Part shown: in pieces, positions 1 to 64,000 of the stretch | Position numbering within the stretch: position 1 is the stretch's first letter | Layout of the letters: each line of letters begins with the position of its first letter | Source of the DNA: a virus | Lineage: Duplodnaviria; Heunggongvirae; Uroviricota; Caudoviricetes | Direction: 5' to 3' (one strand) | Length of the DNA: 64,000 bases | Virus record (IMG/VR): IMGVR_UViG_3300013126_000015 | Coordinates: 22,818 to 86,817 of that record | Program-made: the position numbers and the translations under genes | The notes under the pieces: generated by a model | Seen by the model: only the letters and a program-made list of their open reading frames with translations | The model's database searches: none | Told to the model about the DNA's origin: nothing

Positions 1-22
1 TATTCTAGTATTAAATTTATCA

Positions 23-241
23 ATGAAACCAACTTATAAAGATTTAACAACACCGAGTAGATACAGAACAAAATTAGTAGACAAAGCTAAACACGTATTA
101 TGGGAATCTGATAACGACGTTTTTGAATTATCAGTAAAAATCTGGGATGCTATTCATGAATATGAAACCAGACAAACAATGCATGGATTAGGTGGATGTG
201 TTAAAAAAACATTTAAAGAATTGATTGACAATACAAAATAA
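23..241 (+). CDS. hypothetical early protein (72 aa)
   Basis: ATG ORF at window start; followed by consensus early promoter for next gene. Confidence 0.45.
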   Translation: MKPTYKDLTTPSRYRTKLVDKAKHVLWESDNDVFELSVKIWDAIHEYETRQTMHGLGGCVKKTFKELIDNTK

Positions 242-252
242 TCCTGTATACT
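225..252 (+). promoter_or_regulatory. sigma70-type early promoter (TTGACA 225-230, 16-nt spacer, TATACT 247-252)
   Basis: read directly; SD AGGAGA and ATG 282 downstream. Confidence 0.6.
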
Positions 253-281
253 ATCCCCATAATCAAATATAGGAGAACATT

Positions 282-524
282 ATGAAAGTTTCACAAAAAA
301 ATCTTAACGCATTAAGACAATTTCAAATGTATGATAATGTCTTATTGACATCCGAAGAATCTGAAGAATGTGGTTATATTAGCAACATTCTCATGAATAC
401 ACATGATGAAATCGTGTTTGAAGTAACAGTTCCTGTTTATTCCATAATAGTAGGTGAAAGTATTACAATAAAAAGAAAAGTTCATCCATATAGCAAATCG
501 TGTGAAATGACTAGATTAAGTTAG
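282..524 (+). CDS. hypothetical early protein (80 aa)
   Basis: ATG with AGGAGAA SD 8 nt upstream. Confidence 0.5.
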   Translation: MKVSQKNLNALRQFQMYDNVLLTSEESEECGYISNILMNTHDEIVFEVTVPVYSIIVGESITIKRKVHPYSKSCEMTRLS

Positions 525-533
525 GAGAACATC

Positions 534-695
534 ATGCACTTCATATTATTTTTAATCATGGTCTGGATGATCATTGATTATTGTGAAAAACATACAATTG
601 CTGATTTTGTTGGTGGTGTTTTTAAATTTATCATTTCAGCAATGGTCGGTGGTATTATGATTATATTCATATTAGCTGCATATGCCGGTCATTAA
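534..695 (+). CDS. small hydrophobic membrane peptide (53 aa, MHFILFLIMVWMII...)
   Basis: unlisted ORF; SD TTAGGAGAAC before ATG 534; stop TAA 693-695. Confidence 0.4.
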   Translation: MHFILFLIMVWMIIDYCEKHTIADFVGGVFKFIISAMVGGIMIIFILAAYAGH

Positions 696-700
696 AATAC

Positions 701-728
701 TTGACAAATCAAAATAATCCTGTATACT
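701..728 (+). promoter_or_regulatory. sigma70-type early promoter (TTGACA 701-706, TATACT 723-728)
   Basis: 16-nt spacer; shared motif atcctgTATACTat. Confidence 0.6.
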
Positions 729-759
729 ATACACCATCTTAAATCAATTGGAGAACAAC

Positions 760-1014
760 ATGAAAACCTTAACCTTCAAACAATTGATATTAATTTTGGT
801 GAATGCGTATGCCATTGAATTTGATTGTAACTTGGTATATCCATCTGTAAATGAAGATGAATCATTCGAAGTAACAATTGATGATTATGAATTGTATTTT
901 ACTGAAAATGATGTAAAATCAATTGAAGTATATGAAGCTGGTTATCGTATCAGATTCGAGGTAACATCTGGTGCAGTTTATGTTATTCAACCTTTGGATA
1001 TAATGAAATTTTAA
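760..1014 (+). CDS. hypothetical early protein (84 aa); ORF track start 748 is TTG, ATG at 760 preferred
   Basis: GGAGAA SD before ATG 760. Confidence 0.5.
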   Translation: MKTLTFKQLILILVNAYAIEFDCNLVYPSVNEDESFEVTIDDYELYFTENDVKSIEVYEAGYRIRFEVTSGAVYVIQPLDIMKF

Positions 1015-1042
1015 TTGACAAATCAAAATAAAGGTGTATACT
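1015..1042 (+). promoter_or_regulatory. sigma70-type early promoter (TTGACA 1015-1020, TATACT 1037-1042)
   Basis: 16-nt spacer, AGGAGAA SD then ATG 1076. Confidence 0.6.
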
Positions 1043-1075
1043 ATACACCATACAAAATCAATTAGGAGAACTGTC

Positions 1076-1482
1076 ATGGCATACATCAATCAAGAACAAA
1101 AAAAGTAATTGCCCCTAAAATTAAAGCATTATGCAAAGAATATGGGGTTAACGGTACATTGTCAATTGACCATCATTCCACCATTGTATTGACGATAGCA
1201 TCAGGTAAAATTGATTTTATCGGTAACTATAACAAAGTCGTTGGGGGAAAACATCATGAAAACTTTACCCCAGTAACGGATGATATGAGTATCAATCCAT
1301 ATTGGTTTCATGAACATTTCGACGGTGCTGCAAAAGAATTTCTAACCAAAGCAATTAAAGAATTAAAAGGTGAAGGATGGTTCGATAACTCTGACATCAT
1401 GACCGATTATTTCCATGTTAAACATTATGTTAATGTTAAAGTAGGTAAATGGAATCGTCCTTACGTCTTGACAAATAATTAA
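1076..1482 (+). CDS. hypothetical protein; ATG 1076 frame stops after 10 codons, 107-aa ORF continues in -1 frame (candidate -1 frameshift at A_AAA_AAG 1099-1105, or homopolymer indel)
   Basis: ATG 1076 with SD; the -1 frame (1159..1482) has no ATG or SD of its own. Confidence 0.35.
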
Positions 1483-1495
1483 AATCCTGTATACT
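1468..1495 (+). promoter_or_regulatory. sigma70-type early promoter (TTGACA 1468-1473, TATACT 1490-1495)
   Basis: 16-nt spacer. Confidence 0.6.
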
Positions 1496-1527
1496 ATTAC
1501 CATCAAATAAACAAAGTGGTGACCGAA

Positions 1528-1722
1528 ATGTTAAATCTATTATTAGTGTACATACTTGGTTTCATTATAATGTATATCTGGGTTAGTGTATTGGATTTAG
1601 CATTACTTGCAACCTCTGAAGGAACAATGCATATCCCACAAAGTAGCAGTGTTATATATGCAATGAGATGGCCTAAAATTACATTTAGATTGTTGCAAGT
1701 GTGGTTATCAATAGAATTTTAA
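1528..1722 (+). CDS. small hydrophobic membrane protein (64 aa); track start 1516 is GTG
   Basis: ATG 1528 with GGTGA SD; strongly hydrophobic N-terminal half. Confidence 0.45.
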   Translation: MLNLLLVYILGFIIMYIWVSVLDLALLATSEGTMHIPQSSSVIYAMRWPKITFRLLQVWLSIEF

Positions 1723-1723
1723 C

Positions 1724-1751
1724 TTGACATTTTCTAAATTTGTATTATAAT
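1724..1751 (+). promoter_or_regulatory. sigma70-type early promoter (TTGACA 1724-1729, TATAAT 1746-1751)
   Basis: 16-nt spacer. Confidence 0.55.
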
Positions 1752-1783
1752 AAACTCACTTTCAAACACACAGGACAAAAATC

Positions 1784-2032
1784 ATGAGAACCATAACCTT
1801 CGAAGAATTTGCAAAATTGGTTGATGATGCAACCGCTGTAATTATCGATCATAATGCAGTAGTTTATCCAGTCGTTGAAGATGATGAAGTAATCGTCGAA
1901 GATGATAACTTCTCAGTCACATTCGATGAAGATGCTGGATCATTCACAATTCTGGATGATGGCAGTATTGAAATTGTAATGGTTGATGAAACATTCAACA
2001 TTCAAGTTTTACAAGTTAAAGTATTAGAATAA
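1784..2032 (+). CDS. hypothetical acidic protein (82 aa)
   Basis: ATG ORF after promoter. Confidence 0.5.
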   Translation: MRTITFEEFAKLVDDATAVIIDHNAVVYPVVEDDEVIVEDDNFSVTFDEDAGSFTILDDGSIEIVMVDETFNIQVLQVKVLE

Positions 2033-2077
2033 ACTGAATTCCCCTATAATAAATATTATTTTATGGGGGAAATAAAA

Positions 2078-2230
2078 ATGCTAACAATATGGTCTCTAAT
2101 AACAATCGCAACAATTCTGTTTATTGTCCTTGGACATAAATTACATATGCAAGGATTTGTAACAATTGGATCAGTAATGATGCTGGTAGGATGTTTACAA
2201 ATAATAGCAGAATTTGCCGCACTACTATAA
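2078..2230 (+). CDS. small hydrophobic membrane peptide (50 aa)
   Basis: unlisted ORF MLTIWSLITIATILFIVLG...; GGGGGA SD. Confidence 0.35.
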   Translation: MLTIWSLITIATILFIVLGHKLHMQGFVTIGSVMMLVGCLQIIAEFAALL

Positions 2231-2241
2231 GGAATACAGTC

Positions 2242-2466
2242 ATGTTAAAAGATAAAAGAGTCACCATCCTGTACCAAGGTCATTATGCCACAGGTACAGT
2301 AGTGAAGTCAATTCATACTGAAACAATCGGTATTGAAGAAGATGTCGAAAAGGTTATTCTGCATAAAGTAAAACTTGACAAACCATTGCAAGTAATCTGG
2401 GATGATGTTCAAAAATTTGTAACCAGTGTTCTGGTTGATCATTCAAGAGTTGAAGTAATTTCTTGA
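2242..2466 (+). CDS. hypothetical protein (74 aa); track ORF 2191 trimmed to ATG 2242
   Basis: AAGGA SD before ATG 2242. Confidence 0.45.
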   Translation: MLKDKRVTILYQGHYATGTVVKSIHTETIGIEEDVEKVILHKVKLDKPLQVIWDDVQKFVTSVLVDHSRVEVIS

Positions 2467-2491
2467 CAAACTATCGGGGATAGGTTATACT
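2463..2491 (+). promoter_or_regulatory. sigma70-type early promoter (TTGACA 2463-2468, TATACT 2486-2491) with inverted repeat GGGGATAG/CTATCCCC flanking the -10
   Basis: 17-nt spacer; palindrome 2476-2498. Confidence 0.6.
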
Positions 2492-2515
2492 ATCCCCATA
2501 CTTTAGGAGAACATC

Positions 2516-2683
2516 ATGAAAACATTTGAAGTAAAAATGACAATAGTTCTAACAGATGATGCTAAACATCCAAGAACATGGTTTGCAGACGTTGTTAACG
2601 CAAATCTGTTTGATAAAGAAGGTGAACATATATTGGATTATGATGTTAACGAGGTAGAAAATAAAGTTGATGATACAAACTAG
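2516..2683 (+). CDS. hypothetical small protein (55 aa)
   Basis: unlisted ORF; TTAGGAGAACATC ATG. Confidence 0.4.
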   Translation: MKTFEVKMTIVLTDDAKHPRTWFADVVNANLFDKEGEHILDYDVNEVENKVDDTN

Positions 2684-2880
2684 GAGAATATCAATATAAT
2701 ATCAATGCCTGAATTTCTGGAGCAATACCAAAATGTTAAGTAATTATAATAAAATGGTATTAAGGTGTCAATATGAACCATTACCAAACATTCGTATAAA
2801 ATCATCCTATCCACATTACAGAATGATGGACAAAGGATACAAATCTAAAAAACATTCTAAACTAATAGTAAGGTACTAAT

Positions 2881-3147
2881 ATGAAATCGATTGATGTTGT
2901 AAATGCTATCCTGAACAATGGTTATTCAAATGATGAATTGAATAATATCGCAATGGCAATAAAACATGCCCGACACAATCAAGCCATTGTTAATAAGTTT
3001 ACTCTTAAAGTCGGTCAAAATGTACAATTCAATCATGCCGGTATTACCCGTCACGGTACAATCAAAAAAATCAATCGAACCACAATGACTGTTTCAACTG
3101 ATGCCGGATTGTGGAAAGTCCCAGCTAACATGCTAACATTGGTATAA
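2881..3147 (+). CDS. hypothetical protein (88 aa)
   Basis: ATG ORF with AAGG SD. Confidence 0.5.
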   Translation: MKSIDVVNAILNNGYSNDELNNIAMAIKHARHNQAIVNKFTLKVGQNVQFNHAGITRHGTIKKINRTTMTVSTDAGLWKVPANMLTLV

Positions 3148-3150
3148 ATC

Positions 3151-3555
3151 ATGTCTCCAATTCAAACAGCTCAAAATATCGCAATCAGATTGTTTTTTTC
3201 CAATGTAAATGGCGATGAAAATGATGCTTATAATCATTTATATGAATGTGATAATCCTTACACCACTTACATCGATGATCATTTCGTTGGTAAACCATTT
3301 CAACCTTGGCAACCATTCGAATTTCGTACCGTAGCCGATATTCAAGAATATGTCGAAAATCTGGTCAATGACATTTTCAGATCAACCAATGAACCAGATG
3401 ATGGTGAAGAAGTCGGTGAAAATGCCCCAGAATCATCCACCAGTGATGCGGTTGAATGTCCTGAATGTCATAGCACCACTATAACAAAGAAAGGTCGTGA
3501 TGGCAATCGTCAACGGTTTAAATGTAAAGATTGTGGAAAACATTTCTATCAATAA
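3151..3555 (+). CDS. hypothetical protein with C-terminal transposase-like zinc-ribbon (CPECHS...CKDCGKHF)
   Basis: C4 zinc-ribbon motif resembling IS1/IS1595 transposase N-terminal DNA-binding domains. Confidence 0.45.
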   Translation: MSPIQTAQNIAIRLFFSNVNGDENDAYNHLYECDNPYTTYIDDHFVGKPFQPWQPFEFRTVADIQEYVENLVNDIFRSTNEPDDGEEVGENAPESSTSDAVECPECHSTTITKKGRDGNRQRFKCKDCGKHFYQ

Positions 3556-3559
3556 TCTC

Positions 3560-3587
3560 TTGACATTCTGAAATAATCCTGTATCAT
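3560..3587 (+). promoter_or_regulatory. sigma70-type early promoter (TTGACA 3560-3565, TATCAT 3582-3587)
   Basis: 16-nt spacer. Confidence 0.5.
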
Positions 3588-3620
3588 ATAACCATCTTCA
3601 AACGATACAGGATTCAAATC

Positions 3621-3812
3621 ATGAACACCAAACAGGCATACACATTCATTGTATTCATTATCAATAATGGATACGTTCAATATCGAACTGATACCAATGC
3701 TACCGGTTCATCACCAACAACACATCATAACAAAACATCACAACAAGTGATCGATGAATATCTCGAATCATTTAGAAAATATTATCATGATGTAGAATAC
3801 GAAATCATATAG
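3621..3812 (+). CDS. hypothetical protein (63 aa)
   Basis: ATG ORF. Confidence 0.45.
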   Translation: MNTKQAYTFIVFIINNGYVQYRTDTNATGSSPTTHHNKTSQQVIDEYLESFRKYYHDVEYEII

Positions 3813-3942
3813 GGTTCCCGCTGCGCTATCTCTATATGATACCTGTATGGTCGAGGGTTCCCGCTGCGCTATCTAGCGATGCTCAATTGTGGTAGGTTCC
3901 CGCTGCGCTATCTAGCGATGCTCAATTGTGGTAGGTTCCCGC
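3811..3942. repeat. GC-rich tandem direct repeat: GGTTCCCGCTGCGCTATCT x3 plus partial 4th; two exact 39/40-bp units 3855-3894 and 3895-3933
   Basis: read directly; lies between stop of gene 3621..3812 and promoter at 3952. Confidence 0.8.
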
Positions 3943-3951
3943 AAATATCTC

Positions 3952-3979
3952 TTGACATTCTCAAATTTTCAGGTATCAT
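3952..3979 (+). promoter_or_regulatory. sigma70-type early promoter (TTGACA 3952-3957, TATCAT 3974-3979)
   Basis: 16-nt spacer. Confidence 0.5.
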
Positions 3980-4011
3980 ATACACATATTCAAATCAGAT
4001 GAGATTAGATC

Positions 4012-4269
4012 ATGTCTACTAAAAAATATATCGACCTAGCCGATCAAATCAAAAATCAACTCAACATTGCATTCAAACGTAGAGATGCTCCAATGTTCAT
4101 CTACTATCAACAAATGCAAAATGATCCTAATATCATTGCCTTCGCATCATATGAAACATTCAAGGGTTCATGGGCATATCAAGAATGGTATAAAAAGAAT
4201 AGACCAGCTATCGATGAATTTGTAAAGAATAATTATAACCGTTATCAAATTATATGGAGCGCAACATAA
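4012..4269 (+). CDS. hypothetical protein (85 aa)
   Basis: ATG ORF. Confidence 0.5.
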   Translation: MSTKKYIDLADQIKNQLNIAFKRRDAPMFIYYQQMQNDPNIIAFASYETFKGSWAYQEWYKKNRPAIDEFVKNNYNRYQIIWSAT

Positions 4270-4577
4270 TGAACTCTGTTAAACAATCTGATAATATTTG
4301 CACCGTTGGATATAGAAATATCTGGGGAAACTTTACACAATCTGAAATCAATCTATTGTGTAATGCGGTCAAAGAAGGTAGATTATGTTCAACTCAATAT
4401 ACAGAACGTTGGGATATAAATCACCCTGAACGTTTAGACAAATATATTCAATATCGCAAACGTCATAATCTATATGTAATGGACTTGTGGGGTTTCTATT
4501 TCGATTATCCCGCACATCTTAATGATAGAGTTTGGCAAATCATTAACACATGGATGCCCCTACTATCTAATCAATAG
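4269..4577 (+). CDS. hypothetical protein (102 aa), TAATG overlap with upstream gene
   Basis: ATG 4269 overlaps stop 4267-4269, in frame with track ORF 4254. Confidence 0.45.
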   Translation: MNSVKQSDNICTVGYRNIWGNFTQSEINLLCNAVKEGRLCSTQYTERWDINHPERLDKYIQYRKRHNLYVMDLWGFYFDYPAHLNDRVWQIINTWMPLLSNQ

Positions 4578-4688
4578 TTTCACATGATGTTTCACATGAT
4601 GAGCGCACCGCGCCATCACCGATCACATTATTAAAATTCTATCATATCATCTTATCAAAAATCTGCTGAATAGTTCACAATTTTAAAC

Positions 4689-4716
4689 TTGACATTCTAC
4701 CGGATTATGGTATCTT
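4689..4716 (+). promoter_or_regulatory. candidate early promoter (TTGACA 4689-4694, TATCTT 4711-4716); second TTGACA at 4744-4749
   Basis: read directly; weaker -10. Confidence 0.35.
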
Positions 4717-4805
4717 ATATCCAACGATTTAGGAAATGATTGCTTGACAATCTTTCTAAAATCTGAAATAATATACTCACTTTCAAAACATATAGGAAAA
4801 AAGCC

Positions 4806-5300
4806 ATGACTACCGAATCCAGAACCACTCTTCGCGATGTTGTTGATAGTCCATTGTTCGACGCTATTTTGGGGCGTAAAAAAGGACAATTCGCTACCGT
4901 ATCAACTGAACGTGAATGCAAAGTCAGAAAAGGTAAAGATCCGATTCAAAAACACTCTACCTTTACAATTCGGGTCGGTGTCAATTATGATAACCAAGCC
5001 GCAGTCGTCGAAAAAAGTGAAAACGGTGATTTGCCTAGTGAAAACAATGGTTTACCATGGGGCGAATGGGTCGATGGATATTTTCCATACTTGATCGAAC
5101 ATAAAGGATTATACTACGTCAGACTGACTCCAGTCTACGGAAACGATAACAACAAACAAACAGCATCATACTATCGCAATGGTGTGGAAATTTCACGCGA
5201 TGAAGCGCAAGCCGATTGTTTGGCAAGTGAATTTCCAAAAGAAAAAACAGAACATAATGCTATGACTGTCAAATTTGATAGCATTGTCACAGTAAAATAA
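4806..5300 (+). CDS. hypothetical protein (164 aa)
   Basis: ATG ORF. Confidence 0.5.
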   Translation: MTTESRTTLRDVVDSPLFDAILGRKKGQFATVSTERECKVRKGKDPIQKHSTFTIRVGVNYDNQAAVVEKSENGDLPSENNGLPWGEWVDGYFPYLIEHKGLYYVRLTPVYGNDNNKQTASYYRNGVEISRDEAQADCLASEFPKEKTEHNAMTVKFDSIVTVK

Positions 5301-5311
5301 CTTGACATTAT

Positions 5312-5337
5312 ACTGGGGTTATGAAACAATAACCCCA
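5312..5337. other. 9-bp inverted repeat CTGGGGTTA...TAACCCCAG (hairpin) right after gene stop and after a TTGACA (5302-5307)
   Basis: read directly. Confidence 0.5.
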
Positions 5338-5368
5338 GTCAATTAAACATCATATGAGGGTTGCCGCC

Positions 5369-5548
5369 ATGTTCACACAATCAATAGCAATACCAGTTGA
5401 CAATATCCACGTCAAATATATTGAATCAGATGATATTGAACGTTTGAAATCAATGGTAAAAGAAAGCGCTGTAATGATGATGTCAACCATTCTCAACGTC
5501 GATTTTGAATCAGCCGAACGATTCTATACTCTGATTTTTAAAAAATAA
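5369..5548 (+). CDS. hypothetical protein (59 aa)
   Basis: ATG 5369 with GAGGG SD; track start 5354. Confidence 0.4.
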   Translation: MFTQSIAIPVDNIHVKYIESDDIERLKSMVKESAVMMMSTILNVDFESAERFYTLIFKK

Positions 5549-5554
5549 AAGTAT

Positions 5555-5588
5555 GCGGATAATGTGAACAAAATCTCACATTATCCGC
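5555..5588 (+). terminator. 13-bp perfect inverted repeat GCGGATAATGTGA-N8-TCACATTATCCGC hairpin
   Basis: read directly, 3' of gene 5369..5548; followed by TTGACTTT. Confidence 0.45.
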
Positions 5589-5663
5589 TTGACTTTCCAT
5601 CCAAAGTTTGAAATAATATACGCACGTTCTGGATGAACAGAAGCCGCTATAAGCGGTGGCCCT

Positions 5664-6332
5664 TTAAAGGCTAGACCAGCTCGATCTTAAAAAAATAATA
5701 TGATTGTATAATGGATGATTAACTGATTCAGGTAATAACTTATCTGATTTTAATATATTATCTAATTTCCATAATGGTCTTAAATTAGAATAATGATTTA
5801 ATAATAGCAATTCATCATAATTATTGGCAAAAGATAATGGCACTATATGATCTATATCCCATAAGTTTCTATTATCCCATGTCATATTATATAAAAACAA
5901 TGATTCGATATGAAGTTTAAACGTATTATAGTCACACCCTAATATATTAGTGGTTAATGATAATTTAGTATAACCTGAACGCTTAATAGCTTTTTTAATC
6001 ATTCCTCTAATACTGGATTTTAATTTTAATAATGTTTCATCCTTTTTCTGTGTTGGTTTTTTATATTTAATACTGATACATTGTTTGCACCATGATTTAT
6101 ATCCTGTCTTAGTTGAGTTATCAGGATGAAAATCCTCAACAGAACGTACCACGTTGCATTTTGAGCATTGTTTGTGTGATATGGCATCATGTATAAGGGA
6201 TTGTCTAAAATCTTTGTCATACGCTTTACAGCATGCCTTACATGATGATTTATACCCGTCTTTAGTTTCTTTGCTTCGATAGTAGTCTGATAATGATTTA
6301 TCAATCAAACATTTTTTACATTGCTTTATCAT
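5664..6332 (-). CDS. HNH homing endonuclease (Mob-like) with two N-terminal CxxC...CxxC zinc-finger modules
   Basis: DIDHIVP HNH motif; GGAG SD; opposite orientation within early + strand cluster. Confidence 0.7.
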   Translation of the reverse strand: MIKQCKKCLIDKSLSDYYRSKETKDGYKSSCKACCKAYDKDFRQSLIHDAISHKQCSKCNVVRSVEDFHPDNSTKTGYKSWCKQCISIKYKKPTQKKDETLLKLKSSIRGMIKKAIKRSGYTKLSLTTNILGCDYNTFKLHIESLFLYNMTWDNRNLWDIDHIVPLSFANNYDELLLLNHYSNLRPLWKLDNILKSDKLLPESVNHPLYNHIIFLRSSWSSL

Positions 6333-6437
6333 AATAACTCCATGGTGTCAATAACTATTTATCTTTCCAAGGTAGGCTGTCTATAATTTATAAACGGTAC
6401 TAGTTCACAATTTTTTACATAATGATGAAAATAATTA

Positions 6438-6465
6438 TTGACAATCTAAAAAAAACAAGTAGAAT
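6438..6465 (+). promoter_or_regulatory. sigma70-type promoter (TTGACA 6438-6443, TAGAAT 6460-6465)
   Basis: 16-nt spacer. Confidence 0.45.
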
Positions 6466-6474
6466 AATATCCAT

Positions 6475-6516
6475 GTTCTGGAAGCGATAGTCGCATCCAG
6501 AACGGGCATTAAGCCC
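6475..6516 (+). other. two stem-loops in 5' leader of gene 6551 (GTTCTGGA...TCCAGAAC with inner GCGA/TCGC; GGGC-ATTAA-GCCC)
   Basis: read directly. Confidence 0.5.
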
Positions 6517-6550
6517 ACCCCAGCAATGGGAATAATTTTAGGTAATTATC

Positions 6551-7306
6551 ATGTTCGTATCAAAATTGTTAATCAGTGTTGGCGCAACAGCGGCATATTT
6601 CACATTGCGTGAAACATTTTTAGGACATAATGATCGGGTAATGTCGTTCCATCATTTTAACCTTAGTCAAGACGCAGATGTTGCATTCGAAAAAGCATTA
6701 GCATACAGCCATAACAATGGCATAGAGTTGGTAACTGACCGGGAAACAATGATAACTGAAATGCGTGAAATTCAACGGTCTAGTGCTGAACAATTAGCCG
6801 AACGTAAAGCCAAAATTGAAAGTGCTGATGCAGAACATCAAGCATACTTGAAAAAAGCGCATGATGAAAAAATAGAATTGATCGAGCAAGGTTTATATCC
6901 TTTTGGTCAATATTATAATAAACCTTTTGCTAGTGCTGCGGTGTCATACCTGCAATGGTTAATCAACACCGATTTTACTGATTGCAATGATGTTATCAAA
7001 TTATTGCAAATTAAAGTAACAGAGCAATGCAAACACCTTTTGCCGAATCCTGATGCTACTATTGGTACAGTTGGCAAACGTGAAACATTCAACGTTAAAA
7101 TTACCCGTTTAATACGGTGTGAAGGTTTCTATGGTGTATCCTATATCTGCACCATGGTAACACCTGACAATGTTGTCATGGTATCTAAAGGTGCGTTTGC
7201 TGCCGATGTTGGTGATACCCTTACCATCAAAGCAACTGTTAAGGAATATAGTCGATACAATGGTCAAATGCAAACCGTTATCCAACGTGTTGCAATAGTG
7301 AAATAA
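6551..7306 (+). CDS. hypothetical protein (251 aa)
   Basis: ATG with AGGT SD. Confidence 0.5.
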   Translation: MFVSKLLISVGATAAYFTLRETFLGHNDRVMSFHHFNLSQDADVAFEKALAYSHNNGIELVTDRETMITEMREIQRSSAEQLAERKAKIESADAEHQAYLKKAHDEKIELIEQGLYPFGQYYNKPFASAAVSYLQWLINTDFTDCNDVIKLLQIKVTEQCKHLLPNPDATIGTVGKRETFNVKITRLIRCEGFYGVSYICTMVTPDNVVMVSKGAFAADVGDTLTIKATVKEYSRYNGQMQTVIQRVAIVK

Positions 7307-7527
7307 GACAATCTGAAGCGATTGTAGCCTATCCTGTATCATGACTGCTATACTGGTGCAGGATAATGAATGGTCAGCCTTAAATCGAATTGTAGGGGGT
7401 TTTATGTTAAGCATCATACTAATGACAATTGTGATCATTGTCGCAATAACAATAAACATTATGGTTGACAAGTTAGCATAATCGTTTATAATATTATCTG
7501 TAATTTAACCAACACGGGAATAAGATC

Positions 7528-7704
7528 ATGACCACTCAATATAATACAATGTCAGATGATGAACTGGACACCATGGGCAATGGTAATGATAATCATATCA
7601 TTGACCTTGGGGATGATGATGACGATAATGATTACTATTCAGATGATAGTGATAGTGACATTGTATTCGCGAATGATTACTTCGAATGTGATAACGATTT
7701 CTAA
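7528..7704 (+). CDS. small highly acidic protein (58 aa, D-rich)
   Basis: unlisted ORF; followed by hairpin terminator. Confidence 0.35.
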   Translation: MTTQYNTMSDDELDTMGNGNDNHIIDLGDDDDDNDYYSDDSDSDIVFANDYFECDNDF

Positions 7705-7713
7705 GTAGCATAG

Positions 7714-7749
7714 ATCATGCCATGTTATGATGTATAGCATGGCATGATT
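7714..7749 (+). terminator. rho-independent terminator-like hairpin: 11-bp inverted repeat ATCATGCCATG-N14-CATGGCATGAT followed by T-rich tract
   Basis: read directly. Confidence 0.5.
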
Positions 7750-8030
7750 ATTATAAAATAATTTTAGATGCTTGGTATTATACTTGCATAAAATTATTTT
7801 TTTATTTTTTGAGAGCTTGGTGTATTATATTTAAAATAATACTTGCAAATTTTCAAACTACTTGCAAATTTTTCAAATAATTCTTTCCAAAAATAAATTC
7901 CAAAAATAAATTCTAAAATAACCCCCAAAATAAAACTTACCCCTGCCAGAAATGTCCTATACCAGAAAAATACCCCCCACCCTCAAAAATTGTCGAAGTA
8001 TATTTTTTGTATACATGCGGAAATTTAGTT
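7750..8030. repeat. non-coding AT-rich region with direct repeats (GCTTGGT..TATTATA x2; TACTTGCA(A/T)A x3; CCAAAAATAAATT x2) and C-rich G-poor tract
   Basis: read directly; lies between convergent genes. Confidence 0.6.
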
Positions 8031-8414
8031 TTATGTAAATGCCACTTTAAATATATTTTCAGCTAGTATAGATTTGATTATTTGATTAAAATTTTGTTCA
8101 GAGAAAGTAAAATCAAAGGTACGATTATTAAATGTTGCGTTTATTCTAGGATGATTATTAATAAAATAAATTTGCCAGCGAATATAAAATGAATATCTTT
8201 TTCCCATACTAGATGGATTAGAATAGAACTCATAGTTATGACTAATGCTACCATGTTCTGCATTGCAGGCAAATAGTACTAAATTATTACTTGATAATAA
8301 ATTATTCATATTGGCTAGTAATTCATCCATTTTATTATCGATTAGTAATTGAATGTTGGTAGAGTCTTTATTGGCTTTAGAAATTAAATATTCATTCATT
8401 GAGTTGGTTAGCAT
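8031..8414 (-). CDS. hypothetical protein (127 aa)
   Basis: ATG ORF; extended -10 TGCTATAAT at 8450-8458 upstream. Confidence 0.45.
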   Translation of the reverse strand: MLTNSMNEYLISKANKDSTNIQLLIDNKMDELLANMNNLLSSNNLVLFACNAEHGSISHNYEFYSNPSSMGKRYSFYIRWQIYFINNHPRINATFNNRTFDFTFSEQNFNQIIKSILAENIFKVAFT

Positions 8415-8449
8415 ATTGAATTACTCCGTTTTGTTTAAGGTATGATGTT

Positions 8450-8458
8450 ATTATAGCA
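8450..8458 (-). promoter_or_regulatory. extended -10 element TGCTATAAT for gene 8031..8414
   Basis: read directly on minus strand. Confidence 0.4.
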
Positions 8459-8574
8459 AGGTATCAGTCTAATGACAAGTAGTAAAATCATCCTGGAAAA
8501 TAGAAAAGGTAAAAAAGTATAAGTACCCGATAAAAAAATTATCGAGCTATATTTTTTGTATACATACGGAAAAT

Positions 8575-9159
8575 TTATTTATAGGTAAACAAACTACTGA
8601 AATAATTATCTTCTTTTTGTGGTGTTGAGAATGAGTAATCATACTCTAATCCATCTGCACAAACGATATTAATAAATTTAGTAGTATTTGATTTTAATTT
8701 GAACATTGCGATCAACCCTTTTTTGGAACGATGTGATCTTGAAAGTTCCATGATACCAAAATCTTTATTGCCGCTTTTTTTATAGATAATGATATCATCA
8801 TCATTAACCATATATAATCGTTTAATGGTTTCGATACAGTTATCGAACATTAGGTCAACGCCATAAATGGTTGATAGTGCGGTTTCATAATCTATCCCAT
8901 TTTCCATTTTCTTTATTAATATTTCAGATAGGAATTGACCATCACCGCATGTTGGATCGAGGAATGTTTTTTTAGGATTGGTGAATAGTTCAAGAGGTAA
9001 TTGATTTAGCATTTCTTGAACTAATTTAGTAGGGGTAAAAACTTCACCGGTAGATTTTATTCTAGTTTTTTCACGTTCGACACCTGACATATAATCACGA
9101 TTTCTAGCATGGTCTATGATATTGTTTAACATTGTCTTATCCATGTTTATTGAGTTCAT
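8575..9159 (-). CDS. N6-adenine methyltransferase-like protein, short paralog (motif X FTP + motif I DPTCGDGQFL, no NPPY)
   Basis: SAM-binding motif I; N-terminus paralogous to 9196..10377. Confidence 0.5.
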   Translation of the reverse strand: MNSINMDKTMLNNIIDHARNRDYMSGVEREKTRIKSTGEVFTPTKLVQEMLNQLPLELFTNPKKTFLDPTCGDGQFLSEILIKKMENGIDYETALSTIYGVDLMFDNCIETIKRLYMVNDDDIIIYKKSGNKDFGIMELSRSHRSKKGLIAMFKLKSNTTKFINIVCADGLEYDYSFSTPQKEDNYFSSLFTYK

Positions 9160-9165
9160 GATTAA

Positions 9166-9194
9166 AGTATATCAGGTATTTTATTGATTGTCAA
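9166..9194 (-). promoter_or_regulatory. sigma70-type promoter (minus strand TTGACA 9194-9189, TATACT 9171-9166)
   Basis: 17-nt spacer. Confidence 0.5.
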
Positions 9195-9195
9195 T

Positions 9196-10377
9196 TTATT
9201 TTACAGTTGATTCGATATAATCAATTTCTTTTTGTGTTAAGTTAAAGTGTTGGTAAAGTTCTTCATCAGTCCATGATTTTGTTAAATCAATATCAGGAAT
9301 TTGTTCAAATAATGATTTTGAGTTCGGGGTATTTGTTTTAACCGATTTAATCAATGTTTTAATGGTATTGGTTTCCAGATATTGTTTTAAATTTATAGAT
9401 TCAATTTCAGATGATGTTGTTAAGAACACTACAGAATACCCACCAACATGATTAACATCGGCAACCTTAACGGCACCAATATTATTAAATGCCCCCATGT
9501 TTGGCAACACCACTTTAAATAATCCCTTTCCAGTTATTTCATTACCAACTGTAATAATACTAGTATTATATTTTTCACCTTGTTTACCAACTCCTGTTAT
9601 AAAAACATCCCCAGTTGTTTGTTCATTAACTTTATTAAGGTTTAATTTGCCGCGCAACCATCTAGTACCTAAATTTTTTGTGGTGTCAAATTTTGTAATA
9701 AATTTAGTTTGAGTATTATTTTCAGATAATATCATTGAATCTGTTAAATTAAATAGTTCTGTGTTGTGGTTAATATCGGTGACCTTGCAATCATCATTGT
9801 CATTTTTTGTCAACAAAAAATGACAAGTTCTCATATTTACGTTGAACCACTTATCACCATGAAAGACTAAATTATTTAATTTAGCGTCATATAAAAATTT
9901 TTTCAATTTTGAAGGTGATGGTCCAGTCCATGCAGATGGTATGACCAATGAAACGATGTTATTAGATAGTTCTACTGATTTATATACAAATTCTGCGGCT
10001 AAATCAATGCTATTAGTTGAATTTCCTTCTTTTCCTTGATAAGGTGGGTTACCTAATACGACATCGAATTTCATGTTAATATCTCCTAAATCTTTAATTA
10101 CGTTCAACCCAATTTTATGAGCGACTACATCTTTAGCAAGGTTGTCTACATATATATGTATTCTGCTTGCTGGTATATTATAATTATACACCAAACTAAT
10201 GGCAAATTCAAGATTAAATAACACTAAAATTGAATTTTTATTTGGAAGGGATGGGATTTGCTCAATCATTTCATTGACTAATTCCAATGGTGTAAAGATT
10301 TCATGAGAACCGGCAAACATGCCTGCTTCTAATTGGATCTTATAACCACGAAACATATCTTCAACTCTAGTGCTCAT
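9196..10377 (-). CDS. gamma-class N6-adenine DNA methyltransferase-like (DVVLGNPPYQ motif IV, FTP motif X)
   Basis: NPPY catalytic motif; motif I degenerate (no glycines). Confidence 0.6.
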   Translation of the reverse strand: MSTRVEDMFRGYKIQLEAGMFAGSHEIFTPLELVNEMIEQIPSLPNKNSILVLFNLEFAISLVYNYNIPASRIHIYVDNLAKDVVAHKIGLNVIKDLGDINMKFDVVLGNPPYQGKEGNSTNSIDLAAEFVYKSVELSNNIVSLVIPSAWTGPSPSKLKKFLYDAKLNNLVFHGDKWFNVNMRTCHFLLTKNDNDDCKVTDINHNTELFNLTDSMILSENNTQTKFITKFDTTKNLGTRWLRGKLNLNKVNEQTTGDVFITGVGKQGEKYNTSIITVGNEITGKGLFKVVLPNMGAFNNIGAVKVADVNHVGGYSVVFLTTSSEIESINLKQYLETNTIKTLIKSVKTNTPNSKSLFEQIPDIDLTKSWTDEELYQHFNLTQKEIDYIESTVK

Positions 10378-10406
10378 ATTGTTCTCCTTATTTAAAGTAT
10401 AATTAA

Positions 10407-10435
10407 ATTATACCTCAATTATAGTAGATTGGCAA
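10407..10435 (-). promoter_or_regulatory. sigma70-type promoter (TTGCCA 10435-10430, TATAAT 10412-10407)
   Basis: 17-nt spacer, AAGGAG SD before ATG 10377. Confidence 0.5.
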
Positions 10436-10992
10436 GTTAATTCTTTTAAAAATAATTCCCAAAATGGTATATTCATATCCACTAGCTGTGCTAGTTGAGC
10501 ATATCCCAATACTTGTATTTTATTATGATACATATCATTTAATATATCTTGACGTAATTCTAATGCTGTGGTAAACAAAGTCATATTTACTGGTTGCATA
10601 TAATACATACACATTGACTTTGCGACAAAGTTACTGATATGATCTTCGTTGGCTGTCAATTGATACTTAACATCATTTCGGAATTTTATTTGCACAGTAT
10701 GATTGGTACTGTCGTGGCTTTTGCCAACACCATCAACCCCCATATCAGGACCATCAACTAAAGAATCCCATGGACAGTAATCGATGATATTGATACGTTT
10801 ATCGATTGGACTGCAGTTGATCAATACTTCAACCAATGCTTCAAATCCATCACCACGATATGTTTCTGGTTCCCACATATCTGGTTGTTGTAAACTTTGG
10901 GTTGTTATACGTTTCATGAAAGTACTTAATTTTGTACAACCATTTAACAATGCAACAGGATCATAACAGGTATTTTTGAATCTATGTTTCAT
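10408..10992 (-). CDS. Mrr-like restriction endonuclease domain protein (FEALV...GVDGVG...VQIK)
   Basis: Mrr_cat-like PD-(D/E)xK pattern. Confidence 0.4.
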   Translation of the reverse strand: MKHRFKNTCYDPVALLNGCTKLSTFMKRITTQSLQQPDMWEPETYRGDGFEALVEVLINCSPIDKRINIIDYCPWDSLVDGPDMGVDGVGKSHDSTNHTVQIKFRNDVKYQLTANEDHISNFVAKSMCMYYMQPVNMTLFTTALELRQDILNDMYHNKIQVLGYAQLAQLVDMNIPFWELFLKELTCQSTIIEV

Positions 10993-11016
10993 TATTATCT
11001 CCTAAAGTATAATTTT

Positions 11017-11044
11017 ATTATACCAGATAATTAAAACATGTCAA
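11017..11044 (-). promoter_or_regulatory. sigma70-type promoter (TTGACA 11044-11039, TATAAT 11022-11017)
   Basis: 16-nt spacer. Confidence 0.5.
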
Positions 11045-12566
11045 GAAAATTATCAAACGATGGTGTTATTGGATTTGTTGGTTCTGGTGCAATTTCATCG
11101 AATAGTGACAGAAACATATTAAATGCTTGAGTTTTTTTATGTGATGATAATTGTGCCATATCGTCAAAGAAATCATTTGTTTCAATTTCATGAAATATAT
11201 CTTGCAACCACCATAAACTTCTATTATCAGTATCGGTATGATATGCATCTTCGATTTGGTTTTGATCTTTGGCATGTAAAGATTTCCAATTGGTTTCTTT
11301 TACATTTTCGATATTGATAGGATACCCAGCTTTACGAATAGCATGTACATATTCCCGAACAATTTCACGACCATCAGTATCACCGTTGACAACTGATACT
11401 GATATCCATGCTTGTTTTTTCTTTGATGGGTCTGGTTTATATACCCGAACAGCTCTACCAATTGTTTGTATCATCTTAGCTAATCCCATATTACGTAGGA
11501 TGCAAACACCGGTAATACCATCAACGTCGATTCCTTCACTCAAAATATCATAGTGAAAGATTAAACAGTTACGACCATCAATTTTAATTTGATTCAAGAA
11601 ATCAGTTCTTGATCTGCATTGTACTCCATTGATACATTCTCCATGTTTACTAGTCACCGTACATATATCATGGTCAGGTAATATATCATGGATTTTATCA
11701 ATATTATCCATTACAGTTTTTACATCATTAGTACCATTCAATGCAAATAATATTTTGCTAAAACCTAATTCTGGCGCAGTTAATTTATGTTGTTCTGATG
11801 CGAGTGCTATTACTTTACTGACGATGGTTTGTTGTTCAACATCATCCCGTTCTTTACCTCGAACATCAGTAGTGTTCGGAATATCACTATACATGATATG
11901 TAATCTCGGAGCAACTATTATTCCACGGTCGATCAATACTGCCGGTTCAATCTCGTATATCCGTTCACCATAAACATTGGTATTATTAAGACCCCTACCG
12001 GTTTCACTTGCTGTAAATTTTTCAGTTGCAGTAAAGAATAATTTAACTCTACCATTCAATTCCACAATACTTTTGTGGAATTCTTCAGCTACACAATATT
12101 GACTTTCATCTGCAATGATAGTATCAAAATCAATACCTTTTAATTTATAACTGCTATGGTACGTGCTAAAGATAACCAAATCTTTACCCATGCGACTAGC
12201 ACGGGCAATTTCATCAATGACTACTTGTTCGCTAGTTGTTGATTTTTCACTCCATTTAACCTTAGTGTAATCTGGTTCATGTTTACCACTATGGAAAGCT
12301 AATCCAAGATATTCTCGTGATGTAATAAAACCACGAATATCTTTAGCTAATTGATTACTTAACATGATTCTAGGCGATATTACTAAAGTAACGCCATGTT
12401 TGCGATTTTTATTCATCTGATGTTCAATAATCATTGCTTCTATCAATGTTTTGCCACCACCAGTAGGGATAACGATGCGTCCAGTTGTTAATCCATGATT
12501 GCGCTTAATCGAAGATACCGTTGCATTGTATGCTTCTTGTTGATGCTGTCTAGGTATGATTTTCAT
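11031..12566 (-). CDS. SF2 DNA helicase, ResIII/restriction Res-subunit-like (PTGGGKT, DESQ, TAT, QTIGRAVR motifs)
   Basis: helicase motifs I, II, III, VI read from translation. Confidence 0.7.
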   Translation of the reverse strand: MKIIPRQHQQEAYNATVSSIKRNHGLTTGRIVIPTGGGKTLIEAMIIEHQMNKNRKHGVTLVISPRIMLSNQLAKDIRGFITSREYLGLAFHSGKHEPDYTKVKWSEKSTTSEQVVIDEIARASRMGKDLVIFSTYHSSYKLKGIDFDTIIADESQYCVAEEFHKSIVELNGRVKLFFTATEKFTASETGRGLNNTNVYGERIYEIEPAVLIDRGIIVAPRLHIMYSDIPNTTDVRGKERDDVEQQTIVSKVIALASEQHKLTAPELGFSKILFALNGTNDVKTVMDNIDKIHDILPDHDICTVTSKHGECINGVQCRSRTDFLNQIKIDGRNCLIFHYDILSEGIDVDGITGVCILRNMGLAKMIQTIGRAVRVYKPDPSKKKQAWISVSVVNGDTDGREIVREYVHAIRKAGYPINIENVKETNWKSLHAKDQNQIEDAYHTDTDNRSLWWLQDIFHEIETNDFFDDMAQLSSHKKTQAFNMFLSLFDEIAPEPTNPITPSFDNFLDMF

Positions 12567-12606
12567 ACTTGCTCCAATGGATTTATAGTATTTAAGATAT
12601 AATTAT

Positions 12607-12635
12607 AATATACCAAAACTTCATAACCATGTCAA
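12607..12635 (-). promoter_or_regulatory. sigma70-type promoter (TTGACA 12635-12630, TATATT 12612-12607)
   Basis: 17-nt spacer. Confidence 0.55.
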
Positions 12636-12718
12636 GAAGAAAATTCACTATAAAATAGAAAAGAATAATTTCATGGGTCCCATCCCCTAAAAAAAATTTC
12701 GCCGCCGATTTTTTTGTG

Positions 12719-13102
12719 TTATATAGGGGAAAAATTTTTAACTAATTTATTTGGATAGAAAGAAACGATATCTGCAGTATATATTGGAATATTATTTATG
12801 GTGAAGGTAGGTTGAGTATAAGGGTTATAGTAAATGATATTGTTGGAATTAATATTGATGAAAGAGAACAGGTAACCTTGAACACCTGCATGGACATTTT
12901 TTTTATTTTCTTTGATTACTCTTTGTCTACCTTTTTCGGATACTTTGAAAGTACAATTGGAAAGGGTTAGGTTTTGAGTATGGGCGATTACTTTATTTTT
13001 ATGTTTTATAGACCAGCAAGATTTGTGTATATTCCAGTATACGAATACTTTGGTACCATATAGAGAAGGAGGGATAGTATTATAGAAAGGGATGTTATTC
13101 AT
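12719..13102 (-). CDS. hypothetical protein (127 aa)
   Basis: ORF; ATGA overlap with next gene. Confidence 0.4.
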   Translation of the reverse strand: MNNIPFYNTIPPSLYGTKVFVYWNIHKSCWSIKHKNKVIAHTQNLTLSNCTFKVSEKGRQRVIKENKKNVHAGVQGYLFSFININSNNIIYYNPYTQPTFTINNIPIYTADIVSFYPNKLVKNFSPI

Positions 13103-13305
13103 AATGTTAAAAGGAACATGGTGATATGGTGTTCATCGCCTTCTAATACTCCCCAATATCCACTATCATGTTGAGTTTTGCATTCTGAATAAGACAGGTG
13201 GTATTGTTGCTGGATAATATTGTTCCACTCATGCAATCGTCGTTTACTATGACCTAACTTTTTCAATAATATATTCCATTGGTCTGATGATAGGTAATAT
13301 TTCAT
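13099..13305 (-). CDS. tandem paralog family I small protein (MKYYLS...EGDEHHITMFLLTL)
   Basis: conserved N- and C-terminal motifs shared with neighbours. Confidence 0.55.
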   Translation of the reverse strand: MKYYLSSDQWNILLKKLGHSKRRLHEWNNIIQQQYHLSYSECKTQHDSGYWGVLEGDEHHITMFLLTL

Positions 13306-13535
13306 AATTGTAGTAGGAACATAGTGATATGGTGTTCATCACCTTCTATTATGCTATAGTATCCTGAATCTGATTCATGATATGATAGTTTTGTGTGATA
13401 ATAATTAGAGTTCCAGTATTTTAATCTATCCTGGTATGATAGAGCTTGATAATATGCAGAATCCTGATCCCATTTATCAAGATCGGTGTTATCCCATAAT
13501 TTATTATATTGTTCATTAGACAGGTAATATTTCAT
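13302..13535 (-). CDS. tandem paralog family I small protein
   Basis: MKYYLSNEQYNKLW...EGDEHHITMFLLQL. Confidence 0.55.
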   Translation of the reverse strand: MKYYLSNEQYNKLWDNTDLDKWDQDSAYYQALSYQDRLKYWNSNYYHTKLSYHESDSGYYSIIEGDEHHITMFLLQL

Positions 13536-13550
13536 AAAAATATTTATTGA

Positions 13551-14096
13551 TTATGCAGTAGTCAAGTTATGTTTATGAATCCAGAATTGTAGTTTATCTA
13601 ATTCTATGTCATTGATCCAAAATTCTTCATATTCAATATTGCCATTATCGAAATATCTGGTTACTGCAGGGCCATTATCGTTATGTCTGTTGCCATTGAT
13701 CCAAAATCCTTCTTCAATGATATTGCCATTTTCGGAATAATAGATTGATGCAGGTCCATTCTCATTGTGTGTTTTGCCATTAATGGAATATCGTTCATAC
13801 CTGATATTACCATTTGGATGAAATTCAACAATTGCAGGACCATATTCGTTATGGTATCTACCGAGTATGAGGTATTGTTTAGATTCAATATTACCATTCT
13901 CCCAATAAGAAATATATGCAGGCTCGTTGATATTATGTCGTTGGCCATTCTCCCAATATTCTGTTGATGCTATAGTACCATTATCGTAATAAGTAATGAT
14001 TGGATTCGGCATAATATTGTGATTTATTTTATTAAGTGTAGATATATTATACCATGATATTGAGTGGATGTCAAGTGATAGATCATAATTCTGCAA
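13551..14096 (-). CDS. MORN-repeat protein (>=6 repeats YxENGxxxxxxYWxNG)
   Basis: repeat pattern in translation. Confidence 0.55.
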   Translation of the reverse strand: MQNYDLSLDIHSISWYNISTLNKINHNIMPNPIITYYDNGTIASTEYWENGQRHNINEPAYISYWENGNIESKQYLILGRYHNEYGPAIVEFHPNGNIRYERYSINGKTHNENGPASIYYSENGNIIEEGFWINGNRHNDNGPAVTRYFDNGNIEYEEFWINDIELDKLQFWIHKHNLTTA

Positions 14097-14361
14097 GGAT
14101 AAAGATTGTTATATGATTTTCATCACCAATTAATCTACCCCAGAATCCTGGATAGTCAGTAAGTTTGATAGATGGTGGGTGATCTTCTGATTCTATATAA
14201 TCTATGTTAAATTGATTTCTAAAAGTTTTTTTCCAATAATCATTTCTTTGTTTGACGGTAAGGACTTCATCATATTTTGGTTGATCACTATACTGATTCC
14301 ACCAGATTAAGTTCCATTGTTTGCGAGTTAGATCATATTTCATAATTGTAATAAGAACCAA
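14083..14361 (-). CDS. tandem paralog family I small protein
   Basis: ...GFWGRLIGDENHITIFILAEL. Confidence 0.5.
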   Translation of the reverse strand: MVLITIMKYDLTRKQWNLIWWNQYSDQPKYDEVLTVKQRNDYWKKTFRNQFNIDYIESEDHPPSIKLTDYPGFWGRLIGDENHITIFILAEL

Positions 14362-14567
14362 ATAATTTGTTTTTCTTCACCTTCTAACCATCCCCAGAAT
14401 CCTGGTTCTGATGGTGAATATGATAAGATTTCATCATATGATAAGTTAGTTGATGATTCCATATTATCTAACCAGTATCCAATTCGTCTTTCTATTTGTG
14501 TTATATCATATAGTCCTTTATCCCACCATATGCGTTTAAATTCATTTTCAGATAGGTAATATTTCAT
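14340..14567 (-). CDS. tandem paralog family I small protein
   Basis: MKYYLSENEFKRIW...EGEEKQIIWFLLQL. Confidence 0.55.
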   Translation of the reverse strand: MKYYLSENEFKRIWWDKGLYDITQIERRIGYWLDNMESSTNLSYDEILSYSPSEPGFWGWLEGEEKQIIWFLLQL

Positions 14568-14806
14568 AGTTGTAATAGAAGTATATTAATATATTTTTCA
14601 TCACCGTTGATAATAGCAACATGATCATTACATGAAGTATTGTATGTTTCCATATATGTAATATTTGGATATGTTTCATCCCAAAGTATATATCTACTCA
14701 TTTTACATTTGTATTCACCATCTAGTGGTTCAGTGATCCATTGAGATGGTTCAAATAGACAATACCATATAGTATTCCATTGATTATATGTAATATAATG
14801 AATCAT
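14564..14806 (-). CDS. tandem paralog family I small protein
   Basis: ...NGDEKYINILLLQL. Confidence 0.5.
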   Translation of the reverse strand: MIHYITYNQWNTIWYCLFEPSQWITEPLDGEYKCKMSRYILWDETYPNITYMETYNTSCNDHVAIINGDEKYINILLLQL

Positions 14807-15120
14807 ATATACTGGTGATCTTTACAAAATAATTTAATTGATTTTTCTAATTGTGATTTATCAATTAAATTATAACGTCTTCTTAATGTAGAGAGTGACA
14901 CAGATTTATTATTTTTTGCCCAAGAGCCATATAGTGGTATAGAATGCAAAGTAGTTGACCATGGGTATACATATGTCTCTATTTGATAAGTATATTCACC
15001 GACTATATCTTTTAAAATCAAGTTGATTCTTAGATAAGTTGATGGTTCTGAATAATAATGATTGGTGAATATAAATCCATATTTCAGGATTGACATTGTT
15101 TCGGTATTAGTTAAGTTCAT
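14803..15120 (-). CDS. hypothetical protein (105 aa)
   Basis: ORF in array, overlapping stop/start. Confidence 0.4.
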   Translation of the reverse strand: MNLTNTETMSILKYGFIFTNHYYSEPSTYLRINLILKDIVGEYTYQIETYVYPWSTTLHSIPLYGSWAKNNKSVSLSTLRRRYNLIDKSQLEKSIKLFCKDHQYI

Positions 15121-15180
15121 TGTTATGATATACCACGGTTATGTTAATAGTAGTATATCATAATTTTTGTATTATGTCAA

Positions 15181-16332
15181 CTATTGCCAATTGTATAGAT
15201 CGTCAAGATGTTTTTGCCATGCATGGATGGTGGGGTATTTTTGGAGGAATTGACCCTTTAATGGATTGTGACCCATATTTTTTAATCCAGCCTGATATGA
15301 TGTTTGTACCATTAATTTTTCCAATTCATCCATTGATTGTGTTGTTTTAAGTGCAGTTACCAAATGAGATTGATCATATGTTCTATTGTTGGCATATGTT
15401 TTTAATAATTCTTGTTTAGCTGGAGTATTTTTCATACGTTGAACCCAACCTGCAACTCTATACTCATCTAATGCAGAACCAATTTGTTGATTTTCATTAT
15501 CTGATAATTGAATTAATAGTTTAGATAATTGTTCTAGTGTTTTTGCAGAATTCAGTTGATGCAATGTCTCTTTCATGAATCTACCATGTTGTTGCATATC
15601 TTTTACACTATCTGGGGAATATTTGTTATTATAACGTTTTATATTAGTAATCGCATCTTTTGAGAAGAATACTGCCTGATTTCTTTCTGATGTATGTATG
15701 ATACCGATACCTGGATCATAAGCTCCATCGATGCCAATATATCTAAACAAATGATTCCACACAATATGAGTATTAGTACCTTGATCATTTGAGCGGGAAG
15801 TAGAAAGTTCTTGTGCTACTTTCATTGTCACGTACCATAATCTACCACCGGCATAACTATCGAATTTAGCTTTTCTATCTGATTGATTGATATAATGTTC
15901 AACTATATCAACTGCATCTTTCCATGGCATATTGGCATTTTTGGTAAAGTAGTCAGCGATTTTTTGGTAATATACTACTAAGTCTTGATTAGACAGGGTT
16001 TTAAGATTAATAATATTACCGTTAGCTTGGAATATATTAACAAATGCTTGATCGCCTGCAAATGGTAGATAATCCATTGCAGTATCAGTATTAGTTTGGT
16101 TAATAACGAATGATGCTGGGTAAGCATAGATACCGATTGGGGTATCCCATTCAGATTTAGGATTTATGCCTAATTTATCGACTGAAGTAAATGATACAAA
16201 GCAATTTACTTCATCTAAATTATCTAATGATGGTGCATTATGAAATGCATTAATAATAATATCATTAATGGATGTCTTAGGATTTTGTTTAGGATTTTTT
16301 CTTTTTTCAGTAATAAATTCATTTGCTCTCAT
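15181..16332 (-). CDS. putative packaged internal protein with T4-type capsid targeting sequence (MRANEFITE)
   Basis: N-terminus matches T4 IP CTS pattern xEF(I/L)xE; shared with 20245 and 20877 genes. Confidence 0.45.
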   Translation of the reverse strand: MRANEFITEKRKNPKQNPKTSINDIIINAFHNAPSLDNLDEVNCFVSFTSVDKLGINPKSEWDTPIGIYAYPASFVINQTNTDTAMDYLPFAGDQAFVNIFQANGNIINLKTLSNQDLVVYYQKIADYFTKNANMPWKDAVDIVEHYINQSDRKAKFDSYAGGRLWYVTMKVAQELSTSRSNDQGTNTHIVWNHLFRYIGIDGAYDPGIGIIHTSERNQAVFFSKDAITNIKRYNNKYSPDSVKDMQQHGRFMKETLHQLNSAKTLEQLSKLLIQLSDNENQQIGSALDEYRVAGWVQRMKNTPAKQELLKTYANNRTYDQSHLVTALKTTQSMDELEKLMVQTSYQAGLKNMGHNPLKGQFLQKYPTIHAWQKHLDDLYNWQ

Positions 16333-16381
16333 AGTAAGTATTTATCACTATAGATGCAATATAAACCAGTTAATTGATATC

Positions 16382-16669
16382 TCATATATTTAAAAGGAAC
16401 CAGTTAATTGATTTTTTAGATCCTGTTAGTATACCCCAGTATCCATCAAAATCATTATCATTATCTATAATAAGACCATAATGGTCTACCTGTGCTGGTA
16501 ACTCATTATAAGATAATTTATATTTATGTTTAAAATTATTCTTCCATATGGATTTTCTAACAAGAATAGCTTCGTAACAATTGGAGTTTGCATCAGATGT
16601 AACCTCGTTAACCCAATCAGTCCATATGGTCCAATATTGGTTTTCAGTTAGATAGTGTTTATATCTCAT
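16382..16669 (-). CDS. tandem paralog family I small protein
   Basis: ...GYWGILTGSKKSINWFLLNI. Confidence 0.5.
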   Translation of the reverse strand: MRYKHYLTENQYWTIWTDWVNEVTSDANSNCYEAILVRKSIWKNNFKHKYKLSYNELPAQVDHYGLIIDNDNDFDGYWGILTGSKKSINWFLLNI

Positions 16670-16905
16670 AATTGTAAAATAAAGAAGTTGATGTGTTTTT
16701 CATTGCCAAATATAATCCCATACCATCCATATGGTGTATCATCGTCGTCACTTATGTCGTTATTTTCGTAGTATCGTAATTTATACTTAGATTTAACATA
16801 CTGATTCCATTTAGATAATCTAATTGGGTAATATTCAACTGTGGGGGAAACATTATATTCCCCCCACAATCTACTATATTGTTCACCGGATAATTCGTAT
16901 CTCAT
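16666..16905 (-). CDS. tandem paralog family I small protein
   Basis: ...GIIFGNEKHINFFILQL. Confidence 0.5.
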   Translation of the reverse strand: MRYELSGEQYSRLWGEYNVSPTVEYYPIRLSKWNQYVKSKYKLRYYENNDISDDDDTPYGWYGIIFGNEKHINFFILQL

Positions 16906-17165
16906 AATTTAAGAAGCAGCATTATTATTCTATTTTTAGTACCATATAGAGAACCATAGTAAATATCTGATGATTCATCTTCTGAAGTATTATATCTTAT
17001 TTTATATTTTTGTTTAATAAATGGAATCCAATTAAATGGGTCTGTATGAGATAACCTATTGGATTTTTGGTGATCGTTGTATTCTGGATCATTACAAATT
17101 AAAGCATGTAGCGATTCAAATTGGGTGTCATTTAGTATAATGTTCATAGTTGTAATAATATCCAA
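16902..17165 (-). CDS. tandem paralog family I small protein
   Basis: ...GSLYGTKNRIIMLLLKL. Confidence 0.45.
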   Translation of the reverse strand: MDIITTMNIILNDTQFESLHALICNDPEYNDHQKSNRLSHTDPFNWIPFIKQKYKIRYNTSEDESSDIYYGSLYGTKNRIIMLLLKL

Positions 17166-17407
17166 TTAATATTACGTTCATCGCCTTCTAATACTCCCCA
17201 ATATCCTTCTGGTAAATCAATATCGTAGATATGGAGTTCTTCATAATATTTTACATTGGTGGCTGGGTATCTTTCCGTAAAAATACGGGCACGTTTATCA
17301 GCCGCAATAATAGATGATAGCCCAAAAAAATCAGACATATAGTTATCCCACAACTTATAAAATTGTTCGCTAGAAAGATAATATCTCATAGTTGTAATAA
17401 TAACCAA
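17144..17407 (-). CDS. tandem paralog family I small protein
   Basis: MRYYLSSEQFYKLW...GYWGVLEGDERNINWILLQL. Confidence 0.55.
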   Translation of the reverse strand: MVIITTMRYYLSSEQFYKLWDNYMSDFFGLSSIIAADKRARIFTERYPATNVKYYEELHIYDIDLPEGYWGVLEGDERNINWILLQL

Positions 17408-17601
17408 TTAATGTTTTTTTCACTGCCAGTTAACATCCCCCAGAATCCTGGTTCTGATAATCGCTCAGAATAGAGAACGTTATTTTTACTTAACCATTCT
17501 TTAACCTCCAGATCAGTAGGTTCATGATACCACAAATCATTATACTGTTCTTCTGATAGAAAATATGTTATATCATCATTCATATTTGTAATAATAACCA
17601 A
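17386..17601 (-). CDS. tandem paralog family I small protein
   Basis: ...GFWGMLTGSEKNINWLLLQL. Confidence 0.55.
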   Translation of the reverse strand: MVIITNMNDDITYFLSEEQYNDLWYHEPTDLEVKEWLSKNNVLYSERLSEPGFWGMLTGSEKNINWLLLQL

Positions 17602-17840
17602 TTGATATATTTTTCATCCCCTGATAATACTCCATAATATCCCTCTCCATAATATCCCTCTTCATATTCGTCACTATTTTCATAATAAATTATATTCAAA
17701 TGTGCATAACGAGTAGTCCACAATGATTTTCTATTTTCATATTCGATAGACATATCATACTGTGGATCTGCCCATTGTTCATCATTTATAACGGTGTACC
17801 ACAGGTTTGTCCATTGATTTGATGATAGATAGTATTTCAT
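17580..17840 (-). CDS. tandem paralog family I small protein
   Basis: MKYYLSSNQWTNLW...SGDEKYINWLLLQI. Confidence 0.55.
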   Translation of the reverse strand: MKYYLSSNQWTNLWYTVINDEQWADPQYDMSIEYENRKSLWTTRYAHLNIIYYENSDEYEEGYYGEGYYGVLSGDEKYINWLLLQI

Positions 17841-17848
17841 AATTTATC

Positions 17849-18127
17849 TTATCTACTCAATAAAAACATTATATAATGATGACCATCTTGTTTAATAAAT
17901 TGCTTAAATTTTTCAACATCAGCTTCATTATACAAAATTAAAGTCATCTCAAATCTATCTAGAATCTGCGCAAATGTGCCTGTAGTATGATATTTTGATT
18001 TATGTTGTAATGTTGCATTAAAGATGTCTTTACAAAACTTGGTCAATGGTATGTTAGTATCATAATAATCACGGCATTTCACCAATGTTTCATATTTGTC
18101 TTTATTAATTTTAATTTTGATGCTCAT
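17849..18127 (-). CDS. small protein with family II-like C-terminus (...HHYIMFLLSR)
   Basis: C-terminal motif. Confidence 0.45.
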   Translation of the reverse strand: MSIKIKINKDKYETLVKCRDYYDTNIPLTKFCKDIFNATLQHKSKYHTTGTFAQILDRFEMTLILYNEADVEKFKQFIKQDGHHYIMFLLSR

Positions 18128-18396
18128 GAGTATCTTAGTACAAACATGTTATAATCAGACAATGATTCAAATGTTATGATATCTTCATCAACTGTTTCTG
18201 GATTTGTGGCGCGATTTGCGCGAAATGTAATCATAAGGAATTTTTGTAATTCTTCTTCAATATATTGCACACTATCGTCATCATCTGAAAGATCGTCAAG
18301 ATATTGATTATAGTTATGTTGTAAATATAAGTCAAACTTATCTATAATGTCATCTACCGACGATGGTGGCAATTGTGTAAAATAAATGGTATACAT
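18124..18396 (-). CDS. small protein with family II-like C-terminus (...DYNMFVLRYS)
   Basis: C-terminal motif. Confidence 0.45.
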   Translation of the reverse strand: MYTIYFTQLPPSSVDDIIDKFDLYLQHNYNQYLDDLSDDDDSVQYIEEELQKFLMITFRANRATNPETVDEDIITFESLSDYNMFVLRYS

Positions 18397-18402
18397 ATTA
18401 AA

Positions 18403-18618
18403 CTATTCCAGTGTTAATAAGAACATGTTATAATGTCCTTCTGATTTGAATTGCAGATAATTAATACATGTTGGGTACTCAGTATAACTAACCTGAATAT
18501 CATATGATGATACATAACTTATCAATTTTTCTGGATCATCGATGTTATATACTAGTTTTTGCCACCATGATGGACATTGTTCAAGCGATGGTTGAAGAAG
18601 AACTCTATGTACACTCAT
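18403..18618 (-). CDS. small protein with family II-like C-terminus (...HYNMFLLTLE)
   Basis: C-terminal motif. Confidence 0.45.
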   Translation of the reverse strand: MSVHRVLLQPSLEQCPSWWQKLVYNIDDPEKLISYVSSYDIQVSYTEYPTCINYLQFKSEGHYNMFLLTLE

Positions 18619-18842
18619 AAATTTTTTAATATGAACAAATTAACGTGATTATCATCACCTGATATCATGCCATTATACTGATTATCATTTGCATCGTTTT
18701 CATAATATGAAATATGATATAATGGATAGACGTGTTCATTCCAGTAATTCATCCTTTCTACTGATGAGATAGATTTTGTACCGATTGTTCTGTTCCAAAA
18801 ACAATAATGTTGATTTTTTGACAATGTATAATTTTTAATCAT
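18615..18842 (-). CDS. first gene of tandem array, family I-like (...GDDNHVNLFILKNL)
   Basis: consensus promoter 8 nt upstream of ATG. Confidence 0.5.
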   Translation of the reverse strand: MIKNYTLSKNQHYCFWNRTIGTKSISSVERMNYWNEHVYPLYHISYYENDANDNQYNGMISGDDNHVNLFILKNL

Positions 18843-18848
18843 ATATAA

Positions 18849-18877
18849 ATTATACAGAATTTTTTTGATGATGTCAA
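18849..18877 (-). promoter_or_regulatory. consensus sigma70 promoter (TTGACA 18877-18872, 17-nt spacer, TATAAT 18854-18849) driving the 5.7-kb tandem array; ATG only 8 nt after -10
   Basis: read directly. Confidence 0.6.
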
Positions 18878-18882
18878 TAAAA

Positions 18883-18900
18883 AAGGTCCTTTCGGACCTT
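18883..18900 (-). terminator. rho-independent terminator hairpin AAGGTCC-TTTC-GGACCTT with U-run on minus strand
   Basis: perfect 7-bp GC-containing stem, A/T runs on both sides. Confidence 0.6.
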
Positions 18901-18911
18901 TAATGATGTTG

Positions 18912-20168
18912 TTAGCCTGGGATATGGTAGAATGTTTTATACTTTCCGCCAGGAATATGACCCTTTTTGTACCCTTGTGGTTTCAGTTCAGTATAGATGA
19001 TGGACAATAATTGTGAACATATTGGTCTACCTGGAAACAGTTCATTAGCCATTTCTTCCAGTACAACGAATCCATTTTTCATTCGATGCTCATCCGCAAG
19101 TTGACGTATTTTTTCTTTATTTCGTTCAGTTTTTAATGAACTGAGTGGTGGCAATTTTGTAGCAGAGGATGGCACCGGTTCTGCAGGCGTTAGAAATGTG
19201 ACCATGGGTTTATTAGGTGTTGTGTATTGTTGATACGGTTTCGATTCTATTCTACCATTAACCTTATAATGGCCAACATTTTTACTATCAACACATATAA
19301 TCGGTGCACTGATTATTTCGATAAGAGTAGGAATTAATGAATCATCATTAACATGAATGTAGGTATTATTAAAATGAGTCTCTATTTTGGTCAGTTGGGT
19401 CAGTAAATGATCACCATCTTTTGGTACTGCGATATAATAACAACCAATTTCAGCAGCAATATCCGAGAACAATTGTTTATTTTCAGATGGTAAGATGATC
19501 CCATGGCCGTTTAACAATGCTTTACCAACCTCAACATCCGTGAATGTGGATGTTATTTCATCTACTTCAGTTGGTTGTTCTTGTGGCGTTTGTTGAGATT
19601 GTTGAGATTGCTGTGCTGCTTTGGTATTAACCGATGCCATATTCAGTGTATTTTCTACAGATTGTTCAAATAGCGGAAATACTGTATTAATTCTTTCAAA
19701 TGATTTACTGAGTTTTGATAATTTAGCAACATGTGACTTTTTGCTGATAAATTCTACAGGTACCAGATGTATATGACTCATACGAACAAAGTACCCTAAC
19801 TCTGGAGTATAATGTGCTTTATATTGGCTTTTATATTTTTTAACTAATGGGTCATCAGTTAAAAATATCAGAATATCGCTATAAGCTCGTTCATTATCTA
19901 ATGCGTATTCCACTGGTGCTACATATTTACCAATATCCGCATCATAGTAACTACCTCTACTGACATGGTATTTACCAAGATCACAATGTTCACTTATAGA
20001 AGAATCGAGCAGATAATATTTTGGATTAGGTCCATATTGGATGTCAGCATATGGTAAGAATTGTGTGTTTGTGTTTAATGGGATAACAGGGTACTTATGT
20101 GTTGTCCCGGATTTTTTTGAAGTTGATTTTGTAGTTGATTTTGTAGTTGATTTTGTAGTTGTAGCCAT
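18912..20168 (-). CDS. hypothetical protein (418 aa) with N-terminal TTKS x3 repeat (12-bp DNA tandem repeat 20123-20166) and QQSQQS low-complexity linker
   Basis: ORF; repeats read directly. Confidence 0.5.
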   Translation of the reverse strand: MATTTKSTTKSTTKSTSKKSGTTHKYPVIPLNTNTQFLPYADIQYGPNPKYYLLDSSISEHCDLGKYHVSRGSYYDADIGKYVAPVEYALDNERAYSDILIFLTDDPLVKKYKSQYKAHYTPELGYFVRMSHIHLVPVEFISKKSHVAKLSKLSKSFERINTVFPLFEQSVENTLNMASVNTKAAQQSQQSQQTPQEQPTEVDEITSTFTDVEVGKALLNGHGIILPSENKQLFSDIAAEIGCYYIAVPKDGDHLLTQLTKIETHFNNTYIHVNDDSLIPTLIEIISAPIICVDSKNVGHYKVNGRIESKPYQQYTTPNKPMVTFLTPAEPVPSSATKLPPLSSLKTERNKEKIRQLADEHRMKNGFVVLEEMANELFPGRPICSQLLSIIYTELKPQGYKKGHIPGGKYKTFYHIPG

Positions 20169-20244
20169 GATTACTCTTCGTTGATGTTGAAAGGAAACGT
20201 GCTAAGTTATGCACCATCTATTATAGCAACTTGCGTTGATTATG

Positions 20245-20880
20245 TCAATAAATTAATGAATCAATTCTTTTGAATTTTATGTTAAATGCATGACAAACCA
20301 ATTCAATTTCTCGAAGACATTGATCACGACCACCACCCATCATATAAAATGGCTGAAGAGAATGAAGCAAGTGAATTGGCACCCAATCTTGAACGAATAT
20401 AGAATCACTATTATTTTCTAATACTTCTTGCGCATCATCTGATAATAATTCTGGATTAAGATCCCTGGAATCATTCTGTTTTTGATTGTACATTGCTCTG
20501 ATGATTTCAATTATGATATGGTTATCAACCCCAGAGTCCATGTAACCTCTCAAAAATCCAAATTCTTTCTGAATGAATTGTGCATTTTGTAATTTTTGTT
20601 CCAATGGTGTTTGTTCTGCTGGTATATAATCATCTTCCTCGTCATCATAAACATATCCATCATATTCTTCATCATGTCCTGCAAGATAATTCAGTACTTG
20701 GTCCGGTGTATCACCCCCACCAAAATCATTATATACTATTACAATTTTTCCATTTGCTTTTTGAATCATTTGTTGAACACCTGGAAGAATATTATTGGCA
20801 TAATTTTGATATTCAGGTTGAACATCAATAATTAATAAATTGGTATTGGATGATTCTGTTAAAAATTCTTTTGCTCTCAT
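20245..20880 (-). CDS. CTS-bearing (MRAKEFLTE) isochorismatase-family hydrolase-like protein (possible nicotinamidase)
   Basis: LLIIDVQPEY and GGGRDQCL resemble isochorismatase/PncA motifs; CTS-like N-terminus. Confidence 0.35.
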   Translation of the reverse strand: MRAKEFLTESSNTNLLIIDVQPEYQNYANNILPGVQQMIQKANGKIVIVYNDFGGGDTPDQVLNYLAGHDEEYDGYVYDDEEDDYIPAEQTPLEQKLQNAQFIQKEFGFLRGYMDSGVDNHIIIEIIRAMYNQKQNDSRDLNPELLSDDAQEVLENNSDSIFVQDWVPIHLLHSLQPFYMMGGGRDQCLREIELVCHAFNIKFKRIDSLIY

Positions 20881-22325
20881 AATGCTTCCTGTTCCTTATT
20901 TTTTATAACCAGTGCAATGGTGTTTAATGATATTTCTGGTGTCATTAATGCGTCATATGCCATTTTTCGTTTTTCAACAGGAACTTCGGTATCTATTGAA
21001 AAATACATATCAACTAATATTTTTCTAATTTCTTGTTCTGATAGACCATTAGTATTGATATTTTTAGATTGTAATAGATCCAATGCCCCTTTATTCTCAA
21101 ATTTAAATTTGATGGTATTAGTCATATATTTTAGATTTCTATGATCTTTTTCATATGCTATATTACAGATTTCTTCTGTTCTAAATTCAGTAGGAATTAA
21201 TCCCAAGAATTCTGTTGGCGATTTAATATTTGTTGCAAATTGAAGATATAGGTTATAATCTTTTAATTCGTCTGGAATATAATGTAATGGATTATTTTCT
21301 CTATATACTATCACAAATGGTTTTGTTAAATGTTCTAGCCATTTTCTATATTTAAGTCTGTTTATATCAGGCGTAATTTCAGATTGAGGTATATATTCCC
21401 ATACATCTGGGTTATTATGGGAAATGTCTTTATAAAAATCCAATGACTTTCCATGTATGGCTTTTAACGCTGGTGCAAAATTTTTCACTCCTATTCTTAA
21501 TATAGGATCAGGAATATCATTGATAACATCAGGGTTATATCTGAATAAGCTCATTATATATATTGCACAATATCCATTTTCTTTCGTTAGCATTAATGCT
21601 TTTTCAATTTGTCTATCACGATTTTTTATATTGTTATGCATATTAGCATTATCTAAAAAACTCATTGCACTTTTATACTTTTCTTTTGAGCTGCTAATAT
21701 CTGTTAAGTGTTTATTAATGATAGTTTGCTTAATTTGTTGAGCAGATAGTTTAGTAGCAGCAGTGAATTGTTGCTCTGACATTGAGTTATCTTGTTGATC
21801 AAATATTTCAATTTGTTCAATATCCTGATGAATGGCTAATGCCCACATAGTAGAAGATGGCCACGTAGTAGAAGATGCCATATCATTAGTGGGCTTTTTC
21901 TGTAAGCAGTATACCAATATTACACTTCTATCATAAAAGTATTCTTCAAAATAACTTTGTGTTGGTTTTGTTGTACACCAGCTTGACTCTTTACCATGAA
22001 AACATGATGCATCTTTATCTAATGGTATTACTATCAACCATTCATCATTTTCTTCTAAAGTAATGGATTGTCCTTTAGCTTTCTTACGTTTTATGTTTGT
22101 TTTGGTTTGTCCAGGATCAAATTCATCGACAAATGATTTAAATTCATCAAATGGCTGTTTACCCCAATAATCAATATTTTTTTGATTAATATCGGTTATT
22201 TGTTTTTTATCTACTAACTGTTTAAATTTGTTAATATACTGAGTAACTATAGTTTCATCATTTTTTTGTGAAAACTTTGATTTTACTTCTTTATATCCTT
22301 CTAATATAAATTCTTTTGCTCTCAT
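20877..22325 (-). CDS. putative internal protein with CTS (MRAKEFILE), 482 aa
   Basis: N-terminal 9 aa and upstream DNA conserved with 20245 and 15181 genes. Confidence 0.45.
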   Translation of the reverse strand: MRAKEFILEGYKEVKSKFSQKNDETIVTQYINKFKQLVDKKQITDINQKNIDYWGKQPFDEFKSFVDEFDPGQTKTNIKRKKAKGQSITLEENDEWLIVIPLDKDASCFHGKESSWCTTKPTQSYFEEYFYDRSVILVYCLQKKPTNDMASSTTWPSSTMWALAIHQDIEQIEIFDQQDNSMSEQQFTAATKLSAQQIKQTIINKHLTDISSSKEKYKSAMSFLDNANMHNNIKNRDRQIEKALMLTKENGYCAIYIMSLFRYNPDVINDIPDPILRIGVKNFAPALKAIHGKSLDFYKDISHNNPDVWEYIPQSEITPDINRLKYRKWLEHLTKPFVIVYRENNPLHYIPDELKDYNLYLQFATNIKSPTEFLGLIPTEFRTEEICNIAYEKDHRNLKYMTNTIKFKFENKGALDLLQSKNINTNGLSEQEIRKILVDMYFSIDTEVPVEKRKMAYDALMTPEISLNTIALVIKNKEQEAL

Positions 22326-23020
22326 TATTTTTCAAACCTTGTGGTAATTGGGTCAATTAATACTGCTTGCCCATTTTTTCTTCTCATGATATTATTAAAG
22401 TGCATATCAGGTTCAAATTGATTATTTCTGAATAATGGCTCTAATATTCTTAATGCTTGGGAAAATTGTTTATTTGTAGTTGAATGTCGAATTTTATTTC
22501 TGGTATTATCATCAAAAAATGCTTTCGAAAATTTAACATGGGCTGGGAATTTTCCACTAGGATCAGTCGAGTTGACAATATCCATTATTCCTAGATTATT
22601 ACACAATAATTCTACACCATTATTTGGATAGTCAAATAATCGTTCCATTACAATTAATAATTGATATTTTGCCTTTGATTGTTCTGGTTCCAAAAAGAAA
22701 TCATGTTGTTGTTCAAACCATTCCATATCATCATATGAAAATTTACTTATATCATATAATTTGAATTTAAGGATTTTTGGAAAGAATTGGTTTTCTGGAT
22801 GATTATGGCATACTCTTAAAAATTGATATGCTGGATCTGATGGACCACTTATTGCAACAAATTTAAGGATGATATTCGGGTTATTTTGAACAGCATATGC
22901 TATAGCTTGAATTCCATTTCCAAGATATGATAATTGTGGTTTATTAATTACACCAGATAATGGTTTTTTTGATGTGGGTATTTCTATTTTCTTTTCTAAG
23001 ATGAGTTCATGAATTTTCAT
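22325..23020 (-). CDS. kinase-like paralog with CTS-like N-terminus (MKIHELILE); degenerate catalytic motif
   Basis: C-terminus ...NGQAVLIDP paralogous to 23024 gene. Confidence 0.4.
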   Translation of the reverse strand: MKIHELILEKKIEIPTSKKPLSGVINKPQLSYLGNGIQAIAYAVQNNPNIILKFVAISGPSDPAYQFLRVCHNHPENQFFPKILKFKLYDISKFSYDDMEWFEQQHDFFLEPEQSKAKYQLLIVMERLFDYPNNGVELLCNNLGIMDIVNSTDPSGKFPAHVKFSKAFFDDNTRNKIRHSTTNKQFSQALRILEPLFRNNQFEPDMHFNNIMRRKNGQAVLIDPITTRFEK

Positions 23021-23023
23021 ATA

Positions 23024-23650
23024 TTAAACCATTGGGTCGATAACAACAAGGTCGCCATTTTCACGTTGCATAATGTTTCCGCGATGTAGGTCTAACACAT
23101 GGGATGGATATGTATTCATCAAGTCAACCATTAATTCAAATATTTTTGGATAATCATGGCGTAATGTTTGGATTCTGGACGGATCATTGTTCATAAACCA
23201 TTCTATATCACTTTTATCACCTATCGATGATATGATGCCAACTAACGAATTGTATTGGTCATTGCGCGAAATTCTATGTAATTTTTCAATTCTAACAACA
23301 AAAGTATTGTCGTTGATTTTAATGATATTGCCCTTAAACTTTGGAATTAAAGGATTATTTTGATGTTGTCTTGCATATTGTATGTAATCAAAATACGCTT
23401 TATCATGTGTGAATATTTTGAACACCCATGGGTAGTTAGGATGTTCAAATGCTGTTCCACCTTGCCCCGGTGAACCAACAGCATTAAATCCATTATCTAC
23501 CATATACTTTTGAAATTGTATTAATCGAGATATTCTATTATTAACCCCAGACAAATCCCCATGGAAAATTTCTTGGGATTTTTTGTAATGGTCGTTTTGT
23601 TTGTATCCAGTAAGTTCACGAATATGCATCTTGTATTTATGCTTATTCAT
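23024..23650 (-). CDS. protein kinase-like fold protein (APH/ChoK-like HxDLHRGNI ... VVIDP)
   Basis: catalytic-loop-like DLHRGNIM and IDP motif. Confidence 0.4.
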   Translation of the reverse strand: MNKHKYKMHIRELTGYKQNDHYKKSQEIFHGDLSGVNNRISRLIQFQKYMVDNGFNAVGSPGQGGTAFEHPNYPWVFKIFTHDKAYFDYIQYARQHQNNPLIPKFKGNIIKINDNTFVVRIEKLHRISRNDQYNSLVGIISSIGDKSDIEWFMNNDPSRIQTLRHDYPKIFELMVDLMNTYPSHVLDLHRGNIMQRENGDLVVIDPMV

Positions 23651-23658
23651 GCATTATA

Positions 23659-23877
23659 TTACTTAACTCTGATTGCCTTTTTTTTCACCCACTTAAATTC
23701 TTCTTCATCAAATTTATTATCGAATAGGTTCTTTACTATTTTCGCAGATTGTTTATATTCTTGCCAAACTTTATCAGAATCGTCAATTAAGTTTCTATTT
23801 TTACTTTTGGTATAAACAAATACTTTTTTATATTTTTTAAATGAGTTTGAATTGGGTGCTAATTGATAATATAGCAT
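23659..23877 (-). CDS. hypothetical protein (72 aa)
   Basis: ORF. Confidence 0.35.
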   Translation of the reverse strand: MLYYQLAPNSNSFKKYKKVFVYTKSKNRNLIDDSDKVWQEYKQSAKIVKNLFDNKFDEEEFKWVKKKAIRVK

Positions 23878-23878
23878 T

Positions 23879-24187
23879 CTACCCTTTGAATATTTTTTTT
23901 AATATCTTACGGTTGTTTGTGACATTGTGTTGACCAATATCAACGGCTCTCAATTTAATCCACCTGAATTCTTTAATATCTTCATCAGATATTTTACCAG
24001 TTTCTCCGGTTCGATTTTTAATAAGAAATACTTCTCCAGAAATATTGTTTTCTGCCCACACACGGTCACTTGATAATATTACTTTATACATTACCTTTTC
24101 CAATCGTACTACTGGTGGGTAATCCGATATATACGGATTAATTACAGCATAAATGGTCCAGTTGTTATCTAGTAAATTAATGTCCAT
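23879..24187 (-). CDS. hypothetical protein (102 aa)
   Basis: ORF. Confidence 0.4.
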   Translation of the reverse strand: MDINLLDNNWTIYAVINPYISDYPPVVRLEKVMYKVILSSDRVWAENNISGEVFLIKNRTGETGKISDEDIKEFRWIKLRAVDIGQHNVTNNRKILKKIFKG

Positions 24188-25064
24188 ATTTTTCTATTAT
24201 AGATTTGATGTCATTAATAATATTTTGATTTACATCAATTGAAATGGCGCTAGAAATAGAACCATAGTGCATTTCCAATGATTCAAATAATAATTTCTTA
24301 ATTGTATTTTCGTCTGGCGCATACCGCAAGGTTGATTCATGATACAATTTATCTAAATATTTTTCTTTTTCTGCAAACCATTCTTCATTTTTTTCAATTG
24401 GCCATTCACCATTTCTTACTGAACGTAGTAATGGTCCGTTGCATTCAAGATCTAAATCATGATGCTCCAATATCTGTTCACACTCAAGTCCAAGACGTAA
24501 AATATGATATAAAAACTTCGTATCATACCCAACTCTATCTATTGTTTCTTGCCGTTTTTTATTTGATCTATTAGCTCCATTTTTAAATTTAGATATTTGT
24601 GAAAACATGTATCCACGGAATTTATGGAATGAACCTTTATGTAGGAATAGTTTTCTATTTGTTCTAATATGCTCGTATATTCCAGTAGAATGTAGTACAC
24701 ATCGTCTAGGCAAAAACAGAACGTCAACCATATTTGGATTATTTTCCATTGCCAATTGAAAGAATTTAACAATATTATAGATTGTTAAATCTATTTCTTT
24801 ACGATGCTCTTTTAGTTCAATATGGTGTTGTTGAAATACATCAAATCGTTGTTGCTGAGAACCAAATCCTAAAATTTCACCGGCAAGATGCGGGAAAATA
24901 ATTTCTTTTGGTGGAATACAGAATCCTACAATATCCATATCAGATGCATCATCAGATGCTGCATATGCAATAGAGCCTGTCATCCCTTCAAACATGGTGT
25001 TATCAGGTAACCATTTTGGTGGAGTAATTAGATTTTTTTGTGAAAGAATTTTTGAATATTGCAT
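24177..25064 (-). CDS. Pol-beta superfamily nucleotidyltransferase (GS-x10-DMD motif) with C-terminal helical domain
   Basis: MTGSIAYAASDDASDMDIVGF and downstream VDVLF carboxylate. Confidence 0.45.
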   Translation of the reverse strand: MQYSKILSQKNLITPPKWLPDNTMFEGMTGSIAYAASDDASDMDIVGFCIPPKEIIFPHLAGEILGFGSQQQRFDVFQQHHIELKEHRKEIDLTIYNIVKFFQLAMENNPNMVDVLFLPRRCVLHSTGIYEHIRTNRKLFLHKGSFHKFRGYMFSQISKFKNGANRSNKKRQETIDRVGYDTKFLYHILRLGLECEQILEHHDLDLECNGPLLRSVRNGEWPIEKNEEWFAEKEKYLDKLYHESTLRYAPDENTIKKLLFESLEMHYGSISSAISIDVNQNIINDIKSIIEKYGH

Positions 25065-25121
25065 TAGGATTCTCCGTGACTGATATATTATTATATCATA
25101 TCACGGAGACAATGCAACTAA

Positions 25122-27626
25122 TTATTTACCGTTATCAACGATAATACTTGTTGAATATGTGATACCACCTAAAACATAACCTTTAGTTGAATCAGCATCA
25201 AAACCAATTCCGAAAGATTTAGCGGTACCTTTCCAAGATATTTTAGCACAATCAAGGACGGTTACCTGTTTAGTACCAATTGTAACAACATTACCATTTA
25301 CCGCAGTGATCTTAGCATGAATATCACTTGCTGATTTAGCACCAGCTGGTGTTACACAACTTCCAGCAGGAACTGGGGTTGGTGCTAATGTAGGCACTGG
25401 GGTGCTAGTTGGTGCAGCAGTTGGGACCGGTGTAGCAGTAGGTGCAACTGTTGGTACAGGTGTTGAAGTAGGAATTGCTGTTGGCACTGGAGTGCTAGTA
25501 GGCAATGGGGTACTTGTAGGTACAGCTGTAGGCACCGGTGTAGCTGTAGGAGCAACAGTTGGAACCGGAGTAGCAGTTGCAACGACTGGAGCTGGATCTA
25601 ACGTAATAGTAGTGGCTTCACAGAATACACCAGTTTGATCTTTAACACCAGCATATGTTGCTAATGATCCAGCAGCAAACGTACCTGTCCCGCCAACTAC
25701 GACACCAGTATAATGGACCATTGCGTTTGCCGTAGTAAATGCAGGGTTTGCACCTCTTAATTGAGTGAAACCGGTAATCGGTTCTTGAACACCAGAACAC
25801 GCAGGAGTATTAATAGTCAAATCCAATGTTTCAGATGCAGCAGTTCCAGCAGAATCGGTCAAATCAAATTGAATCGGATAAACACCACTGGTTCCTTGTG
25901 TACCATTAGTATTATCTGGAGCGGCTGGTGTGCCGTACAATTGAATACCATCAAATAACAAACCATTTGGAAGTGGTAAACTAACTGCATTAATAGCAAT
26001 GGTATAAGGAGCGATGCCACCAGTTACACTAATCGGTGTATTAGGCATTGCAACACCTTCAGTCAACACTGGAAGACCTAGAGTAGTAAATGCTAATGCT
26101 GGAACAGGAACAACTACTGGAGCTGGTTGACCATTAGCTAACAATACTTGAACTGTATAAGCTTTAGTAGAAACATTACCATCAGTATCAGTTACATTGA
26201 TAGAAAAGTCATATTTACCAGGAACAGTTGGAGTACCTTCAACAATACCACTATCCAACCCAACAGTCAACCCATCAGGAACTTGACCAGTTGTAGTGAT
26301 TTTATATGGAGAATTACCACCATAAACTGTAGATAATGGAGCCATTTTAGTGTTAACTTTAATATCAGCAATTGCTTCAGCTTGAGTCAATGGCATAACG
26401 TCATTGAAACCAACCATGTTTTCAGAGATAAAGTCACCTACAACAACTACAGCAGAACAATCATAAGAATAACTATCACCTTGCGTATCAGTAATAGTTA
26501 CTGCATTTAATGATGCCGCACCATGTTTACCATCTGGACCAACAGTATCACACATTTGTTCATGTGTTTCACCATCAAATGACCCAGTTGTAGCTGAACC
26601 AGTTGCAGCATTTACGCCAGATGTTAGAGCAGGATCACCATTACCAAATCTGAAGTAGGTATATTTGCGAGTAATAACTTCATCATTAGCTACTTTTTCA
26701 GCAGCACCTACATGTTCTTCTTTAGGTTGTGGTTTACAGACTTTTGGATCTGGATCAACGCAAGCTTTAGCTTTAGGTGGCTTTTGAATCAAATACCATT
26801 CAGATTCAACTTGATTAGGTTCACCATTTTGCCAATCAGGAAGACCATCACCATTTTTATCTTCATTAACTAATGCTTTAACCAATTGGTCAGCACCACC
26901 AGCAACTTTTTTACCATGTACTGACGTTTTTTCAACTCTCAACCAAACAGGTTCACCCCATTGAGCAGGAGCTGGTTCAACTTTTTCTTTAGGAGCTTGC
27001 TGAACAGGGACTACGTTAACTACCGCAGGTTGAAGAGGAATCGGTTGAGCTGGGGCTGGTTGTACTGGAGGTGGAGCTACGAACGTTGGAATTGCCATAG
27101 TAACACCAGGAGCAGATCCACCCAAACTAGCACCACGAACAAGACCAGAGCCTTGTTGATTCAACCAATAAAATCCAACGGATTTAGGAGTACCCATTGC
27201 ACCAGTTGCGAAATGTTCACATCCTGTATCAGCAGCAGATACACAAGAATGTCCACCGGTTGACCATGTTGAAGTGTCTGCAGCAATCGTACCACGAGGA
27301 CGAACACCATTTGCATCAGGTTTCAACTCGTAATGTACGATAGCATGAATTACACCAGCAGCATCAGTATATTCACCCACAGTTGGTGCACCATAACGTG
27401 CTGAATACCATGTATAGCCAATTTGAGCAGAATGCAAACCTTCAAAGTCTTGCTCAAAACCGTATGCCATTTGACCTGTATCATTCGCGACATCAAAGTT
27501 ACCAACAGATACGGCTTGTGCACCAATACCTACACCACATTTACCAAATCCATCACATATAGTGAATGCTTCTGCAGTCGTAATAAAAAATCCCAATAAT
27601 GCCGGGATGTACTTAATATATTTCAT
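25122..27626 (-). CDS. secreted protein with signal peptide, Ig-like (He_PIG-type) domains and ~70-aa Pro/Thr-rich linker; track start 27638, ATG 27626 preferred
   Basis: MKYIKYIPALLGFFITTAEA signal; TPVPT repeats; GGAGA SD before ATG 27626; GC-richer codon usage. Confidence 0.55.
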   Translation of the reverse strand: MKYIKYIPALLGFFITTAEAFTICDGFGKCGVGIGAQAVSVGNFDVANDTGQMAYGFEQDFEGLHSAQIGYTWYSARYGAPTVGEYTDAAGVIHAIVHYELKPDANGVRPRGTIAADTSTWSTGGHSCVSAADTGCEHFATGAMGTPKSVGFYWLNQQGSGLVRGASLGGSAPGVTMAIPTFVAPPPVQPAPAQPIPLQPAVVNVVPVQQAPKEKVEPAPAQWGEPVWLRVEKTSVHGKKVAGGADQLVKALVNEDKNGDGLPDWQNGEPNQVESEWYLIQKPPKAKACVDPDPKVCKPQPKEEHVGAAEKVANDEVITRKYTYFRFGNGDPALTSGVNAATGSATTGSFDGETHEQMCDTVGPDGKHGAASLNAVTITDTQGDSYSYDCSAVVVVGDFISENMVGFNDVMPLTQAEAIADIKVNTKMAPLSTVYGGNSPYKITTTGQVPDGLTVGLDSGIVEGTPTVPGKYDFSINVTDTDGNVSTKAYTVQVLLANGQPAPVVVPVPALAFTTLGLPVLTEGVAMPNTPISVTGGIAPYTIAINAVSLPLPNGLLFDGIQLYGTPAAPDNTNGTQGTSGVYPIQFDLTDSAGTAASETLDLTINTPACSGVQEPITGFTQLRGANPAFTTANAMVHYTGVVVGGTGTFAAGSLATYAGVKDQTGVFCEATTITLDPAPVVATATPVPTVAPTATPVPTAVPTSTPLPTSTPVPTAIPTSTPVPTVAPTATPVPTAAPTSTPVPTLAPTPVPAGSCVTPAGAKSASDIHAKITAVNGNVVTIGTKQVTVLDCAKISWKGTAKSFGIGFDADSTKGYVLGGITYSTSIIVDNGK

Positions 27627-27736
27627 TAATTTCTCCATAAAAATTTAAATTGTCAGCGTCAATATTATCAGACACTAATATATATTTATGGTAATGCTAC
27701 CATAAATTCTGTGTGTTATATCAAAGATTTATAATT

Positions 27737-28015
27737 TTAATGTTGATCTAATAATTTATTAATATCTTGAAATAAAGTATCAGGTAACAGGTTGAAATCT
27801 TGTTCTTCGATGAGAAAGCATCGCCATTGATCATTATAATGGATTGATAGTATCAATGCTCCATCTGGGTCGAATGTGAAATTGCATCTATATTCATCAG
27901 TATTATATCTGACAGAAAATAGATGCAATAACGCATATAGGTTTTGAAAGGTAGGGAAAGTCAAATTATCTGCAGGAGAACAGGTAGTATGACCATGTGC
28001 AAATGGTCCTGGCAT
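27737..28015 (-). CDS. hypothetical protein (92 aa)
   Basis: ORF. Confidence 0.4.
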   Translation of the reverse strand: MPGPFAHGHTTCSPADNLTFPTFQNLYALLHLFSVRYNTDEYRCNFTFDPDGALILSIHYNDQWRCFLIEEQDFNLLPDTLFQDINKLLDQH

Positions 28016-28023
28016 GATTAGTC

Positions 28024-28162
28024 CTTATCTGTTTACTATCCAGTTAAAAAGTTGAATAACACCAACAACAATCAGCATACCACCTATTCCCATTATAATT
28101 TCAATAAATTGTTTAATGTTAGCTGAATTTTCAGTAATGATCTGATTGAAAATATTTAACAT
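28024..28162 (-). CDS. small membrane peptide (45 aa) overlapping upstream stop (ATGTTAA)
   Basis: unlisted ORF MLNIFNQIITENSANIKQFIEIIMGIGGMLIVVGVIQLF... Confidence 0.3.
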
Positions 28163-28407
28163 GATTTTACTCCAAATTTTTCTCTAATTTCAAAACAAAA
28201 TTGATGTGGTGGGGACATTTCAGACAAACCATTTTCTGTTTGTATTTTAGATGTTTCCACGATGGTTTTAATACATTCTTCAATGATCATTGAAGAAAAT
28301 ATATTTAAAAATTGAGTATCATCATCTAATGCACCCCATATAGGATCACCGTATCCATCGAAATTAAGTCCGGCAGTTTTAGCAATTTCTTTAATTTTCT
28401 CGTTCAT
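28156..28407 (-). CDS. hypothetical protein (83 aa)
   Basis: ORF. Confidence 0.45.
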   Translation of the reverse strand: MNEKIKEIAKTAGLNFDGYGDPIWGALDDDTQFLNIFSSMIIEECIKTIVETSKIQTENGLSEMSPPHQFCFEIREKFGVKSC

Positions 28408-28687
28408 TTATGTTACACAATTGGTTGAAAGTTGGAATACATTTTTTACACTGCACCCCAACTTGTAATATTTCTCTTATTTGTTCAATTGGGGTGCCAG
28501 TTATCAATAATTTTATTATATCACGATCTGATACCTTTTTGCAAACACAAATTATCATTTTTTCAACTTATTGATCGCTTCAATGATATAAATGCCAGTG
28601 AAAGATATGTATCCTGCGACATAATATAGTACATCATTCGTAAAAAATAGATTAATAATAGCAATAGCAGTTAAGAAGTATAACATA

Positions 28688-29761
28688 TTAGGTACCAGCT
28701 CTTGTACGATTCAATTTACCAATAGTAAATCCTAAATTAATATAATAATGTAATTTAATATCATCATTGTATGAAATTCTTTTTTCTGAAATACCATCTG
28801 TCAAATATATTTTTTTAATTCTACCTTTCACCCAACCGCTGGATTCATATTTTTCCAGATCATCTATTGAAATTCGTTTTTCTGTGTGTTCATTGTATAC
28901 ATATATTTTACCAGATGTTGGATTACCACGAGTCCATCCATCATTAATATATGCATTTACTTCTTCAAGTGGAACCCGTTTATATGAATTTTCACGTTTT
29001 ATATAAATCAAATCAGCTACAGTACTCGACAATTCATACCCACAATCCAAATACTCAGCAAGTTTAATAGATGGAACTTTTTTTAGTTTACCGTCCTTTT
29101 TAATAACTTTATAATCTTGCTGATTATGGTGGTATTCCCATCCATCAGAGATGTATTGTTCCAGCAGGGATTTTTTTATATATGATAGTTTACCATTTTT
29201 CTTTACAAAAATACAATCTTTAGCTGAAGAATTTCCTAGTATCCATCCACTAGCTAAATAAGAATCTACGTGATCTGGAAGAACCATTTTATTTTGGATG
29301 CCATCTGTAATATATACTCTCTTAATTCCTTTTTGTTGCCATCCTTGCTCAAGATAATAATCTACCATTTTAGGATTCACCATTTTAAATGTATGACCCT
29401 TGGATATTATAATATACCCACTTACGTCTGGAACATGTCCGCAGTTGCAATTCAAACACAAAGGAGCGTCAAAAACCTTTTTTATTTGTAATATATTTTT
29501 TTCGATTTGTATAGCAGATTCTGCATCACTTAAATAAAATAAAACTGATCTCTGATATGGAGTCCCACATTCTTTTAATTTAAGAGCTAGTTTACCAGAA
29601 CAAAAATATCGATCATTATCTAAGCATGAAGTTGAATGTTTTCCGATATAATAGTGACCTGAATCAAATTCAATATAGTACACAGTATGGTACCTTCCAT
29701 CTGTTCCAACTGTTTGGTTCGTTTGAACATTTTTAAATTTGTTAATTATATAATTTTTCAT
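28688..29761 (-). CDS. GIY-YIG homing endonuclease (Seg-like) with six C-terminal ~30-aa repeats (I(Y/F)V..DG..KRI....L..Y..SGW..G)
   Basis: YYIEF...GHYYIGK GIY-YIG motif; tandem repeats visible in translation. Confidence 0.65.
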   Translation of the reverse strand: MKNYIINKFKNVQTNQTVGTDGRYHTVYYIEFDSGHYYIGKHSTSCLDNDRYFCSGKLALKLKECGTPYQRSVLFYLSDAESAIQIEKNILQIKKVFDAPLCLNCNCGHVPDVSGYIIISKGHTFKMVNPKMVDYYLEQGWQQKGIKRVYITDGIQNKMVLPDHVDSYLASGWILGNSSAKDCIFVKKNGKLSYIKKSLLEQYISDGWEYHHNQQDYKVIKKDGKLKKVPSIKLAEYLDCGYELSSTVADLIYIKRENSYKRVPLEEVNAYINDGWTRGNPTSGKIYVYNEHTEKRISIDDLEKYESSGWVKGRIKKIYLTDGISEKRISYNDDIKLHYYINLGFTIGKLNRTRAGT

Positions 29762-29821
29762 AAGTCTCCATAATTATCACGATAAAATATTTATCAAAAT
29801 TATGGAGACATTGACGTTTAA

Positions 29822-31282
29822 CTATGCTCTAGCTCGTGATTTTACTTCGTCCCACGACTGCCGGTATTCTCTAAACCCGTCTTTGTACCACAATCTCCAT
29901 CCAGCCGCTGGAGTCAAAAAATTAAAGATATTTCCTTCTGATATAGCGTCATATACTTCAATGTCACCATTTTCATTCTCTCTGCAGCGAACTAATCCTT
30001 TTAATGATTTTTTTCCAGAATCAGTAATAGGATCTTTAATAGTAGCAACCCATTTTCCATATCTAAAATTTGCAGTTGATTTGAAACTGAAACCAAAATC
30101 ATCACGCGAACCAAAATGGGTGATACCTGCTCCAGAACCTAAGCAAAAGTTGTCCATAGCAAAGCCAGCATCAACCCACCCTTGACAAATTTCTCGAACT
30201 GTATTTACTTTTACACCATCTCCCTGTATTACACCAGTTGATGGGTGTAATACCTTGTACCCTTTATTATTAATAGTTACCCCAAAGGTAGCTTCCCAAT
30301 CTTTGCCTACTAATCCTGGTTCGATTGTCATATCTCCGGTATCTGGTCTAGCAATCATGCGCCCACCAGATGCCAAAATTCTATCTTTTAATCTAGTACC
30401 AAGATATTCTCTCACAAATCTTCTTGAATCATATGTATCAATCACTGCTGACATAAATGGTAAACCAATGCCGCGTTTATGTCTTTCCACTGCCTCAAAT
30501 AATCTATCTACTACCATAACAGCTGCACCGAAATCATCTTTATTTTCCGCATCTGAATGAGCACATGATACACTATGTTCACTCGCTTCAATAGATGAAG
30601 TTGATGGTTTATATGTTCCATACAAGCGTTTAATATACCCATTTGCTCTAATACAGTCTGACCCATCAAATAGTGCGGCATGTGCAATACCAGAGATTAC
30701 TGCTGCTTCATCTGGACTATCAGCACTTCTGTCGCCAAACTCATGCATCATGTAGTTAACATTGGTGGTGTCAGTTCCGGTAAGTTCACAGAATTCTATA
30801 AGAGTCAACCTCATTGCTCTGCAAACAGATGCAACAGTAGACATTTTCCAAATCAATGCTTGTGAAAATGTTTCAAAATAGGTTACTAACCACGCAAAAT
30901 TAGACACAGTATTAATAATACCAACTATTGGCGTTTGTGGTGCAACTATTCGGCCTTCTTCTACTCCATAAATTGCTAATGGTATTTTTCCATCAAGTTC
31001 TCGTACAATACGTTCCCATCCTTCTCTATTGAAGTGGTATCCTTGTTCAGTAACTTCAACTTCTGCTTCATCAATCATTTCCATTGTGATTCTAGTAGCT
31101 GCAAAAATTGAAGATAATAGGGTAATACCCATTGAAACAATATGGGTAGAATATGAACTTGACTTTCGTGGAACCATATTTGCATAACCATATTCGTCGC
31201 CAGTAGGTGCTTCTAGCCAGTGATTAATTTTATACCCATCTGCACACAAAATTATATTAAATGGTTTTAAATGTTCTAACAT
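29822..31282 (-). CDS. nadV: nicotinamide phosphoribosyltransferase
   Basis: full-length NAMPT-like translation; GAGGA SD. Confidence 0.75.
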   Translation of the reverse strand: MLEHLKPFNIILCADGYKINHWLEAPTGDEYGYANMVPRKSSSYSTHIVSMGITLLSSIFAATRITMEMIDEAEVEVTEQGYHFNREGWERIVRELDGKIPLAIYGVEEGRIVAPQTPIVGIINTVSNFAWLVTYFETFSQALIWKMSTVASVCRAMRLTLIEFCELTGTDTTNVNYMMHEFGDRSADSPDEAAVISGIAHAALFDGSDCIRANGYIKRLYGTYKPSTSSIEASEHSVSCAHSDAENKDDFGAAVMVVDRLFEAVERHKRGIGLPFMSAVIDTYDSRRFVREYLGTRLKDRILASGGRMIARPDTGDMTIEPGLVGKDWEATFGVTINNKGYKVLHPSTGVIQGDGVKVNTVREICQGWVDAGFAMDNFCLGSGAGITHFGSRDDFGFSFKSTANFRYGKWVATIKDPITDSGKKSLKGLVRCRENENGDIEVYDAISEGNIFNFLTPAAGWRLWYKDGFREYRQSWDEVKSRARA

Positions 31283-31376
31283 AATGAAATCCTCATTGTT
31301 TTTATAAAAATTGGTGGAAGGTCTATCCCTCCACCATAAAATTATATTATATCATAATAATATAATTAGTCAACTA

Positions 31377-32618
31377 TTATTTACCTTTTAGTGCACTTGC
31401 CAATTGACCGAACCAATCTGAAATCTTATCAGATGAAATCATCCATTGTGGGAGTGCTGGCAGTTTACCATCCCATTTTTTATACGGTTCCGCTTGTGCT
31501 ACCATGATAGAGGTTTCAGCTTCATAGCGATCAGCTTTTAATGTTTCTAATCGGTTGACAGAAGAATCTCTTGCATATTGGCTTACTACTAAATCGGTAA
31601 TACTCTTTTGTAAAGATGGGTCCAGTCTCATATCAGATGAAATCCCAATATACTCAATGGTGATTCCCATTTTTTTGTATTCGGTGATCATTTGTTTTTC
31701 AACTGACTGCAAAATTTCACTTTTCTTTGCCAGCATTTCCTTGAATGGGAACTTAGCAAATTCAGAAAAATAGGCAGACTTGATTCGAGCATGTACCCTA
31801 GTGTTCATTACATTATTGAGTGATTTGCCTTGCAAAACAGATGGGAAATTTCGTTCATCGTCCGTCCCACCGGTTGCTGCTTCAACACCAAACCAATAAA
31901 GGTATTTTGCTGCATCTTCTTCTAGAACATTTGCACCAATTGATACATCAAAGCATGCTGAAATAGAATCTTCTGATTCAACACACACTTCTTGGTTAGT
32001 AGGTGATTCTGGTGTATTGGTTTTAGTCCAGTTAACAACATATGGAGTCCGATCTAGTAATACTAAAATTGCACCCGGAACATAATAATCAATTGCACCT
32101 GAGTTTTTCAAAACAACGTGTGGAATTTGGATACGTTTTGCACCAACTTTTTTGTCATTCAAAAATGCTTCTGATTCAAATTGTTTCTGGCTATCTTTTG
32201 TTTCACCGGTTGCTGGGATCAAGAATGCAGAATGGTTAGGGAGAACGTTTACATTTTCAGCCCAATCTTGTCTTGAATAATATGCGTTAGCATCTTTGAC
32301 TACAAAATTGGTCACCAAGACCATCATTCCTAGTACAACCAATGTTTTGGATGATTTATCAAATAATGATTTAATATTGTTCCACCATAGCCCAATTATG
32401 GCAAGCAATAGCACCCCAGATGATAGACCACCGGACATGCTTTTAAAAAATTCCATTCCGGTCATGCTTTTTGCATAACTAGCGATGCTATCATCAAATT
32501 GACTTACCGCAATAGCACCAGCTTCTGCAGTACCAACCGCAGCAGTATAGATACCCAAATACTTCCATCCAGTAATGGCAAGTAGTGTCAAACAAAGTTT
32601 AAAAATTATAGTCTTCAT
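31377..32618 (-). CDS. SPFH/band-7 (prohibitin-like) membrane protein
   Basis: N-terminal TM segments; C-terminal A/E-rich SPFH-like region. Confidence 0.4.
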   Translation of the reverse strand: MKTIIFKLCLTLLAITGWKYLGIYTAAVGTAEAGAIAVSQFDDSIASYAKSMTGMEFFKSMSGGLSSGVLLLAIIGLWWNNIKSLFDKSSKTLVVLGMMVLVTNFVVKDANAYYSRQDWAENVNVLPNHSAFLIPATGETKDSQKQFESEAFLNDKKVGAKRIQIPHVVLKNSGAIDYYVPGAILVLLDRTPYVVNWTKTNTPESPTNQEVCVESEDSISACFDVSIGANVLEEDAAKYLYWFGVEAATGGTDDERNFPSVLQGKSLNNVMNTRVHARIKSAYFSEFAKFPFKEMLAKKSEILQSVEKQMITEYKKMGITIEYIGISSDMRLDPSLQKSITDLVVSQYARDSSVNRLETLKADRYEAETSIMVAQAEPYKKWDGKLPALPQWMISSDKISDWFGQLASALKGK

Positions 32619-32684
32619 TGTTTACCTTATGTTATATTAAAAAATTGTGTTACACCGTAAGTATAGCATGTTTATAAAAAAGTG

Positions 32685-33050
32685 TCAATAGTCTCTATCA
32701 AAATAGTGTTTAAAACATGCTTCATCTTTATAATGTTCCTTTACATAATCGATGTACTCCGGTGGTGGTTTTATGATACCTATTTTACCATTTGCAGGAT
32801 CATATACAACCCATCGTTCTCCAGTTTTTAATGGGTACGGTTGTTTATTCAAGAATAATAGGAATGCCTTGTGTTTTGCGAATTCTTCTAATTCTTGATA
32901 TATAGTTGGATGATTTGCATAGTTTTTTGGATTTTTTTGAATCCAATTTATACAGTTTACTAAATGTCCAATAGCCATATCTTTTATCAATGTTGCTCTA
33001 CCGTCTGCTGAACCCCATTGTATATTACCTATTTCTTCAATACTTTTCAT
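32685..33050 (-). CDS. hypothetical protein (121 aa); start trimmed to ATG 33050 (GGTGA SD)
   Basis: ORF between nadV and natV. Confidence 0.4.
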   Translation of the reverse strand: MKSIEEIGNIQWGSADGRATLIKDMAIGHLVNCINWIQKNPKNYANHPTIYQELEEFAKHKAFLLFLNKQPYPLKTGERWVVYDPANGKIGIIKPPPEYIDYVKEHYKDEACFKHYFDRDY

Positions 33051-33054
33051 TTTA

Positions 33055-34089
33055 TCACCTGCATATTGAAACACCCCAAGTAATTATCGAAAGATGGTCC
33101 TCGAACAAATATTCCTCCATATCTAATACATCATCAATTGGAAACCACTTGGCAAATCTAGCATCATCAGATCCTTTAACTTTAGACAACGGTCCAGATG
33201 GTAATTCTATTGCATAAGCATGTGTGATAGTTCGTCCTCGCAATGATCGTGACGGTTTATCGAACACCTGCGTTCCTTTTATAGAACCTCTTAATACTGG
33301 CTCTGGTATTTTGATTTTAGTTTCTTCCCTTAACTCTCTTATAACACCATCAATCAAATATTCGGACTGGTTTACAAATCCCCCAGGAAGTGCCCATAAT
33401 CCTTTTCCAGGACTCGCTTTACGTTGCACCAATAGGACATGACCTGATTGAATCACAACAGCGTCAGTGGTCACAAAAGTGGGTGGGTATGGAGCATTGT
33501 CCCAGGATTTTTTATAACCTTGAATATGATTAAACTCATCAACCAGATTTTTATAATCATCACTTTTTGTCCACTCTCTTAAATCGTTCTGCAGTTGGGA
33601 ATCAATTAACGGTCTATCTTTCCAATTAAATATTGCTCCAGTAAATAATTGTTCCCGGACAGTGGTTGCATCAATATCAATGATATGATCGGTATTAATA
33701 AAATCCCATTGTGGGAAATAATCAATATAATAGGAAGTAGAATCTTTTTTGCAGCCCACGATACCAATTTTTGGATCGGTAATGCCACATGTTTCTTTTT
33801 TGACTATTCGTTGAACTTGTTGAATCCACTCTTGATCAACTCGGAAATCACGGATACCATGACAACTAATTCTGGATGAATCTTGTTTTGGTAGTTGATT
33901 CAGTAACATTGCAGCACGTTCATACCACTTCCACGGGTTTTTAATCGTTCGTGGTTGAAAGCTGGAGCCGAATAATACTATTACTTTATTTGAACGTTCT
34001 AATGCTGTAGTTACATTATGAACATGTGCGTGAGTTGGTGGTTGCATTCTGCCAATGTATACAATGGCATCATATTTTTGTTTTGTCAT
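33055..34089 (-). CDS. natV: bifunctional NMN adenylyltransferase / Nudix ADP-ribose pyrophosphatase
   Basis: N-terminal HxxH nucleotidyltransferase motif (PPTHAHVH) plus Nudix box (GGFVNQSEYLIDGVIRELREETK). Confidence 0.7.
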   Translation of the reverse strand: MTKQKYDAIVYIGRMQPPTHAHVHNVTTALERSNKVIVLFGSSFQPRTIKNPWKWYERAAMLLNQLPKQDSSRISCHGIRDFRVDQEWIQQVQRIVKKETCGITDPKIGIVGCKKDSTSYYIDYFPQWDFINTDHIIDIDATTVREQLFTGAIFNWKDRPLIDSQLQNDLREWTKSDDYKNLVDEFNHIQGYKKSWDNAPYPPTFVTTDAVVIQSGHVLLVQRKASPGKGLWALPGGFVNQSEYLIDGVIRELREETKIKIPEPVLRGSIKGTQVFDKPSRSLRGRTITHAYAIELPSGPLSKVKGSDDARFAKWFPIDDVLDMEEYLFEDHLSIITWGVSICR

Positions 34090-34139
34090 AAGGAATCCCC
34101 TTAAAGTTAAAAGTCGCTGTCTATCAGCTGTAAGTATTT

Positions 34140-34168
34140 ATTATATTATCAAATTAACCTAATGTCAA
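34140..34168 (-). promoter_or_regulatory. consensus sigma70 promoter for natV (TTGACA 34168-34163, 17 nt, TATAAT 34145-34140)
   Basis: read directly. Confidence 0.6.
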
Positions 34169-34410
34169 GAATATTTTAATACAAACGCATTAAAATATTT
34201 TTCAGAATCAAATGTAATTCCAGTTTCGTTGTTGTATGTCCATAATACTGCATGGCAATTGTATAGGTAAAACATTGAGTTTATAAAATTTATACGAATA
34301 GATTCTGGCATATCATAATAAAATTCGTATTCATCCCTAAATTGGTTAAAAAAGTTATTATACCCAATGTCATAATGTGATTTTAAAATATGTGTATATT
34401 TCATGCCCAT
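34165..34410 (-). CDS. tandem paralog family II small protein (...YFNAFVLKYS)
   Basis: C-terminal motif. Confidence 0.5.
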   Translation of the reverse strand: MGMKYTHILKSHYDIGYNNFFNQFRDEYEFYYDMPESIRINFINSMFYLYNCHAVLWTYNNETGITFDSEKYFNAFVLKYS

Positions 34411-34727
34411 TTCAACAAGAATAATGTTCTATCTTTTTCATATTTAAAATAAAAATAATTATTTATTACAGTATATCTATCACTACAGTGCTTCCGTAAA
34501 TAATCATGAAAATTAAATATTGCATGAACATCAAACTCATGGGCATCCACTATAAACTGATCATGTGCTTCATGACATGTGAATTTAGGTTTTTTAAATG
34601 CAGCATCTCCTGCTAGGACCCAATTAGTGCCATCAAACTTCATCATAGTATTCGTTTGGGTGTTATAATAAACTGTACCAACCGCTGGAGCAGCCGTTGT
34701 GTAAGTAAATGCTATATTATGAACCAT
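34401..34727 (-). CDS. family II small protein (...DRTLFLLKWA)
   Basis: C-terminal motif. Confidence 0.5.
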   Translation of the reverse strand: MVHNIAFTYTTAAPAVGTVYYNTQTNTMMKFDGTNWVLAGDAAFKKPKFTCHEAHDQFIVDAHEFDVHAIFNFHDYLRKHCSDRYTVINNYFYFKYEKDRTLFLLKWA

Positions 34728-34986
34728 ATTTTAATAAAAACATTGTAAATTTTGCTTCATCATGGACTATTATATCATCTAGTATCGCTCCATCAATATA
34801 TACCATTTCGATCTTATACTCTTTTTTCATAGTATTCACCATCTGGGTTTCCGTAATAGGATAATCGCCGCTATTCCACCAATTATTTATTGCTGTTTTT
34901 GCTCTATTAATTCTTTCCCGTTTATCAGTTAGAGATTGTGCATACTTTCTAGTATGTTCGGCTACAGTGGTAATATTTTGTTTCAT
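34717..34986 (-). CDS. family II small protein (...KFTMFLLKYGS)
   Basis: C-terminal motif. Confidence 0.5.
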   Translation of the reverse strand: MKQNITTVAEHTRKYAQSLTDKRERINRAKTAINNWWNSGDYPITETQMVNTMKKEYKIEMVYIDGAILDDIIVHDEAKFTMFLLKYGS

Positions 34987-35216
34987 GATAAATACATTAT
35001 GTCTAGAATAAATCCACCGGCAGGTTATGCAAATTGGAATACATACATTGAAGCAATGGCTGATGCTAGTTCTGATCAGAGCATCACTAATCGTCGTAAG
35101 ATAAAACGTGATATTAAATTAGGAATGATCGCTGCAATTGAACGTTCCACCAATAGAATTAATCATACCTATAATAGTCCAGGAACAGTTGCACCAGCTC
35201 CACATCATCCGTGGGA

Positions 35217-35738
35217 TTAAGCCCACCAACTATCATGGTCATGATTGGAATCATATATAATTAATTCTGGTCTGTATTCACCATTATATTGTTTTACATC
35301 TTCTGCAACAATTGCCAATAATGTTGAAATCGCTCCTGTATAATATCTACGATTAATGAAACTTTTATCACTAACTTTTGGATTAAAACTCCATACCCAG
35401 TAGTTATCAGGGGACAATTTGAAAGGATAACTTGTTTCTGCATGGATTTCTAAATAATTTCCAGATGGGATTATCGCTGGAAAGTTTGATTCTTGTTCAA
35501 TTTTGACACGTATAATTTCATAATCCTTTAATGGTAAAAACATTACCTGAGAAAGAATCATTTCAATAAATGATAAATGATTATCGATCATAAAATGTTT
35601 TGTTAACATTTTATCAGTTTGCCATCTACCATTATTGTACAACTTTATTGTAGTTTGCTTCCATCCTTTTGGTGTTATTTCAGGAAAGTTTGTTACTGTC
35701 ACATGAACATGTAAATGTGTTTTATTTGTTGATTTCAT
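35217..35738 (-). CDS. hypothetical protein (173 aa)
   Basis: ORF. Confidence 0.45.
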   Translation of the reverse strand: MKSTNKTHLHVHVTVTNFPEITPKGWKQTTIKLYNNGRWQTDKMLTKHFMIDNHLSFIEMILSQVMFLPLKDYEIIRVKIEQESNFPAIIPSGNYLEIHAETSYPFKLSPDNYWVWSFNPKVSDKSFINRRYYTGAISTLLAIVAEDVKQYNGEYRPELIIYDSNHDHDSWWA

Positions 35739-35750
35739 AAAGATACCAGA

Positions 35751-35990
35751 TTATGTATGTAGTATAAAGTACATCATATCACGTTCTGACTTGAATGTCA
35801 ACTCATAAACCGGGGAGTATTTAGCTTTTTCACATGAGCAATTGAAATGTGATATGAATTCTTCATGTATACCACCAGTTGGCTTATCATATTTTGTTCT
35901 TATAAATTTAGCGGAATTTATTAATGCTGTTCCATTTATTTTAACATAAACTGATAATCCATCATACTTCAAATTTTCTACCATGTTCAT
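35751..35990 (-). CDS. family II-like small protein (...RDMMYFILHT)
   Basis: C-terminal motif. Confidence 0.45.
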   Translation of the reverse strand: MNMVENLKYDGLSVYVKINGTALINSAKFIRTKYDKPTGGIHEEFISHFNCSCEKAKYSPVYELTFKSERDMMYFILHT

Positions 35991-36444
35991 CGATATATTT
36001 TTTTGCAGATATTAATGAGTCTGGAACATACCCAGGATTATATGATATTCTAGTATCATTTTGTTTAAAAAATCTATAAACCAATAACTCATCAACTGCT
36101 GAAAACCAGTGAATGACATTTGGTTCGAGTTTTATTAGTTCCAATTCTTTACAATCGACAATATATAAGAAATCATCACTGTATATGTAAAAAGTGGCAG
36201 TACCTTTCATAATAAATCGCAATTCTTCCCCATCATGGTAATGGATATCTGAATCTACTACTCCAGAGCGATTAAAAAATGTGTCGAATTTTGTATAACC
36301 ATACTTGATAACATCCAAATCTGATTTATCAACTTTCTCATATGGAGTTATGGAAAAAACACCATATAAATCGAATTGTTCACTAGTGCGTAAAACTTGA
36401 TCTATTTTTAATTCAATTGGGTTTATTTTATAAATGATAGCCAT
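35962..36444 (-). CDS. hypothetical protein (160 aa)
   Basis: ORF. Confidence 0.45.
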   Translation of the reverse strand: MAIIYKINPIELKIDQVLRTSEQFDLYGVFSITPYEKVDKSDLDVIKYGYTKFDTFFNRSGVVDSDIHYHDGEELRFIMKGTATFYIYSDDFLYIVDCKELELIKLEPNVIHWFSAVDELLVYRFFKQNDTRISYNPGYVPDSLISAKKYIDEHGRKFEV

Positions 36445-36472
36445 TATTATTCTCCGAATGTACTATTTACTA

Positions 36473-36718
36473 TTATAACCATTTTAATATGAATAATGTT
36501 CTATCAGCTTCATTACGAAAAGAAAATATATCATTGTTTGGCCAACTTCTTGAATACCGTCGCCATCTTTCATCATTATTACCAAAACTAAATTCACACC
36601 ATATTGTCATTTCTTTTAATGCATATTCATTATAGCCGAGATCATGTTTTTCAATAATCTCGGTCATTGATTGCCAATCCAATTCAACAGTGTATTCAGT
36701 ATATACTTTCATGACCAT
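36473..36718 (-). CDS. family II small protein (...ADRTLFILKWL)
   Basis: C-terminal motif. Confidence 0.5.
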   Translation of the reverse strand: MVMKVYTEYTVELDWQSMTEIIEKHDLGYNEYALKEMTIWCEFSFGNNDERWRRYSRSWPNNDIFSFRNEADRTLFILKWL

Positions 36719-36951
36719 TTTATAAAAAATAAGGTTTTGTATTTTTCATTATCAAATATTAATTTAAAATAAGTAATTTCATCAGTAATATATATTGCTT
36801 TATATGGTCTTAACTCAATATCAAGATAATATCTATATGAATTATATTCTTTAAGTTTATCTGGATATGTTTCATACAAATGTGAAATAAAATTATCCCA
36901 TACCGGTATTCTGTTACCATTTCGTCCAACATCAACTGTTACATAAGTCAT
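36709..36951 (-). CDS. family II small protein (...KYKTLFFIKWS)
   Basis: C-terminal motif. Confidence 0.5.
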   Translation of the reverse strand: MTYVTVDVGRNGNRIPVWDNFISHLYETYPDKLKEYNSYRYYLDIELRPYKAIYITDEITYFKLIFDNEKYKTLFFIKWS

Positions 36952-37157
36952 AAGAATTTTAATAAAAATATGGTGTAATGTTTTTCAGAATCAAACGTGA
37001 CAGTGTTATCTCTTCGATTGTATGTAGCATTACACAGTTTTATGAATTCTTCGAACACATTAATACTTTTTCCACTGTTTAAATCAACCAAATTTATAAT
37101 CTTAATTCTAGCATTTTCTGGAATGTCAGCCCAATAAATGGTGTAACTCATCCCCAT
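36948..37157 (-). CDS. family II small protein (...KHYTIFLLKFL)
   Basis: C-terminal motif. Confidence 0.5.
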   Translation of the reverse strand: MGMSYTIYWADIPENARIKIINLVDLNSGKSINVFEEFIKLCNATYNRRDNTVTFDSEKHYTIFLLKFL

Positions 37158-37387
37158 TTCAATACAAATAAATTATAACATGCTTCTGACTGAAATGCAA
37201 TAGCATCCCATTGTCCTTGATCATCTAAAATCATCCACATATTATGCTCTTTCATTTTTCCAAGTAGAAGGTTATCGAAATTAACACTAGCAGAAGGACT
37301 AGCTAAATCGTGGGCATTAAATATAAATCTTTTCCACCATGATGGTATTTCCTCAAAAGACTTATGAGCGAGTTCAACAATATACAT
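37148..37387 (-). CDS. family II small protein (...ACYNLFVLKWG)
   Basis: C-terminal motif. Confidence 0.5.
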   Translation of the reverse strand: MYIVELAHKSFEEIPSWWKRFIFNAHDLASPSASVNFDNLLLGKMKEHNMWMILDDQGQWDAIAFQSEACYNLFVLKWG

Positions 37388-37961
37388 ATTTTAATTGGTC
37401 CAACCGGTGTATCGTTTTCCAAACATCAGTATGATGAACTCCTATACCACCTGCTTCAACCCATTCTCTAATGTTTTCTGAATGATCATCAATTAAAATA
37501 TCATCAGGACTATAAACATATTTGTGTTTTAAGTGTCTACCTAATGTACAATGGACTGGATAATTTGAACCCAATTTGTCTCTAACCCATCTTTCTTTAT
37601 CGATGGCAGAGGATAACAAATATCCAGTTGGGTCTGGGATCGCTGTTAAAAAGAAGATATCATGCGTTTCTTCAAAATGTTTTATTTCATCAAGTAAATA
37701 ATTAACATTTGGTAATACTTCAAACTGATAAAAAATATTTGGTATCTCTTTTGTCAAATGTTTCCAAACATAATCACCACCTAATTCTCGATATGGTTGC
37801 CCAAAATGCTCGATTATGAATTTCTCACAATTTGCCACAACCCCATCACAATCAATCGCCAATCGTGGTCTAATATTATTTTCCATATTGTAATAAAAAT
37901 AGTAGTTTGTCAGATTCTTTTTCAAAAAGAATGCGTTTGAGACCATAGAATACTCTGACAT
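37374..37961 (-). CDS. HAD-family 5'(3')-deoxyribonucleotidase (LAIDCDGVVAN); start uncertain
   Basis: DxDGV HAD motif I. Confidence 0.5.
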   Translation of the reverse strand: MSEYSMVSNAFFLKKNLTNYYFYYNMENNIRPRLAIDCDGVVANCEKFIIEHFGQPYRELGGDYVWKHLTKEIPNIFYQFEVLPNVNYLLDEIKHFEETHDIFFLTAIPDPTGYLLSSAIDKERWVRDKLGSNYPVHCTLGRHLKHKYVYSPDDILIDDHSENIREWVEAGGIGVHHTDVWKTIHRLDQLKYVYC

Positions 37962-38169
37962 ATCCTTTGTGATCTTTCATTGCATACCTCATTAATAATT
38001 TTGTATCATAATCCTCTGATAATTCAAGAGAATACAATTCTGGAAATCTTTCTAGAATCATATTATAGAATGTATCAATAGTTATAAAAGATGCTTCATG
38101 ACTTTCAAATAATGCAGCTTCTATGTTTTTAACAGTGTTATGGTAATCTACCATCGTAAAATAAACCAA
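37876..38169 (-). CDS. family II small protein (...DKLLFLLQYGK)
   Basis: C-terminal motif. Confidence 0.45.
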   Translation of the reverse strand: MVYFTMVDYHNTVKNIEAALFESHEASFITIDTFYNMILERFPELYSLELSEDYDTKLLMRYAMKDHKGYVRVFYGLKRILFEKESDKLLFLLQYGK

Positions 38170-38495
38170 TTATAATCATTGTCATCTCTAAATAAAAACG
38201 TTGAATTTATTTTTTTCCATTCATTTTTTGCATAGTTACTACACCATTCTATACCTTCATCAATTTGGTCTCGTCGCAATGTATGACATTTCCAACCAGA
38301 TTGAACATAAAGTGATACAATTATTTCATTGTCTATTTCTTCCTGCATAGACTTTATAATTTCTTGTTCAATTGAATCATTCAATTCTGGTTCCAAATTT
38401 TTCCAAGTAGTAGACAACATTGTCTGATTCGTAGCGTGGATAGGTTGGTGAACCGGTGTCTTTGAACAATGGGTCTCGTTTGTTGATTCGTCCAT
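38148..38495 (-). CDS. family II small protein (...DYNWFILRW); true start probably internal ATG (38420 or 38348)
   Basis: overlaps next ORF; C-terminal motif. Confidence 0.4.
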   Translation of the reverse strand: MDESTNETHCSKTPVHQPIHATNQTMLSTTWKNLEPELNDSIEQEIIKSMQEEIDNEIIVSLYVQSGWKCHTLRRDQIDEGIEWCSNYAKNEWKKINSTFLFRDDNDYNWFILRW

Positions 38496-38673
38496 GTAGT
38501 AAATACCCTGATTTGAAAGTATGATGATAATTTCTTGCTAATTCTGGATCTTTATAAGTATATTCACCTGATCCATATGATAACCATTTTTTTAATGATT
38601 TTTCACTGGTGAATTTTTTAATGATGGTGTTTTTGCATCGCATGTCAGTGCTTTGTGAGATTCCGTAATACAT
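38377..38673 (-). CDS. hypothetical protein (98 aa) with GGAGA SD
   Basis: ATG 38673, SD 7 nt upstream. Confidence 0.45.
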   Translation of the reverse strand: MYYGISQSTDMRCKNTIIKKFTSEKSLKKWLSYGSGEYTYKDPELARNYHHTFKSGYLLHGRINKRDPLFKDTGSPTYPRYESDNVVYYLEKFGTRIE

Positions 38674-38960
38674 AGTTTGTTCTCCGGCAATGTTTGTATT
38701 TTATATAATAGTTCAACAACTTCTTCTGTAGTTAAATACCCGATAACATCATCTGTTATCGGGGTAGAATAATCTATCTCATAATTGAATTCATCATTCC
38801 AACGTAATACTGCAACTTCATATAATCCTACTGGACCACCATATGTATATTGTCCCTTTATTACGGATGCACCGTACTCATTTTGAAATTTAAATACTAC
38901 CCTGGTTCCTAGACTATCTGTGTGCACTGAATGTCTATATTTTTTTAATATAGTAATCAT
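38592..38960 (-). CDS. hypothetical protein (122 aa); 82-nt out-of-frame overlap with 38377..38673
   Basis: ATGA overlap with upstream gene at 38957-38960. Confidence 0.4.
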   Translation of the reverse strand: MITILKKYRHSVHTDSLGTRVVFKFQNEYGASVIKGQYTYGGPVGLYEVAVLRWNDEFNYEIDYSTPITDDVIGYLTTEEVVELLYKIQTLPENKLCITESHKALTCDAKTPSLKNSPVKNH

Positions 38961-39700
38961 TTTAAGTCCATGAATGCCAATAATCCCAATGCTTTTATTT
39001 CTTCATTGGTTAATTTTGCCATAGCAGATTCAATCAGATTCTTTGAATCACTAGGCAATTCTTTTATCATTTTTTTAGCATTGCTTTTAGTGATAGTTTT
39101 TATATTTACTACAGGAATAGGATTAGGCGTTTTATCATTCATGTAAATATAACAATAATAAACCTTCTTACCATATTTAACTGATTCTTCTATATCCATA
39201 ATACGTTCAAATGGATTCTGTTTATAGAATGATAACGCTTTATTTTTTGACCTGAAACTAACACGATAACCAAAATCAGTGCGTTCGAAACAATCAAACG
39301 GTTCCACCTTTATGTCATTCTTTATCATTGCATCTTTCAGATTGAATAATCCTATATCATATAATTCATCTGTCGTATCAGATACAGAAAAAGTTACCGG
39401 TTGATAAGGTTTATTACTCTCTGTAATAAACAGTGCATATGTTACGTCATCATTATTAAAAGTCAATCCATTATAATATCTAGTCTTCCATGACCAAGAT
39501 GTACCAAACTCCCCTTGCAACTTATATTTTTTTAATATAGATTCTATCTTATCAACATTTTCACGTAAAATGGTTCTATCAGAATCAAAATAAATTCTAA
39601 TCCAAGATGCGTCTTTATAATAATCTATTTTCCAACCATTACGTTGATTCCAGTTATAAGTATTGGTCAATTCAATTGCAAAGTCAGTTACATTAGTCAC
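38957..39700 (-). CDS. hypothetical protein (247 aa)
   Basis: ORF. Confidence 0.5.
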   Translation of the reverse strand: MTNVTDFAIELTNTYNWNQRNGWKIDYYKDASWIRIYFDSDRTILRENVDKIESILKKYKLQGEFGTSWSWKTRYYNGLTFNNDDVTYALFITESNKPYQPVTFSVSDTTDELYDIGLFNLKDAMIKNDIKVEPFDCFERTDFGYRVSFRSKNKALSFYKQNPFERIMDIEESVKYGKKVYYCYIYMNDKTPNPIPVVNIKTITKSNAKKMIKELPSDSKNLIESAMAKLTNEEIKALGLLAFMDLK

Positions 39701-39920
39701 GTGTTATCGTTTCCAAGAAGTTTACATCATCAGTTGCGAATCGTACTGCTTTATGTGGTATAGGTGACCCATATGCAGTAGTTGGATCATCGGTCATTTT
39801 AACAAGCACGGTTCGTTCTGTTAATTCAACAATAGTTACTGCACAAACCTCATCGCGCCCAGGAAGTAATGCATAATATGTAGATCCGACAGTTTTTAAA
39901 ATATTATCTCGTCTGGCCAT
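39693..39920 (-). CDS. hypothetical protein (75 aa)
   Basis: ORF. Confidence 0.4.
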   Translation of the reverse strand: MARRDNILKTVGSTYYALLPGRDEVCAVTIVELTERTVLVKMTDDPTTAYGSPIPHKAVRFATDDVNFLETITRD

Positions 39921-40092
39921 CGTCTTCTACCCATTTAATTGATACATCAAATGTTCCTTTTTGAAATCCATGTCGATCTTGGGGAATTTTGTCGATCAGA
40001 TTGTTGTATCGTGAATCAATCGCTTCTGCAACATCCCGGTATATATCCACGATTGATTCGCCATCATATGTTTTATCAAATAAGGTTAACAT
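39904..40092 (-). CDS. hypothetical protein (62 aa)
   Basis: ORF. Confidence 0.35.
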   Translation of the reverse strand: MLTLFDKTYDGESIVDIYRDVAEAIDSRYNNLIDKIPQDRHGFQKGTFDVSIKWVEDDGQTR

Positions 40093-40409
40093 ACATCATC
40101 CTCGTTATCATTCATATCAAAGTCAACTTCACCGTCTTCTGGATCATAGTAGTCTAATGGATTATATCCAGAAATGGTACCATCACCAAAAACTTCGATA
40201 CATTTTGCAATGAAGTATTGATCTTCGGATTTGATTGTTAAATCACTGTCTTCTAATACACCGTATATTTCAGAATGTTTTCCTAAAATTTCACCAAAGT
40301 AAATCTTTTTCCCGATTACTTTTGCAACGTTTTCTTTGTCAGCGATGAAAACACCGTATACATCGCCCATTCTTTTACAGTCCCAGTGGAACTCATATAT
40401 TGCTTTCAT
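40086..40409 (-). CDS. hypothetical acidic protein (107 aa)
   Basis: ORF. Confidence 0.45.
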   Translation of the reverse strand: MKAIYEFHWDCKRMGDVYGVFIADKENVAKVIGKKIYFGEILGKHSEIYGVLEDSDLTIKSEDQYFIAKCIEVFGDGTISGYNPLDYYDPEDGEVDFDMNDNEDDVC

Positions 40410-40600
40410 GGCCAGTCCTCGTAATGCTCTCGTATGATTTTCATAAGATTTTTTAAATCTTTCCTATATTGATGTATGATTGGATATGGTGAGGTCAAGC
40501 AATGTAAATTATGAGAATTACTAAATTCTTTTACACGCTGTTGTTCGGCATCTAACAAATCGTACAACTGTTTTGCTTCTTCTACATTAAATGATTTCAT
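40406..40600 (-). CDS. hypothetical protein (64 aa)
   Basis: ORF. Confidence 0.4.
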   Translation of the reverse strand: MKSFNVEEAKQLYDLLDAEQQRVKEFSNSHNLHCLTSPYPIIHQYRKDLKNLMKIIREHYEDWP

Positions 40601-40662
40601 CTTTAGTCACTCTCTTTAATTTAAATTCGTTACTTATAACATACCATAATAATATCATATTG

Positions 40663-40929
40663 TCAATCTTTATTTGCAAACCATTCATCTACTGTAAAAA
40701 TATCAGGTGCTAGAAATTTTTTTCCAGAAAAGAAATCACTAGCTTCCCATTGATTACCACCTAGCTCAAAAAATGCAAAATTAGGCCATTTATTTTCGAT
40801 CAAGGCTTTTTTTGCAGCACTTTCGAAATCTACTAAAAAAGCTTCAGGAGATTCATAAACCACCGGATATGATTCTGTATAACTATAAGTACAATCATCT
40901 GTGCAATGAATATTAACTATAAGTCTCAA
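40663..40929 (-). CDS. hypothetical protein (88 aa)
   Basis: ORF. Confidence 0.45.
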   Translation of the reverse strand: MRLIVNIHCTDDCTYSYTESYPVVYESPEAFLVDFESAAKKALIENKWPNFAFFELGGNQWEASDFFSGKKFLAPDIFTVDEWFANKD

Positions 40930-40930
40930 A

Positions 40931-41140
40931 TTATCCCCATCTTAATAAAAATAAATTCGCATGAGCATCGTCTTTAAAATAAAATTCATCGAGTATATTA
41001 TGATTGGAGTCATATGACCAAATTGAGTAATCATCACCAAACGTCCGTTTACACCATTGCCATATCTTTTTTCTATCATTGGTAGGATACACTGAAATAT
41101 CAATCCTAATTACGTATGGTAATCTATAATCTACGTTCAT
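40931..41140 (-). CDS. family II small protein (...HANLFLLRWG)
   Basis: C-terminal motif. Confidence 0.5.
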   Translation of the reverse strand: MNVDYRLPYVIRIDISVYPTNDRKKIWQWCKRTFGDDYSIWSYDSNHNILDEFYFKDDAHANLFLLRWG

Positions 41141-41146
41141 CGCGTG

Positions 41147-41425
41147 TTACCAACGAATGTTCTTCCAGTTCAATTTATTACTTGGAGTATTAAATGCCAT
41201 TATTGCTTTAGACACCCATTCTACTCTAAATATTGCGGCAAATATTACCAATGGTAAAAATAATAACATTGACCACCAAACTCTATTTTCTCCATACCAT
41301 GGTTTTTCAAACACAAAATATGGGTGTATCGCCAAAATACAATCTAATACTACCAAAGCAGTTATAATATATTCATTCATACTATTTTCCTTTCTAATCA
41401 ACGTTTCCACTTTAATAGAAACCAA
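41147..41425 (-). CDS. small membrane protein (92 aa, 2 TM)
   Basis: hydrophobic segments. Confidence 0.45.
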   Translation of the reverse strand: MVSIKVETLIRKENSMNEYIITALVVLDCILAIHPYFVFEKPWYGENRVWWSMLLFLPLVIFAAIFRVEWVSKAIMAFNTPSNKLNWKNIRW

Positions 41426-41592
41426 TTATAATCTTTTTCATCGGTGAACTCGAACCATGAATGTCCAAATAATGAACTAAATCCCCACTTTTCATTTATA
41501 GGACCATAGGTATCTGTACACCACTTTATTATATCATGTTGAACATGATAATAATCTCTATTTAACATGATTTCTAACTTCATGTCGCCCAT
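41398..41592 (-). CDS. family II small protein (...DYNWFLLKWKR)
   Basis: C-terminal motif. Confidence 0.5.
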   Translation of the reverse strand: MGDMKLEIMLNRDYYHVQHDIIKWCTDTYGPINEKWGFSSLFGHSWFEFTDEKDYNWFLLKWKR

Positions 41593-41837
41593 TTTAATAA
41601 AAATAAATTCAACATTTTTTCATTATCACTCCAAACATATATTCCTGGGCACATGACATGTGGAATAGGCACATATGTTATTGGGTGTATTACTGGGTGT
41701 ATTGGGTGGTACCAAATGGTGGAGTCATTGGTTTGGCCACTACACCATTCTTCCATATCCTGTATATCCTGTGGTGTCGCAGTTGGTAATGAATAATGCA
41801 TTCGGTCCATCCCATGAATCATCCATTTGAATAGCAT
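41580..41837 (-). CDS. family II small protein (...MLNLFLLKWAT)
   Basis: C-terminal motif. Confidence 0.5.
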   Translation of the reverse strand: MLFKWMIHGMDRMHYSLPTATPQDIQDMEEWCSGQTNDSTIWYHPIHPVIHPITYVPIPHVMCPGIYVWSDNEKMLNLFLLKWAT

Positions 41838-41840
41838 ACA

Positions 41841-42209
41841 TTATCTATAATGTGTAAATGCATGAACAGAGCAAACAATATTTTCAAAACCCAAAAATTC
41901 TTTTATTTTGTCAGACACATATGATTCTGTTTTAATATCTGTACTTCGGTAATCATTTAGAGAACCATAATTTTTACTTTTTTGTAACACATATCCAACA
42001 TATACATATTCACCATTATACCCATCACTTAAAATACATAAATCATTATGGTGATGAATCCCGTCAAATGCACTATCATGACATTTTCCCTCAAACTCTT
42101 CATATATGTCATCTGGTTCAATATTATGCAACGATGATAATTTCTCATAAAAATCGTCATAGTCAAATTTATGGCCGATCATTACGTAATGATTTTCTTG
42201 TACGCTCAT
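41841..42209 (-). CDS. hypothetical protein (122 aa)
   Basis: ORF. Confidence 0.45.
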   Translation of the reverse strand: MSVQENHYVMIGHKFDYDDFYEKLSSLHNIEPDDIYEEFEGKCHDSAFDGIHHHNDLCILSDGYNGEYVYVGYVLQKSKNYGSLNDYRSTDIKTESYVSDKIKEFLGFENIVCSVHAFTHYR

Positions 42210-42223
42210 GTGTTTGTCCTATA

Positions 42224-42751
42224 TTACCAATTAACTATTACTGGTTTTTTACAGTTTTTAAATGCCCAATTAACCCAGAATTCTAACCATAATAATCTGG
42301 CATAATTTGCATCATATTTGTCTTCATCTGGGGTAATATAATTACCAATTAATGGATCAAATATTGGGAACCCGTCGAATCCTGGTTGGCGAACTGTATT
42401 TTTTTTGTATTTGGTTACTGCATTATTAATTGCATCTACAACATCTTGTGTGATATCAAAATACCCAGGATGGCCACCACGCACGTACTTACCATCATAG
42501 AATACATCAATTATTCCAGTACTATCACAAAATCCAGACCATGCACTATATGATGGATGTCTCGCATTACTCTGGCCTGTTAATCCATCATTTGGGAATA
42601 TAGGTGCTTCATCTAATACCACCGAGTCCGTATCATATGATTCGTATTCTTCAACCTCGGTTACACCTGTTTCATCATCGGTATATTCTTCCCGGAGTTT
42701 CTCTACTTTTAAATTTCCAATCTTAAATGTGTATCCCATATTAAAATGCAC
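42224..42751 (-). CDS. hypothetical protein (175 aa)
   Basis: ORF. Confidence 0.45.
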   Translation of the reverse strand: MHFNMGYTFKIGNLKVEKLREEYTDDETGVTEVEEYESYDTDSVVLDEAPIFPNDGLTGQSNARHPSYSAWSGFCDSTGIIDVFYDGKYVRGGHPGYFDITQDVVDAINNAVTKYKKNTVRQPGFDGFPIFDPLIGNYITPDEDKYDANYARLLWLEFWVNWAFKNCKKPVIVNW

Positions 42752-43805
42752 CCCAATAATTGTAAGTTTTTTCTCTTTTTCTTACTAATGTCAATTTATG
42801 ATTCGAATCATTAACAAATACAAACTTATCTTCACCTGGATTCAGTTCTTTTAAATCATTTGGAGAGTAAGTCGTTTCAATCCACTCACTGTCTTCGTCA
42901 CCTGGATTTTCCATTAGATAATCAATACTAAGATGCCCAGTTAATGGATTACCATGCCAAATGTCAGGTGAAGCATTATCACCTTTGTAAGTTGTACCAT
43001 TAACCGTTAATTCAACGGTATATTGACTTCTGTTGTCAAATTCAGGTTTTGCGTTTAACAATTCAAGTGCTTCTTGCGGAGTTTCATCATATCTATTCAT
43101 TTCTTCAACGATTGCTTTTAACATATCAAAATTGAATTCTACAAACAATGAAGATAATTTTTTCAACGTTTGAATATGTTCTTTATTTTTCAGATTGTCA
43201 TCACAATACTCTTCGATAAATTCTGGTGAAATACCGTTGAATTCGATCATGTAATAAATTCTTCCTGGACGATTTTTCATATGGCTGTCAATACGAAATT
43301 TGTCATTACAGGTAAGAATGAATAATTTTTTTGTTGGGTAAACCCCATCAAGCAAGGTTAGTACGGCTGATTGTTCCTGACTGTTGTATACTTTTTCGAA
43401 TTCATCAAAAATGATGATACATTCCTGCTCAATCATTTGAATAAATTGATTAAAGTCTTCACCACACCATGCCTCATTGACCACAATAGTTGGGATATTA
43501 TTTTCATATCCTTTGATAGATAGACTTTTTGCAAGCAGACTCTTTCCTGAACCTTTTTCACCAGCAAATAAAGCACCAGTTGAAACAGTTCGTGATAAAA
43601 ATGTTGAGAAAATTCGGTCAGTATTGCGGATATTATCCCCATAGCGTTTTCCAGGGAATGAAAAATCATCAATAGTTTCCAGGTAAAAATTACCAAACAT
43701 ATCTTTTTTTACAGTATATGTTCCAACTGGTAAAGTATAATGAAGGTCTACTGCAGCTTCAGCCGATGGTTTATATGTATTACCGGATTTTAAAAAATAT
43801 GTCAT
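42741..43805 (-). CDS. AAA+ family ATPase (Walker A GEKGSGKS, Walker B IIIFDEFE)
   Basis: motifs in translation. Confidence 0.55.
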   Translation of the reverse strand: MTYFLKSGNTYKPSAEAAVDLHYTLPVGTYTVKKDMFGNFYLETIDDFSFPGKRYGDNIRNTDRIFSTFLSRTVSTGALFAGEKGSGKSLLAKSLSIKGYENNIPTIVVNEAWCGEDFNQFIQMIEQECIIIFDEFEKVYNSQEQSAVLTLLDGVYPTKKLFILTCNDKFRIDSHMKNRPGRIYYMIEFNGISPEFIEEYCDDNLKNKEHIQTLKKLSSLFVEFNFDMLKAIVEEMNRYDETPQEALELLNAKPEFDNRSQYTVELTVNGTTYKGDNASPDIWHGNPLTGHLSIDYLMENPGDEDSEWIETTYSPNDLKELNPGEDKFVFVNDSNHKLTLVRKREKTYNYWGAF

Positions 43806-43836
43806 TGTTAGTTCTCAAAAGAATAGTGTAGATTTA

Positions 43837-43865
43837 ATAATACCATAGTCTAGCAACGATGTCAA
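43837..43865 (-). promoter_or_regulatory. sigma70 promoter (TTGACA 43865-43860, 17 nt, TATTAT 43842-43837)
   Basis: read directly. Confidence 0.5.
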
Positions 43866-44783
43866 CTATTCATCTTCATCCCATCGTTTTCGTTCATTCG
43901 CGAGTGCGTCAGTCATTGCAGAAATAAGGACATTATATCCATCATGATCTTGTGATTGACTACCTTGATGTGCCCCTGGTAACCAAGATTTCCTGGTGCT
44001 ATCCATAAAACATGCTACATATCTTGCTTTTAAATGATCTTCTATGATTTTAGTGGCATACTCTATATCATCTTGAATTACTGCTTCATATATTAATCGT
44101 TCGATATAGACCAATCTGCTGAATCGATGGCTGTCACCTTGTATATATTTTGAAACTTTATTTTCATCATCCCAGCCAAAGATAGATGAAAAACTATCAA
44201 AAAATTCAATCTTTACAACGACATCAGATTCTTTTTTATGATAGGCTTGTATTCTTGAAATAAATGTTGGTATATCACCTAAAATGTCAGAAAATTTATA
44301 TTTAATATATGAATTATCATATCCACTGGTTCCTTTTTCGCTGCCAACATAATCAGATTGAACCCAATTTTCAATAATGTGGTCGATGATATCTTTTCTC
44401 ATCATTACCATATTAATGTTGGTATTACCATAATATCCTTTAACAAACAATCTATTTTCATGAATTGATTCAAAAAACAATTCTTCATTAAAGTCTTCAC
44501 GTGTCACTGCAATATCATGATATTGGTTGTCGCCAACTTCTAACTCCACCAAGCTTTTCTTAATAATATCCATTATAAGTGGCAATGCTACACCAGTACA
44601 ATCATAACCAGCACCATAGTCATTATACTTTGCATAGAATGGTAACATTAATGGTTTATAAAATGCAGTAGAGTAACATAAACTGTCAGGGTTTTTTACT
44701 TTTTCCAAGACAAAAACATATACTTCATCATTTTCTTTAATGTGTAGATTTGATATTCCGCAAGTGGCATTCCAACATCCCAT
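43866..44783 (-). CDS. hypothetical protein (305 aa), N-terminal MGCWNATCG
   Basis: ORF. Confidence 0.45.
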   Translation of the reverse strand: MGCWNATCGISNLHIKENDEVYVFVLEKVKNPDSLCYSTAFYKPLMLPFYAKYNDYGAGYDCTGVALPLIMDIIKKSLVELEVGDNQYHDIAVTREDFNEELFFESIHENRLFVKGYYGNTNINMVMMRKDIIDHIIENWVQSDYVGSEKGTSGYDNSYIKYKFSDILGDIPTFISRIQAYHKKESDVVVKIEFFDSFSSIFGWDDENKVSKYIQGDSHRFSRLVYIERLIYEAVIQDDIEYATKIIEDHLKARYVACFMDSTRKSWLPGAHQGSQSQDHDGYNVLISAMTDALANERKRWDEDE

Positions 44784-44801
44784 TATATTTTCCTCGTTTG
44801 T

Positions 44802-45464
44802 TTAGTTTTGTGTGATTGGATTATTTTTGATAAATTCCAGCATTTCTAAATCACGTTGTGCAGTATTTTCATCATACCACATAAAAGTATGATCCATTTT
44901 AAATTTGGTGGATTTCAATAGTTCAAATGTTTGTTTCTGTTCAACCATTTTAGCAATTAATGGCCAATCATCAATATAAAATCTATAATCCCACGAATAA
45001 ATAACAGGTTCATTGAATGGTTGATTATTTTTGTTACGTTTTCTAGCACCATAATATGTGTAGTATTCTTTTGCAATATGACTCCATGGTCCACCCTCTG
45101 TGGCTCCACCACTTCCAGTATGTCCCAAATATTTTTCTATCCCTTCCGAACCCCACATATCTAAGTGTTTTTCATATCTAACCCAAATTCTACCTGAAAA
45201 TCCTGGGTATCCACGTGGTTTGTCATTTTCACATTGCCAGTTGGTTACTCCTGATAATGGGCAATTATGGGTGTTGGACACATTATGATTGTATGAAACT
45301 TGCCACCTGAGTCCAACAACATTGAGTCCATGGTAGATTTTCCTATCGAATCGTGATGAGAACGTGTTAGTGTTTAAGAACTTGATCAACGAGTTGCCGA
45401 GTTCATCTAATGTTGCAGGTTCACTTCCAATCACATCTAGGATTTTTTGTTTTGTTGGGTGCAT
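44802..45464 (-). CDS. hypothetical protein (220 aa)
   Basis: ORF with consensus promoter upstream. Confidence 0.45.
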   Translation of the reverse strand: MHPTKQKILDVIGSEPATLDELGNSLIKFLNTNTFSSRFDRKIYHGLNVVGLRWQVSYNHNVSNTHNCPLSGVTNWQCENDKPRGYPGFSGRIWVRYEKHLDMWGSEGIEKYLGHTGSGGATEGGPWSHIAKEYYTYYGARKRNKNNQPFNEPVIYSWDYRFYIDDWPLIAKMVEQKQTFELLKSTKFKMDHTFMWYDENTAQRDLEMLEFIKNNPITQN

Positions 45465-45495
45465 TACTATGATCCATGTTATCTAAATTATCTCT

Positions 45496-45524
45496 AGTAT
45501 ATCATGGATTTGGTGTTATGTCAA
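45496..45524 (-). promoter_or_regulatory. consensus sigma70 promoter (TTGACA 45524-45519, 17 nt, TATACT 45501-45496)
   Basis: read directly. Confidence 0.55.
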
Positions 45525-45527
45525 CTA

Positions 45528-45968
45528 CTATTCTATGGTAACAGCAGATGAACCAGCTTTTTTTAGATTTTCTAATTCCATTTTAAGACGTTCGATTTCT
45601 AAACTATACAACGATGTACAATCCAATCTATCAGGTTCTTCACCCAATGGGACAACAATTCTAGCATAAACACCAATGTCTCCACCTGTACCAGAATTGG
45701 TGGAGTTTTGCTGTGTCCCATTATAATAATTATTGACTATGTTTGGTTGGGAACTATTCATACTATTAGTATTTTGTGTCCCAGTAACCCCAAAATCTAA
45801 AGTTGGACCTAAGTGTGTTCCTTGAGTACATGTAGTACCATCACGCGCACGTACAGAATCTCCACCAATGGAGTTTTGCGGAGTGGTCGGTAACACCATT
45901 ATTGCTGATACCGACTGGCAATATAGCAATAATATTATTGAGTAACTTTTGTGGTTATTGAAGAACAT
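45528..45968 (-). CDS. secreted protein with signal peptide (146 aa), Gly/Thr/Asn-rich
   Basis: hydrophobic N-terminus; GC-richer codons. Confidence 0.4.
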   Translation of the reverse strand: MFFNNHKSYSIILLLYCQSVSAIMVLPTTPQNSIGGDSVRARDGTTCTQGTHLGPTLDFGVTGTQNTNSMNSSQPNIVNNYYNGTQQNSTNSGTGGDIGVYARIVVPLGEEPDRLDCTSLYSLEIERLKMELENLKKAGSSAVTIE

Positions 45969-46318
45969 GTACGTAATCTCATTGATTGGGAATCTTTAAG
46001 TACTGCACATATATAATAATGGGCATCTTCCTTGACTACAATATCAACTGGAATTATTCGTTCTTGTTCTTTGCCAAGTGCAAATTCGGTAATAATTTTA
46101 TCTTCATTTTTTTGAAGATCTATAGCTTTTACAAATTCTATATTAGCATTTTCAAAATGCCCATATATTTTAAATTGTATAGCTGATTTTGTACCTACTG
46201 CACCAGCTGCAGTTACTTTATTAGGAAATATGCTGACTGCATTGGCAGATGACATGGAGAATAATAATGCGATTATAATAGATATTTTTTTCATAGTGGT
46301 CCTTATTGAGGGGTCCAA
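45935..46318 (-). CDS. secreted periplasmic protein (signal MKKISIIIALLFSMSSANA), possible pilus-chaperone-like N-domain
   Basis: signal peptide; beta-rich. Confidence 0.35.
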   Translation of the reverse strand: MDPSIRTTMKKISIIIALLFSMSSANAVSIFPNKVTAAGAVGTKSAIQFKIYGHFENANIEFVKAIDLQKNEDKIITEFALGKEQERIIPVDIVVKEDAHYYICAVLKDSQSMRLRTCSSITTKVTQ

Positions 46319-46383
46319 ATAAGTGAGAGAAATACTGGACCAATATTGTTCGGGCTGCAGACCCTATCTCTCACTAAACTAAA

Positions 46384-46908
46384 TTACAGTGTGCAGCTTA
46401 CTGGAATATGTAATGTATATGCGCCAGCAGGGAATGCTGAACCATCTGCACGAGTTACTGCTGCATTAACAGAGAAATTATATGAACCACCATTGAAATA
46501 GAAAGTATTATTAGCAGCACTTGGACCAAATTGGCTTACTGCAACACCTAATAAATCGGTACCGTTACCAACGGCATCAGTTGAAACAACAGCATCGGTT
46601 AAGATACCATTAGGACCAACGATTTGCGCAGCACCTAATGGCAATGTATAACCATCAATGTTAGCTCTTAAATCGACGGATGCTGGTGATCCACCTGCAT
46701 TTAAAGATGATAATTGAGTTTGATCACCATTAGCGGTAATTGTACCATCAATAAAATTGCCCAAGTTACAACTTGGTAAGACTGTACCATTGAATTTCAA
46801 TTCACCGGAAGTTACACCACCAGTTAATGGTGCGAAGATAGCAGCATAAGATGCTGATGTTAACACTGTAAACAACAATGTACTTGCAAAAAAAGATTTA
46901 TTAAACAT
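46384..46908 (-). CDS. secreted SCPU (spore coat U / Csu-type pilin)-like protein
   Basis: signal peptide, Cys near N-term (PSCNLG) and C-terminal Cys (PVSCTL), Gly/Ala/Thr-rich beta pattern; GGAGAA SD. Confidence 0.4.
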   Translation of the reverse strand: MFNKSFFASTLLFTVLTSASYAAIFAPLTGGVTSGELKFNGTVLPSCNLGNFIDGTITANGDQTQLSSLNAGGSPASVDLRANIDGYTLPLGAAQIVGPNGILTDAVVSTDAVGNGTDLLGVAVSQFGPSAANNTFYFNGGSYNFSVNAAVTRADGSAFPAGAYTLHIPVSCTL

Positions 46909-46934
46909 TTATTATTCTCCTGAAAAATGCAAAG

Positions 46935-46950
46935 TGTGATTCATATCACA
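46935..46950. promoter_or_regulatory. palindromic CRP/FNR-like site TGTGA-N6-TCACA
   Basis: exact TGTGAttcataTCACA, 27-42 nt upstream of ATG 46908. Confidence 0.4.
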
Positions 46951-46976
46951 TTAGTATTTATTACAAATTGCAAAAA

Positions 46977-47004
46977 AATAGAAAAATACTAGGTTTTTTC
47001 TATT
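46977..47004 (-). terminator. hairpin AATAGAAAAA-N8-TTTTTCTATT with U-run on minus strand
   Basis: 10-bp perfect inverted repeat. Confidence 0.45.
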
Positions 47005-47076
47005 TTGAAAATGGAAAAAATGGAAGATAATATGTGTTAGATTTATGTAGCGGTTATTGGTGTGTTGGTTGCTATA

Positions 47077-47265
47077 TCATGCCCTTCGTAATGATGGTTT
47101 ATATGGCTTAGGATTATCTGCATCATCATCTGTTATTATGATAACTCCATCATCTTCTGATATACTAATCTCTTTGATGTGAAATCTATTAAACCCAGCT
47201 TGAATGTATACATCATCATTTAAATCATAATTACGTAAATGTTCTATTAATTTTGAAATTTTCAT
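47077..47265 (-). CDS. hypothetical small protein (62 aa)
   Basis: ORF. Confidence 0.3.
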   Translation of the reverse strand: MKISKLIEHLRNYDLNDDVYIQAGFNRFHIKEISISEDDGVIIITDDDADNPKPYKPSLRRA

Positions 47266-47335
47266 TGCAGTACCAAATATGTTTGACGTTTTTCACTTCG
47301 TTTTTTATAACAGTTCCCACCAGAACGGTATCGTG

Positions 47336-47551
47336 TTACAATGCCTTTTTTATAAGATATTTTAAATCTGGATCTTTATCATTCATTCTACCAACACCAT
47401 TAATTGGAATTCTATTCCAGGGTTGTTCAGTAGTTTTTAAATATTCCAGCAATAAATCTCTACGGAATTTTCCATATGGTATATGCATTATATGATGAAG
47501 TGTTAATGTCATGGCAGCCCCCGTTAAGTCATGTGCCGTGTATGATAGCAT
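47336..47551 (-). CDS. hypothetical small protein (71 aa)
   Basis: ORF. Confidence 0.3.
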   Translation of the reverse strand: MLSYTAHDLTGAAMTLTLHHIMHIPYGKFRRDLLLEYLKTTEQPWNRIPINGVGRMNDKDPDLKYLIKKAL

Positions 47552-47563
47552 GCTAGTGAAAAA

Positions 47564-47592
47564 TTGCCAAACGTGATAAATACACGTAGTAA
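47564..47592 (+). promoter_or_regulatory. sigma70-type promoter (TTGCCA 47564-47569, 17 nt, TAGTAA 47587-47592)
   Basis: read directly. Confidence 0.4.
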
Positions 47593-47608
47593 ATTAAGGA
47601 ATCTTATT

Positions 47609-48040
47609 ATGCTTCGTAATAATTGGGATGGTATAGACAGACGTAATCAATGGGATGGTAGTGATCGTAGACGGGCTAATCGATATGATGAACTGGATTC
47701 ACCTGTTATTGAACGTGAACGTATTATCGAAGTGGCACAGTCTCAATCGCAATCACCACAATCGTCGCAACCTAAATGGTTATCGCCAGGGATAACAATG
47801 CCTATCATATTTTCATTACTAATGTCAATCGGTGGTTTTGTATTTACATTGTATAATAAAGTGGCATCGTTAGAATACAAACAATCGACCATATTTGAAA
47901 AAATGGATGATTTAAAACAGACAGATCTTGAACTAAAAGGAATGTTCAAAGATCAAGAAATAGTTAAACAAAAACTATTGGATAGAATTTCTAGCATTGA
48001 AGAAACTGTAATGGAGTCATTAAGACATAAGCAACAATGA
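47609..48040 (+). CDS. membrane-anchored coiled-coil protein with WDG(I/S)DRR repeats (143 aa); track start 47564 is TTG
   Basis: AAGGA SD before ATG 47609; one TM segment. Confidence 0.45.
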   Translation: MLRNNWDGIDRRNQWDGSDRRRANRYDELDSPVIERERIIEVAQSQSQSPQSSQPKWLSPGITMPIIFSLLMSIGGFVFTLYNKVASLEYKQSTIFEKMDDLKQTDLELKGMFKDQEIVKQKLLDRISSIEETVMESLRHKQQ

Positions 48041-48477
48041 AAATTTTAATGTCATATATTTTCGTAATAGTGACGTTTATTTCCACTAAGATTTCTGCAG
48101 AACCAACCACAGTTGTATCACATCCATGGGTCTATGAAACTAATTTATCAAGATATGATTTAGTTCGGATATTTACTAGGAAAGATAATAGATGGAAAGA
48201 CGGTCATAAAATAACGGTGTTTATCAAGGGACAGGATTCACTTGAACATCGCATTTTTGTTATGGATATATTACAGTTAACCCCTTATAAATACCATTCT
48301 ATAGTTGATAGTGTAGTATATTCTGGTGAAACAACACCACCGATAGAAGTAGCAACCGATAGCGAGATGATCGATACTCTATCAAAAACTCCATATTCAA
48401 TTGGATATCTAAATTATACCGTACTAATCAGTGATGACAAAAAAATATCAAAAATTACTATTCTAAATTATGATTAA
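48037..48477 (+). CDS. secreted protein with signal peptide (146 aa)
   Basis: hydrophobic N-terminus, ATGA overlap. Confidence 0.45.
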   Translation: MKILMSYIFVIVTFISTKISAEPTTVVSHPWVYETNLSRYDLVRIFTRKDNRWKDGHKITVFIKGQDSLEHRIFVMDILQLTPYKYHSIVDSVVYSGETTPPIEVATDSEMIDTLSKTPYSIGYLNYTVLISDDKKISKITILNYD

Positions 48478-49576
48478 AATATTATCAGTTATATTGTGCA
48501 TTATATCGTATAATGCACTTGCAGTTATGACCGAATTTGCTGGGATGAAATTATACACAAACGGGTATGTTGGTTATAAATATGTTACCTCATCAGTCAA
48601 AAATACTACAATTCCAAGTGCACCAGAATTAGGATTAGAGTTATCACTTGATATCAACGAACATTGGTCAGCTTACACACAATTCGCATATGATTCAAAT
48701 GCATATAATTCTCTTGTGTATAGTTTTCTGTCATATGAACATGTATTATATGACGATCTTACAGTGAGAATAAATGCCGGAAAATTGCGACATAATACTG
48801 GGTTATATAATAATACTCGTATAAATCCACGGGCTAGACCAGGAGTGATAGTACCACAGTCAATATACTGGGATTCACTTAGCCATATCCTCACTAGCGG
48901 AGAAGGTGTTAATTTAACATTAAAATACAAGAATTTGGAACTTGGATATACAATAGATAATCCGGTGGTGACCGATCCAGTAACCGAAGCTACTATATGG
49001 ACTGGTCCATTACTTCGGTCAATTAATGCATCATTTGGTTCTCACCAAATGGCAACAATTAAGTACTCATTTGATTCTATACCACTAGAGTTAAAATCAT
49101 CATGGACGAAAATAGATTTAGGGAATGACAATTCACCTATGCTTGCATACATATTACCATCATATGCCAATAGTAATCAAGGGGTACAATTCATCACTAC
49201 TGGTGGAATTTATACCCATAAGGACTGGACGTTTTCTGCAGAACATCTATATTTAAAACCATTTTATACTAATTGGTTTACTGACTATAATTCACAGGGG
49301 TTATCATTTACTATTAGGAAAGAAATAACAGAACATGTCTCATTGTATACAAATTATAACCAATATACCACGAAACCACTAGTTTCAACTCCATATCATG
49401 AATATTCAAAAGATATTAATATTGGAGTAAATTATCATCAAAAGAATTGGATGATTGGGGCAGAAGTTCATCACATAAATGGTAGCAGATGGATGAATCC
49501 TGCTGATTATGTTAATAATAATTCTGATTACAAAGAATGGTGGATGGTTGGGTTAAACGCCGTTTATTTCTTTTAG
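48470..49576 (+). CDS. outer-membrane beta-barrel-like protein (signal peptide; C-terminal ...NAVYFF)
   Basis: alternating amphipathic pattern, aromatic girdle, terminal Phe. Confidence 0.45.
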   Translation: MIKILSVILCIISYNALAVMTEFAGMKLYTNGYVGYKYVTSSVKNTTIPSAPELGLELSLDINEHWSAYTQFAYDSNAYNSLVYSFLSYEHVLYDDLTVRINAGKLRHNTGLYNNTRINPRARPGVIVPQSIYWDSLSHILTSGEGVNLTLKYKNLELGYTIDNPVVTDPVTEATIWTGPLLRSINASFGSHQMATIKYSFDSIPLELKSSWTKIDLGNDNSPMLAYILPSYANSNQGVQFITTGGIYTHKDWTFSAEHLYLKPFYTNWFTDYNSQGLSFTIRKEITEHVSLYTNYNQYTTKPLVSTPYHEYSKDINIGVNYHQKNWMIGAEVHHINGSRWMNPADYVNNNSDYKEWWMVGLNAVYFF

Positions 49577-49860
49577 TTATTGCATATATATTGTATATGA
49601 TCAATTTCAGCTGAATATTCCGAATTCAATGTATCTAGTATTGTTCTTTTATCTAGTCCAAAAAATCTAAATAATTCATGATTCATTGCCATATTACATA
49701 TTCGGTAAGAAATGTCATTTCTTCCCCATAATACTTTATGAACTGAAAGCTCAGATTCTAGTTGACTAAATGCCTCCAATATAATTTCATGTATAACAAT
49801 ATCATCTAAGTATAATGATTGTGCGGCTGATTTGGGAGTAATATTTGACATGTTGATCAT
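49573..49860 (-). CDS. hypothetical protein (95 aa)
   Basis: ORF. Confidence 0.4.
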   Translation of the reverse strand: MINMSNITPKSAAQSLYLDDIVIHEIILEAFSQLESELSVHKVLWGRNDISYRICNMAMNHELFRFFGLDKRTILDTLNSEYSAEIDHIQYICNN

Positions 49861-49876
49861 TTAAAAATAGTATTTA

Positions 49877-50083
49877 TCAATCCATCCAGTCTTTTCTGGA
49901 TCTTTTATTCCAATCTGAAACTGCTTCTTCAGCGGTTCCACCAAGAACAGCAGCAGTACAGATCACACAACCACATTGCCATACAGTTCGTTCACGATTG
50001 ATAGGATAGATTGCATCATCCAAATCATTTGCTGTGAATTTATGTTCACAAAATGGACAATCCTTTAATTCTACAGTAGACAT
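49877..50083 (-). CDS. Lar-family restriction-alleviation-like zinc-ribbon protein
   Basis: CPFC...C.C four-Cys pattern, ~68 aa. Confidence 0.4.
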   Translation of the reverse strand: MSTVELKDCPFCEHKFTANDLDDAIYPINRERTVWQCGCVICTAAVLGGTAEEAVSDWNKRSRKDWMD

Positions 50084-50319
50084 TATTTATATTTTAAATC
50101 ATAGTAATATTCAGTCGGAAACTCACCTTTTCTAATAGATCCACCATTTTTGTCCCATTTCATAATATGCTCAAATATAATACCATTTTGCAACGTCACA
50201 TATACTGTGCCATTTATATATGGTGATGAGTTATCCCATGAATGTAATTTCACAGGATACCCACACCTTGTTGTAAAAGTTGCGCTATGAAAATCAAATT
50301 CTGTTATTAATTTATTCAT
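50083..50319 (-). CDS. hypothetical protein (78 aa)
   Basis: ORF. Confidence 0.4.
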   Translation of the reverse strand: MNKLITEFDFHSATFTTRCGYPVKLHSWDNSSPYINGTVYVTLQNGIIFEHIMKWDKNGGSIRKGEFPTEYYYDLKYK

Positions 50320-50857
50320 GATGTGTTTTTTCCGGTAATGGTATATTTAACATTTCCATAATTAACGCATCCAAATTATAAACTCTACAGTTGTTAGTAT
50401 CCATTCCAACATCTTTGATTCTACCAGTTGTGTTCGTTTTGTTGCCATGCATATGCCCGTGCAGGTGCAATGACCCATGATGCTTACCATTCCAATATTC
50501 TATCGGATAATGAAACAGTACAATTTTATGTCCATGCATTTTCAGCTCTTTGTAATCATGTATCGACTCGAAACATTCTCTGAATGCTCTTTTTTCTAAT
50601 GGCGAATCATCATGATTTCCAACTATTAGGATTTTTCTGCCATTCAATCGATGCAAAAAATCAATGGTTGGGTTGATTTTACCAAAAGTAATATCACCTA
50701 GAATATAGGTTAAATCATTTGGACCTACATCTTGATTCCAATTTGTTTCGATTGTATTATTCATTTCATCCACATCTGCAAATGGTCTGCTTGTTGAGCA
50801 GAATTGCATGATTTTTTTGTGGTATATGTGGATATCCGATGTGATAAATGTGTTCAT
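50312..50857 (-). CDS. calcineurin-like metallophosphoesterase (GDxxxG, GNHD, GHxH motifs)
   Basis: ILGDITFG, IVGNHDD, GHMHG. Confidence 0.6.
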   Translation of the reverse strand: MNTFITSDIHIYHKKIMQFCSTSRPFADVDEMNNTIETNWNQDVGPNDLTYILGDITFGKINPTIDFLHRLNGRKILIVGNHDDSPLEKRAFRECFESIHDYKELKMHGHKIVLFHYPIEYWNGKHHGSLHLHGHMHGNKTNTTGRIKDVGMDTNNCRVYNLDALIMEMLNIPLPEKTHHE

Positions 50858-50858
50858 A

Positions 50859-51719
50859 TTAAGTGTCTAAAAAGTCTTGGACTATTTCCAGTCGATCTTG
50901 TTCAGAAGTTTCTAAAAATTGCTCTTTAGTAAAGTTCAAATGAATGAACTCTATCAACTCATGAAAATCTTCGTCAAATTTTTGTTTATAATTAGTTGAA
51001 AAAATTTCTTCCATTTTTTTGGTACGTGCTAAAAACTTACTTACCAAATAATAAGGTGATTTCATTTTCAACACTGTTGGTGATTCTAAATCATAAACTA
51101 ACCATCCTTCATGGTTGCATTTTTTAGTTTCTTCTACTAAATCACTGAAACGTATTTCTTTATGTTCAGGACGTTTTACATCCCACAATTTTGCCACAGA
51201 ATCCAAAAAAAGTTCAGGGTATAACTCTGAATTTAAATATTTAGTACGTGCACCAATTAAATATGCACCGAATTCTTCTGTGATTATATGTGGATCACGC
51301 TCGTCACATATTTCAAACATAAAAGTACTATTATGGTACTGCTTCAATAATGAACTCATTTTATCCAATGGTAAATTGTCTTTGGCCATTTGAACGAAAT
51401 CACTATCTAATGATCCAGTGGTAGATACCAATATTTCACCATTATACCATGATACTGCTGCAAAAAATCCATTTATTTTTCGAACAGCACGAACCATGTG
51501 GTTTCGATTAATGACTGTTCCATTTTCATGGAAATTGAATATTTTGGTGAAACCATATTGAACCACATTACCTGCAGCATCGTACACTGTTCCACGAGCA
51601 TTAACCAAGTTTGGATCTTCATCCCAACGATTGTTGTAAAAAACTTTGCGATGGTATTTATGGATTTCTAAACCATTGTCATATTTTTTTACTTTTACTA
51701 ATTCGTCATACTTGCTCAC
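50859..51719 (-). CDS. RNA ligase-family nucleotidyltransferase (Rnl2-like; KINGF motif I, FEICDE motif III, EGWLV motif IV, LKMKSP motif V)
   Basis: motifs in translation. Confidence 0.5.
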   Translation of the reverse strand: MSKYDELVKVKKYDNGLEIHKYHRKVFYNNRWDEDPNLVNARGTVYDAAGNVVQYGFTKIFNFHENGTVINRNHMVRAVRKINGFFAAVSWYNGEILVSTTGSLDSDFVQMAKDNLPLDKMSSLLKQYHNSTFMFEICDERDPHIITEEFGAYLIGARTKYLNSELYPELFLDSVAKLWDVKRPEHKEIRFSDLVEETKKCNHEGWLVYDLESPTVLKMKSPYYLVSKFLARTKKMEEIFSTNYKQKFDEDFHELIEFIHLNFTKEQFLETSEQDRLEIVQDFLDT

Positions 51720-51731
51720 GGTGTTCTCCTA

Positions 51732-51968
51732 TTAGAATAGTTTAAGTTTACACCATTTTAAGAGTCGTGTCAACCAATTTTCATTATTTAATTTTTTCCA
51801 ATTAGTTATCCTAATATCACACTGATACTCGGTTTCCATTATAGATATTTCTGCTTGAATTCCGTTAACTGTATCCATGTCATTAGGTGTTTTTCTAATA
51901 ACCCAAGAAAAATAACTAGTAGTCAATTTTGCAAAATGTTTTTCAAATACAATATAATAGGTATTCAT
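51732..51968 (-). CDS. hypothetical protein (78 aa)
   Basis: ORF. Confidence 0.4.
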   Translation of the reverse strand: MNTYYIVFEKHFAKLTTSYFSWVIRKTPNDMDTVNGIQAEISIMETEYQCDIRITNWKKLNNENWLTRLLKWCKLKLF

Positions 51969-52024
51969 GTTGTTCTCAATGCTGTCAATATATAATTATA
52001 TATTACACTATATAATCAGTGATG

Positions 52025-52231
52025 TCAACTTATTTGCTGTCGTAACAGTTGTATGTGTTCCGGTACTTCAGCATATCTATATGCTTTCTGCCGCTGTTCC
52101 AGTTTAAAGTCATTATCCCATTGTATTATTTTATATCCTTTAATATACTCTATACCAAAATATTCATGGTATTCTACCAGATATTCTTTGGATTCAGATG
52201 GTTTATTATTAATTGATATCCAGTTTATCAT
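52025..52231 (-). CDS. hypothetical protein (68 aa)
   Basis: ORF. Confidence 0.35.
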   Translation of the reverse strand: MINWISINNKPSESKEYLVEYHEYFGIEYIKGYKIIQWDNDFKLEQRQKAYRYAEVPEHIQLLRQQIS

Positions 52232-52533
52232 ATCGATAATCCGGTAATAATGTTATAATTATCAATTGCAGCTAGTGCTTTATCTGCACATAGTTTTTCA
52301 GATGCGTTTAATTGTTTATGGATAATATCATCAAATCTAATATCTGTCCAATATTTTACGTTACACCATGAATTACTATAAAGTGACTCTGTGAAATTGC
52401 TGTCACGCTTGTCAAAATAAAAATATTTAATTTCATTATAATCATCACCAAATGATATATCCTTGAATCCAAGATACCATCCAGATTCATCGGGTAATTT
52501 TTCACTAATATGAAACCACGTAGTAAATATCAT
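52228..52533 (-). CDS. hypothetical protein (101 aa)
   Basis: ORF. Confidence 0.4.
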   Translation of the reverse strand: MIFTTWFHISEKLPDESGWYLGFKDISFGDDYNEIKYFYFDKRDSNFTESLYSNSWCNVKYWTDIRFDDIIHKQLNASEKLCADKALAAIDNYNIITGLSI

Positions 52534-52982
52534 TAAGATTTCTCAATATATTGATTTTCTGACAAAATTATACCTTTATCACATGCCCATTTAAAATAGT
52601 CTGGATAATTGGTGAAAATAGTTTTTAATAGTAACCCTCTATACCTTCCAATATGCATTGATTGTAACAAGTATTCATGTTTATATTCAAATCTTTTTTC
52701 TGCTTTTGTTTTTCCGTAGGTGTGATGTTTTGGGATATCTCCCCTAATAAACTCATACAATGGTTCTTTAGGGAAGTCTTTCACTTGTTTGTTGAACCAT
52801 ACAGAACCAAACACCTGATACACACGTACCCATTTTGCATTATTCTCTGGTGATCCTGAATAACAACTCTCAAAACTATAATAATCACTATGGCCACCAT
52901 TCATAGACACGATCTGTAACGGTCTACACCAATCGGTGAGAAATACAACATCTGTATCTTCTAATATATCAATAGTCTTCAT
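52533..52982 (-). CDS. hypothetical protein (149 aa)
   Basis: ORF. Confidence 0.45.
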   Translation of the reverse strand: MKTIDILEDTDVVFLTDWCRPLQIVSMNGGHSDYYSFESCYSGSPENNAKWVRVYQVFGSVWFNKQVKDFPKEPLYEFIRGDIPKHHTYGKTKAEKRFEYKHEYLLQSMHIGRYRGLLLKTIFTNYPDYFKWACDKGIILSENQYIEKS

Positions 52983-53236
52983 GAGTATTTTATTTTCCAG
53001 AGTAATTCTTTATGTTCGTTGTTGAATACGATATTAATATCATTGTTAACAAGTATTAAGGTATAGTCACCTGGACATTTCTGTTGCATAATATTATACA
53101 CGGTATCTAACATATTGTCATCAAGTAATGCTCTGGCGAGGATTACATGAGATCTTAATGTTTGTTCCCATTTTGGTAGTTTATGAAACCTATCAAATAC
53201 ATCGAATGGATTCATAGGAAGTTTATAATCAATCAT
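52979..53236 (-). CDS. hypothetical protein (85 aa)
   Basis: ORF. Confidence 0.4.
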   Translation of the reverse strand: MIDYKLPMNPFDVFDRFHKLPKWEQTLRSHVILARALLDDNMLDTVYNIMQQKCPGDYTLILVNNDINIVFNNEHKELLWKIKYS

Positions 53237-53480
53237 ATTTTAGATGCCACCAATTCGCATATTTTTCATTTTCAAAGAATGGGTGTAATTCCATTGTCCA
53301 TGTTTGAGTATTAACTTTCCAATCTAATCTATAATTACCAGGATATATTTTTTGAAAATCTTCAGTGATTTTCATTATTTTAAGTTCTGTACTTTCTGCA
53401 GAACTGAATATTCTGTTGATTTCATAACAATGACGTAATGTATTAAGATATTGTTTCCATGGACTCATTATATCCCCCAT
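53229..53480 (-). CDS. family II-like small protein (...ANWWHLKYD)
   Basis: C-terminal motif. Confidence 0.4.
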   Translation of the reverse strand: MGDIMSPWKQYLNTLRHCYEINRIFSSAESTELKIMKITEDFQKIYPGNYRLDWKVNTQTWTMELHPFFENEKYANWWHLKYD

Positions 53481-53651
53481 TTTAATATGAACATTGTATA
53501 ATATCGTTCGTCATAGAATTGTATTTTTGCTAATTGTCGTAATCGCCACGTTGAGTCAGTTGATGGACCAAAAGTTTTATTACAATAAGCCAGCATTTCA
53601 AAACATTTGTGTCGATCTTTTCTATATTCAAGTTCTATTATCATTATTTAA

Positions 53652-54068
53652 TTATGGTATTATGTTGTGTGATAATATAAACCAATTATAATCTTTTTCA
53701 TTGACAAATGCGAACACCATAAAATCTATGCCTGTTAATGCATTTATTTCATCATATACGTCAACCACAGAAGAACCAGTATCACCCCATGAACGAAATG
53801 ACCGATGCCAATCAGTTCTCCATCTATTTTTACAATGTAGTTTACACCAATCACCTAATTGATCCACTGATAGATTATAATTTTTTGACATGTACACAAT
53901 TGCAATATATGGATAACCATGATAAAATTCCTTAATGGTATTAGACCTACGATTTATAAGTGGATCAACTGTTCTGTTATAATCATTGATTGTATTATAA
54001 CAGAATTTTTTTAATATTCGAAAAACTTTCCATTTATCAATTAATTTTTTTACGTATGATATTACCAT
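53652..54068 (-). CDS. family II-like protein (...DYNWFILSHNIIP)
   Basis: C-terminal motif. Confidence 0.45.
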   Translation of the reverse strand: MVISYVKKLIDKWKVFRILKKFCYNTINDYNRTVDPLINRRSNTIKEFYHGYPYIAIVYMSKNYNLSVDQLGDWCKLHCKNRWRTDWHRSFRSWGDTGSSVVDVYDEINALTGIDFMVFAFVNEKDYNWFILSHNIIP

Positions 54069-54325
54069 GGATCATCTTTATATCTTTCTAAGTGGTTGAA
54101 TGGGTTTGCTATTACATCAAATGATGTACCATATTGTATTTTATCAATAACAGGGTTTCCGGTATGGGTAAAATTAAAAACAACCCGGATATTTCTTTTG
54201 TAGATCCATTTCATCCATATAGTTTTTCCTGATATCGTTGTTCTAGGGAATATTGTGAAATGATTCCGCCAATTATAACAACGAGGGGAATCTAAACATA
54301 TGAATCTAATATCTTTAATTTTCAT
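54062..54325 (-). CDS. hypothetical protein (87 aa)
   Basis: ORF. Confidence 0.4.
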   Translation of the reverse strand: MKIKDIRFICLDSPRCYNWRNHFTIFPRTTISGKTIWMKWIYKRNIRVVFNFTHTGNPVIDKIQYGTSFDVIANPFNHLERYKDDPW

Positions 54326-54552
54326 TGAATAAGTGCCTCTATTGGGAATATTGCATCATCTGGATTGCATATGACATGAAAAATATCACCACGCTCTATT
54401 TCACTAAAAAACCCAGCCGAGTCAACACCGACAATTGCCCTATAAAAATAAGTATCAAACCATATCCATCTACCACTAGCTAATTTTCGTGGGATAATAG
54501 CATACGATTCTCGCCATCCAGTTGACGTTACCACTAATTTATAATCAGCCAT
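54322..54552 (-). CDS. hypothetical protein (76 aa)
   Basis: ORF. Confidence 0.4.
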   Translation of the reverse strand: MADYKLVVTSTGWRESYAIIPRKLASGRWIWFDTYFYRAIVGVDSAGFFSEIERGDIFHVICNPDDAIFPIEALIQ

Positions 54553-54554
54553 TA

Positions 54555-54791
54555 TTAAAATCTATTTGGATGGTGTTTTAACAGTTTGGTTTCAATCTTA
54601 TGCCATTTTCCAACAACATATGAATGTGACCCAAGGTAGTGCAATTTTGCAAAAATTCTATCGATTATGTTTGGGATATTACGTCGAACATTAAAGTTAT
54701 AATCATAGTTAGCAGTCCCGCGTAATCTGTCGCGGATTTTATATTTTAACGGATATACTACCGGTGCAAATTGTTTCATGGTCAACACCAT
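54555..54791 (-). CDS. hypothetical protein (78 aa)
   Basis: ORF. Confidence 0.4.
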   Translation of the reverse strand: MVLTMKQFAPVVYPLKYKIRDRLRGTANYDYNFNVRRNIPNIIDRIFAKLHYLGSHSYVVGKWHKIETKLLKHHPNRF

Positions 54792-54970
54792 CTTAAAATA
54801 AAGTAAGTGTAATCTCGCTGGTTATCAAATTGTATCACATCTTTTAGAATTTTGCAATGGAATTCTTTTTCGAATTCTTTAGTAGATGGTTCGGTGCCAT
54901 GTGTATTTTCATACCATTCATAGGCACTGAACACTTCATTACTTCTGAATAGTAACTCATGTTTTTTCAT
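54782..54970 (-). CDS. family II small protein (...DYTYFILRWC)
   Basis: C-terminal motif. Confidence 0.45.
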   Translation of the reverse strand: MKKHELLFRSNEVFSAYEWYENTHGTEPSTKEFEKEFHCKILKDVIQFDNQRDYTYFILRWC

Positions 54971-55266
54971 TATTCACCAAATTTTAACACAAATAATGTT
55001 CTATCCTGTTCTTTTTTAAAGTAAAAACGAAAATATCCATCCTCATCAATGCCATGATAGAATCTATCTTTAAATGATTCTTCGCACCATAAGATTGATT
55101 CTACCAATTGATCATGTGAGTCATGCATACTTGTAAAATTTGATCTTACGTAATAAATGAATGCTGTTTCGTGAGTGTTATCTAGTTGGCCAACTGATTT
55201 CACTATTACCGGAGTCCAGTCATATCTATTTCTCATTGAAAAAATCGATGCTGATGGGATTGACAT
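54970..55266 (-). CDS. family II small protein (...DRTLFVLKFGE); track ORF trimmed to internal ATG 55266
   Basis: AT-rich low-complexity N-terminal extension in track ORF is implausible. Confidence 0.4.
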   Translation of the reverse strand: MSIPSASIFSMRNRYDWTPVIVKSVGQLDNTHETAFIYYVRSNFTSMHDSHDQLVESILWCEESFKDRFYHGIDEDGYFRFYFKKEQDRTLFVLKFGE

Positions 55267-55330
55267 AGGTTGTACACCCACGATGTCATTGGCAATTGAT
55301 TGTGGTATTATCTTTCTTAATAATGGTATA

Positions 55331-55516
55331 TTAATCTCTGTCACGGTGCTCATGATGGTGATGTCGGTTATGATGCTGATTATGATGGTATTGGTATTGT
55401 GGATAATACCTTGGGTAATATACAGGTTGAACTGGGTAATAATAGCTGTCGTATCCACGGTAATTGTGGGCACATCCAACTAAAAATAATAACGATAATA
55501 CTAATAATTTATTCAT
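55331..55516 (-). CDS. His/Tyr/Pro-rich lipoprotein (61 aa; lipobox LVGC)
   Basis: MNKLLVLSLLFLVGCA then YYYPVQPVYYPRYYP...HHNRHHHHEH. Confidence 0.5.
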   Translation of the reverse strand: MNKLLVLSLLFLVGCAHNYRGYDSYYYPVQPVYYPRYYPQYQYHHNQHHNRHHHHEHRDRD

Positions 55517-56459
55517 AAATTGTAACACAGTTTTTTCCATTGTTTTTGGCTTTATACAAAGCAATATCAGATCGTTTATAAGTATCGATCCATGATGAAT
55601 CGGTGTATTTATCACACATTGCCGCGCCTATACTTATAGTAATTGGTTGTTCTAACTTTAACATAGGTTGGCTATTCTGTACTATTACTCTAATTTTTTC
55701 ACACAATGATGGTAATTTGTGAGGTTTAGTATCACTGCAGATGATGACGAATTCTTCTCCACCAAATCTGCAAACTACATCCGTAATTCTTACGGCATTT
55801 TTGATAACATTAGCGACATGTTTTAATACTATATCACCTACATCATGCCCAAAAGTATCATTAATTATTTTAAAATCATCTAAATCAATGCTTATGATAG
55901 AGAATGGTATTGATGATCTATATGAGTTATTCCATAACCGTACCAATTTGTCTTCTGCATAACGTCTATTATATAACCCAGTAAGTACATCTGTTATTAA
56001 TTGGTGATATAAATTGTTAGCATGCTCTTCCAAATATACATTATGTTTAGACAAATTATCATTTTCTAATTTGATTGAATATATCTGATTAACAATATAC
56101 ATGGCATTTATTAATCTACCATGAAGTTCAGTAGTGTTTATTGGTTTTTTTATAAAATCATTTGCACCAGCTTTGAATGCTAATTGTAATACGGACATAT
56201 CTGTTTCGACTGTCATCATAATTATATAATACCATTTATGATGTTGTCTAAGTATTTTACATAATTCAATACCATCGATTGAATTTAAATGACAGTCGGC
56301 AATTATTACATCGGGGTTATGTAATGGGATATTTAATATGGCAGATTCTATTGAGTGTTCACAATATACATTAAACTGCATTGATGACAAATAAGAACTC
56401 AATATAATAAGATTGATTTCATCATCATCAATCAATAATATATTAAATCCTCTATTCAT
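55509..56459 (-). CDS. response-regulator receiver + GGDEF diguanylate cyclase (GGEEF active site)
   Basis: N-terminal REC (LLIDDDE...D), C-terminal RFGGEEF. Confidence 0.7.
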   Translation of the reverse strand: MNRGFNILLIDDDEINLIILSSYLSSMQFNVYCEHSIESAILNIPLHNPDVIIADCHLNSIDGIELCKILRQHHKWYYIIMMTVETDMSVLQLAFKAGANDFIKKPINTTELHGRLINAMYIVNQIYSIKLENDNLSKHNVYLEEHANNLYHQLITDVLTGLYNRRYAEDKLVRLWNNSYRSSIPFSIISIDLDDFKIINDTFGHDVGDIVLKHVANVIKNAVRITDVVCRFGGEEFVIICSDTKPHKLPSLCEKIRVIVQNSQPMLKLEQPITISIGAAMCDKYTDSSWIDTYKRSDIALYKAKNNGKNCVTIYE

Positions 56460-56467
56460 GGATCACT

Positions 56468-56740
56468 TTATTTTTTGTTAGGGGTGAATTTAGTGAATTT
56501 ACCTTTATCACCTCTAATAGACGGTCCTATTAGGTTTTTACCTTGTGATCTTTGCGTTGCATTTATATTGCATCCGTTTTTAAATGACTGACTACTACCA
56601 TTACATTGGCTTGCATTTTTGTTATGCTTCCTAGCCCAATACCATCCAGCACGATGTCCGGCACAGTTTTTTGTGCACTGGCTTCCATGGAATGTCAATT
56701 CATTGATGATTTCATAAACTTTCATAAATTTATTTATCAT
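56468..56740 (-). CDS. Cys-rich small protein (90 aa)
   Basis: ORF; late-promoter-like TATAAATG upstream. Confidence 0.4.
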   Translation of the reverse strand: MINKFMKVYEIINELTFHGSQCTKNCAGHRAGWYWARKHNKNASQCNGSSQSFKNGCNINATQRSQGKNLIGPSIRGDKGKFTKFTPNKK

Positions 56741-56772
56741 TTATAAATATAATATAGTCATGGAGAATTACT

Positions 56773-56880
56773 ATGCTTGCTAATATGAGTACGATGAAAT
56801 TCTTTTTCCTTATTTCAGCATTATTATCAATACCATTAGTTATGTATGCTGTTGTTATATATTGGTGTTTTTATTAGATG
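56773..56880 (+). CDS. small hydrophobic peptide (35 aa) on + strand
   Basis: GGAGAA SD 7 nt before ATG 56773. Confidence 0.3.
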
Positions 56881-57109
56881 CCCACCCTGATAACCATTTT
56901 ATTTTTTTATCAGTATCTCTATAGACCAGGATAGGATAATTCCACATTAAGCAAAACAGTATTGCTAACACCCACCACGGAATTTGTGTAAAAAATTCTG
57001 GTACATCATCTCTATATACTAGAACACTAGCGATAAAACCAACTATTCCTTCAAATTCAGTAACCCTAGAAATGGTCGTCGTCGCTTTCAATGATGTCAT
57101 ATTTTCCAA
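56855..57109 (-). CDS. small membrane protein (84 aa)
   Basis: TM segment WWVLAILFCLMW. Confidence 0.4.
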   Translation of the reverse strand: MENMTSLKATTTISRVTEFEGIVGFIASVLVYRDDVPEFFTQIPWWVLAILFCLMWNYPILVYRDTDKKIKWLSGWASNKNTNI

Positions 57110-58544
57110 CTGTTGCCGCCTTTACTGCCGGTTGTTCAGTATTATTTCTTGAAAATGTCATTTGTCTAAGTTTAGCGGTGTTCATTTCAACTTTAGATGG
57201 TTTTATAAATGTTTGTTCTTCGACATTTGGTGTCACTTCTGATGATTTGGTAAGATTGTTTAAGTATAGTTGCGACGTTGAAATAACTGGTGCATCATCA
57301 TCGTCATCATCAGAATCATCATCTGTTATTCTCATTGTACTAACATCATACTTCAATGTCAAGTTTTTTCCGACACCGCTTGAATTTCTGGTTTTTAACA
57401 ACTGTAATTGATACTTACCATGATCTTTTAATGCATGTGATGAATTAATGGCGAACACGTTGTCAGCAGTTTGTATCTTTGATATACCACCGGAAATGTG
57501 AGCATGATTAAACACTACTTCATCAATTGAACTTCTGTTTAACTGGGATGCAGTGATTACCACACATTTCTTTTCTGCCGCTAATACACGTAATTCTTCA
57601 CTTACGTATTTGTCTTTAATAAATAAATTTTCTGCAGATATTTTTGCACGTACTGGATGTAACAAATCTAAGTAATCTACTGCCAAGATGTCTACTTTTT
57701 TCCCATACCTAACTTCATATTCTTTTAAATATGATCGCAAATCATTACATGTTTTTCCACTAGGAATGTACTTTATCTGTAAAGACCCATTTTTTTTACC
57801 ATGCATGACAACTTGTAACTCAACATCATCTATATTTTTAAATATGTTTTTGGTTTCTACTCCGGTTATCATGGCATCCATTCTCATTGCTACCAAATCT
57901 TCGGCTAGTTCCAATGAAACATAGACAACATTTAATCCTTGAAATGACCAATTTAATGCCAAGTTAGCTAGAAATAAAGATTTACCACCACCAGATTGTG
58001 CACAGAATATAGATAACTCACCACGATTCATGCCACCATATAAATATTTGTCAAGTTTTGTCCATCCAGTTGACATCTGACCATTAGTATCTCTAATTCG
58101 CATCAACCGTGTACGCGGATCTTGATAATAATTTAGTCCTAAGTCTCTATTTAACCCTATTTGAACTGCAGTTTTAATTTTATCTTCAACTAATCCATAC
58201 TCACCAGACTCCAGTAATTCAGCAGATTCAATAATTGCTTTTTCTAATGATTTATGTCTAGTAAATATTTCGAATTGTTCTATCACCCAATCAAAATATG
58301 CTTGTTTAATATCAGATAATGGTTCTAGGTTAGAACCTGTCGCTGCATTAACTATTTCAAACGTTGGAATAGTTGAATGGTCATTTACAAAATTATAAAT
58401 GAACTCTGCCGGAGCTTGTAATTTTTTATCAAATAACGTGTGATCAAATATTGATTGGCATATAACGAATGTTTCTGCATCAGATAAAAACAATTCCAAG
58501 TATATTTGCTGTACTTCTAATCCATATGTTGCTGGTAATGTCAT
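57066..58544 (-). CDS. 41: DnaB-family replicative DNA helicase (T4 gp41-like)
   Basis: Walker A CAQSGGGKS, RecA-like C-terminal domain, adjacent primase. Confidence 0.75.
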   Translation of the reverse strand: MTLPATYGLEVQQIYLELFLSDAETFVICQSIFDHTLFDKKLQAPAEFIYNFVNDHSTIPTFEIVNAATGSNLEPLSDIKQAYFDWVIEQFEIFTRHKSLEKAIIESAELLESGEYGLVEDKIKTAVQIGLNRDLGLNYYQDPRTRLMRIRDTNGQMSTGWTKLDKYLYGGMNRGELSIFCAQSGGGKSLFLANLALNWSFQGLNVVYVSLELAEDLVAMRMDAMITGVETKNIFKNIDDVELQVVMHGKKNGSLQIKYIPSGKTCNDLRSYLKEYEVRYGKKVDILAVDYLDLLHPVRAKISAENLFIKDKYVSEELRVLAAEKKCVVITASQLNRSSIDEVVFNHAHISGGISKIQTADNVFAINSSHALKDHGKYQLQLLKTRNSSGVGKNLTLKYDVSTMRITDDDSDDDDDDAPVISTSQLYLNNLTKSSEVTPNVEEQTFIKPSKVEMNTAKLRQMTFSRNNTEQPAVKAATVGKYDIIESDDDHF

Positions 58545-59533
58545 ATATTAAACCATAATGTTTGTTTTACTCGTATCAAAGTAGATGATGATACTCTATT
58601 TTTTATAATACTATATAATGTATATAATCTACCATATCGTTTTACTGCATCATTTACGTCTTTAATGTCATTGTCCCAATCTGGAAAACTAACACTCCAA
58701 TTATATTCAATTGCTGCATCTATTAATTTACTTCCAGCCTCATCCCTGTCAGGGACAATAATAACCTCTTTTTCTAAATTATTAATTATTGCATGTTGAA
58801 CGTTACTAATTTTACTTCCGAGAACCGATACGGCATCAATACACACAGCGTCAATTGGTCCTTCTACAATAATAACGAACTTTCTGTCATCAAGTTGGTT
58901 GTCTATATTAAATACATATCCAACAGGTTGTTCACTAAGATATCGATACTTAGTATCTTCTTTAATAGTTCGACATGTGTATCCTACTATAGTATTTCTA
59001 AACTTAAATGGTATTATAAATTTATCATTATATTTAGAATCTGCTGTCCAGTACCATTCACAATCGTCGATATATAATCCTCTGTTATGCATGTATGACA
59101 AAACATTTACTAATTCGGTAGGTATATTTGATTTATTGATCCATTCTTTTATAGGTTTTGCATCTTCTGGTAAATTAATTGGTGCAAATGATGGTATAAT
59201 CGTATTAGTAGGTGATGAAATATCATCAGTTCGGTGTTGTAATCCTTCTCTGATGCATACTAATATAGCGTCATTAGGTACATTTAGCCACCCAAGAAGT
59301 TTTTTGAATTTATTACTAAGTGGTTTACCGTTAGCCCAACTTGCTTTAAACCCACAATTGAAACACGAGTATGAAATACTATCAGTACTAACGTGAACTC
59401 CTGCACGTTTCCTGGTGTCTGGACTTGTTCCGATGTGTCTACATGCGACACAATCAAACGAAATCCATCCACTTGGTGTTTTCTTTTGTTTGAATGGTAA
59501 GTGTGCCAATACGGTATCAATAATGATACTCAT
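58541..59533 (-). CDS. 61: DNA primase (T4 gp61-like; N-terminal zinc ribbon + Toprim)
   Basis: CVACRH...CFNCGF zinc motif; ATGA overlap with helicase. Confidence 0.7.
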   Translation of the reverse strand: MSIIIDTVLAHLPFKQKKTPSGWISFDCVACRHIGTSPDTRKRAGVHVSTDSISYSCFNCGFKASWANGKPLSNKFKKLLGWLNVPNDAILVCIREGLQHRTDDISSPTNTIIPSFAPINLPEDAKPIKEWINKSNIPTELVNVLSYMHNRGLYIDDCEWYWTADSKYNDKFIIPFKFRNTIVGYTCRTIKEDTKYRYLSEQPVGYVFNIDNQLDDRKFVIIVEGPIDAVCIDAVSVLGSKISNVQHAIINNLEKEVIIVPDRDEAGSKLIDAAIEYNWSVSFPDWDNDIKDVNDAVKRYGRLYTLYSIIKNRVSSSTLIRVKQTLWFNI

Positions 59534-59542
59534 ATAAGAATT

Positions 59543-60358
59543 TTATAATTTGATTGATACTTGTTTAATTTTTCCAACGTTGCCATTACGTGGAGTATAT
59601 TTAACTCGCATCCAACCGACATTATTTGAATAATCAATAATTTCATTATATTGTTTTAATACTATAGTGGTTGAAGGAGATATAGAAAAAGTTTCAATAG
59701 TTGTCCAAGCTGTTGCAGTACTTACGACAGCATAATTTGTTATTTGTATGGAAACATCTGCATCCAAATTTTCGGCAATGAACTCTAAGTTTATATATGG
59801 CTTAGTAATAGCATCATTTGGTGGATTAATTTCCACAGCTTCGCTGAAATAATTATATGTCATTGTCGGAAAAGCAGTATCATCTGGTAGAAATGTAAAT
59901 GTGTTTATGATGATTGGTGGCAATTCTTCTGGAACTACCCCATCCCATAAACGTAATTTTCCACCCATACCATATTGCACATCACCATAAATTGGTGACT
60001 TTGTTCCATTACTATTTAAAACATACAATGAATACTTCAATAATTGAGGCTTTATTGATGATAGCGAAGATGATGGGATTGTGCAACTTGCAAGACCTTT
60101 AGTATTTGGTACAGGGATAACGGCAACGGTGCATAATTCTTGGTTTAATTCATCCAGTATAACCATTTTCATAGTTAAACCTGATACATCTAATCGGCGT
60201 TGATCACCATTTTTTATATCAAACTCAATGGTGTTTTCAATGCCTTGGTATATGTTGATTGTTCGTTGAAACACTATTCTCCACTCCGTTGGCAAATATC
60301 CAGCATCACTTACAATCTGGATTCTATTCTTATAAATGTAACTTGATATTTTTTGCAT
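59543..60358 (-). CDS. hypothetical protein (271 aa); track ORF trimmed to ATG 60358
   Basis: N-terminal 49 aa of track ORF are low-complexity AT translation. Confidence 0.4.
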   Translation of the reverse strand: MQKISSYIYKNRIQIVSDAGYLPTEWRIVFQRTINIYQGIENTIEFDIKNGDQRRLDVSGLTMKMVILDELNQELCTVAVIPVPNTKGLASCTIPSSSLSSIKPQLLKYSLYVLNSNGTKSPIYGDVQYGMGGKLRLWDGVVPEELPPIIINTFTFLPDDTAFPTMTYNYFSEAVEINPPNDAITKPYINLEFIAENLDADVSIQITNYAVVSTATAWTTIETFSISPSTTIVLKQYNEIIDYSNNVGWMRVKYTPRNGNVGKIKQVSIKL

Positions 60359-60409
60359 TACAGTATTTATCTCAAAACATAAATATCTTATATTTATTTT
60401 GGACACATC

Positions 60410-60787
60410 ATGATCAATTTGAGAGACACTATTGCAGACAAGTTCCCGTTTATTTCCGTAATTCAATATGGTAGTAATGAATATGTTGGTATAATAATAA
60501 ACCAAGATTCATTTGTAACTAGTTTTTACGATCTTAACTTAGTAAAATATCAGAATCAATTACCAGAGATTTTAGAATTAGGAGATATATGGTGGTGGGA
60601 ATCAAATCATAAAATACCAATTAATATATTTTTACGAAATGAAATGAATGCATTTAAATACTCTATAAAAACATTTACCAATAAAGATATACAGGTGTTA
60701 ATGGGACCAATAGTAAATATGTCACAACTAGCAGTAAAGAGACAAAAAACAAAATCAGTTCAACTTATTAGAATACCTAAAAATTAA
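60410..60787 (+). CDS. hypothetical protein (125 aa) on + strand
   Basis: ORF between minus-strand genes; no clear SD. Confidence 0.3.
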   Translation: MINLRDTIADKFPFISVIQYGSNEYVGIIINQDSFVTSFYDLNLVKYQNQLPEILELGDIWWWESNHKIPINIFLRNEMNAFKYSIKTFTNKDIQVLMGPIVNMSQLAVKRQKTKSVQLIRIPKN

Positions 60788-61328
60788 GATTTAACTGTAC
60801 AATTATTAACATTGCGTAGGAAAAACTATGGCTTTTTTTAAAGGTGTATCCATCATCACTTTTTAACCAAACTTCTTCCATTATTTCATCCCATGATTTA
60901 TTAATCAGGTGTTTTTTTCCTGGTCTAATAATTGCCAATACCGCTGCCAACTGTTCAATCGAACGTGGTTTTAATTTGACTAGCGTTTCAAAATGATTTG
61001 ACACTTGAAATAATTTTCCAACAACATCCAAATCTAATAATAGATCCCAATCTGGTTCCTTATTACATAGTTCTAATAAATGCTGCTCAGATGTAACGCC
61101 ATTGTATGCAGACACATTTAAAAAATCCATCTTAAAATACCCACGATTCTCTGCTTCTTTATAATCAACAGTTGCCATACCAGTGAATGGATTATGTGGG
61201 ATATTATGAAAATACACCCCAGTATTATGGGGAGCGAATCCATCATCTGTTTTTCTAACTGCTTTTACATGCGGCAACACATCAAGCGCATCCAACCGAT
61301 TTATAAAATCAATAACAATATCAGGCAT
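60777..61328 (-). CDS. hypothetical protein (183 aa)
   Basis: ORF. Confidence 0.45.
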   Translation of the reverse strand: MPDIVIDFINRLDALDVLPHVKAVRKTDDGFAPHNTGVYFHNIPHNPFTGMATVDYKEAENRGYFKMDFLNVSAYNGVTSEQHLLELCNKEPDWDLLLDLDVVGKLFQVSNHFETLVKLKPRSIEQLAAVLAIIRPGKKHLINKSWDEIMEEVWLKSDDGYTFKKSHSFSYAMLIIVQLNLNF

Positions 61329-61558
61329 TACTGGACTATCTCTGTTTTATATAACAACAGTGGAAGATATGTAGCTAAAAATTCAGAATAATCAATTACA
61401 TCATCAAAATCACCAAATCCTGACATTTTTATATGGACAGAATGATCATCTTCTATGGCAGCAATTTCTATTTTTACATTAGTAGACAATGGGGCTAAAT
61501 TAGTATACCCTGGTTTGGTATATTTTATTTTATGTTTTTTATGCTTCTTTTTACTCAT
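61328..61558 (-). CDS. hypothetical protein (76 aa)
   Basis: ORF. Confidence 0.4.
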   Translation of the reverse strand: MSKKKHKKHKIKYTKPGYTNLAPLSTNVKIEIAAIEDDHSVHIKMSGFGDFDDVIDYSEFLATYLPLLLYKTEIVQ

Positions 61559-62229
61559 AAGTTTGCAGCCTCAACTATATTATTAACAAATTCAACATCA
61601 TCAGGTTTGCTATTAAATATATTAACCCATTTATCAGCATCCAATACCGTGTTAATAGTATTTAATTGATCGTCACGAAACCTTGATAACAATCGCATAC
61701 CACCTGCTGCATTTATGAGCAACCATGGACTAATTTTTCCATCTTTTATATGATAATAAGCCACGTTTAAATTAACATCATCGAAATATTTATTCCACTC
61801 AGATCCATTTTCATCGGCCCATTTTTGCATAGTCATTACACTACGCTCAAGGGCAGTTTGAACAGATTCAGTATAAATTAAAGAAATTACATACTTATCA
61901 TACACCGAATCTTTACACCATTTATCTAAATGTATAGAATTCTTAATTAAATAATCAATATATTTTTCTGGGTACAATGGTTTGATGTTATTGACAAAAC
62001 TACCAAATTTTATAAACCCATTATAATATGGACTTTTAACAAAATCATCAAATGTTTTTTTACCGGATGACAATGGTGAACTTAATTCATAAAATTTTAC
62101 AAATGCATTCAATGCAATAACACTATGTTTTTCATTTCTTGCATTATGTCTTCGTTTTTGTTCGCAAACATGTGATGACAGTGTGCTATCACGTAAGAAC
62201 TCTTTATTGCAAAATTTACAAATGCCCAT
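61555..62229 (-). CDS. hypothetical protein with N-terminal C2H2-like zinc finger (CKFCNKEF...HVCEQK)
   Basis: motif in translation. Confidence 0.45.
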   Translation of the reverse strand: MGICKFCNKEFLRDSTLSSHVCEQKRRHNARNEKHSVIALNAFVKFYELSSPLSSGKKTFDDFVKSPYYNGFIKFGSFVNNIKPLYPEKYIDYLIKNSIHLDKWCKDSVYDKYVISLIYTESVQTALERSVMTMQKWADENGSEWNKYFDDVNLNVAYYHIKDGKISPWLLINAAGGMRLLSRFRDDQLNTINTVLDADKWVNIFNSKPDDVEFVNNIVEAANL

Positions 62230-62699
62230 TACTTAAATATTGCCTTTATTTGTTTATTGGTATACCCATGATGTGCTGCCAATGTTTTCAGCTCATCTAC
62301 TGGGGTTATTTTAGCCAATAGTGTTAATTCATCGCTCTTCATCAGTGGATACATTTCTTCTAAGAATTTTACTACAGGATTCTTCTTTGTTCGTTTGTAA
62401 CCAATCCATTCATGAAATAATGTATTGTTAACAGGGGAGCATATGCATAATAGTCTCCATAACAGACCAGGATGCGATTGTAGCGCATTCCAGTGTTTAT
62501 TGTAGTACTCGTTCACCGTTCTCACTAGATGCGCCTGTAGCTCATTGTCGTTGGTTTTTATGCTACTTATGTATCTGTTCAGCGTATAAAATGTTTTCTT
62601 TAATTCTTTTTGTTGGTTTTCATCTAATGATTCCCATATATTTAATTCATGACGATCAATGAGTTTTAATACTTCTGCCAATTCTAGTGGGTCGCTCAT
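62229..62699 (-). CDS. hypothetical protein (156 aa)
   Basis: ORF. Confidence 0.45.
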   Translation of the reverse strand: MSDPLELAEVLKLIDRHELNIWESLDENQQKELKKTFYTLNRYISSIKTNDNELQAHLVRTVNEYYNKHWNALQSHPGLLWRLLCICSPVNNTLFHEWIGYKRTKKNPVVKFLEEMYPLMKSDELTLLAKITPVDELKTLAAHHGYTNKQIKAIFK

Positions 62700-63202
62700 A
62701 ACAGTTTATGTAAATCAATAATTTCATTTTGTCGAGAAAAATCTTTAATAATAAAAACACACAATGATTCATCATTAGTGGTTATTGGGTATGCTAATAA
62801 ATTATTTTGTTTCAGGTGTGGGAAGTACCACTTTACATCATTATAAAAATTTGTTATGGTTACTGGTTTATATTCTACCCTGAAGCTAGTCAATGGATTA
62901 TAGCAGAATGCTTCGAATCCTCTATCATTCAGAGATGTTAACGGTATTATTTCCACATCACTACCAGATAAACTATCACCAACGGCAAGACTCCAATCGA
63001 CTGGTACCGTGATTTCATGTTCACCTATCTTCAACACTATGGCTGGACTATTAAATATATCTATGATCACCAATGGATGGAAGAAAAAATCAGGTGAACT
63101 AGGCACACTATTGTTTAGTATAGCATATCTTATGTCTTCATCCAATTCATCCGGTAAATGCGTTAAATCGTAAATTTTATTTTCGACTGTCAAAATTCTC
63201 AT
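62696..63202 (-). CDS. hypothetical protein (168 aa)
   Basis: ORF. Confidence 0.45.
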   Translation of the reverse strand: MRILTVENKIYDLTHLPDELDEDIRYAILNNSVPSSPDFFFHPLVIIDIFNSPAIVLKIGEHEITVPVDWSLAVGDSLSGSDVEIIPLTSLNDRGFEAFCYNPLTSFRVEYKPVTITNFYNDVKWYFPHLKQNNLLAYPITTNDESLCVFIIKDFSRQNEIIDLHKLL

Positions 63203-63203
63203 A

Positions 63204-64000
63204 TCAATTCCATTCTATTTTTTTAACGGTATAATTATACAAAGCATCTTTGTAATATCGTTTTCGTTCAGTTAAGTGCCGTTTAGCAAATTTACAGGTT
63301 GATGTGATGTCCCAAATGTCTACATGTTCTTTGCCAAATCCTTTGCGTAACCCTCTACCAATAGACTGTATCACTCTCACAAATGATTTTCCAGGTTCTA
63401 TCATGACTAAATTATATAAAGACACAATGTTAATTCCAACTGCCGCAACTCCTGCAGTTGCTATTAGTATTTTACTATTTTCAGTCTTAAATGTGTCGTA
63501 TTCATCCTTGCGATCTTTAGTTTTTACTGCACCTGATACGAATACTGATCCCGGAATCAATGATTGTAGCATTTCTCCTGTATCAATGCGAGTCACCAGT
63601 ACTAAGGTATTTCCAGATTCAGCAATGGATGTAATCATTTTTGCCATAAATTCAACTCTTTTTTTGTCGGTAACCAAATATTTTACTTCATCTGGGTATT
63701 TTTTAAATCCCATGAAATCAATTAATTGCATAATATGAATGTGACAGGTTGATAATATTCCCTGCTCTTGCAATTCTGATGCTTTCACTTCATTGACTAC
63801 TGGGCCTAAACTGGTTAGCAATGACTGATAATTAAAATCTTCTTTTGGTATTGTTCCGGTTAGTCCCCACCTGATGGGGACATCTCTTAAATTCTGTGTT
63901 AATAATTGCCGCAGGACATTTGCTTTTGCTTGGTGTACTTCATCAACTATTACTGCATTAACTCCATCCAAAAATTTTTCTAAAGTAAGGGAATCATTAT
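63204..64000 (-). CDS. uvsW: UvsW-like SF2 DNA helicase, C-terminal part (DEVH box); N-terminus beyond window
   Basis: VDEVHQAK motif II, TGT motif III, QSIGRGLR motif VI; reading frame open to window edge. Confidence 0.65.
   Translation of the reverse strand, partial: NDSLTLEKFLDGVNAVIVDEVHQAKANVLRQLLTQNLRDVPIRWGLTGTIPKEDFNYQSLLTSLGPVVNEVKASELQEQGILSTCHIHIMQLIDFMGFKKYPDEVKYLVTDKKRVEFMAKMITSIAESGNTLVLVTRIDTGEMLQSLIPGSVFVSGAVKTKDRKDEYDTFKTENSKILIATAGVAAVGINIVSLYNLVMIEPGKSFVRVIQSIGRGLRKGFGKEHVDIWDITSTCKFAKRHLTERKRYYKDALYNYTVKKIEWN

Follow-up and report, generated by a model that had tools for sequence, protein, structure and literature searches.

The gene for an SPFH/Band-7 membrane protein, located between the two NAD+ salvage genes natV and nadV of this large uncultured phage, is best regarded as an autonomous early accessory gene that occupies a plastic slot and has no obligatory role in NAD+ salvage (probability roughly 0.55). 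Its placement would reflect gene flux, as the slot between natV and nadV is very plastic and the early region is mosaic. The initial annotation had presented the arrangement as a membrane scaffold within a metabolic module. That reading is weakened by the gene's own predicted promoter and terminator, the variable slot, the contexts in which homologues are found elsewhere and the predicted periplasmic location, and for these reasons the protein is not considered a component of the pathway. What stands is that an SPFH gene is found repeatedly beside nadV, in several phage lineages. The most plausible reading of this repeated closeness is that the genes share an accessory host-takeover/counter-defence island and do not form one machine.

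The window, i.e. the whole stretch of DNA analysed, is 64,000 nucleotides long. The four ORFs of the natV-nadV segment were found on the minus strand where the initial annotation had placed them, and are followed here by an adjacent ORF:

33055-34089, minus strand: natV, 344 aa, with an N-terminal NMN adenylyltransferase and a C-terminal Nudix ADP-ribose pyrophosphatase
32685-33050, minus strand: p121, a soluble orphan protein of 121 aa if started from ATG
31377-32618, minus strand: the SPFH/Band-7 membrane protein, 413 aa, with Pfam Band_7, phrog_200 and fold matches
29822-31282, minus strand: nadV, nicotinamide phosphoribosyltransferase, 486 aa
28688-29761, minus strand: a 357-aa ORF whose N-terminus weakly resembles homing endonucleases and whose C-terminal part consists of repeated modules

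The 357-aa ORF is a neighbour that lies outside the NAD pair. It matches phrog_314 (E=5.5e-6, PHROG), has no Pfam match, and is missing between nadV and the Fer2_BFD ORF in the related locus L012.

Pfam, PHROG and NCBIfam matches agree that NadV and the bifunctional NatV constitute a KVP40-type (NARP2) pair, as had been proposed. NatV contains the Pfam domains CTP_transf_like and NUDIX, matches phrog_395 (E=6e-71, PHROG) and scores 358.6 bits with NCBIfam NF003788, 'bifunctional nicotinamide-nucleotide adenylyltransferase/Nudix' (cut-off 354). Its translation contains a (T/H)xxH motif (THAH) and a Nudix box (RELREE), and annotated phage NadM/Nudix proteins are 39-46% identical to it. NadV contains NAMPT_N and NAPRTase (Pfam), matches phrog_448 (E=6e-110, PHROG) and scores 345.7 bits with NCBIfam NF006629, which is under the cut-off of 405. 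It is 38-45% identical to jumbo-phage NadV and 54-58% identical to proteins of uncultured jumbo-phage contigs. NadV would convert nicotinamide and PRPP to NMN, which NatV would adenylate to NAD+, the same protein bearing the Nudix ADP-ribose pyrophosphatase domain. Both enzymes are expected to be cytoplasmic.

Judged from sequence, the pair is of the already known NARP2 type. It has the same two families as KVP40 NadV (Nampt) and NatV (Nmnat-Nudix), the same NatV domain order and a single co-directional locus. NARP2 activity and its counter-defence effect need only two genes (Osterman et al. preprint, 10.1101/2024.02.11.579819). The KVP40 pair is treated as one operon (10.1101/2024.02.11.579819), whereas the window genes each have their own predicted promoter and are parted by 1.77 kb and two unrelated genes. 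The NARP2-type pair of this phage lineage would therefore be one split by a two-gene block, consisting of the orphan p121 and the SPFH gene. NARP1 comprises Adps, which is Prs-like, and Namat, which is NadV-like. A Prs-like gene stands beside a NadV-like gene in other SPFH-adjacent loci (L047/L050, L161-L183, L168, L176, L210 and the crAss-like cr85_1), but there is none near the window nadV.

The 413-aa protein does belong to the SPFH proteins. The PF01145 profile, named beforehand as the test that could refute the assignment, matches it with 30.0 bits, above the curated gathering score of 23.6, and it also matches phrog_200 (E=3e-10, PHROG). The best 50 PDB matches listed by Foldseek for its AlphaFold model (pLDDT 78) are all of the SPFH type with a probability of 1.0, and include prohibitin, stomatin, HflK/C, erlin, flotillin, QmcA and the major vault protein. 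Three N-terminal hydrophobic helices lead into SPFH1/2 domains, the C-terminal helix is long, and the protein carries a KWDGKLP motif. The positive-inside charge pattern across the subfamily alignment of 32 sequences predicts a periplasmic SPFH domain. Furthermore, two members of the same SPFH family, L047 and gp65 of phage G, have a lipoprotein signal peptide in place of the transmembrane module, and the SPFH domain must therefore be exported. On the basis of the charge bias and these homologues, the domain is predicted to face the periplasm. The protein would be anchored in the inner membrane by its three N-terminal helices, with the SPFH domains and the long helix in the periplasm, and most likely builds a ring or cage enclosing a patch of membrane, as in HflK/C, stomatin and prohibitin. 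We infer this topology and oligomerisation, and likewise that the gene is expressed early and whatever the protein does in the membrane, whereas the gene identities, the fold, the promoter and terminator motifs with their conservation, the variable slot, the homologue contexts and the enrichment counts are observed.

The HflK/HflC-FtsH cage of E. coli likewise has an N-terminal anchor, SPFH1/2 domains and a long helix, with the model giving a Foldseek probability of 1.0. The periplasmic location of the SPFH part is known for HflK/C and predicted for the window protein. However, HflK/C is a paralogous pair with one N-terminal helix, whereas the window protein is encoded by a single gene, has three such helices and is only 8-13% identical. 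The window protein also has its SPFH domain and C-terminal KWDGKLP-type motif in common with the phage SPFH 'lipoprotein' family (phrog_200), which includes 44RR ORF098c, Aeh1 ORF064c, RB43 ORF139c and proteins of Kayvirus, RaK2-like phages and Vequintavirinae. Nevertheless, it belongs to a separate subfamily, whose profile fails to detect Aeh1p069. In a tblastn search of 50,697 phage records with the window SPFH protein, gp65 of phage G and a single faecal phage were the only matches. The phrog_200 proteins have a lipoprotein signal peptide, whereas the window protein has a module of three transmembrane helices with a conserved QxxNSD loop.

These likenesses bear on a function at the membrane that has nothing to do with NAD, such as superinfection exclusion, lysis timing, control of a host protease (e.g. 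FtsH) or a place in the virion, which we consider unlikely. Many phage SPFH proteins are lipoproteins, and known superinfection-exclusion proteins, to which they may be likened, also include lipoproteins. HflK/C of E. coli forms a periplasmic cage around FtsH (7vhq, 7wi3 and 9cz2 are among the fold matches), the Kayvirus SPFH gene lies beside holin, lysin and transglycosylase genes, and SPFH-domain proteins were detected by mass spectrometry in virions of Eneladusvirus jumbo phages (PMC7760394). The consensus sigma-70 promoter and the early/replication-gene region are, however, contrary to a late structural or lysis role, and the ORF, Pfam and PHROG annotation places no holin, endolysin or FtsH-related gene near the window SPFH gene.

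The p121 gene begins 4 nt past the natV stop; an alternative upstream GTG would yield 129 aa overlapping natV. It has no match in Pfam, PHROG, NCBIfam or PADLOC, and a search of 5.8 billion proteins found only four homologues. These are 70-75% identical, which argues that p121 is conserved and coding. The AlphaFold model (pLDDT 77) is mostly helical and has no fold match in the PDB. In all close relatives (L010-L015) p121 is directly upstream of the SPFH gene. SPFH-NfeD operons (QmcA-YbbJ; Pyrococcus stomatin PH1511 with PH1510) likewise have a small conserved gene directly upstream, but p121 has no NfeD match, transmembrane helix or OB-fold.

The transcription signals of the segment, all of them consensus predictions, are as follows:

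34140-34168, minus strand: natV promoter, TTGACA-17-TATAAT, 12/12 match, some 50 nt before the start codon of natV
32660-32688, minus strand: SPFH promoter, TTGACA-17-TATACT with an extended -10 TG, 11/12 match
31346-31373, minus strand: nadV promoter-like site, TTGACT-16-TATAAT with TG, 11/12 match
31312-31336, minus strand: hairpin with a 10-bp GC-rich stem and then ATTTTTAT, between the SPFH gene and nadV (terminator scan)

The perfect natV promoter reported in the initial annotation is exact at 34168-34140, but natV is not the sole gene with a promoter of its own. Sites with at most one mismatch to TTGACA-17-TATAAT number 20 in the window, compared to 2.7 +/- 1.6 in shuffles; 17 are on the coding (minus) strand, and five, the natV promoter among them, are perfect. 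By this count the natV match is more than chance. The -35 box of the SPFH promoter overlaps the p121 stop codon. In L010 and L012 the -35 (TTGAC) and TGCTATACT are kept, whereas the spacer and flanks differ. The nadV promoter-like site begins 4 nt past the SPFH stop codon and is nearly identical in L010. The hairpin is also kept in L010, and L012 has a different, non-homologous hairpin and T-run at the same place. The window hairpin, which no Rfam family matches, likely ends the SPFH transcript, forms a stem-loop at the 5' end of the nadV transcript, or does both. Thus the SPFH gene looks like its own transcription unit, with a conserved predicted promoter and terminator hairpin. Morons, which are autonomous promoter-gene-terminator cassettes, likewise have their own signals and a variable location among relatives. 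They were originally defined in temperate phages, whereas the large phage that carries the SPFH gene in its early region is probably virulent.

The synteny comparison with nadV/natV phages that had been suggested at the outset revealed an interval of variable content. Related phages have 0, 1, 9 or about 20 genes between natV and nadV, including those for NADAR, nucleoside deoxyribosyltransferase, DnaJ-like and small transmembrane proteins. The two genes are adjacent in phage K64-1, separated by one gene in XaC1 and Serratia phage BF, and by nine in Vibrio phage 2.275.O. Thirteen of the 14 IMG/VR loci with a nadV 54-58% identical to that of the window have a detectable natV, at a distance of 67 bp to 6.9 kb; their gaps contain NADAR, nucleoside 2-deoxyribosyltransferase, DnaJ-like or small-ORF arrays. 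The remaining locus, L148, lacks a natV within 10 kb.

The segment is itself mosaic. Identity to L010 is 83% for natV, 74% for p121 and 82% for SPFH, but only 54% for nadV, and in the DNA an identity of about 80% gives way to one of about 60% shortly after the 5' end of nadV. In L012, p121 and the SPFH gene are followed by a 71-aa ORF, an unrelated NMNAT and nadV. Most homologues of the window SPFH family are located away from NAD genes. Those with 64% identity or less (P0007, P0010, P0011, P0016 and P0024) sit in unrelated contexts with no nadV or natV within 8 kb, and nadV was found in 0/49 bacterial-genome loci.

SPFH genes turn up beside phage nadV above chance, in a minority of loci and in several lineages, which was unexpected. 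They are present in 13/80 nadV-centred loci and in 0/79 PhoH-centred loci (Fisher p=1.4e-4 at the level of loci, ignoring kinship between them, with a PhoH control unmatched for host and habitat). In 9 of the 13 loci the SPFH gene is within 0.2 kb of a NAD gene. The density of SPFH genes, measured on the same contigs, is 0.064 per kb within 0.7 kb of NAD genes and 0.0023 per kb beyond 2.1 kb. Reciprocally, of 80 loci with a canonical SPFH gene, 5 have nadV within 10 kb of it, compared to about 1.1 expected, and nadV is the commonest neighbour family of the window SPFH family within 10 kb (5/36 lineages).

These counts could still be produced by pure hitch-hiking. The SPFH cassette would have arrived by illegitimate or homing-associated recombination, its adjacency to NAD genes would be meaningless, and its recurrence elsewhere would come from accessory genes gathering at permissive sites and related contigs being counted repeatedly. 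The moron-like cassette fits this explanation, as does the recombination step at the nadV 5' end with the homing-endonuclease-like ORF alongside. No family flanks the window SPFH family within 3 kb in more than 2/36 lineages, a count that leaves out an ORF which is the detached N-terminal part of the SPFH gene. Furthermore, all SPFH-positive NARP1-type loci fall into one or two single-linkage nadV clusters, and their canonical SPFH types, 31-63% identical, could stem from one ancestral juxtaposition. However, the SPFH genes are tight against the NAD genes instead of being spread across the 10-kb flanks, unrelated SPFH types are near orthologous nadV genes (window and L142), and there are none around PhoH. 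We regard hitch-hiking as possible but doubtful.

It is quite unlikely that the SPFH protein is a real, if optional, third partner in phage NAD+ reconstitution, one that takes part, from the membrane, in the conflict in which NadV and NatV act. Such a protein might cage or stabilise an inner-membrane target, so that the cell remains whole and energised during the rebuilding of NAD+, or might act against effectors with which the same TIR/SIR2-type abortive-infection systems disrupt membranes. The enrichment and its reciprocal speak for a partner. The other repeat neighbours of nadV (NADAR, Macro, Sir2 and Nudix) are NAD/ADP-ribose-related, so that the neighbourhood is functionally themed, and the cultured phage PHB09 carries nadV as gp3 and an SPFH gene as gp7 (PMC8622976). 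NARP3 (NadR and the PnuC transporter) provides a precedent for an inner-membrane protein within a phage NAD+ module (PMC13464706), although PnuC transports a defined substrate, whereas the SPFH protein is a scaffold without a known tie to NAD precursors. On the other hand, the link is missing from about 84% of the loci with nadV and about 94% of those with a canonical SPFH gene, and it is absent from Kayvirus, Bacillus phage B4, phage G, Aeh1, Pseudomonas phage RP6 and RaK2-like phages. By lineage, SPFH accompanies nadV in 4/22, and a hypothetical comparison of 4/22 with 0/22 gives p=0.11. The predicted periplasmic location speaks against direct contact with the enzymes, the KVP40 pair functions without SPFH (10.1101/2024.02.11.579819), and neither PADLOC nor any other family assignment ties SPFH to defence.

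Also in favour of a partner, the SPFH subtypes beside nadV are mutually very divergent (less than 35% identity, or undetectable by BLASTP) and are arranged in nine different ways:

window and L010: natV-p121-SPFH-nadV
L012: p121-SPFH-71aa-NMNAT-nadV
L047/L050: Prs-NadV-82aa-SPFH
cr85_1/L174: nadV-prs-65aa-SPFH
L168 and L210: SPFH-prs-nadV
L176/L166: nadV-624aa SPFH
L072 and L198: one arrangement each
L142/L157, with a nadV 58% identical to that of the window: an SPFH lipoprotein of another type, 1.3 kb downstream of nadV

Contrary to the accessory-gene reading, the L142/L157 case and the enrichment beside nadV could mean real functional coupling.

Two NAD+ salvage genes, natV and nadV, lie 1.77 kb apart on the same strand of the window. 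As the initial annotation had claimed, an SPFH/band-7 gene is lodged between them, with a 121-aa ORF, p121, alongside. The order on the minus strand, in the direction of transcription, is natV promoter, natV, p121, the 413-aa SPFH ORF, nadV and a 357-aa ORF. The features of the locus are:

34168-34140, minus strand: natV promoter, a perfect TTGACA-17-TATAAT (sequence and scan)
33055-34089, minus strand: natV, 344 aa, cytidylyltransferase-like (PF01467) and NUDIX (PF00293) domains
32685-33050, minus strand: p121, 121 aa, starting 4 nt past the natV stop
32688-32660, minus strand: predicted promoter of the SPFH gene, near-consensus sigma-70 with an extended -10
31377-32618, minus strand: SPFH/Band_7 ORF, 413 aa (Pfam Band_7, AlphaFold, Foldseek)
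31373-31346, minus strand: predicted nadV promoter, near-consensus sigma-70
31336-31312, minus strand: 10-bp hairpin and T-run 3' of the SPFH gene (terminator scan)
29822-31282, minus strand: nadV, 486 aa, NAMPT_N (PF18127) and NAPRTase (PF04095) domains
28688-29761, minus strand: 357-aa ORF between nadV and a small Fer2_BFD ORF, with a weakly homing-endonuclease-like N-terminus

In the best-supported reading of the locus, a known NARP2 pair would be split by an autonomous, early-expressed cassette, the product of which would be a periplasm-facing SPFH membrane protein, and the cassette would sit in a recombination-prone slot.

The defining case of the NARP2 pair, NadV and NatV, is phage KVP40 (10.1101/2024.02.11.579819). 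Synthesis of NAD+ from nicotinamide, PRPP and ATP, which overcomes NAD+-depleting defence, has been demonstrated for the KVP40 proteins only (10.1101/2024.02.11.579819). The nadV product of the window matches PF18127 with 48 bits and PF04095 with 79 bits, each over its Pfam cut-off, and phrog_448 with E=6e-110; its score for the NCBIfam equivalog NF006629 is 345.7 bits, under the cut-off of 405. The natV product passes NF003788, the NCBIfam model for bifunctional NMN adenylyltransferase/Nudix proteins, with 358.6 bits (cut-off 354). The Pfam, phrog_448 and NF003788 matches bear out the proposed KVP40 type, and on this sequence evidence the two genes are a NARP2 pair as defined for KVP40. The pair itself is ordinary, a new NARP2 member in an uncultured large phage. 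Its NadV and NatV share 38-46% identity with their annotated counterparts in cultured jumbo phages. Nothing among 50,697 phage records matched the 6-kb region by megablast, so a close cultured relative is lacking.

The 413-aa protein passes the PF01145 test named in the initial annotation. Band_7 scores 30.0 bits against a gathering score of 23.6 (E=6.4e-7), with residues 211-359 aligned to profile positions 50-174, and a precomputed PF01145 match is present in most homologues. The AlphaFold model (32 family members) has a pLDDT of 78 overall and of 85-96 across residues 180-340, the SPFH core, and contains a long helix of 47 residues (334-380). The best 50 Foldseek matches listed for this model in the PDB are all of the SPFH type, with probability 1.0 and E-values down to 1e-9, and their folds are those of prohibitin, stomatin, HflK/C, erlin, flotillin, QmcA and the major vault protein. 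AlphaFold and Foldseek agree with Pfam, and the protein is an SPFH protein. By analogy with the SPFH family, it may form a large membrane-attached ring or cage. An HflK/HflC-type arrangement, in which two paralogous SPFH proteins act with FtsH, was considered and rejected, as the 64-kb window contains a single SPFH ORF and no NCBIfam HflK or HflC match.

Three N-terminal hydrophobic helices are predicted (residues ~3-23, 65-83 and 92-107). They are kept across the family, and the charge bias of the family fits the positive-inside rule for an N-in, three-span topology. The SPFH domain is predicted to lie in the periplasm. Two members of the same family, the protein of locus L047 and gp65 of Bacillus phage G, carry lipoprotein signal peptides instead of the three helices, so that in these members the SPFH domain must be exported. 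A QxxNSD loop and a KWDGKLP motif are conserved in the family. In loci L055-L057, L072, L106, L110 and L113, and in phage G (gp64/gp65, L131 7636-8873), the TM/QxxNSD module is a separate small ORF just 5' of the SPFH ORF. Because the N-terminal module can be an ORF of its own or be swapped for a lipoprotein signal, the membrane and SPFH modules are separable.

Canonical phage SPFH proteins, the phrog_200-type 'lipoproteins', occur in 804 of the 50,697 phage records, and the papers examined assign them no function. The present locus marks out a separate subfamily that has a three-TM module, an SPFH domain predicted to face the periplasm and a predicted early promoter, and these properties lead to narrower hypotheses on phage SPFH function. 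A W-D/N-G-K-L-P motif (residues ~382-392 of the 413-aa protein) is common to the subfamily and the canonical proteins (alignments A2 and A9), which outside this motif can scarcely be aligned with each other. It could be a site for partner binding that only phage SPFH proteins have. PADLOC models gave no match for the 413-aa protein, p121, the 357-aa ORF or the L047 SPFH protein.

The small neighbor p121 has no match in Pfam, NCBIfam or PHROG, and no hydrophobic segment was found in it. Its AlphaFold model is mostly helical and found no match in a PDB fold search. The protein is confined to a narrow clade, with four members in a large protein database. In SPFH-NfeD operons the partner has TM helices and a C-terminal OB-fold; this arrangement was rejected because p121 has no TM segment and a helical model, and, having no family or fold match, it is no NfeD-type partner. 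Nor is p121 a family-wide SPFH partner, since no homology to it is seen in the ORFs 5' of the SPFH gene in L002, L003, L006, L008 and L009.

A single operon would run from natV through the SPFH gene to nadV and lack internal promoters and terminators. Predicted promoters precede both the SPFH gene and nadV, however, and the hairpin and T-run lie between them; these elements are conserved in relatives. The boxes of the SPFH promoter are kept in relatives whose SPFH proteins are 82% and 76% identical, while the neighboring bases vary. The hairpin is fully conserved in the closest relative, L010, and L012 has another hairpin and T-run at the same place 3' of the SPFH gene. As judged from these predicted signals, it is improbable that natV, p121, the SPFH gene and nadV form a single operon. 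The perfect natV promoter, singled out in the initial annotation, is indeed present, but it is unremarkable because near-consensus sites also precede the SPFH gene and nadV. The window contains 20 near-consensus sigma-70 sites where 2.7 would be expected; the coding strand carries 17, and 5 are perfect (2743-2771, 14046-14074, 18849-18877, 20220-20248 and 34140-34168 are examples of the 20). This ~7-fold excess implies that the phage relies strongly on the host RNA polymerase to transcribe many short early units. The hairpin starts only ~10 nt past the -10 box of the predicted nadV promoter, and would thus be the 5' extremity of the nadV transcript besides ending the SPFH transcript. An Rfam search over 28-35.5 kb, including the nadV leader, gave no match to a riboswitch or other known RNA at E-values up to 1.

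The closest relatives show how the locus varies. L010 and L011, with SPFH proteins 82% identical to that of the window, have the same order, natV-p121-SPFH-nadV. In L012-L015 (SPFH 76% identical) the order is p121-SPFH-71aa-NMNAT-nadV, and the NMNAT, a protein of 374 aa, has no detectable homology to natV. In L012 (2987-4111) it consists of a C-terminal cytidylyltransferase-like domain and a 215-aa N-terminus without assignment, and lies on the opposite side of the SPFH gene. At the sequence level, a non-orthologous protein has here taken the place of natV in the adenylyltransferase step. The gene orders in L010-L015 indicate that p121 and the SPFH gene travel together, whereas the adenylyltransferase differs in kind and side. 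Identity between the window and L010 is 83% for natV, 74% for p121 and 82% for the SPFH protein, but only 54% for nadV, and DNA identity falls from ~80% to ~60% just inside nadV, near 31200. This step suggests that the nadV allele was swapped, and the locus is mosaic. The 357-aa ORF, which contains about seven repeated 'GW..G'-type modules, is missing at that place in L012.

The synteny comparison proposed earlier was made with phages K64-1, XaC1, Serratia phage BF, Vibrio phage 2.275.O and 80 IMG/VR loci. The gap proved to be variable. The two NAD+ genes are adjacent in K64-1, separated by one unrelated gene in XaC1 and BF, and by nine in 2.275.O. Among the 14 IMG/VR loci with a nadV product 54-58% identical to that of the window, natV is detectable in 13, at distances of 67 bp to 6.9 kb; the remaining locus, L148, has no natV within 10 kb of nadV. 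The gaps of these 13 loci contain NADAR, nucleoside 2-deoxyribosyltransferase or DnaJ-like genes, or ~20 small ORFs. Conversely, SPFH homologs of 64%, 60%, 57%, 51% and 33% identity lie in unrelated contexts in T4-like or jumbo contigs, with neither nadV nor natV within 8 kb. These gene orders show the natV-nadV interval to be a plastic slot, in which the SPFH block is one among many occupants.

The proximity of SPFH genes to nadV was examined from both sides. Since the single 413-aa sequence had no match in IMG/VR, loci were gathered with an alignment query, giving an SPFH-centered set of 130 loci in 36 lineages at 60% identity. The most recurrent neighbor family within 10 kb is nadV, found in 5 of the 36 lineages: the window clade, the L045/L046/L047/L050 group, which has a Prs-like and NadV-like pair, and L072. 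The 97-aa ORFs that appeared as top neighbor (4 lineages) are the N-terminal TM module of the SPFH protein itself, split off as an ORF. In the nadV-centered set, 13 of 80 loci have an SPFH ORF, within 0.2 kb of an NAD gene in nine. The subfamily profile, A2, is blind to canonical Band_7 proteins, and weak matches were therefore checked with Pfam; the six representatives so checked (L142, L161, L174, L176, L198 and L210) score 54-95 bits for Band_7. The 13 positives include canonical and long SPFH subtypes, with <35% or undetectable identity to the window protein. A crAss-like phage, cr85_1, has the order nadV-prs-65aa-SPFH, and in phage PHB09 gp3 is nadV and gp7 SPFH (PMC8622976).

None of 79 PhoH-centered control loci of equal total length contains an SPFH ORF (Fisher p=1.4e-4 at the locus level, the control being matched for neither host nor habitat). 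A dCMP-deaminase control was discarded, its 13 loci all being RaK2-like. On nadV contigs, SPFH ORFs number 0.064 per kb up to 0.7 kb from NAD genes, compared to 0.0023 per kb beyond 2.1 kb. In the reciprocal test, nadV lies within 10 kb in 5 of 80 canonical-SPFH loci, where ~1.1 would be expected from the collection-wide density. The adjacency nevertheless holds for a minority of loci, and the positives span just 4 of 22 nadV lineages. Identity among the canonical SPFH types concerned is 31-63%, so that these types may descend from few juxtapositions. No nadV was found near 49 bacterial-genome copies of the 413-aa family, and the adjacency is absent from Kayvirus, where SPFH adjoins lysis genes, and from Bacillus phage B4, phage G, Aeh1, Pseudomonas phage RP6 and RaK2-like phages. 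The NARP papers examined do not mention SPFH, and a full-text search for SPFH together with phage NAD genes found the PHB09 gene table alone (PMC8622976). The closeness of SPFH and nadV across phages, which extends over loci of both NARP1 and NARP2 type, is a statistically suggestive signal that seems to be unreported.

The idea of a scaffold in a metabolic module therefore stands in part: the predicted transcription unit of its own and the plastic slot speak against it, and the recurrence of SPFH beside nadV elsewhere speaks for it. The SPFH protein itself does not belong to the enzymatic NAD+ pathway, and the closeness of its gene to nadV would fit a common location in an accessory or counter-defence island. 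A functional partnership with the NAD+ pair at the membrane is a minority possibility. It is rather doubtful (a probability of roughly 0.2) that SPFH cages are a recurrent accessory partner of NARP1 and NARP2, repeatedly recruited in several subtypes and gene orders and acting at the periplasmic face of the inner membrane in abortive-infection conflicts while NAD+ is rebuilt; the literature searched contains no report of such a role. If the recurrence is phylogenetically robust, it offers a testable lead to a membrane-level function accompanying NAD+ rebuilding and one more candidate gene for phage counter-defence islands. If not, the locus is just a mosaic phage locus, and NARP2 genes need neither adjacency nor co-transcription.

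NADAR genes lie between natV and nadV in L139-L141, L147 and L149, which have the closest nadV relatives, and also two genes from SPFH in L003 (6676-7191) and 0.5 kb from an SPFH 'lipoprotein' in Klebsiella phage BIS47 (L220). Macro, Sir2, Nudix and nucleoside 2-deoxyribosyltransferase genes likewise recur near nadV. Together these genes suggest a neighborhood with an NAD/ADP-ribose theme.

The window, from a source contig of 75.6-102 kb, is an early/replication region of a large uncultured phage and encodes a DnaB-like helicase, a primase, an RNA ligase and a deoxyribonucleotidase. On its minus strand, at least 12 paralogous small proteins (about 60-110 aa) with hydrophobic-LKW/LKY C-terminal ends are spread over 18127-55479, among them those at 34401-34727, 36473-36718, 36948-37157, 37148-37387, 40934-41146, 41401-41619, 53471-53647, 54785-54973 and 54973-55479; several copies stand in tandem just upstream of natV. 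One of the small early ORFs, at 35962-36444, codes for an ARD/cupin (acireductone dioxygenase-like) protein of 160 aa, and L003 too has a homologous gene near its SPFH gene. The gene at 25122-27638 specifies a protein of 838 aa that bears a signal-like sequence at its N-terminus and contains He_PIG (Ig-like) repeats as well as long repeats rich in Pro/Thr/Ala. Its GC content is 0.39 compared to ~0.31 around it; the gene is odd for an early region, and is possibly acquired or its product surface-exposed.

Follow-up and report, generated by a model that had tools for sequence, protein, structure and literature searches.

An undescribed family of small phage proteins in tandem arrays, recognisable by a conserved FLLKW-type C-terminus

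Why should a run of small viral genes end in nearly the same few residues? The question is raised by positions 34165-41837 of a 64,000-nt stretch of viral DNA (the window), which an earlier note had described as a tandem array of about 20 small genes with a "...FLLKW"-type ending (family II). The shared ending is real. The strict tail pattern F[FLIVM][LIVF][KR][WFY] occurred 18 times in the six-frame translation of the window, with 16 occurrences no more than four residues from a stop and 15 of these 16 on the minus strand. Pattern plus stop gave 19 matches, compared to a mean of 3.2 and a maximum of 9 in 200 order-2 Markov simulations. The tail was present in 15 of 138 called genes versus 0.04 expected (maximum 2) upon residue shuffling. 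All ORFs quoted in the note were found on the minus strand where it had placed them.

To assign membership, 300 window ORFs were scored with an HMM derived from 505 family sequences. Together with the tail statistics, this confirmed that the genes form a true paralogous family identifiable from the C-terminus, with ~17 tandem copies in the window. The count for 34165-41837 was lower than proposed: the HMM supports ~12-13 of the ~24 minus-strand genes there (starts 34165, 34401, 34717, 36473, 36709, 36948, 37148, 37876, 38148, 40931, 41398 and 41580). Matches were moderate for 34717 and 37876, weak for 35751 and clear for the other listed starts. Further copies had been placed at 53229-55266; four members were supported (53468, 53652, 54782 and 54970), while the match of 53229-53480 was not significant. 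Of three members assigned to the first array, 18124-18396 was clear and 18403-18618 moderate, and 17849-18127 was unsupported by the HMM. The members are as follows, with family HMM E-values.

18124..18396, minus strand: member in first array, 90 aa, ...YNMFVLRYS (E 5.6e-8); also recovered by profile search as match P0002
18403..18618, minus strand: moderate member, degenerate tail ...YNMFLLTLE (E 1.9e-5, C-terminal module only)
34165..34410, minus strand: member, 81 aa, ...FNAFVLKYS (E 1.4e-6)
34401..34727, minus strand: member, 108 aa, ...DRTLFLLKWA (E 3.8e-11); its K-W codons contain the first ATG of the next gene
34717..34986, minus strand: moderate member, 89 aa, ...FTMFLLKYGS (E 1.6e-4)
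35751..35990, minus strand: weak, doubtful member, ...RDMMYFILHT (E 3.2e-3, tail module only)
36473..36718, minus strand: full-domain member, 81 aa, WC..SFG...W...FSFRNEADRTLFILKWL (E 9.1e-16); orthologue in L012, 51% identity, tail kept
36709..36951, minus strand: member, 80 aa, ...YKTLFFIKWS (E 2e-7)
36948..37157, minus strand: member, 69 aa, ...HYTIFLLKFL (E 2.2e-8)
37148..37387, minus strand: member, 79 aa, ...CYNLFVLKWG (E 3.2e-7)
37876..38169, minus strand: moderate member, ...DKLLFLLQYGK (E 4.1e-4); the ATG in its Y-G codons is probably the true start (MENN...) of the downstream nucleotidase-like gene
38148..38495, minus strand: member with N-terminal extension, 115 aa, ...DYNWFILRW-stop (E 9.5e-12)
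40931..41140, minus strand: reference (modelled) member, 69 aa (E 5.2e-19); orthologue in L010/L011, 49% identity
41398..41592, minus strand: member, 64 aa, ...DYNWFLLKWKR (E 1.8e-19); orthologue in L011, 52% identity
41580..41837, minus strand: member with long beta2-beta3 insertion, 85 aa, ...MLNLFLLKWAT (E 2.7e-11)
53468..53644, minus strand: member, 58 aa, ...YYTMFILKWGI (E 3.3e-17)
53652..54068, minus strand: member, tail six residues from the end, K/R-W pair absent, ...DYNWFILSHNIIP (E 1.3e-8)
54782..54970, minus strand: member, 62 aa, ...DYTYFILRWC (E 6.8e-10)
54970..55353, minus strand: fusion of a gp23 N-terminal fragment (LLRKIIPQSIANDIVGVQPMS...) to the family domain, ...DRTLFVLKFGE (E 4.2e-13)

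The AlphaFold2 model of the reference member had a pLDDT of 85.9, rising to 91-93 over the tail, with predicted strands at residues 9-14, 41-46 and 50-55 and helices at 20-34 and 58-68. The last ~55-60 residues of members are thereby predicted to form one compact beta1-alpha1-beta2-beta3-alpha2 domain in a small, soluble protein, with the tail ...F.F..E.D..F.L(K/R)W as its strand beta3 and helix alpha2. This domain is always the C-terminal end of the protein. The earlier picture of one tail on otherwise divergent bodies needs correction, since most members also share an upstream second motif, I..WC..TFG...W. The modelled position of the tail as last strand and helix of the domain also argues against a free tag on unrelated bodies. 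The C-terminal 17 residues were found in ~100% of the 505 sequences, at up to 5.5 bits per position, and the upstream module was alignable in only ~72%. Window paralogues were 19-31% identical in protein sequence and alike at the DNA level only over 38-57 nt at the gene ends (65-76% identity), indicating old, diverged copies and not recent duplications. Conservation of the C-terminal module far exceeds that of the other core elements, and a helical-wheel reading shows the helix to be hydrophobic on nearly all sides.

A motif always found at the extreme C-terminus, with a small residue after the W, could be a degron or sorting tag read by a host protease, chaperone, secretion or packaging machine. 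T4-type phages provide precedents for a conserved terminal tag on variable bodies, one being the capsid targeting sequence carried by their internal proteins. The ssrA tag and similar degrons are disordered with an LAA-like end, and tags of this type offer ClpXP, ClpAP or Tsp an accessible C-terminal peptide with a small non-polar end. In contrast, the tail is helical and packed in the model, which argues against a tag that needs an accessible, disordered peptide. Conservation also spans ~17 residues, reaching into a beta-strand and paired with the upstream motif, and members have no signal peptides or transmembrane segments. Recognition by a host protease or chaperone, as suggested earlier, is on these grounds very unlikely. 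An ssrA-like degradation tag does not fit, as the tail is predicted helical (residues 58-68, pLDDT ~91-93) and ends in W-(S/G/A).

The same data bear on a second explanation, in which beta3-alpha2 is a shared docking or oligomerisation module for one hub (a host or phage protein, or the family members themselves) and the variable N-terminal part is cargo or confers specificity. The near-universal presence of the tail module relative to the upstream WC..FG module is in its favour, as is the fixed distance of the motif to the C-terminus. The N-terminal half differs across whole subfamilies (many L019 members, family I), and on the helical wheel W, F, L, L and W lie around most of the circumference of the consensus helix. 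However, the module is predicted to be integral to a well-packed domain (pLDDT >90) and not an appended peptide. We regard a common docking module as possible, though doubtful. A shared functional interface would explain module conservation and helical wheel equally well or better than a purely structural role would.

The reach of the family was assessed by a profile search, as the earlier note had proposed. Among 1.84 billion cluster representatives, 687 clusters matched at E<=1e-3, with the tail motif C-terminal. Among the 150 matches listed, nearly all were 45-165 aa long and ended ...F.F..E.D.TWF.LRW(S/G/A)-stop; in 135 external proteins the motif ended one residue before the stop in 98 cases and two residues before it in 23. 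Loss of the tail from orthologues in related phages would have pointed to a local sequence duplication, but these orthologues keep it, as do hundreds of clusters elsewhere. No Pfam-A family matched the domain at E<=1 (10 window, 10 external, 50 set-A2 and 10 longer members). Significant Pfam matches were limited to Gp23, located on N-terminal extensions, and YmdB, in a single protein that is suspected to be chimeric. Comparison to PHROG gave no consistent family, only single weak matches (E>=0.015), and the family profile matched no PDB sequence. Structure searches gave no family-specific PDB fold match; their results were limited to alpha/beta sandwiches of a generic kind and to uncultured-phage proteins that are themselves uncharacterised. 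Family II is a previously undescribed phage protein family, and a large one in viral sequence.

Members might alternatively be small RNA- or DNA-binding regulators with a split beta-alpha-beta fold and aromatics on beta1 and beta3, each paralogue controlling translation or transcription of a specific gene. The F.F..E.DA pattern, which we take to resemble RNP1 plus helix 2 of an RRM, is a lead in this direction and not a test of it. Against it, the last 60 residues have a median pI of 5.7, exceeding 8 in only 21%, so that members are mostly acidic to neutral; strand beta4 is absent, and RRM, ACT and KH gave no Pfam match even at E<=1. Nucleic-acid binding therefore seems unlikely. Two specific folds were rejected as candidates. 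An RRM has the order beta1-alpha1-beta2-beta3-alpha2-beta4, its strands beta1 and beta3 bearing RNP2 and RNP1, and its sheet surface is usually basic or aromatic; members show neither beta4 nor an RRM profile match. No ACT/ferredoxin-like small-ligand domain (beta-alpha-beta-beta-alpha-beta plus profile match) was found.

The fusion at 54970-55353 matched Pfam Gp23 (PF07068) over residues 3-75, with an E-value of 3.4e-13 and 50.2 bits (cutoff 24.4), covering profile positions 3-61 of 376. Full Gp23 has an HK97-type capsid fold of ~400-500 aa; at only 127 aa, this product is thus not a capsid protein but a piece of the gene joined to the family domain. Residues 11-49 align with T4 gp23 residues 98-136 at 46% identity. 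In all, 13 of ~200 family proteins carry a gp23 fragment, above the Pfam threshold in several, and in L008 and L018 such a fusion is the first gene of an array. The segment around T4 gp23 residues 98-136, which contains IxGVQPM, has homologues at the N-terminus of 54970-55353 and in 12 or more external members, a minority of the family. It would overlap the Gol region of gp23 if that region spans residues 93-122, as we take it to do. Through Gol, gp23 binds EF-Tu and activates the Lit protease of e14, and the Gol region is described as the most conserved region of gp23 (PMC3014915). Recurrent fusion to this segment suggests a cargo-plus-module logic of the kind a docking module would have. It could also indicate that the family acts in head assembly, or is packaged and injected. 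However, >90% of members have no gp23 fragment, and the genes around the arrays serve replication and metabolism and are not head genes. Members share a strand with the replication, NAD-salvage and nucleotide-metabolism genes. The T4-type late-promoter motif TATAAATA was absent from the arrays and depleted window-wide (6 found, 18 expected). A capsid-related role is highly improbable.

A further array in the window ends differently.

13099..17840, minus strand: family I array, 11 genes, ...GYWG.L.GDEK.IN.LLLQL (E 2e-4 to 0.04)

Alignment of families I and II by hhalign covered only the last 15-17 residues (probability 12-36%). AlphaFold2 predicted a similar beta-alpha-alpha-beta-beta-alpha topology for family I (pLDDT 81), and the BFVD neighbour lists of the two families hardly overlapped. 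Family I is possibly a distant relative of family II, with nothing in common beyond the C-terminal strand-plus-helix module.

Many unrelated viral contigs also contain tandem arrays of the family on one strand. On a 338-kb contig, 17-24 copies adjoin rIIB (L004). In one relative of this phage, L019 comprises 76 consecutive copies in 18.7 kb, and with L035 and L023 on the same 94-kb contig the total is at least 102. That contig encodes an AAA ATPase 61% identical to the window's and, like the window, the NAD-salvage pair NatV/NadV. A limited full-text literature search returned no phage case of family amplification at such scale, and we know of no phage tandem paralogue family of this size. Copy number and gene order shift quickly between related phages. 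Gene order is rearranged between the window and its relatives, and orthologous members are 49-52% identical compared to 65-70% for flanking non-family genes. Relatives with 45-60% identity in their core genes offer most window members no more than paralogue-level matches (30-40%). Among L019 paralogue pairs, dN/dS was ~0.49 for the body and ~0.29 for the tail; it was <1 in 96% of pairs, with no signature of gene-wide positive selection.

The arrays are joined by overlapping stop and start codons, most window members ending NNA TGA. In relatives, the tail codons TTG AGG TGG TCA TGA have a second use in starting translation of the next gene. They supply its ribosome-binding site, with GAGGTGG lying 5 nt before its ATG, and the ATG itself, which overlaps the TGA stop. 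The tail Arg is AGG in 52 of 57 L019 tails, whereas in the bodies of these genes AGG makes up only 29 of 199 Arg codons. This bias was also seen in L021, L027 and L009, and the Leu codon TTG is likewise enriched in relatives' tails. Part of the extra tail conservation in relatives, including its lower dS, thus arises from dual coding, which weakens the case for a docking module. Together with the overlaps and the confinement of DNA repeats in the window array to gene ends, the codon bias could mean that conservation is mainly at the DNA or RNA level, through a recombination or regulatory cassette (PeSL-like) or translational coupling, with the protein motif a by-product. Window tails, however, keep the protein motif with varied codons (K AAA; R AGA/CGA; L TTA/TTG/CTA) and no Shine-Dalgarno-like sequence. 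DNA identity at the gene ends is also modest, the motif is retained in array-ending or stand-alone members (L001), and the confident predicted fold explains the pattern. There is very little likelihood that the motif is such a by-product.

The account we favour, with roughly even confidence, is of a one-scaffold family with variable halves, acting as non-late, host-binding accessory proteins in arrays shaped by unequal recombination. The conserved W-C, F-G, W, F.F and W-F.L.W positions would, judging by the model, form the hydrophobic core of the common scaffold. Binding specificity may differ from paralogue to paralogue through the loops, the extensions and the variable half at the N-terminus. 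These non-late accessory proteins would bind host proteins stoichiometrically, in host takeover or counter-defence, and unequal recombination between conserved 3' ends could let the arrays grow and shrink. The strand shared with replication and metabolism genes and the missing late-promoter motif fit this account. Speaking against it are a promoter scan that gave no enrichment over shuffled sequence, the lack of a gene-wide positive-selection signature and the conservation pattern of the C-terminal module. Most likely, the family would serve as a fast-turnover set of early host-interaction proteins on one scaffold.

Among known folds, the ferredoxin-like, ACT and RRM split beta-alpha-beta sandwiches are the nearest generic ones, and family II differs in having no beta4. 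The T4 internal-protein locus is similar in combining a conserved terminal element with variable small proteins at a variable T4-type locus. The capsid targeting sequence is a short, cleaved peptide at the N-terminus of those proteins, whereas the family II element is C-terminal, spans ~17 residues and is predicted to belong to the fold. Multigene families or 'genomic accordions' include ASFV MGF360/505/110, poxvirus host-range amplification and the ankyrin expansions of giant viruses. They too comprise tens to ~100 tandem paralogues on a small scaffold, with varying copy number and suspected host interaction, but occur in eukaryotic viruses and have experimental host-range evidence. In the hyperplastic regions of T4-type phages, small and variable ORFs, most of them early, stand in blocks and are shuffled via PeSL cassettes (PMC4122927, PMC2839356). 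Family II arrays resemble them as long same-strand runs of small, function-unassigned genes between conserved modules, with genes that are quickly gained, lost and reordered from one related phage to another, and in one contig adjoin rIIA/rIIB. In contrast to those regions, most small genes here belong to one paralogous family, up to 76 in succession; they overlap (ATGA) without intergenic promoter-stem-loop cassettes, and it is within their coding 3' ends that the DNA is repeated.

At about 32% G+C the window is AT-rich, and it looks like a portion of a large phage genome; beyond about 8 kb, nearly every gene is encoded on the minus strand. The ORFs quoted in the earlier note were present where it had placed them. 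Translation in all six frames gives 18 occurrences of the strict tail pattern F[FLIVM][LIVF][KR][WFY]; 16 of the 18 lie no more than 4 residues from a stop, 15 of these 16 on the minus strand. Tail pattern plus stop was counted 19 times, against a mean of 3.2 and a maximum of 9 in 200 order-2 Markov simulations. The tail closes 15 of the 138 called genes, compared with 0.04 expected from residue shuffling.

Family members were called with an HMM built from 505 family sequences, run on 300 window ORFs of at least 40 aa, giving roughly 17 copies in the window. The array at 34165–41837, previously put at about 20 genes, was recounted as about 24 minus-strand genes, with about 12 members and one weak candidate (35751). 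Further copies reported at 53229–55266 correspond to four members within 53468–55353, the ORF at 53229–53480 being without HMM support. Two of the three members assigned to the first array (18124–18396 and 18403–18618) were retained; the third, 17849–18127, lacked HMM support. The interspersed array genes agree with the earlier description and comprise a weak NT5C-like nucleotidase, an ARD/cupin-like protein, a small membrane protein and acidic proteins. Members share their strand with replication, NAD-salvage and nucleotide genes.

Genes within and around the arrays (window coordinates)
9196–12566, minus strand: Eco57I-like DNA methylase domain protein adjoining a ResIII/DEAD helicase
29822–31282 and 33055–34089, minus strand: NAD-salvage pair, a NadV-like nicotinamide phosphoribosyltransferase and a NatV-like NMN adenylyltransferase/Nudix protein
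31377–32618: SPFH/Band-7 protein, between the NAD-salvage genes
35962–36444, minus strand: ARD/cupin-like protein (Pfam ARD, E 5e-9), inside the array
42741–43805, minus strand: AAA ATPase with weak nSTAND3 similarity, just upstream of the array
55509–56459, minus strand: response-regulator receiver and GGDEF diguanylate cyclase fusion (Pfam E 1e-43 and 4e-24)

The receiver–GGDEF gene lies directly upstream (5′) of the second member cluster in the direction of transcription. The best GenBank phage match to the NAD-salvage pair was 46% identical (Phaeobacter phage MD18). The T4 late-promoter core TATAAATA was absent from the arrays and is strongly depleted in the whole window (6 versus 18 ± 4 expected). 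A scan for sigma-70-type promoters and terminators did not exceed shuffled expectation, and Rfam and tRNA scans of the 64 kb window returned no matches and no genes, respectively.

The tail had been described as shared by otherwise divergent sequences. Alignment and HMM searches instead revealed a second motif, I..WC..TFG...W, conserved 25–35 residues upstream; the tail is not a tag appended to unrelated bodies. AlphaFold2 modelling of the 69-aa member at 40931–41140 (minus strand), using an alignment of 15 window paralogues, gave a pLDDT of 85.9, with 91–93 over the tail. The predicted order is β1(9–14)-α1(20–34)-β2(41–46)-β3(50–55)-α2(58–68). In this model α1 closes with WC..TFG, β3 carries the F.F pattern, and α2 is capped by E.D and ends in F.L(K/R)W. 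Members are mildly acidic and rich in aromatics. About 100% of the 505 non-redundant sequences have the last 17 positions, at up to 5.5 bits per position, compared with about 72% in which the upstream module can be aligned. This far stronger conservation of the tail module, and a helix that is hydrophobic almost all round, favour the main rival to the scaffold explanation developed below, namely that β3-α2 is a shared docking or oligomerisation element; on balance we consider this rather unlikely.

Window paralogues share 19–31% protein identity, and DNA repeats within the array are confined to gene ends (38–57 nt, 65–76% identity), which indicates that the copies are old. The earlier note held that absence of the tail from orthologues would point to a local sequence duplication. 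Orthologues on short contigs of closer relatives all retain it (40931–41140, 49% identity; 41398–41592, 52%; 36473–36718, 51%). Flanking non-family genes on these contigs are 65–70% identical, and member order differs from that in the window. The tail is thus retained, members diverge more quickly than the genes next to them, and the arrays have been rearranged. Among paralogue pairs (50–92% identity) of locus L019, an external viral array, dN/dS was about 0.49 for the body and about 0.29 for the tail. Synonymous divergence was also lower in the tail (0.63 versus 0.98).

A full HMMER profile search returned 687 clusters at E ≤ 1e-3 among 1.84 billion cluster representatives. The 150 proteins listed from this search span 43–163 aa, aside from two long repetitive proteins that were treated as spurious. 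The consensus of the listed matches is ..WC..TFG....W.....FyFk.E.DrTwFlLRW(S/G/A)-stop. The distance from the end of the motif to the stop is one residue in 98 of 135 external proteins and two residues in 23. One external protein of 141 aa, P0017, carries two domain copies in tandem within one ORF (...FWFRNEQDRTFFILKWL...FWFRDEQDRNLFILKWL), which suggests that read-through fusions of neighbouring array genes occur. Neither Pfam nor PHROG models matched over the domain in any member tested, and PDB sequences gave no match to the family profile. Every top BFVD match was an 'Uncharacterized protein [uncultured Caudovirales phage]', and source annotations of external members supplied no useful names. 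The JGI name 'RuBisCO small subunit' for P0177 was set aside as spurious, being supported by no test run; a terminase large-subunit fragment suspected in P0062 and P0075 was dropped, with no support from Pfam or tblastn.

Against 50,697 GenBank phage records, no match was obtained by megablast with the array, or by tblastn with either one external member or a 1,219-aa concatenate of 15 members. Since tblastn has low sensitivity for 55-aa domains, absence of the family from cultured phages stays unproven. A word-indexed protein search with the window alignment matched only the window's own 102,445-bp JGI contig, and a one-pattern scan of IMG/VR identified 23 loci. No match was confirmed in the genomes of 185,579 species; this absence from cellular genomes is provisional because RNWF[IL]LRW was the only pattern scanned. 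So far, the family is known from metagenomes alone.

Tandem arrays recur in other viral contigs and can far exceed the window's in size. Copy numbers were obtained by scanning fetched loci with the family HMM.

Family copies in external viral loci
L004 (ENA, 338-kb contig): 17–24 copies, immediately downstream of rIIA/rIIB-like genes
L007: 7 copies; heme oxygenase, bilin reductase and HSP20 also present
L008: 14 copies
L009: 11 copies
L018: 21 copies
L019 (IMGVR_UViG_3300044613_002694, contig range 2251–22445): 76 consecutive same-strand members in 18.7 kb
L021 and L030: 18 copies each
L025: 17 copies

The heme oxygenase, bilin reductase and HSP20 of L007 suggest a cyanophage origin, and L018 has, beside its array, a methylase similar to that of the window. 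Three loci that do not overlap, L019, L035 and L023, belong to a single 94-kb IMG/VR contig and have 102 members between them. This contig comes from a relative of the window phage and encodes the NAD-salvage genes NatV and NadV; in both genomes the array lies between the ATPase and NatV. The AAA ATPase is a conserved array neighbour, since a protein 61% identical to that of the window occupies the same position in L023. The closest matches to the window NatV (44%) and NadV (58%) came from near-duplicate loci located on other contigs. With roughly 17 copies, the window therefore represents a moderate case in a clade that amplifies the family.

Window members mostly end in NNA TGA, with the stop overlapping the following ATG. 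In L019 the terminal codons are near-invariant (TTG AGG TGG TCA TGA), placing GAGGTGG 5 nt ahead of the ATG that overlaps the stop. The rare arginine codon AGG is used in 52 of 57 L019 tails compared with 29 of 199 positions elsewhere in the same genes (about 90% versus about 15% of arginine codons). L021 shows the same skew (13/14 tails versus 4/40 elsewhere), as do L027 and L009, and the tail leucine codon TTG is likewise enriched. Gene ends that spell a Shine-Dalgarno sequence are also found in L009, L021, L027, L028, L030 and L037. The codon bias and the placement of GAGGTGG indicate that tail codons in these relatives double as the ribosome-binding site of the next gene. At TTGAGGTGGTCATGA-type junctions they may drive its translation. 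Window tails read AAA TGG and contain no Shine-Dalgarno-like sequence. The suspicion that the window phage dispenses with Shine-Dalgarno sequences was rejected, as the core precedes 21% of its genes versus 3.6% of random positions. Selection therefore acts on the protein motif itself, with the RNA signal as a secondary layer, and the tail cannot be explained at the DNA level alone. The nucleotidase-like ORF at 37374–37961 (minus strand), as listed, overlaps the preceding member at 37876–38169 by 86 nt. Translation probably begins at the ATG within that member's tail codons (..CAA TAT GGA AAA TAA, giving MENN...), which would add one more stop-start-coupled junction.

The member at 54970–55353 (minus strand, 127 aa) joins an N-terminal fragment of a T4-type major capsid protein to the family domain. 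The segment scores above threshold with Pfam Gp23 (50.2 bits), is 46% identical to T4 gp23 residues 98–136 (the IxGVQPM segment) and was found by tblastn in capsid or vertex genes of 1,941 T4-type phages. A gp23 fragment occurs in 13 of about 200 family proteins, and at least 12 external clusters, as well as L008 and L018, contain the same fusion; in the L008 array it is followed by a family member. The Gol region is presumably residues 93–122 of gp23. In a T4 review, Gol, a gp23 peptide to which EF-Tu binds and which switches on the Lit protease, is described as the most conserved portion of gp23 (PMC3014915). The fusion hints that some members may have a role connected with the capsid, EF-Tu or defence.

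A separate minus-strand array at 13099–17840, plus 18615–18842, holds 11–12 paralogues (family I) ending in ...GYWG.L.GDEK.IN.LLLQL, all with stop-start overlaps of the type (L/I)-TGA. Profile–profile comparison with the present family aligned only the last 15–17 residues (probability 12–36%), and the HMM of the present family scored family I members at E 2e-4 to 0.04. AlphaFold2 predicts a similar β-α-α-β-β-α order for family I (pLDDT 81), and the structural neighbour lists of the two families barely overlap. A common origin is plausible.

The analysis showed the family with its predicted fold, the placement of the domain at the C-terminus, the arrays, their turnover and the coupling signals. 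The best joint explanation, to which we give about an even chance, combines a common scaffold, variable specificity, non-late host-binding proteins and recombining arrays. Conserved aromatic and aliphatic positions would build the scaffold, and variable N-terminal halves, loops and extensions would confer specificity. Members would act as non-late accessory proteins that bind host proteins, and unequal recombination at the conserved 3′ ends would expand and contract the arrays. Circumstantial support comes from the strand shared with replication genes, the rII-adjacent array, the lack of a late-promoter motif and the acidic, aromatic-rich members. Degron, nucleic-acid-binding, DNA-cassette and capsid-structural readings rank below both the scaffold and the docking readings. 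A bolder extension, which we regard as improbable, is that an uncultured large-phage clade carries hyper-expanded, rapidly reshuffled small effectors on one scaffold, about 17 to >100 genes that take up as much as about a quarter of a 94-kb contig, with β3-α2 docking to a common hub. Some members would then present conserved 'self' peptides, such as the Gol-like major capsid protein segment, as decoys or modulators of host factors or capsid-recognising defence sensors (Lit/EF-Tu-like or CapRel-like). If so, the arrays would be the phage equivalent of the multigene families with which large eukaryotic DNA viruses evade immunity.

Small genes without known function, arranged in blocks, account for the biggest share of what is unexplained in large phage genomes. 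Much of the window's small-gene block reduces to one domain family with a clear signature and a confident predicted fold. At minimum, a new domain-database entry is justified; the profile annotates roughly a dozen or more unannotated window genes and many more in the viral contigs examined. Because copy number, order and surfaces vary while the 17-residue module is almost invariant, the family is a tractable handle on host adaptation by large phages. It also provides a clean natural case of dual coding, in which the last four codons of one gene form the ribosome-binding site and start of the next. Limited full-text searches for motif strings and phage tandem small-gene families returned nothing relevant, and in these limited searches no phage precedent was found for 76 members in a row or at least 102 per contig. 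Tandem small-gene blocks are well known as the hyperplastic regions of T4-type phages (PMC4122927, PMC2839356). The present arrays differ from these in that one uncatalogued domain family makes up much of the block, and in that its C-terminal module is almost invariant.

Follow-up and report, generated by a model that had tools for sequence, protein, structure and literature searches.

An Rnl1-like RNA ligase paired with an aq_1665-type metallophosphoesterase in a tailed-phage genome: a candidate RNA break-repair module with no 5'-kinase gene nearby

The 64-kb window of viral DNA analysed here carries, on its minus strand, two adjacent open reading frames (ORFs) encoding proteins of 286 and 181 amino acids, exactly where the original prediction had placed them. 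The first (50859..51719) encodes an Rnl1-like ATP-dependent RNA ligase and starts at a GTG codon, with a Shine-Dalgarno-like AGGAG (51726..51730, minus strand) read off the sequence 6 nt 5' of it; the stop codon of an upstream 78-residue ORF lies at 51732-51734, which places the ligase within a tightly packed minus-strand gene array. The second ORF (50312..50857) encodes a binuclear metallophosphoesterase of the aq_1665 family. The two genes had been described as overlapping at start and stop, which is incorrect: the ligase TAA (50861-50859) and the phosphoesterase ATG (50857-50855) are separated by a single nucleotide, giving the junction TAA-t-ATG (50855..50861, minus strand). An overlap of 8 nt is found instead where the phosphoesterase stop codon meets the ATG of the next 78-residue ORF (ATGAATAA, 50312-50319). 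Because the junction is this short and contains no separate Shine-Dalgarno sequence for the phosphoesterase, translation of the two genes is probably coupled, as judged from the sequence.

The immediate neighbors of the pair are small accessory ORFs and a Lar-like anti-restriction gene, and the cassette is set among replication genes for a DnaB-type helicase, a primase and a RecA-like protein. The pair probably belongs to an early or anti-defence-like gene array beside the Lar-like gene. No tRNA genes were found in the window. A promoter scan returned 50 candidates, against 49.4 expected in shuffled sequence, and we therefore make no claim about operon boundaries. In the closest relatives, a gene for a membrane protein of around 140 residues with two transmembrane segments lies between the ligase and the phosphoesterase (10863-11300 in locus L005 and 11241-11651 in L007); this gene is missing at the window junction. 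It was considered as a relocated kinase and ruled out, as the product is a two-segment membrane protein with no P-loop.

Neither protein was recognized by Pfam or NCBIfam scans, the ligase giving no Pfam match at E≤0.1, and a single-sequence phmmer search of the PDB with the ligase returned noise alone. A megablast search with the region found no match among 50,697 phage records, and the locus is thus without a close sequenced relative. The assignment of both proteins rested on family profiles and structure prediction. In PHROG, the ligase matched phrog_562 (RNA ligase; E=5e-43) and the phosphoesterase phrog_547 (E=1.4e-50), values that exclude chance matches, and ligase homologues at 76-88% identity bear a precomputed PF09511 (RNA_lig_T4_1) annotation. 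The ligase family profile, searched against the PDB, matched T4 Rnl1 (2c5u; E=9.4e-12) and the ligase domain of Trl1 (Trl1-LIG, 9qw7; E=1.9e-5). An AF2 model of the ligase (pLDDT 92.8) gave a consistent result in Foldseek, where T4 Rnl1 and Trl1-LIG were the top matches (TMq 0.59-0.72); 2c5u, 5tt6 and 9do4 were found at E~1e-13 with TMq 0.68-0.72, and Trl1-LIG was level with these. They were followed by Rnl3, Rnl5 and Rnl2, with DNA ligases far lower. Among solved structures, T4 Rnl1 is thus the nearest in both the profile and the fold search, which group the protein with Rnl1/Trl1-type RNA ligases and away from ATP-dependent DNA ligases, in keeping with the class originally proposed.

The adenylyltransferase domain of the ligase spans residues ~1-228 and is followed by a short helical C-terminal module (residues ~229-286). 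It is the appended domain that defines each RNA ligase clade (PMC6379707), and in this part the protein differs from T4 Rnl1. The window ligase is 88 residues shorter; hhalign aligned it to T4 residues 33-251 only, and no sequence match to the T4 C-domain, which confers tRNA specificity (T4 residues 255-374), was detectable in its last ~57 residues.

Alignment to T4 Rnl1 and conservation within the family bear out all four of the nucleotidyltransferase motifs that had been read from the sequence. Motif I (K81-I-N-G-F; 51465..51479, minus strand) contains K81, the predicted AMP-accepting lysine, and aligns to K99-E-D-G of T4 Rnl1; the KxNG form found here is as reported for fungal Trl1 (PMC6379707). 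Motif III (F-M-F-E-I-C-D-E; 51300..51323), with F135 and E136, aligns to the T4 segment 'tanFEfv' (E159), motif IV (E204-G205-W-L-V-Y-D-L; 51087..51110) to E227-G228, and motif V (L-K218-M-K220-S-P; 51054..51071) to K240-I-K242, all on the minus strand. K81-I-N-G, with K81, N83 and G84, F135-E136, E204-G205 and K218-x-K220 are invariant in 33 homologues. The Rnl1-specific residues of the N-subdomain, R42, K59 and F61, are also invariant and align to T4 R54, K75 and F77, the role of which has been described (PMC6379707). One position differs from T4 Rnl1: an invariant threonine, T101 (in 'STTGS'), stands in place of the motif-Ia Lys119. Wang et al. reportedly found this T4 lysine to be essential in 2003.

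The phosphoesterase has the beta-sandwich phosphoesterase fold, and the GD, GNHD and GHxH motifs noted originally are present as G54-D55, G80-N81-H82-D83 and G134-H135-x-H137. Two further elements, D8-x-H10 and H116, were identified in addition, and none of these residues varies across 32 homologues. In the public annotation, the gene call for this protein (P0121, 165 residues) begins at Met17 and so removes the essential DxH motif, which indicates that the 181-residue reading is correct. The protein had been likened to the phosphatase of bacterial Pnkp/Hen1 systems. This holds for the calcineurin-type superfamily fold; the family is that of aq_1665, not that of the CthPnkp/Hen1 phosphatase, and no closer kinship to the CthPnkp phosphatase domain or to lambda-PPase was found beyond the fold. 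A partner Hen1 2'-O-methyltransferase did not stand out in the gene tables inspected. Structural neighbors of the phosphoesterase include nucleases (P. putida MPE, Mre11 and PolD DP1) and lipid or nucleotide hydrolases. Aquifex aeolicus aq_1665 itself (PDB 1xm7) is a bacterial structural-genomics metallophosphoesterase of no known function or context, and thus permits no functional transfer. The searched literature describes no biochemically characterized member of this family or of the ligase clade.

We examined the genomic linkage of these proteins in 80 IMG/VR viral loci that carry the ligase, taking 6 kb as the window for partners. A phosphoesterase lies within this distance in 64 of the 80 loci, and within 300 nt in 39 of those. 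A first, stricter search identified a kinase in 64 loci and the two partners together in 52; a broader iterative search raised the number with a Pnk-family kinase within 6 kb to 67. The genes of the module are nearly always on the same strand, while their order is shuffled, with phosphoesterase-ligase-kinase in 27 loci, kinase-ligase-phosphoesterase in 16, and a fusion of kinase and ligase in 12. The window ligase belongs to a distinct branch, and its nearest relatives outside that clade (55-59% identity) are fusions of an N-terminal kinase with a C-terminal ligase, which form the sister clade. The profile of the relatives' kinase matches the CthPnk kinase domain best, and also T4 Pnk, a Mucorales RNA 5'-OH kinase and Pnkp1; it is a genuine Pnk-family 5'-kinase. 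In the 50,697 phage records, the ligase occurs in 617 and the kinase in 623 with virtually identical distributions across genera (ligase/kinase: Escherichia 199/198, Pseudomonas 175/173, Klebsiella 36/36, Acinetobacter 24/24), and phosphoesterase, RNA ligase and 'ATPase' (kinase) genes are consecutive in Erwinia phage pEp_SNUABM_01, Pseudomonas phage phiK7A1 and E. coli phage ESCO13.

This linkage, the kinase-ligase fusions and the matching genus distributions support a role in RNA healing and sealing. Phage Rnl1 and Rnl2 ligases are described as working with Pnk and with phosphoesterases, occasionally calcineurin-like ones (PMC7824862), and the kinase and ligase of Pakpunavirus are annotated as tRNA repair (PMC12846349). 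The cassette type is already known: hundreds of phage genomes carry annotations of this gene set, for which comparative-genomic studies have predicted RNA repair (PMC7824862; PMC12846349), and the locus described here is a new, kinase-less-looking case of that annotated and predicted module. The original reading of an RNA repair cassette is accordingly upheld as far as the conserved ligase-phosphoesterase pairing in a kinase-containing module is concerned, and falls short in that the kinase is missing here.

Cleavage of tRNA and other RNA by immune systems such as PrrC, RloC, Cas13, PARIS, retron Eco7 and HEPN toxins is a major arm of bacterial defence, and RNA repair is among the few routes by which a phage can undo such damage rather than avoid it. 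We propose, with somewhat better than even confidence, that the pair belongs to a widespread phage module for repairing RNA breaks, in which the ligase does the sealing and the phosphoesterase probably heals the 3' ends. In its complete form, this module has a Pnk-type 5'-OH kinase alongside the Rnl1-like ligase and the aq_1665-type metallophosphoesterase. Breaks would be introduced by anticodon nucleases, HEPN RNases or toxin RNases. The metallophosphoesterase, with a putative Mn2+-type binuclear center, would open the cyclic phosphate and strip the 2'- or 3'-phosphate to leave a 3'-OH, and the kinase would place a phosphate on the 5'-OH. The ligase would then self-adenylylate at K81, transfer AMP to the 5'-phosphate and seal the break. 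The substrates implied by this scheme, the 2',3'-phosphoesterase activity and the counter-defence role are all predicted ones. Weighing against the scheme are the missing kinase, the breadth of the phosphoesterase family and the variety of its structural neighbors, the lack of tRNA genes in the window, the T4 C-domain for which the ligase has no match, and the threonine at the position of Lys119.

The kinase step has no counterpart at this locus. A separate kinase gene had been listed as something to look for, and searches of the window and of the ~9 kb beyond its high end (L008), ~73 kb in all, by tblastn, by three HMMs, by jackhmmer with T4-Pnk-like kinases and by Walker-A scans yielded no Pnk-type kinase; the HMMs included one built from three annotated kinases and a larger one with fused kinase domains added. 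Searches of L005, L009 and L010 as well as L008 gave nothing. At the low end, exact-match scans of metagenome_contigs and viral_contigs with the window's first bases returned no sequence that would extend it. The only P-loop ORFs in the ~73 kb searched encode the DnaB-type helicase, an AAA+ ATPase (PF00004) and a DEAD helicase. The two closest relatives of the ligase (L005 and, from its gene table, the P0002 contig) likewise show no kinase gene in the 10 kb to either side. The repair pathway is thus incomplete as seen, and the claim that the pair is functionally equivalent to T4 Pnkp plus Rnl1 is overstated, as that equivalence needs a 5'-kinase. The helicase of this genome is most like those of jumbo phages of 287-490 kb, and the genome is probably that of a jumbo phage. 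We infer a kinase that may be encoded elsewhere in it; the kinase step is either supplied in this way, from another part of the apparent jumbo-phage genome, or has been lost from the lineage.

The second possibility would make the pair a true two-enzyme variant, handling breaks that already bear a 5'-phosphate, such as nicks made by metal-dependent RNases of the PIN or Toprim type or gaps flanked by 5'- and 3'-phosphates, with the phosphoesterase removing a blocking 3'-phosphate or trimming the 3' end ahead of sealing. We regard this as unlikely, although several observations are consistent with it. The kinase is missing from the ~73 kb read and from the 10-kb flanks in the two closest relatives, and the same is true of seven IMG/VR loci with full 6-kb flanks (L059, L061, L066, L078, L086, L088 and L090), six of which retain the ligase-phosphoesterase pair, L066 having no phosphoesterase either. 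The window clade is a branch distinct from its kinase-fusion sister, and 3'-processing nucleases are among the structural neighbors of the phosphoesterase. Set against this is the almost 1:1 co-occurrence of ligase and kinase in complete phage genomes. The present genome is seen in part, as contigs of 75.6 and 102 kb, compared with 287-490 kb for the jumbo phages with a similar helicase, and several of the kinase-less loci are on contigs of 168-302 kb, where the kinase could be farther off. A break with a 5'-phosphate and a 3'-OH has no need of a phosphoesterase, and the common defence RNases are not known to leave 5'-phosphate and 3'-phosphate ends. The more specific proposal, that a distinct Rnl1-like ligase clade with its own ~57-residue C-terminal module and an aq_1665-type enzyme as a new 3'-end healer work without a 5'-kinase in a jumbo-phage-like lineage, is one that we hold to be quite improbable. 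A kinase-less pair, if real, would mean that hosts inflict RNA lesions of a kind not yet tied to phage defence, in which the 5' end bears a phosphate and the 3' end is blocked. The locus adds a lineage in which ligase and phosphoesterase are still coupled though the kinase is not nearby, which is of interest only if the complete genome is truly kinase-free.

A slightly weaker case can be made that the phosphoesterase is independent of the ligase, as a separate early or counter-defence enzyme that adjoins the ligase solely through their shared location in a region of mobile accessory genes and that might, for example, break down nucleotide second messengers as a phosphodiesterase, dephosphorylate proteins or cleave DNA. 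Its family is found in 1519 phage records to the ligase's 617, around 2.5 times as many, and often without an RNA-repair neighbor; it is solitary in Vibrio phage D33 and Staphylococcus Kayvirus, for example, and no repair partner is recognizable in ~37 of 47 loci from cells or MAGs. Given these many phage and cellular contexts, the RNA-repair role of the phosphoesterase is one that we infer. The window phosphoesterase shares 59% identity with its L007 counterpart and only 43% with that of L005, while it is L005 that has the closer ligase, which implies that the phosphoesterase gene has been exchanged independently. The small accessory ORFs and the Lar-like gene around it also fit an independent enzyme, as does the fact that its closest characterized folds are phosphodiesterases and nucleases of other pathways. 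However, the proximity to the ligase (64 of 80 loci, with 39 of them tight), nearly always on one strand, spans very different phage groups despite repeated reshuffling of the gene order, and the 1-nt junction suggests coupled translation. Furthermore, some phosphoesterase homologues adjoin other RNA-repair genes, such as PF09414 RNA ligases and AAA_33 kinases on MAG contigs, and in mycobacteriophage Rey an RtcB ligase lies 3 kb from one. Three ligase families as partners (Rnl1-like, PF09414 and RtcB) are hard to explain without a shared pathway. We consider an independent enzyme rather unlikely on this balance.

It is very improbable that the pair acts on DNA, with the phosphoesterase as a 3'-phosphatase or 3'-nuclease and the ligase mending nicked or damaged phage DNA. 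DNA ends are indeed substrates for Pnk-type enzymes and for metallophosphoesterases such as MPE and Mre11, and the cassette has replication genes around it (for a DnaB-type helicase, a primase and a RecA-like protein). However, the ligase is of Rnl1/Trl1 type and has no OB domain of the kind found in DNA ligases, whose fold scores are far lower; and annotated relatives have an ATP-dependent DNA ligase gene a few genes from the cassette, which could suggest DNA work by its proximity but would itself make a second DNA ligase redundant. Hardly credible is a main function as a tail-fiber attachment catalyst, like moonlighting T4 gp63: the full name of phrog_562, 'RNA ligase and tail fiber protein attachment catalyst', points this way but was carried over from T4 gp63, and the gene lies in a replication and accessory region away from tail genes, has a kinase and a phosphoesterase as its conserved partners, and shows no apparent match to the T4 C-domain at the sequence level.

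The RNA break-repair module that we favor occurs in more than 600 sequenced phages, some of which (phAPEC8-like phages and Pakpunavirus) are candidates for therapy. A defined substrate of the aq_1665 family, and a compact Rnl1-like ligase apparently free of the tRNA-specificity domain, would be useful for understanding counter-defence and for RNA-ligation tools. With T4 Rnl1 (gp63) and Pnkp, which counter PrrC, the window shares the adenylyltransferase domain, the N-subdomain residues, motifs I, III, IV and V, and the heal-and-seal logic; unlike T4 Rnl1, the ligase has KxNG in place of KEDG, Thr for Lys119 and, putatively, no C-terminal tRNA-specificity domain. The 3'-healing enzyme is a binuclear metallophosphoesterase, in contrast to the HAD (DxDxT) phosphatase of T4 Pnkp, and the kinase, none being found here, is a separate or fused small protein in the window's relatives, again unlike T4. 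Pnkp-Hen1 of Clostridium thermocellum (kinase, metallophosphoesterase and Rnl4 ligase) has the same three chemistries as these relatives: a P-loop Pnk, a binuclear metallophosphoesterase, and an ATP-dependent ligase with an Rnl1-like adenylyltransferase. Fungal and plant Trl1 (LIG-KIN-CPD; Rnl6 clade) resembles the window ligase in the KxNG form of motif I and in a fold similarity comparable to that of T4 Rnl1, and resembles the sister clade in the physical fusion of the ligase to a P-loop polynucleotide kinase, although the order is kinase-ligase in the sister clade and ligase-kinase in Trl1. The cyclic-phosphate step would also differ, as the metalloenzyme proposed here would leave a 2',3'-OH and the 2H CPDase of Trl1 leaves a 2'-PO4; the Trl1 C-domain with its RxxR 2'-PO4 site is putatively missing from the window ligase.

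The nearest annotated systems are those of Phapecoctavirus (ESCO13 gp117-gp115), Henunavirus (pEp_SNUABM_01 gp223, gp221 and gp220), phiK7A1 (037c-034c) and Pakpunavirus, among others, in which the cassette consists of the phosphoesterase, the RNA ligase and an 'ATPase' (Pnk) of ~130 residues. The ligase and phosphoesterase families are orthologous to those of the window, with identities of up to 46% for the ligase, and of 38.9% (pEp_SNUABM_01) and ~35-38% (phapecoctavirus and pakpunavirus) for the phosphoesterase. The window differs from these phages in having the ligase first and the phosphoesterase second, no kinase gene, highly diverged sequences and a jumbo-phage-like context; in common with them it has a tight pair on the same strand and, in the wider neighborhood, genes of NAD salvage (NAMPT and NMNAT-Nudix).

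Both open reading frames lie on the minus strand at exactly the positions originally predicted. The 286-aa ligase (50859..51719) has a GTG start, preceded by an AGGAG six bases upstream and matching in position the start of its homologues; the 181-aa phosphoesterase was called at 50312..50857. Direct reading of the sequence at the junction places the ligase TAA at 50861-50859 and the phosphoesterase ATG at 50857-50855, so that 1 base separates the two genes and the proposed start/stop overlap does not exist. In public annotation the phosphoesterase is P0121 (50312-50809), a 165-aa prediction that begins at Met17 and drops the invariant D8-x-H10 metal-binding motif. The 181-aa reading is correct and the P0121 start is an annotation error, a truncation that would give the phosphoesterase an inactive appearance. 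The next gene, a 78-aa ORF (50083-50319, minus strand) that starts with ATG, overlaps the phosphoesterase gene at its stop by 8 nt (ATGAATAA) and may be translated together with the cassette; it has no family match and its position is not conserved in relatives.

Searched individually, neither protein matched Pfam or NCBIfam. The ligase matches phrog_562 'RNA ligase...' (5e-43) in PHROGs, and a search of 5.8 billion proteins returned 893 relatives, many with PF09511 (RNA_lig_T4_1). Against all PDB sequences, a 33-sequence ligase profile matches T4 Rnl1 (2c5u, E=9.4e-12) and a fungal tRNA ligase (9qw7, 1.9e-5). The predicted motifs each map onto a T4 Rnl1 counterpart and are invariant across the family: K81-x-N83-G84 in motif I (T4 K99-E-D-G), E136 in motif III (E159), E204-G205 in motif IV (E227-G228) and K218 and K220 in motif V (K240 and K242); the same is true of R42, K59 and F61 in the N-subdomain (R54, K75 and F77). 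The ligase was modeled confidently by AlphaFold (pLDDT 92.8); compared with PDB structures, the model comes closest to T4 Rnl1 and Trl1-LIG (E~1e-13, TMq 0.6-0.72), with Rnl3, Rnl5 and Rnl2 next in rank. However, the ligase is 88 aa shorter than T4 Rnl1, in motif I it has KxNG, the form seen in Trl1, where T4 has KEDG, and T4 Lys119 aligns with a Thr that is invariant in the family. The hhalign alignment covers T4 residues 33-251 only, and the T4 C-terminal tRNA-specificity domain thus appears to have no counterpart. Since it is the appended C-domain that defines each RNA ligase clade (PMC6379707), we classify the protein as an Rnl1-like adenylyltransferase carrying a short C-module of its own, and not as a strict Rnl1 member.

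In the annotated isolates Erwinia pEp_SNUABM_01, Pseudomonas phiK7A1 and E. coli ESCO13, members of the ligase and phosphoesterase families are lined up with a P-loop 'ATPase' of ~130 aa, whose profile matches the CthPnk kinase domain, T4 Pnk, the Mucorales RNA 5'-OH kinase and Pnkp1; these profile matches identify it as a polynucleotide 5'-kinase. Among 80 IMG/VR loci with the ligase, the phosphoesterase lies within 6 kb in 64 (within 300 nt in 39), and an iterative search places a Pnk-family kinase within 6 kb in 67. The genes are nearly always on the same strand, while their order is shuffled (phosphoesterase-ligase-kinase 27, kinase-ligase-phosphoesterase 16, kinase-ligase fusion 12). The nearest ligase relatives outside the window clade (55-59% identity) are such fusions, of ~418 aa, and in a neighbor-joining tree the fusion clade is the sister of the window clade. 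Across 50,697 phage records the ligase has 617 and the kinase 623, with near-identical genus counts. Linkage, fusions and matching genus counts together provide strong comparative evidence that the three genes form a heal-and-seal RNA repair module. A module of this type has been described by comparative genomics (PMC7824862), and the Pakpunavirus kinase and ligase have been annotated as tRNA repair, with the missing phosphatase domain remarked on (PMC12846349). The window locus is a new, divergent representative of a system type already known and predicted; in the literature searched we found no biochemical characterization of the ligase clade or the phosphoesterase family.

The original prediction considered the pair functionally equivalent to T4 Pnkp and Rnl1 and proposed a search for a separate kinase gene. 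This equivalence is not borne out in the region covered. Neither the 64-kb window nor L008, a contig of the same region reaching ~9 kb beyond the window's high end, yielded a kinase to tblastn, three HMMs, jackhmmer or Walker-A scans; P-loops occur there in three ORFs only, which encode a DnaB-type helicase, an AAA+ ATPase (PF00004) and a DEAD helicase. For the DnaB-type helicase (57066-58544, minus strand), identity to the helicases of two jumbo phages, Pseudomonas PA5oct (287 kb) and Agrobacterium Atu_ph07 (490 kb), is 45-50%. This likeness, the GC content of ~32% and the lack of a DNA-level match to any of the 50,697 phage records indicate that the phage probably belongs to an unsequenced jumbo-phage lineage. 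The genome is seen in part, through a 75.6-kb Logan contig that the window matches and a 102-kb JGI contig linked to it by protein identity; given this and the jumbo-phage-like helicase, the kinase may be encoded elsewhere. On balance we favor the reading that the pair supplies the sealing and 3'-healing parts of the common phage RNA-repair module, directed against host RNA-cleaving defenses, with the kinase elsewhere or lost. A truly kinase-less variant, acting on breaks with a 5'-phosphate, is an unlikely reading. In its favor, no kinase lies within 10 kb on either side of the closest ligase relatives, in locus L005 (78% identity) and in the P0002 contig (88%, from its gene table only), and seven further related loci with full 6-kb flanks, several on 168-302 kb contigs, also lack a nearby kinase. 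Six of these seven keep the ligase-phosphoesterase pair, so the arrangement is recurrent.

The phosphoesterase matches phrog_547 'phosphoesterase' (1.4e-50). Its description as calcineurin type, as in Pnkp/Hen1, holds at the superfamily level and no further, since the structural neighbors that come next belong to the superfamily only in a generic way: lambda phosphatase at 9.0, MPE, a nuclease of P. putida, at 8.8, and the phosphatase domain of CthPnkp at 7.9 (rank 30). That the phosphoesterase works independently of the ligase is also unlikely, even though its family is the broader one (1519 against 617 phage records) and often occurs alone (Vibrio phage D33 and Staphylococcus Kayvirus are examples). 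Among homologues at 47 loci on genome or MAG contigs of bacteria and archaea, three have the Rnl1-like ligase nearby (one of them also the kinase), four have AAA_33 kinases and/or PF09414 RNA ligases, and four directly adjoin a candidate RlaP-like protein; the remainder have other neighbors, a second metallophosphoesterase or a DEDD-like exonuclease among them. Mycobacteriophage Rey carries an RtcB ligase 3 kb from its phosphoesterase. Association with several RNA ligase types favors an RNA-end role, though the family is not dedicated to RNA ligases. In the Clostridia MAG contigs L095, L098, L100 and L102, a ~283-aa protein lies immediately upstream of the homologue (median gap 43 nt); it has no Pfam match and is a suspected RlaP-type (RNA-ligase-associated Pol-beta) nucleotidyltransferase. 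A DNA repair role for the pair is highly improbable: DNA ligases rank far below RNA ligases in the fold search, and the ligase therefore does not group with them; grouping with DNA ligases was the outcome named beforehand as refuting its assignment. A role in tail-fiber assembly is scarcely credible.

Relatives differ at the junction, where a ~120-145-aa membrane protein with two predicted TM helices separates ligase and phosphoesterase in L005 (10863-11300), L007 (11241-11651), L004 (1120-1479) and the P0002 contig. It carries an N-terminal 'KxxKKSxHY' and a C-terminal 'KDKxCFKxxF', has no family match, and is conserved in the window's closest relatives, in the kinase-fusion clade (e.g. L007) and in L039, L048, L070, L077 and L078; the gene is absent from the window at 50858. 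The window phosphoesterase shares 59% identity with its L007 counterpart and just 43% with the L005 one, yet of the two ligases that of L005 is the closer, which points to recombination at this junction.

Two genes downstream of the phosphoesterase is a Lar-like restriction-alleviation gene (49877-50083, minus strand; PF14354 E=7.6e-5, under the gathering score; phrog_599 2.6e-6). It adjoins the phosphoesterase in relatives too, which suggests an anti-defense neighborhood. Two NAD+ salvage genes on the minus strand, a nicotinamide phosphoribosyltransferase (29822-31282; phrog_448, 6e-110) and an NMN adenylyltransferase-Nudix fusion (33055-34089; phrog_395, 6e-71), also have counterparts close to the RNA-repair cassette of distant relatives. 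A 127-aa ORF (54970-55353, minus strand, as called in the same-region contig L010) has a precomputed match to PF07068, the T4 Gp23 major capsid family, and L005, L006 and the P0002 contig have similar small ORFs; its length is far below that of a capsid protein. A response-regulator receiver and GGDEF diguanylate cyclase protein (55509-56459, minus strand; GGDEF 9.6e-44, Response_reg 3.7e-24 in Pfam), kept in the contig of the 88%-identity relative, could manipulate host c-di-GMP signaling. Within the minus-strand array, a plus-strand cassette (47564-49576) encodes proteins of 158 aa with a TM segment, 146 aa with a signal peptide and 368 aa with a signal peptide, none with a Pfam or PHROG match; the last ends ...VYFF, resembling an outer-membrane beta-barrel. 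Relatives share this moron-like cassette (L005 13328-15313), which suggests that the host is Gram-negative. Finally, a group of three minus-strand genes at 9196-12566 resembles a phage-borne restriction-modification or defense-like module. Its products are a 393-aa protein similar to Eco57I-type methyltransferases, a protein of 194 aa in which a 'D...QIK' motif resembles PD-(D/E)xK, and a 511-aa DEAD/ResIII helicase.
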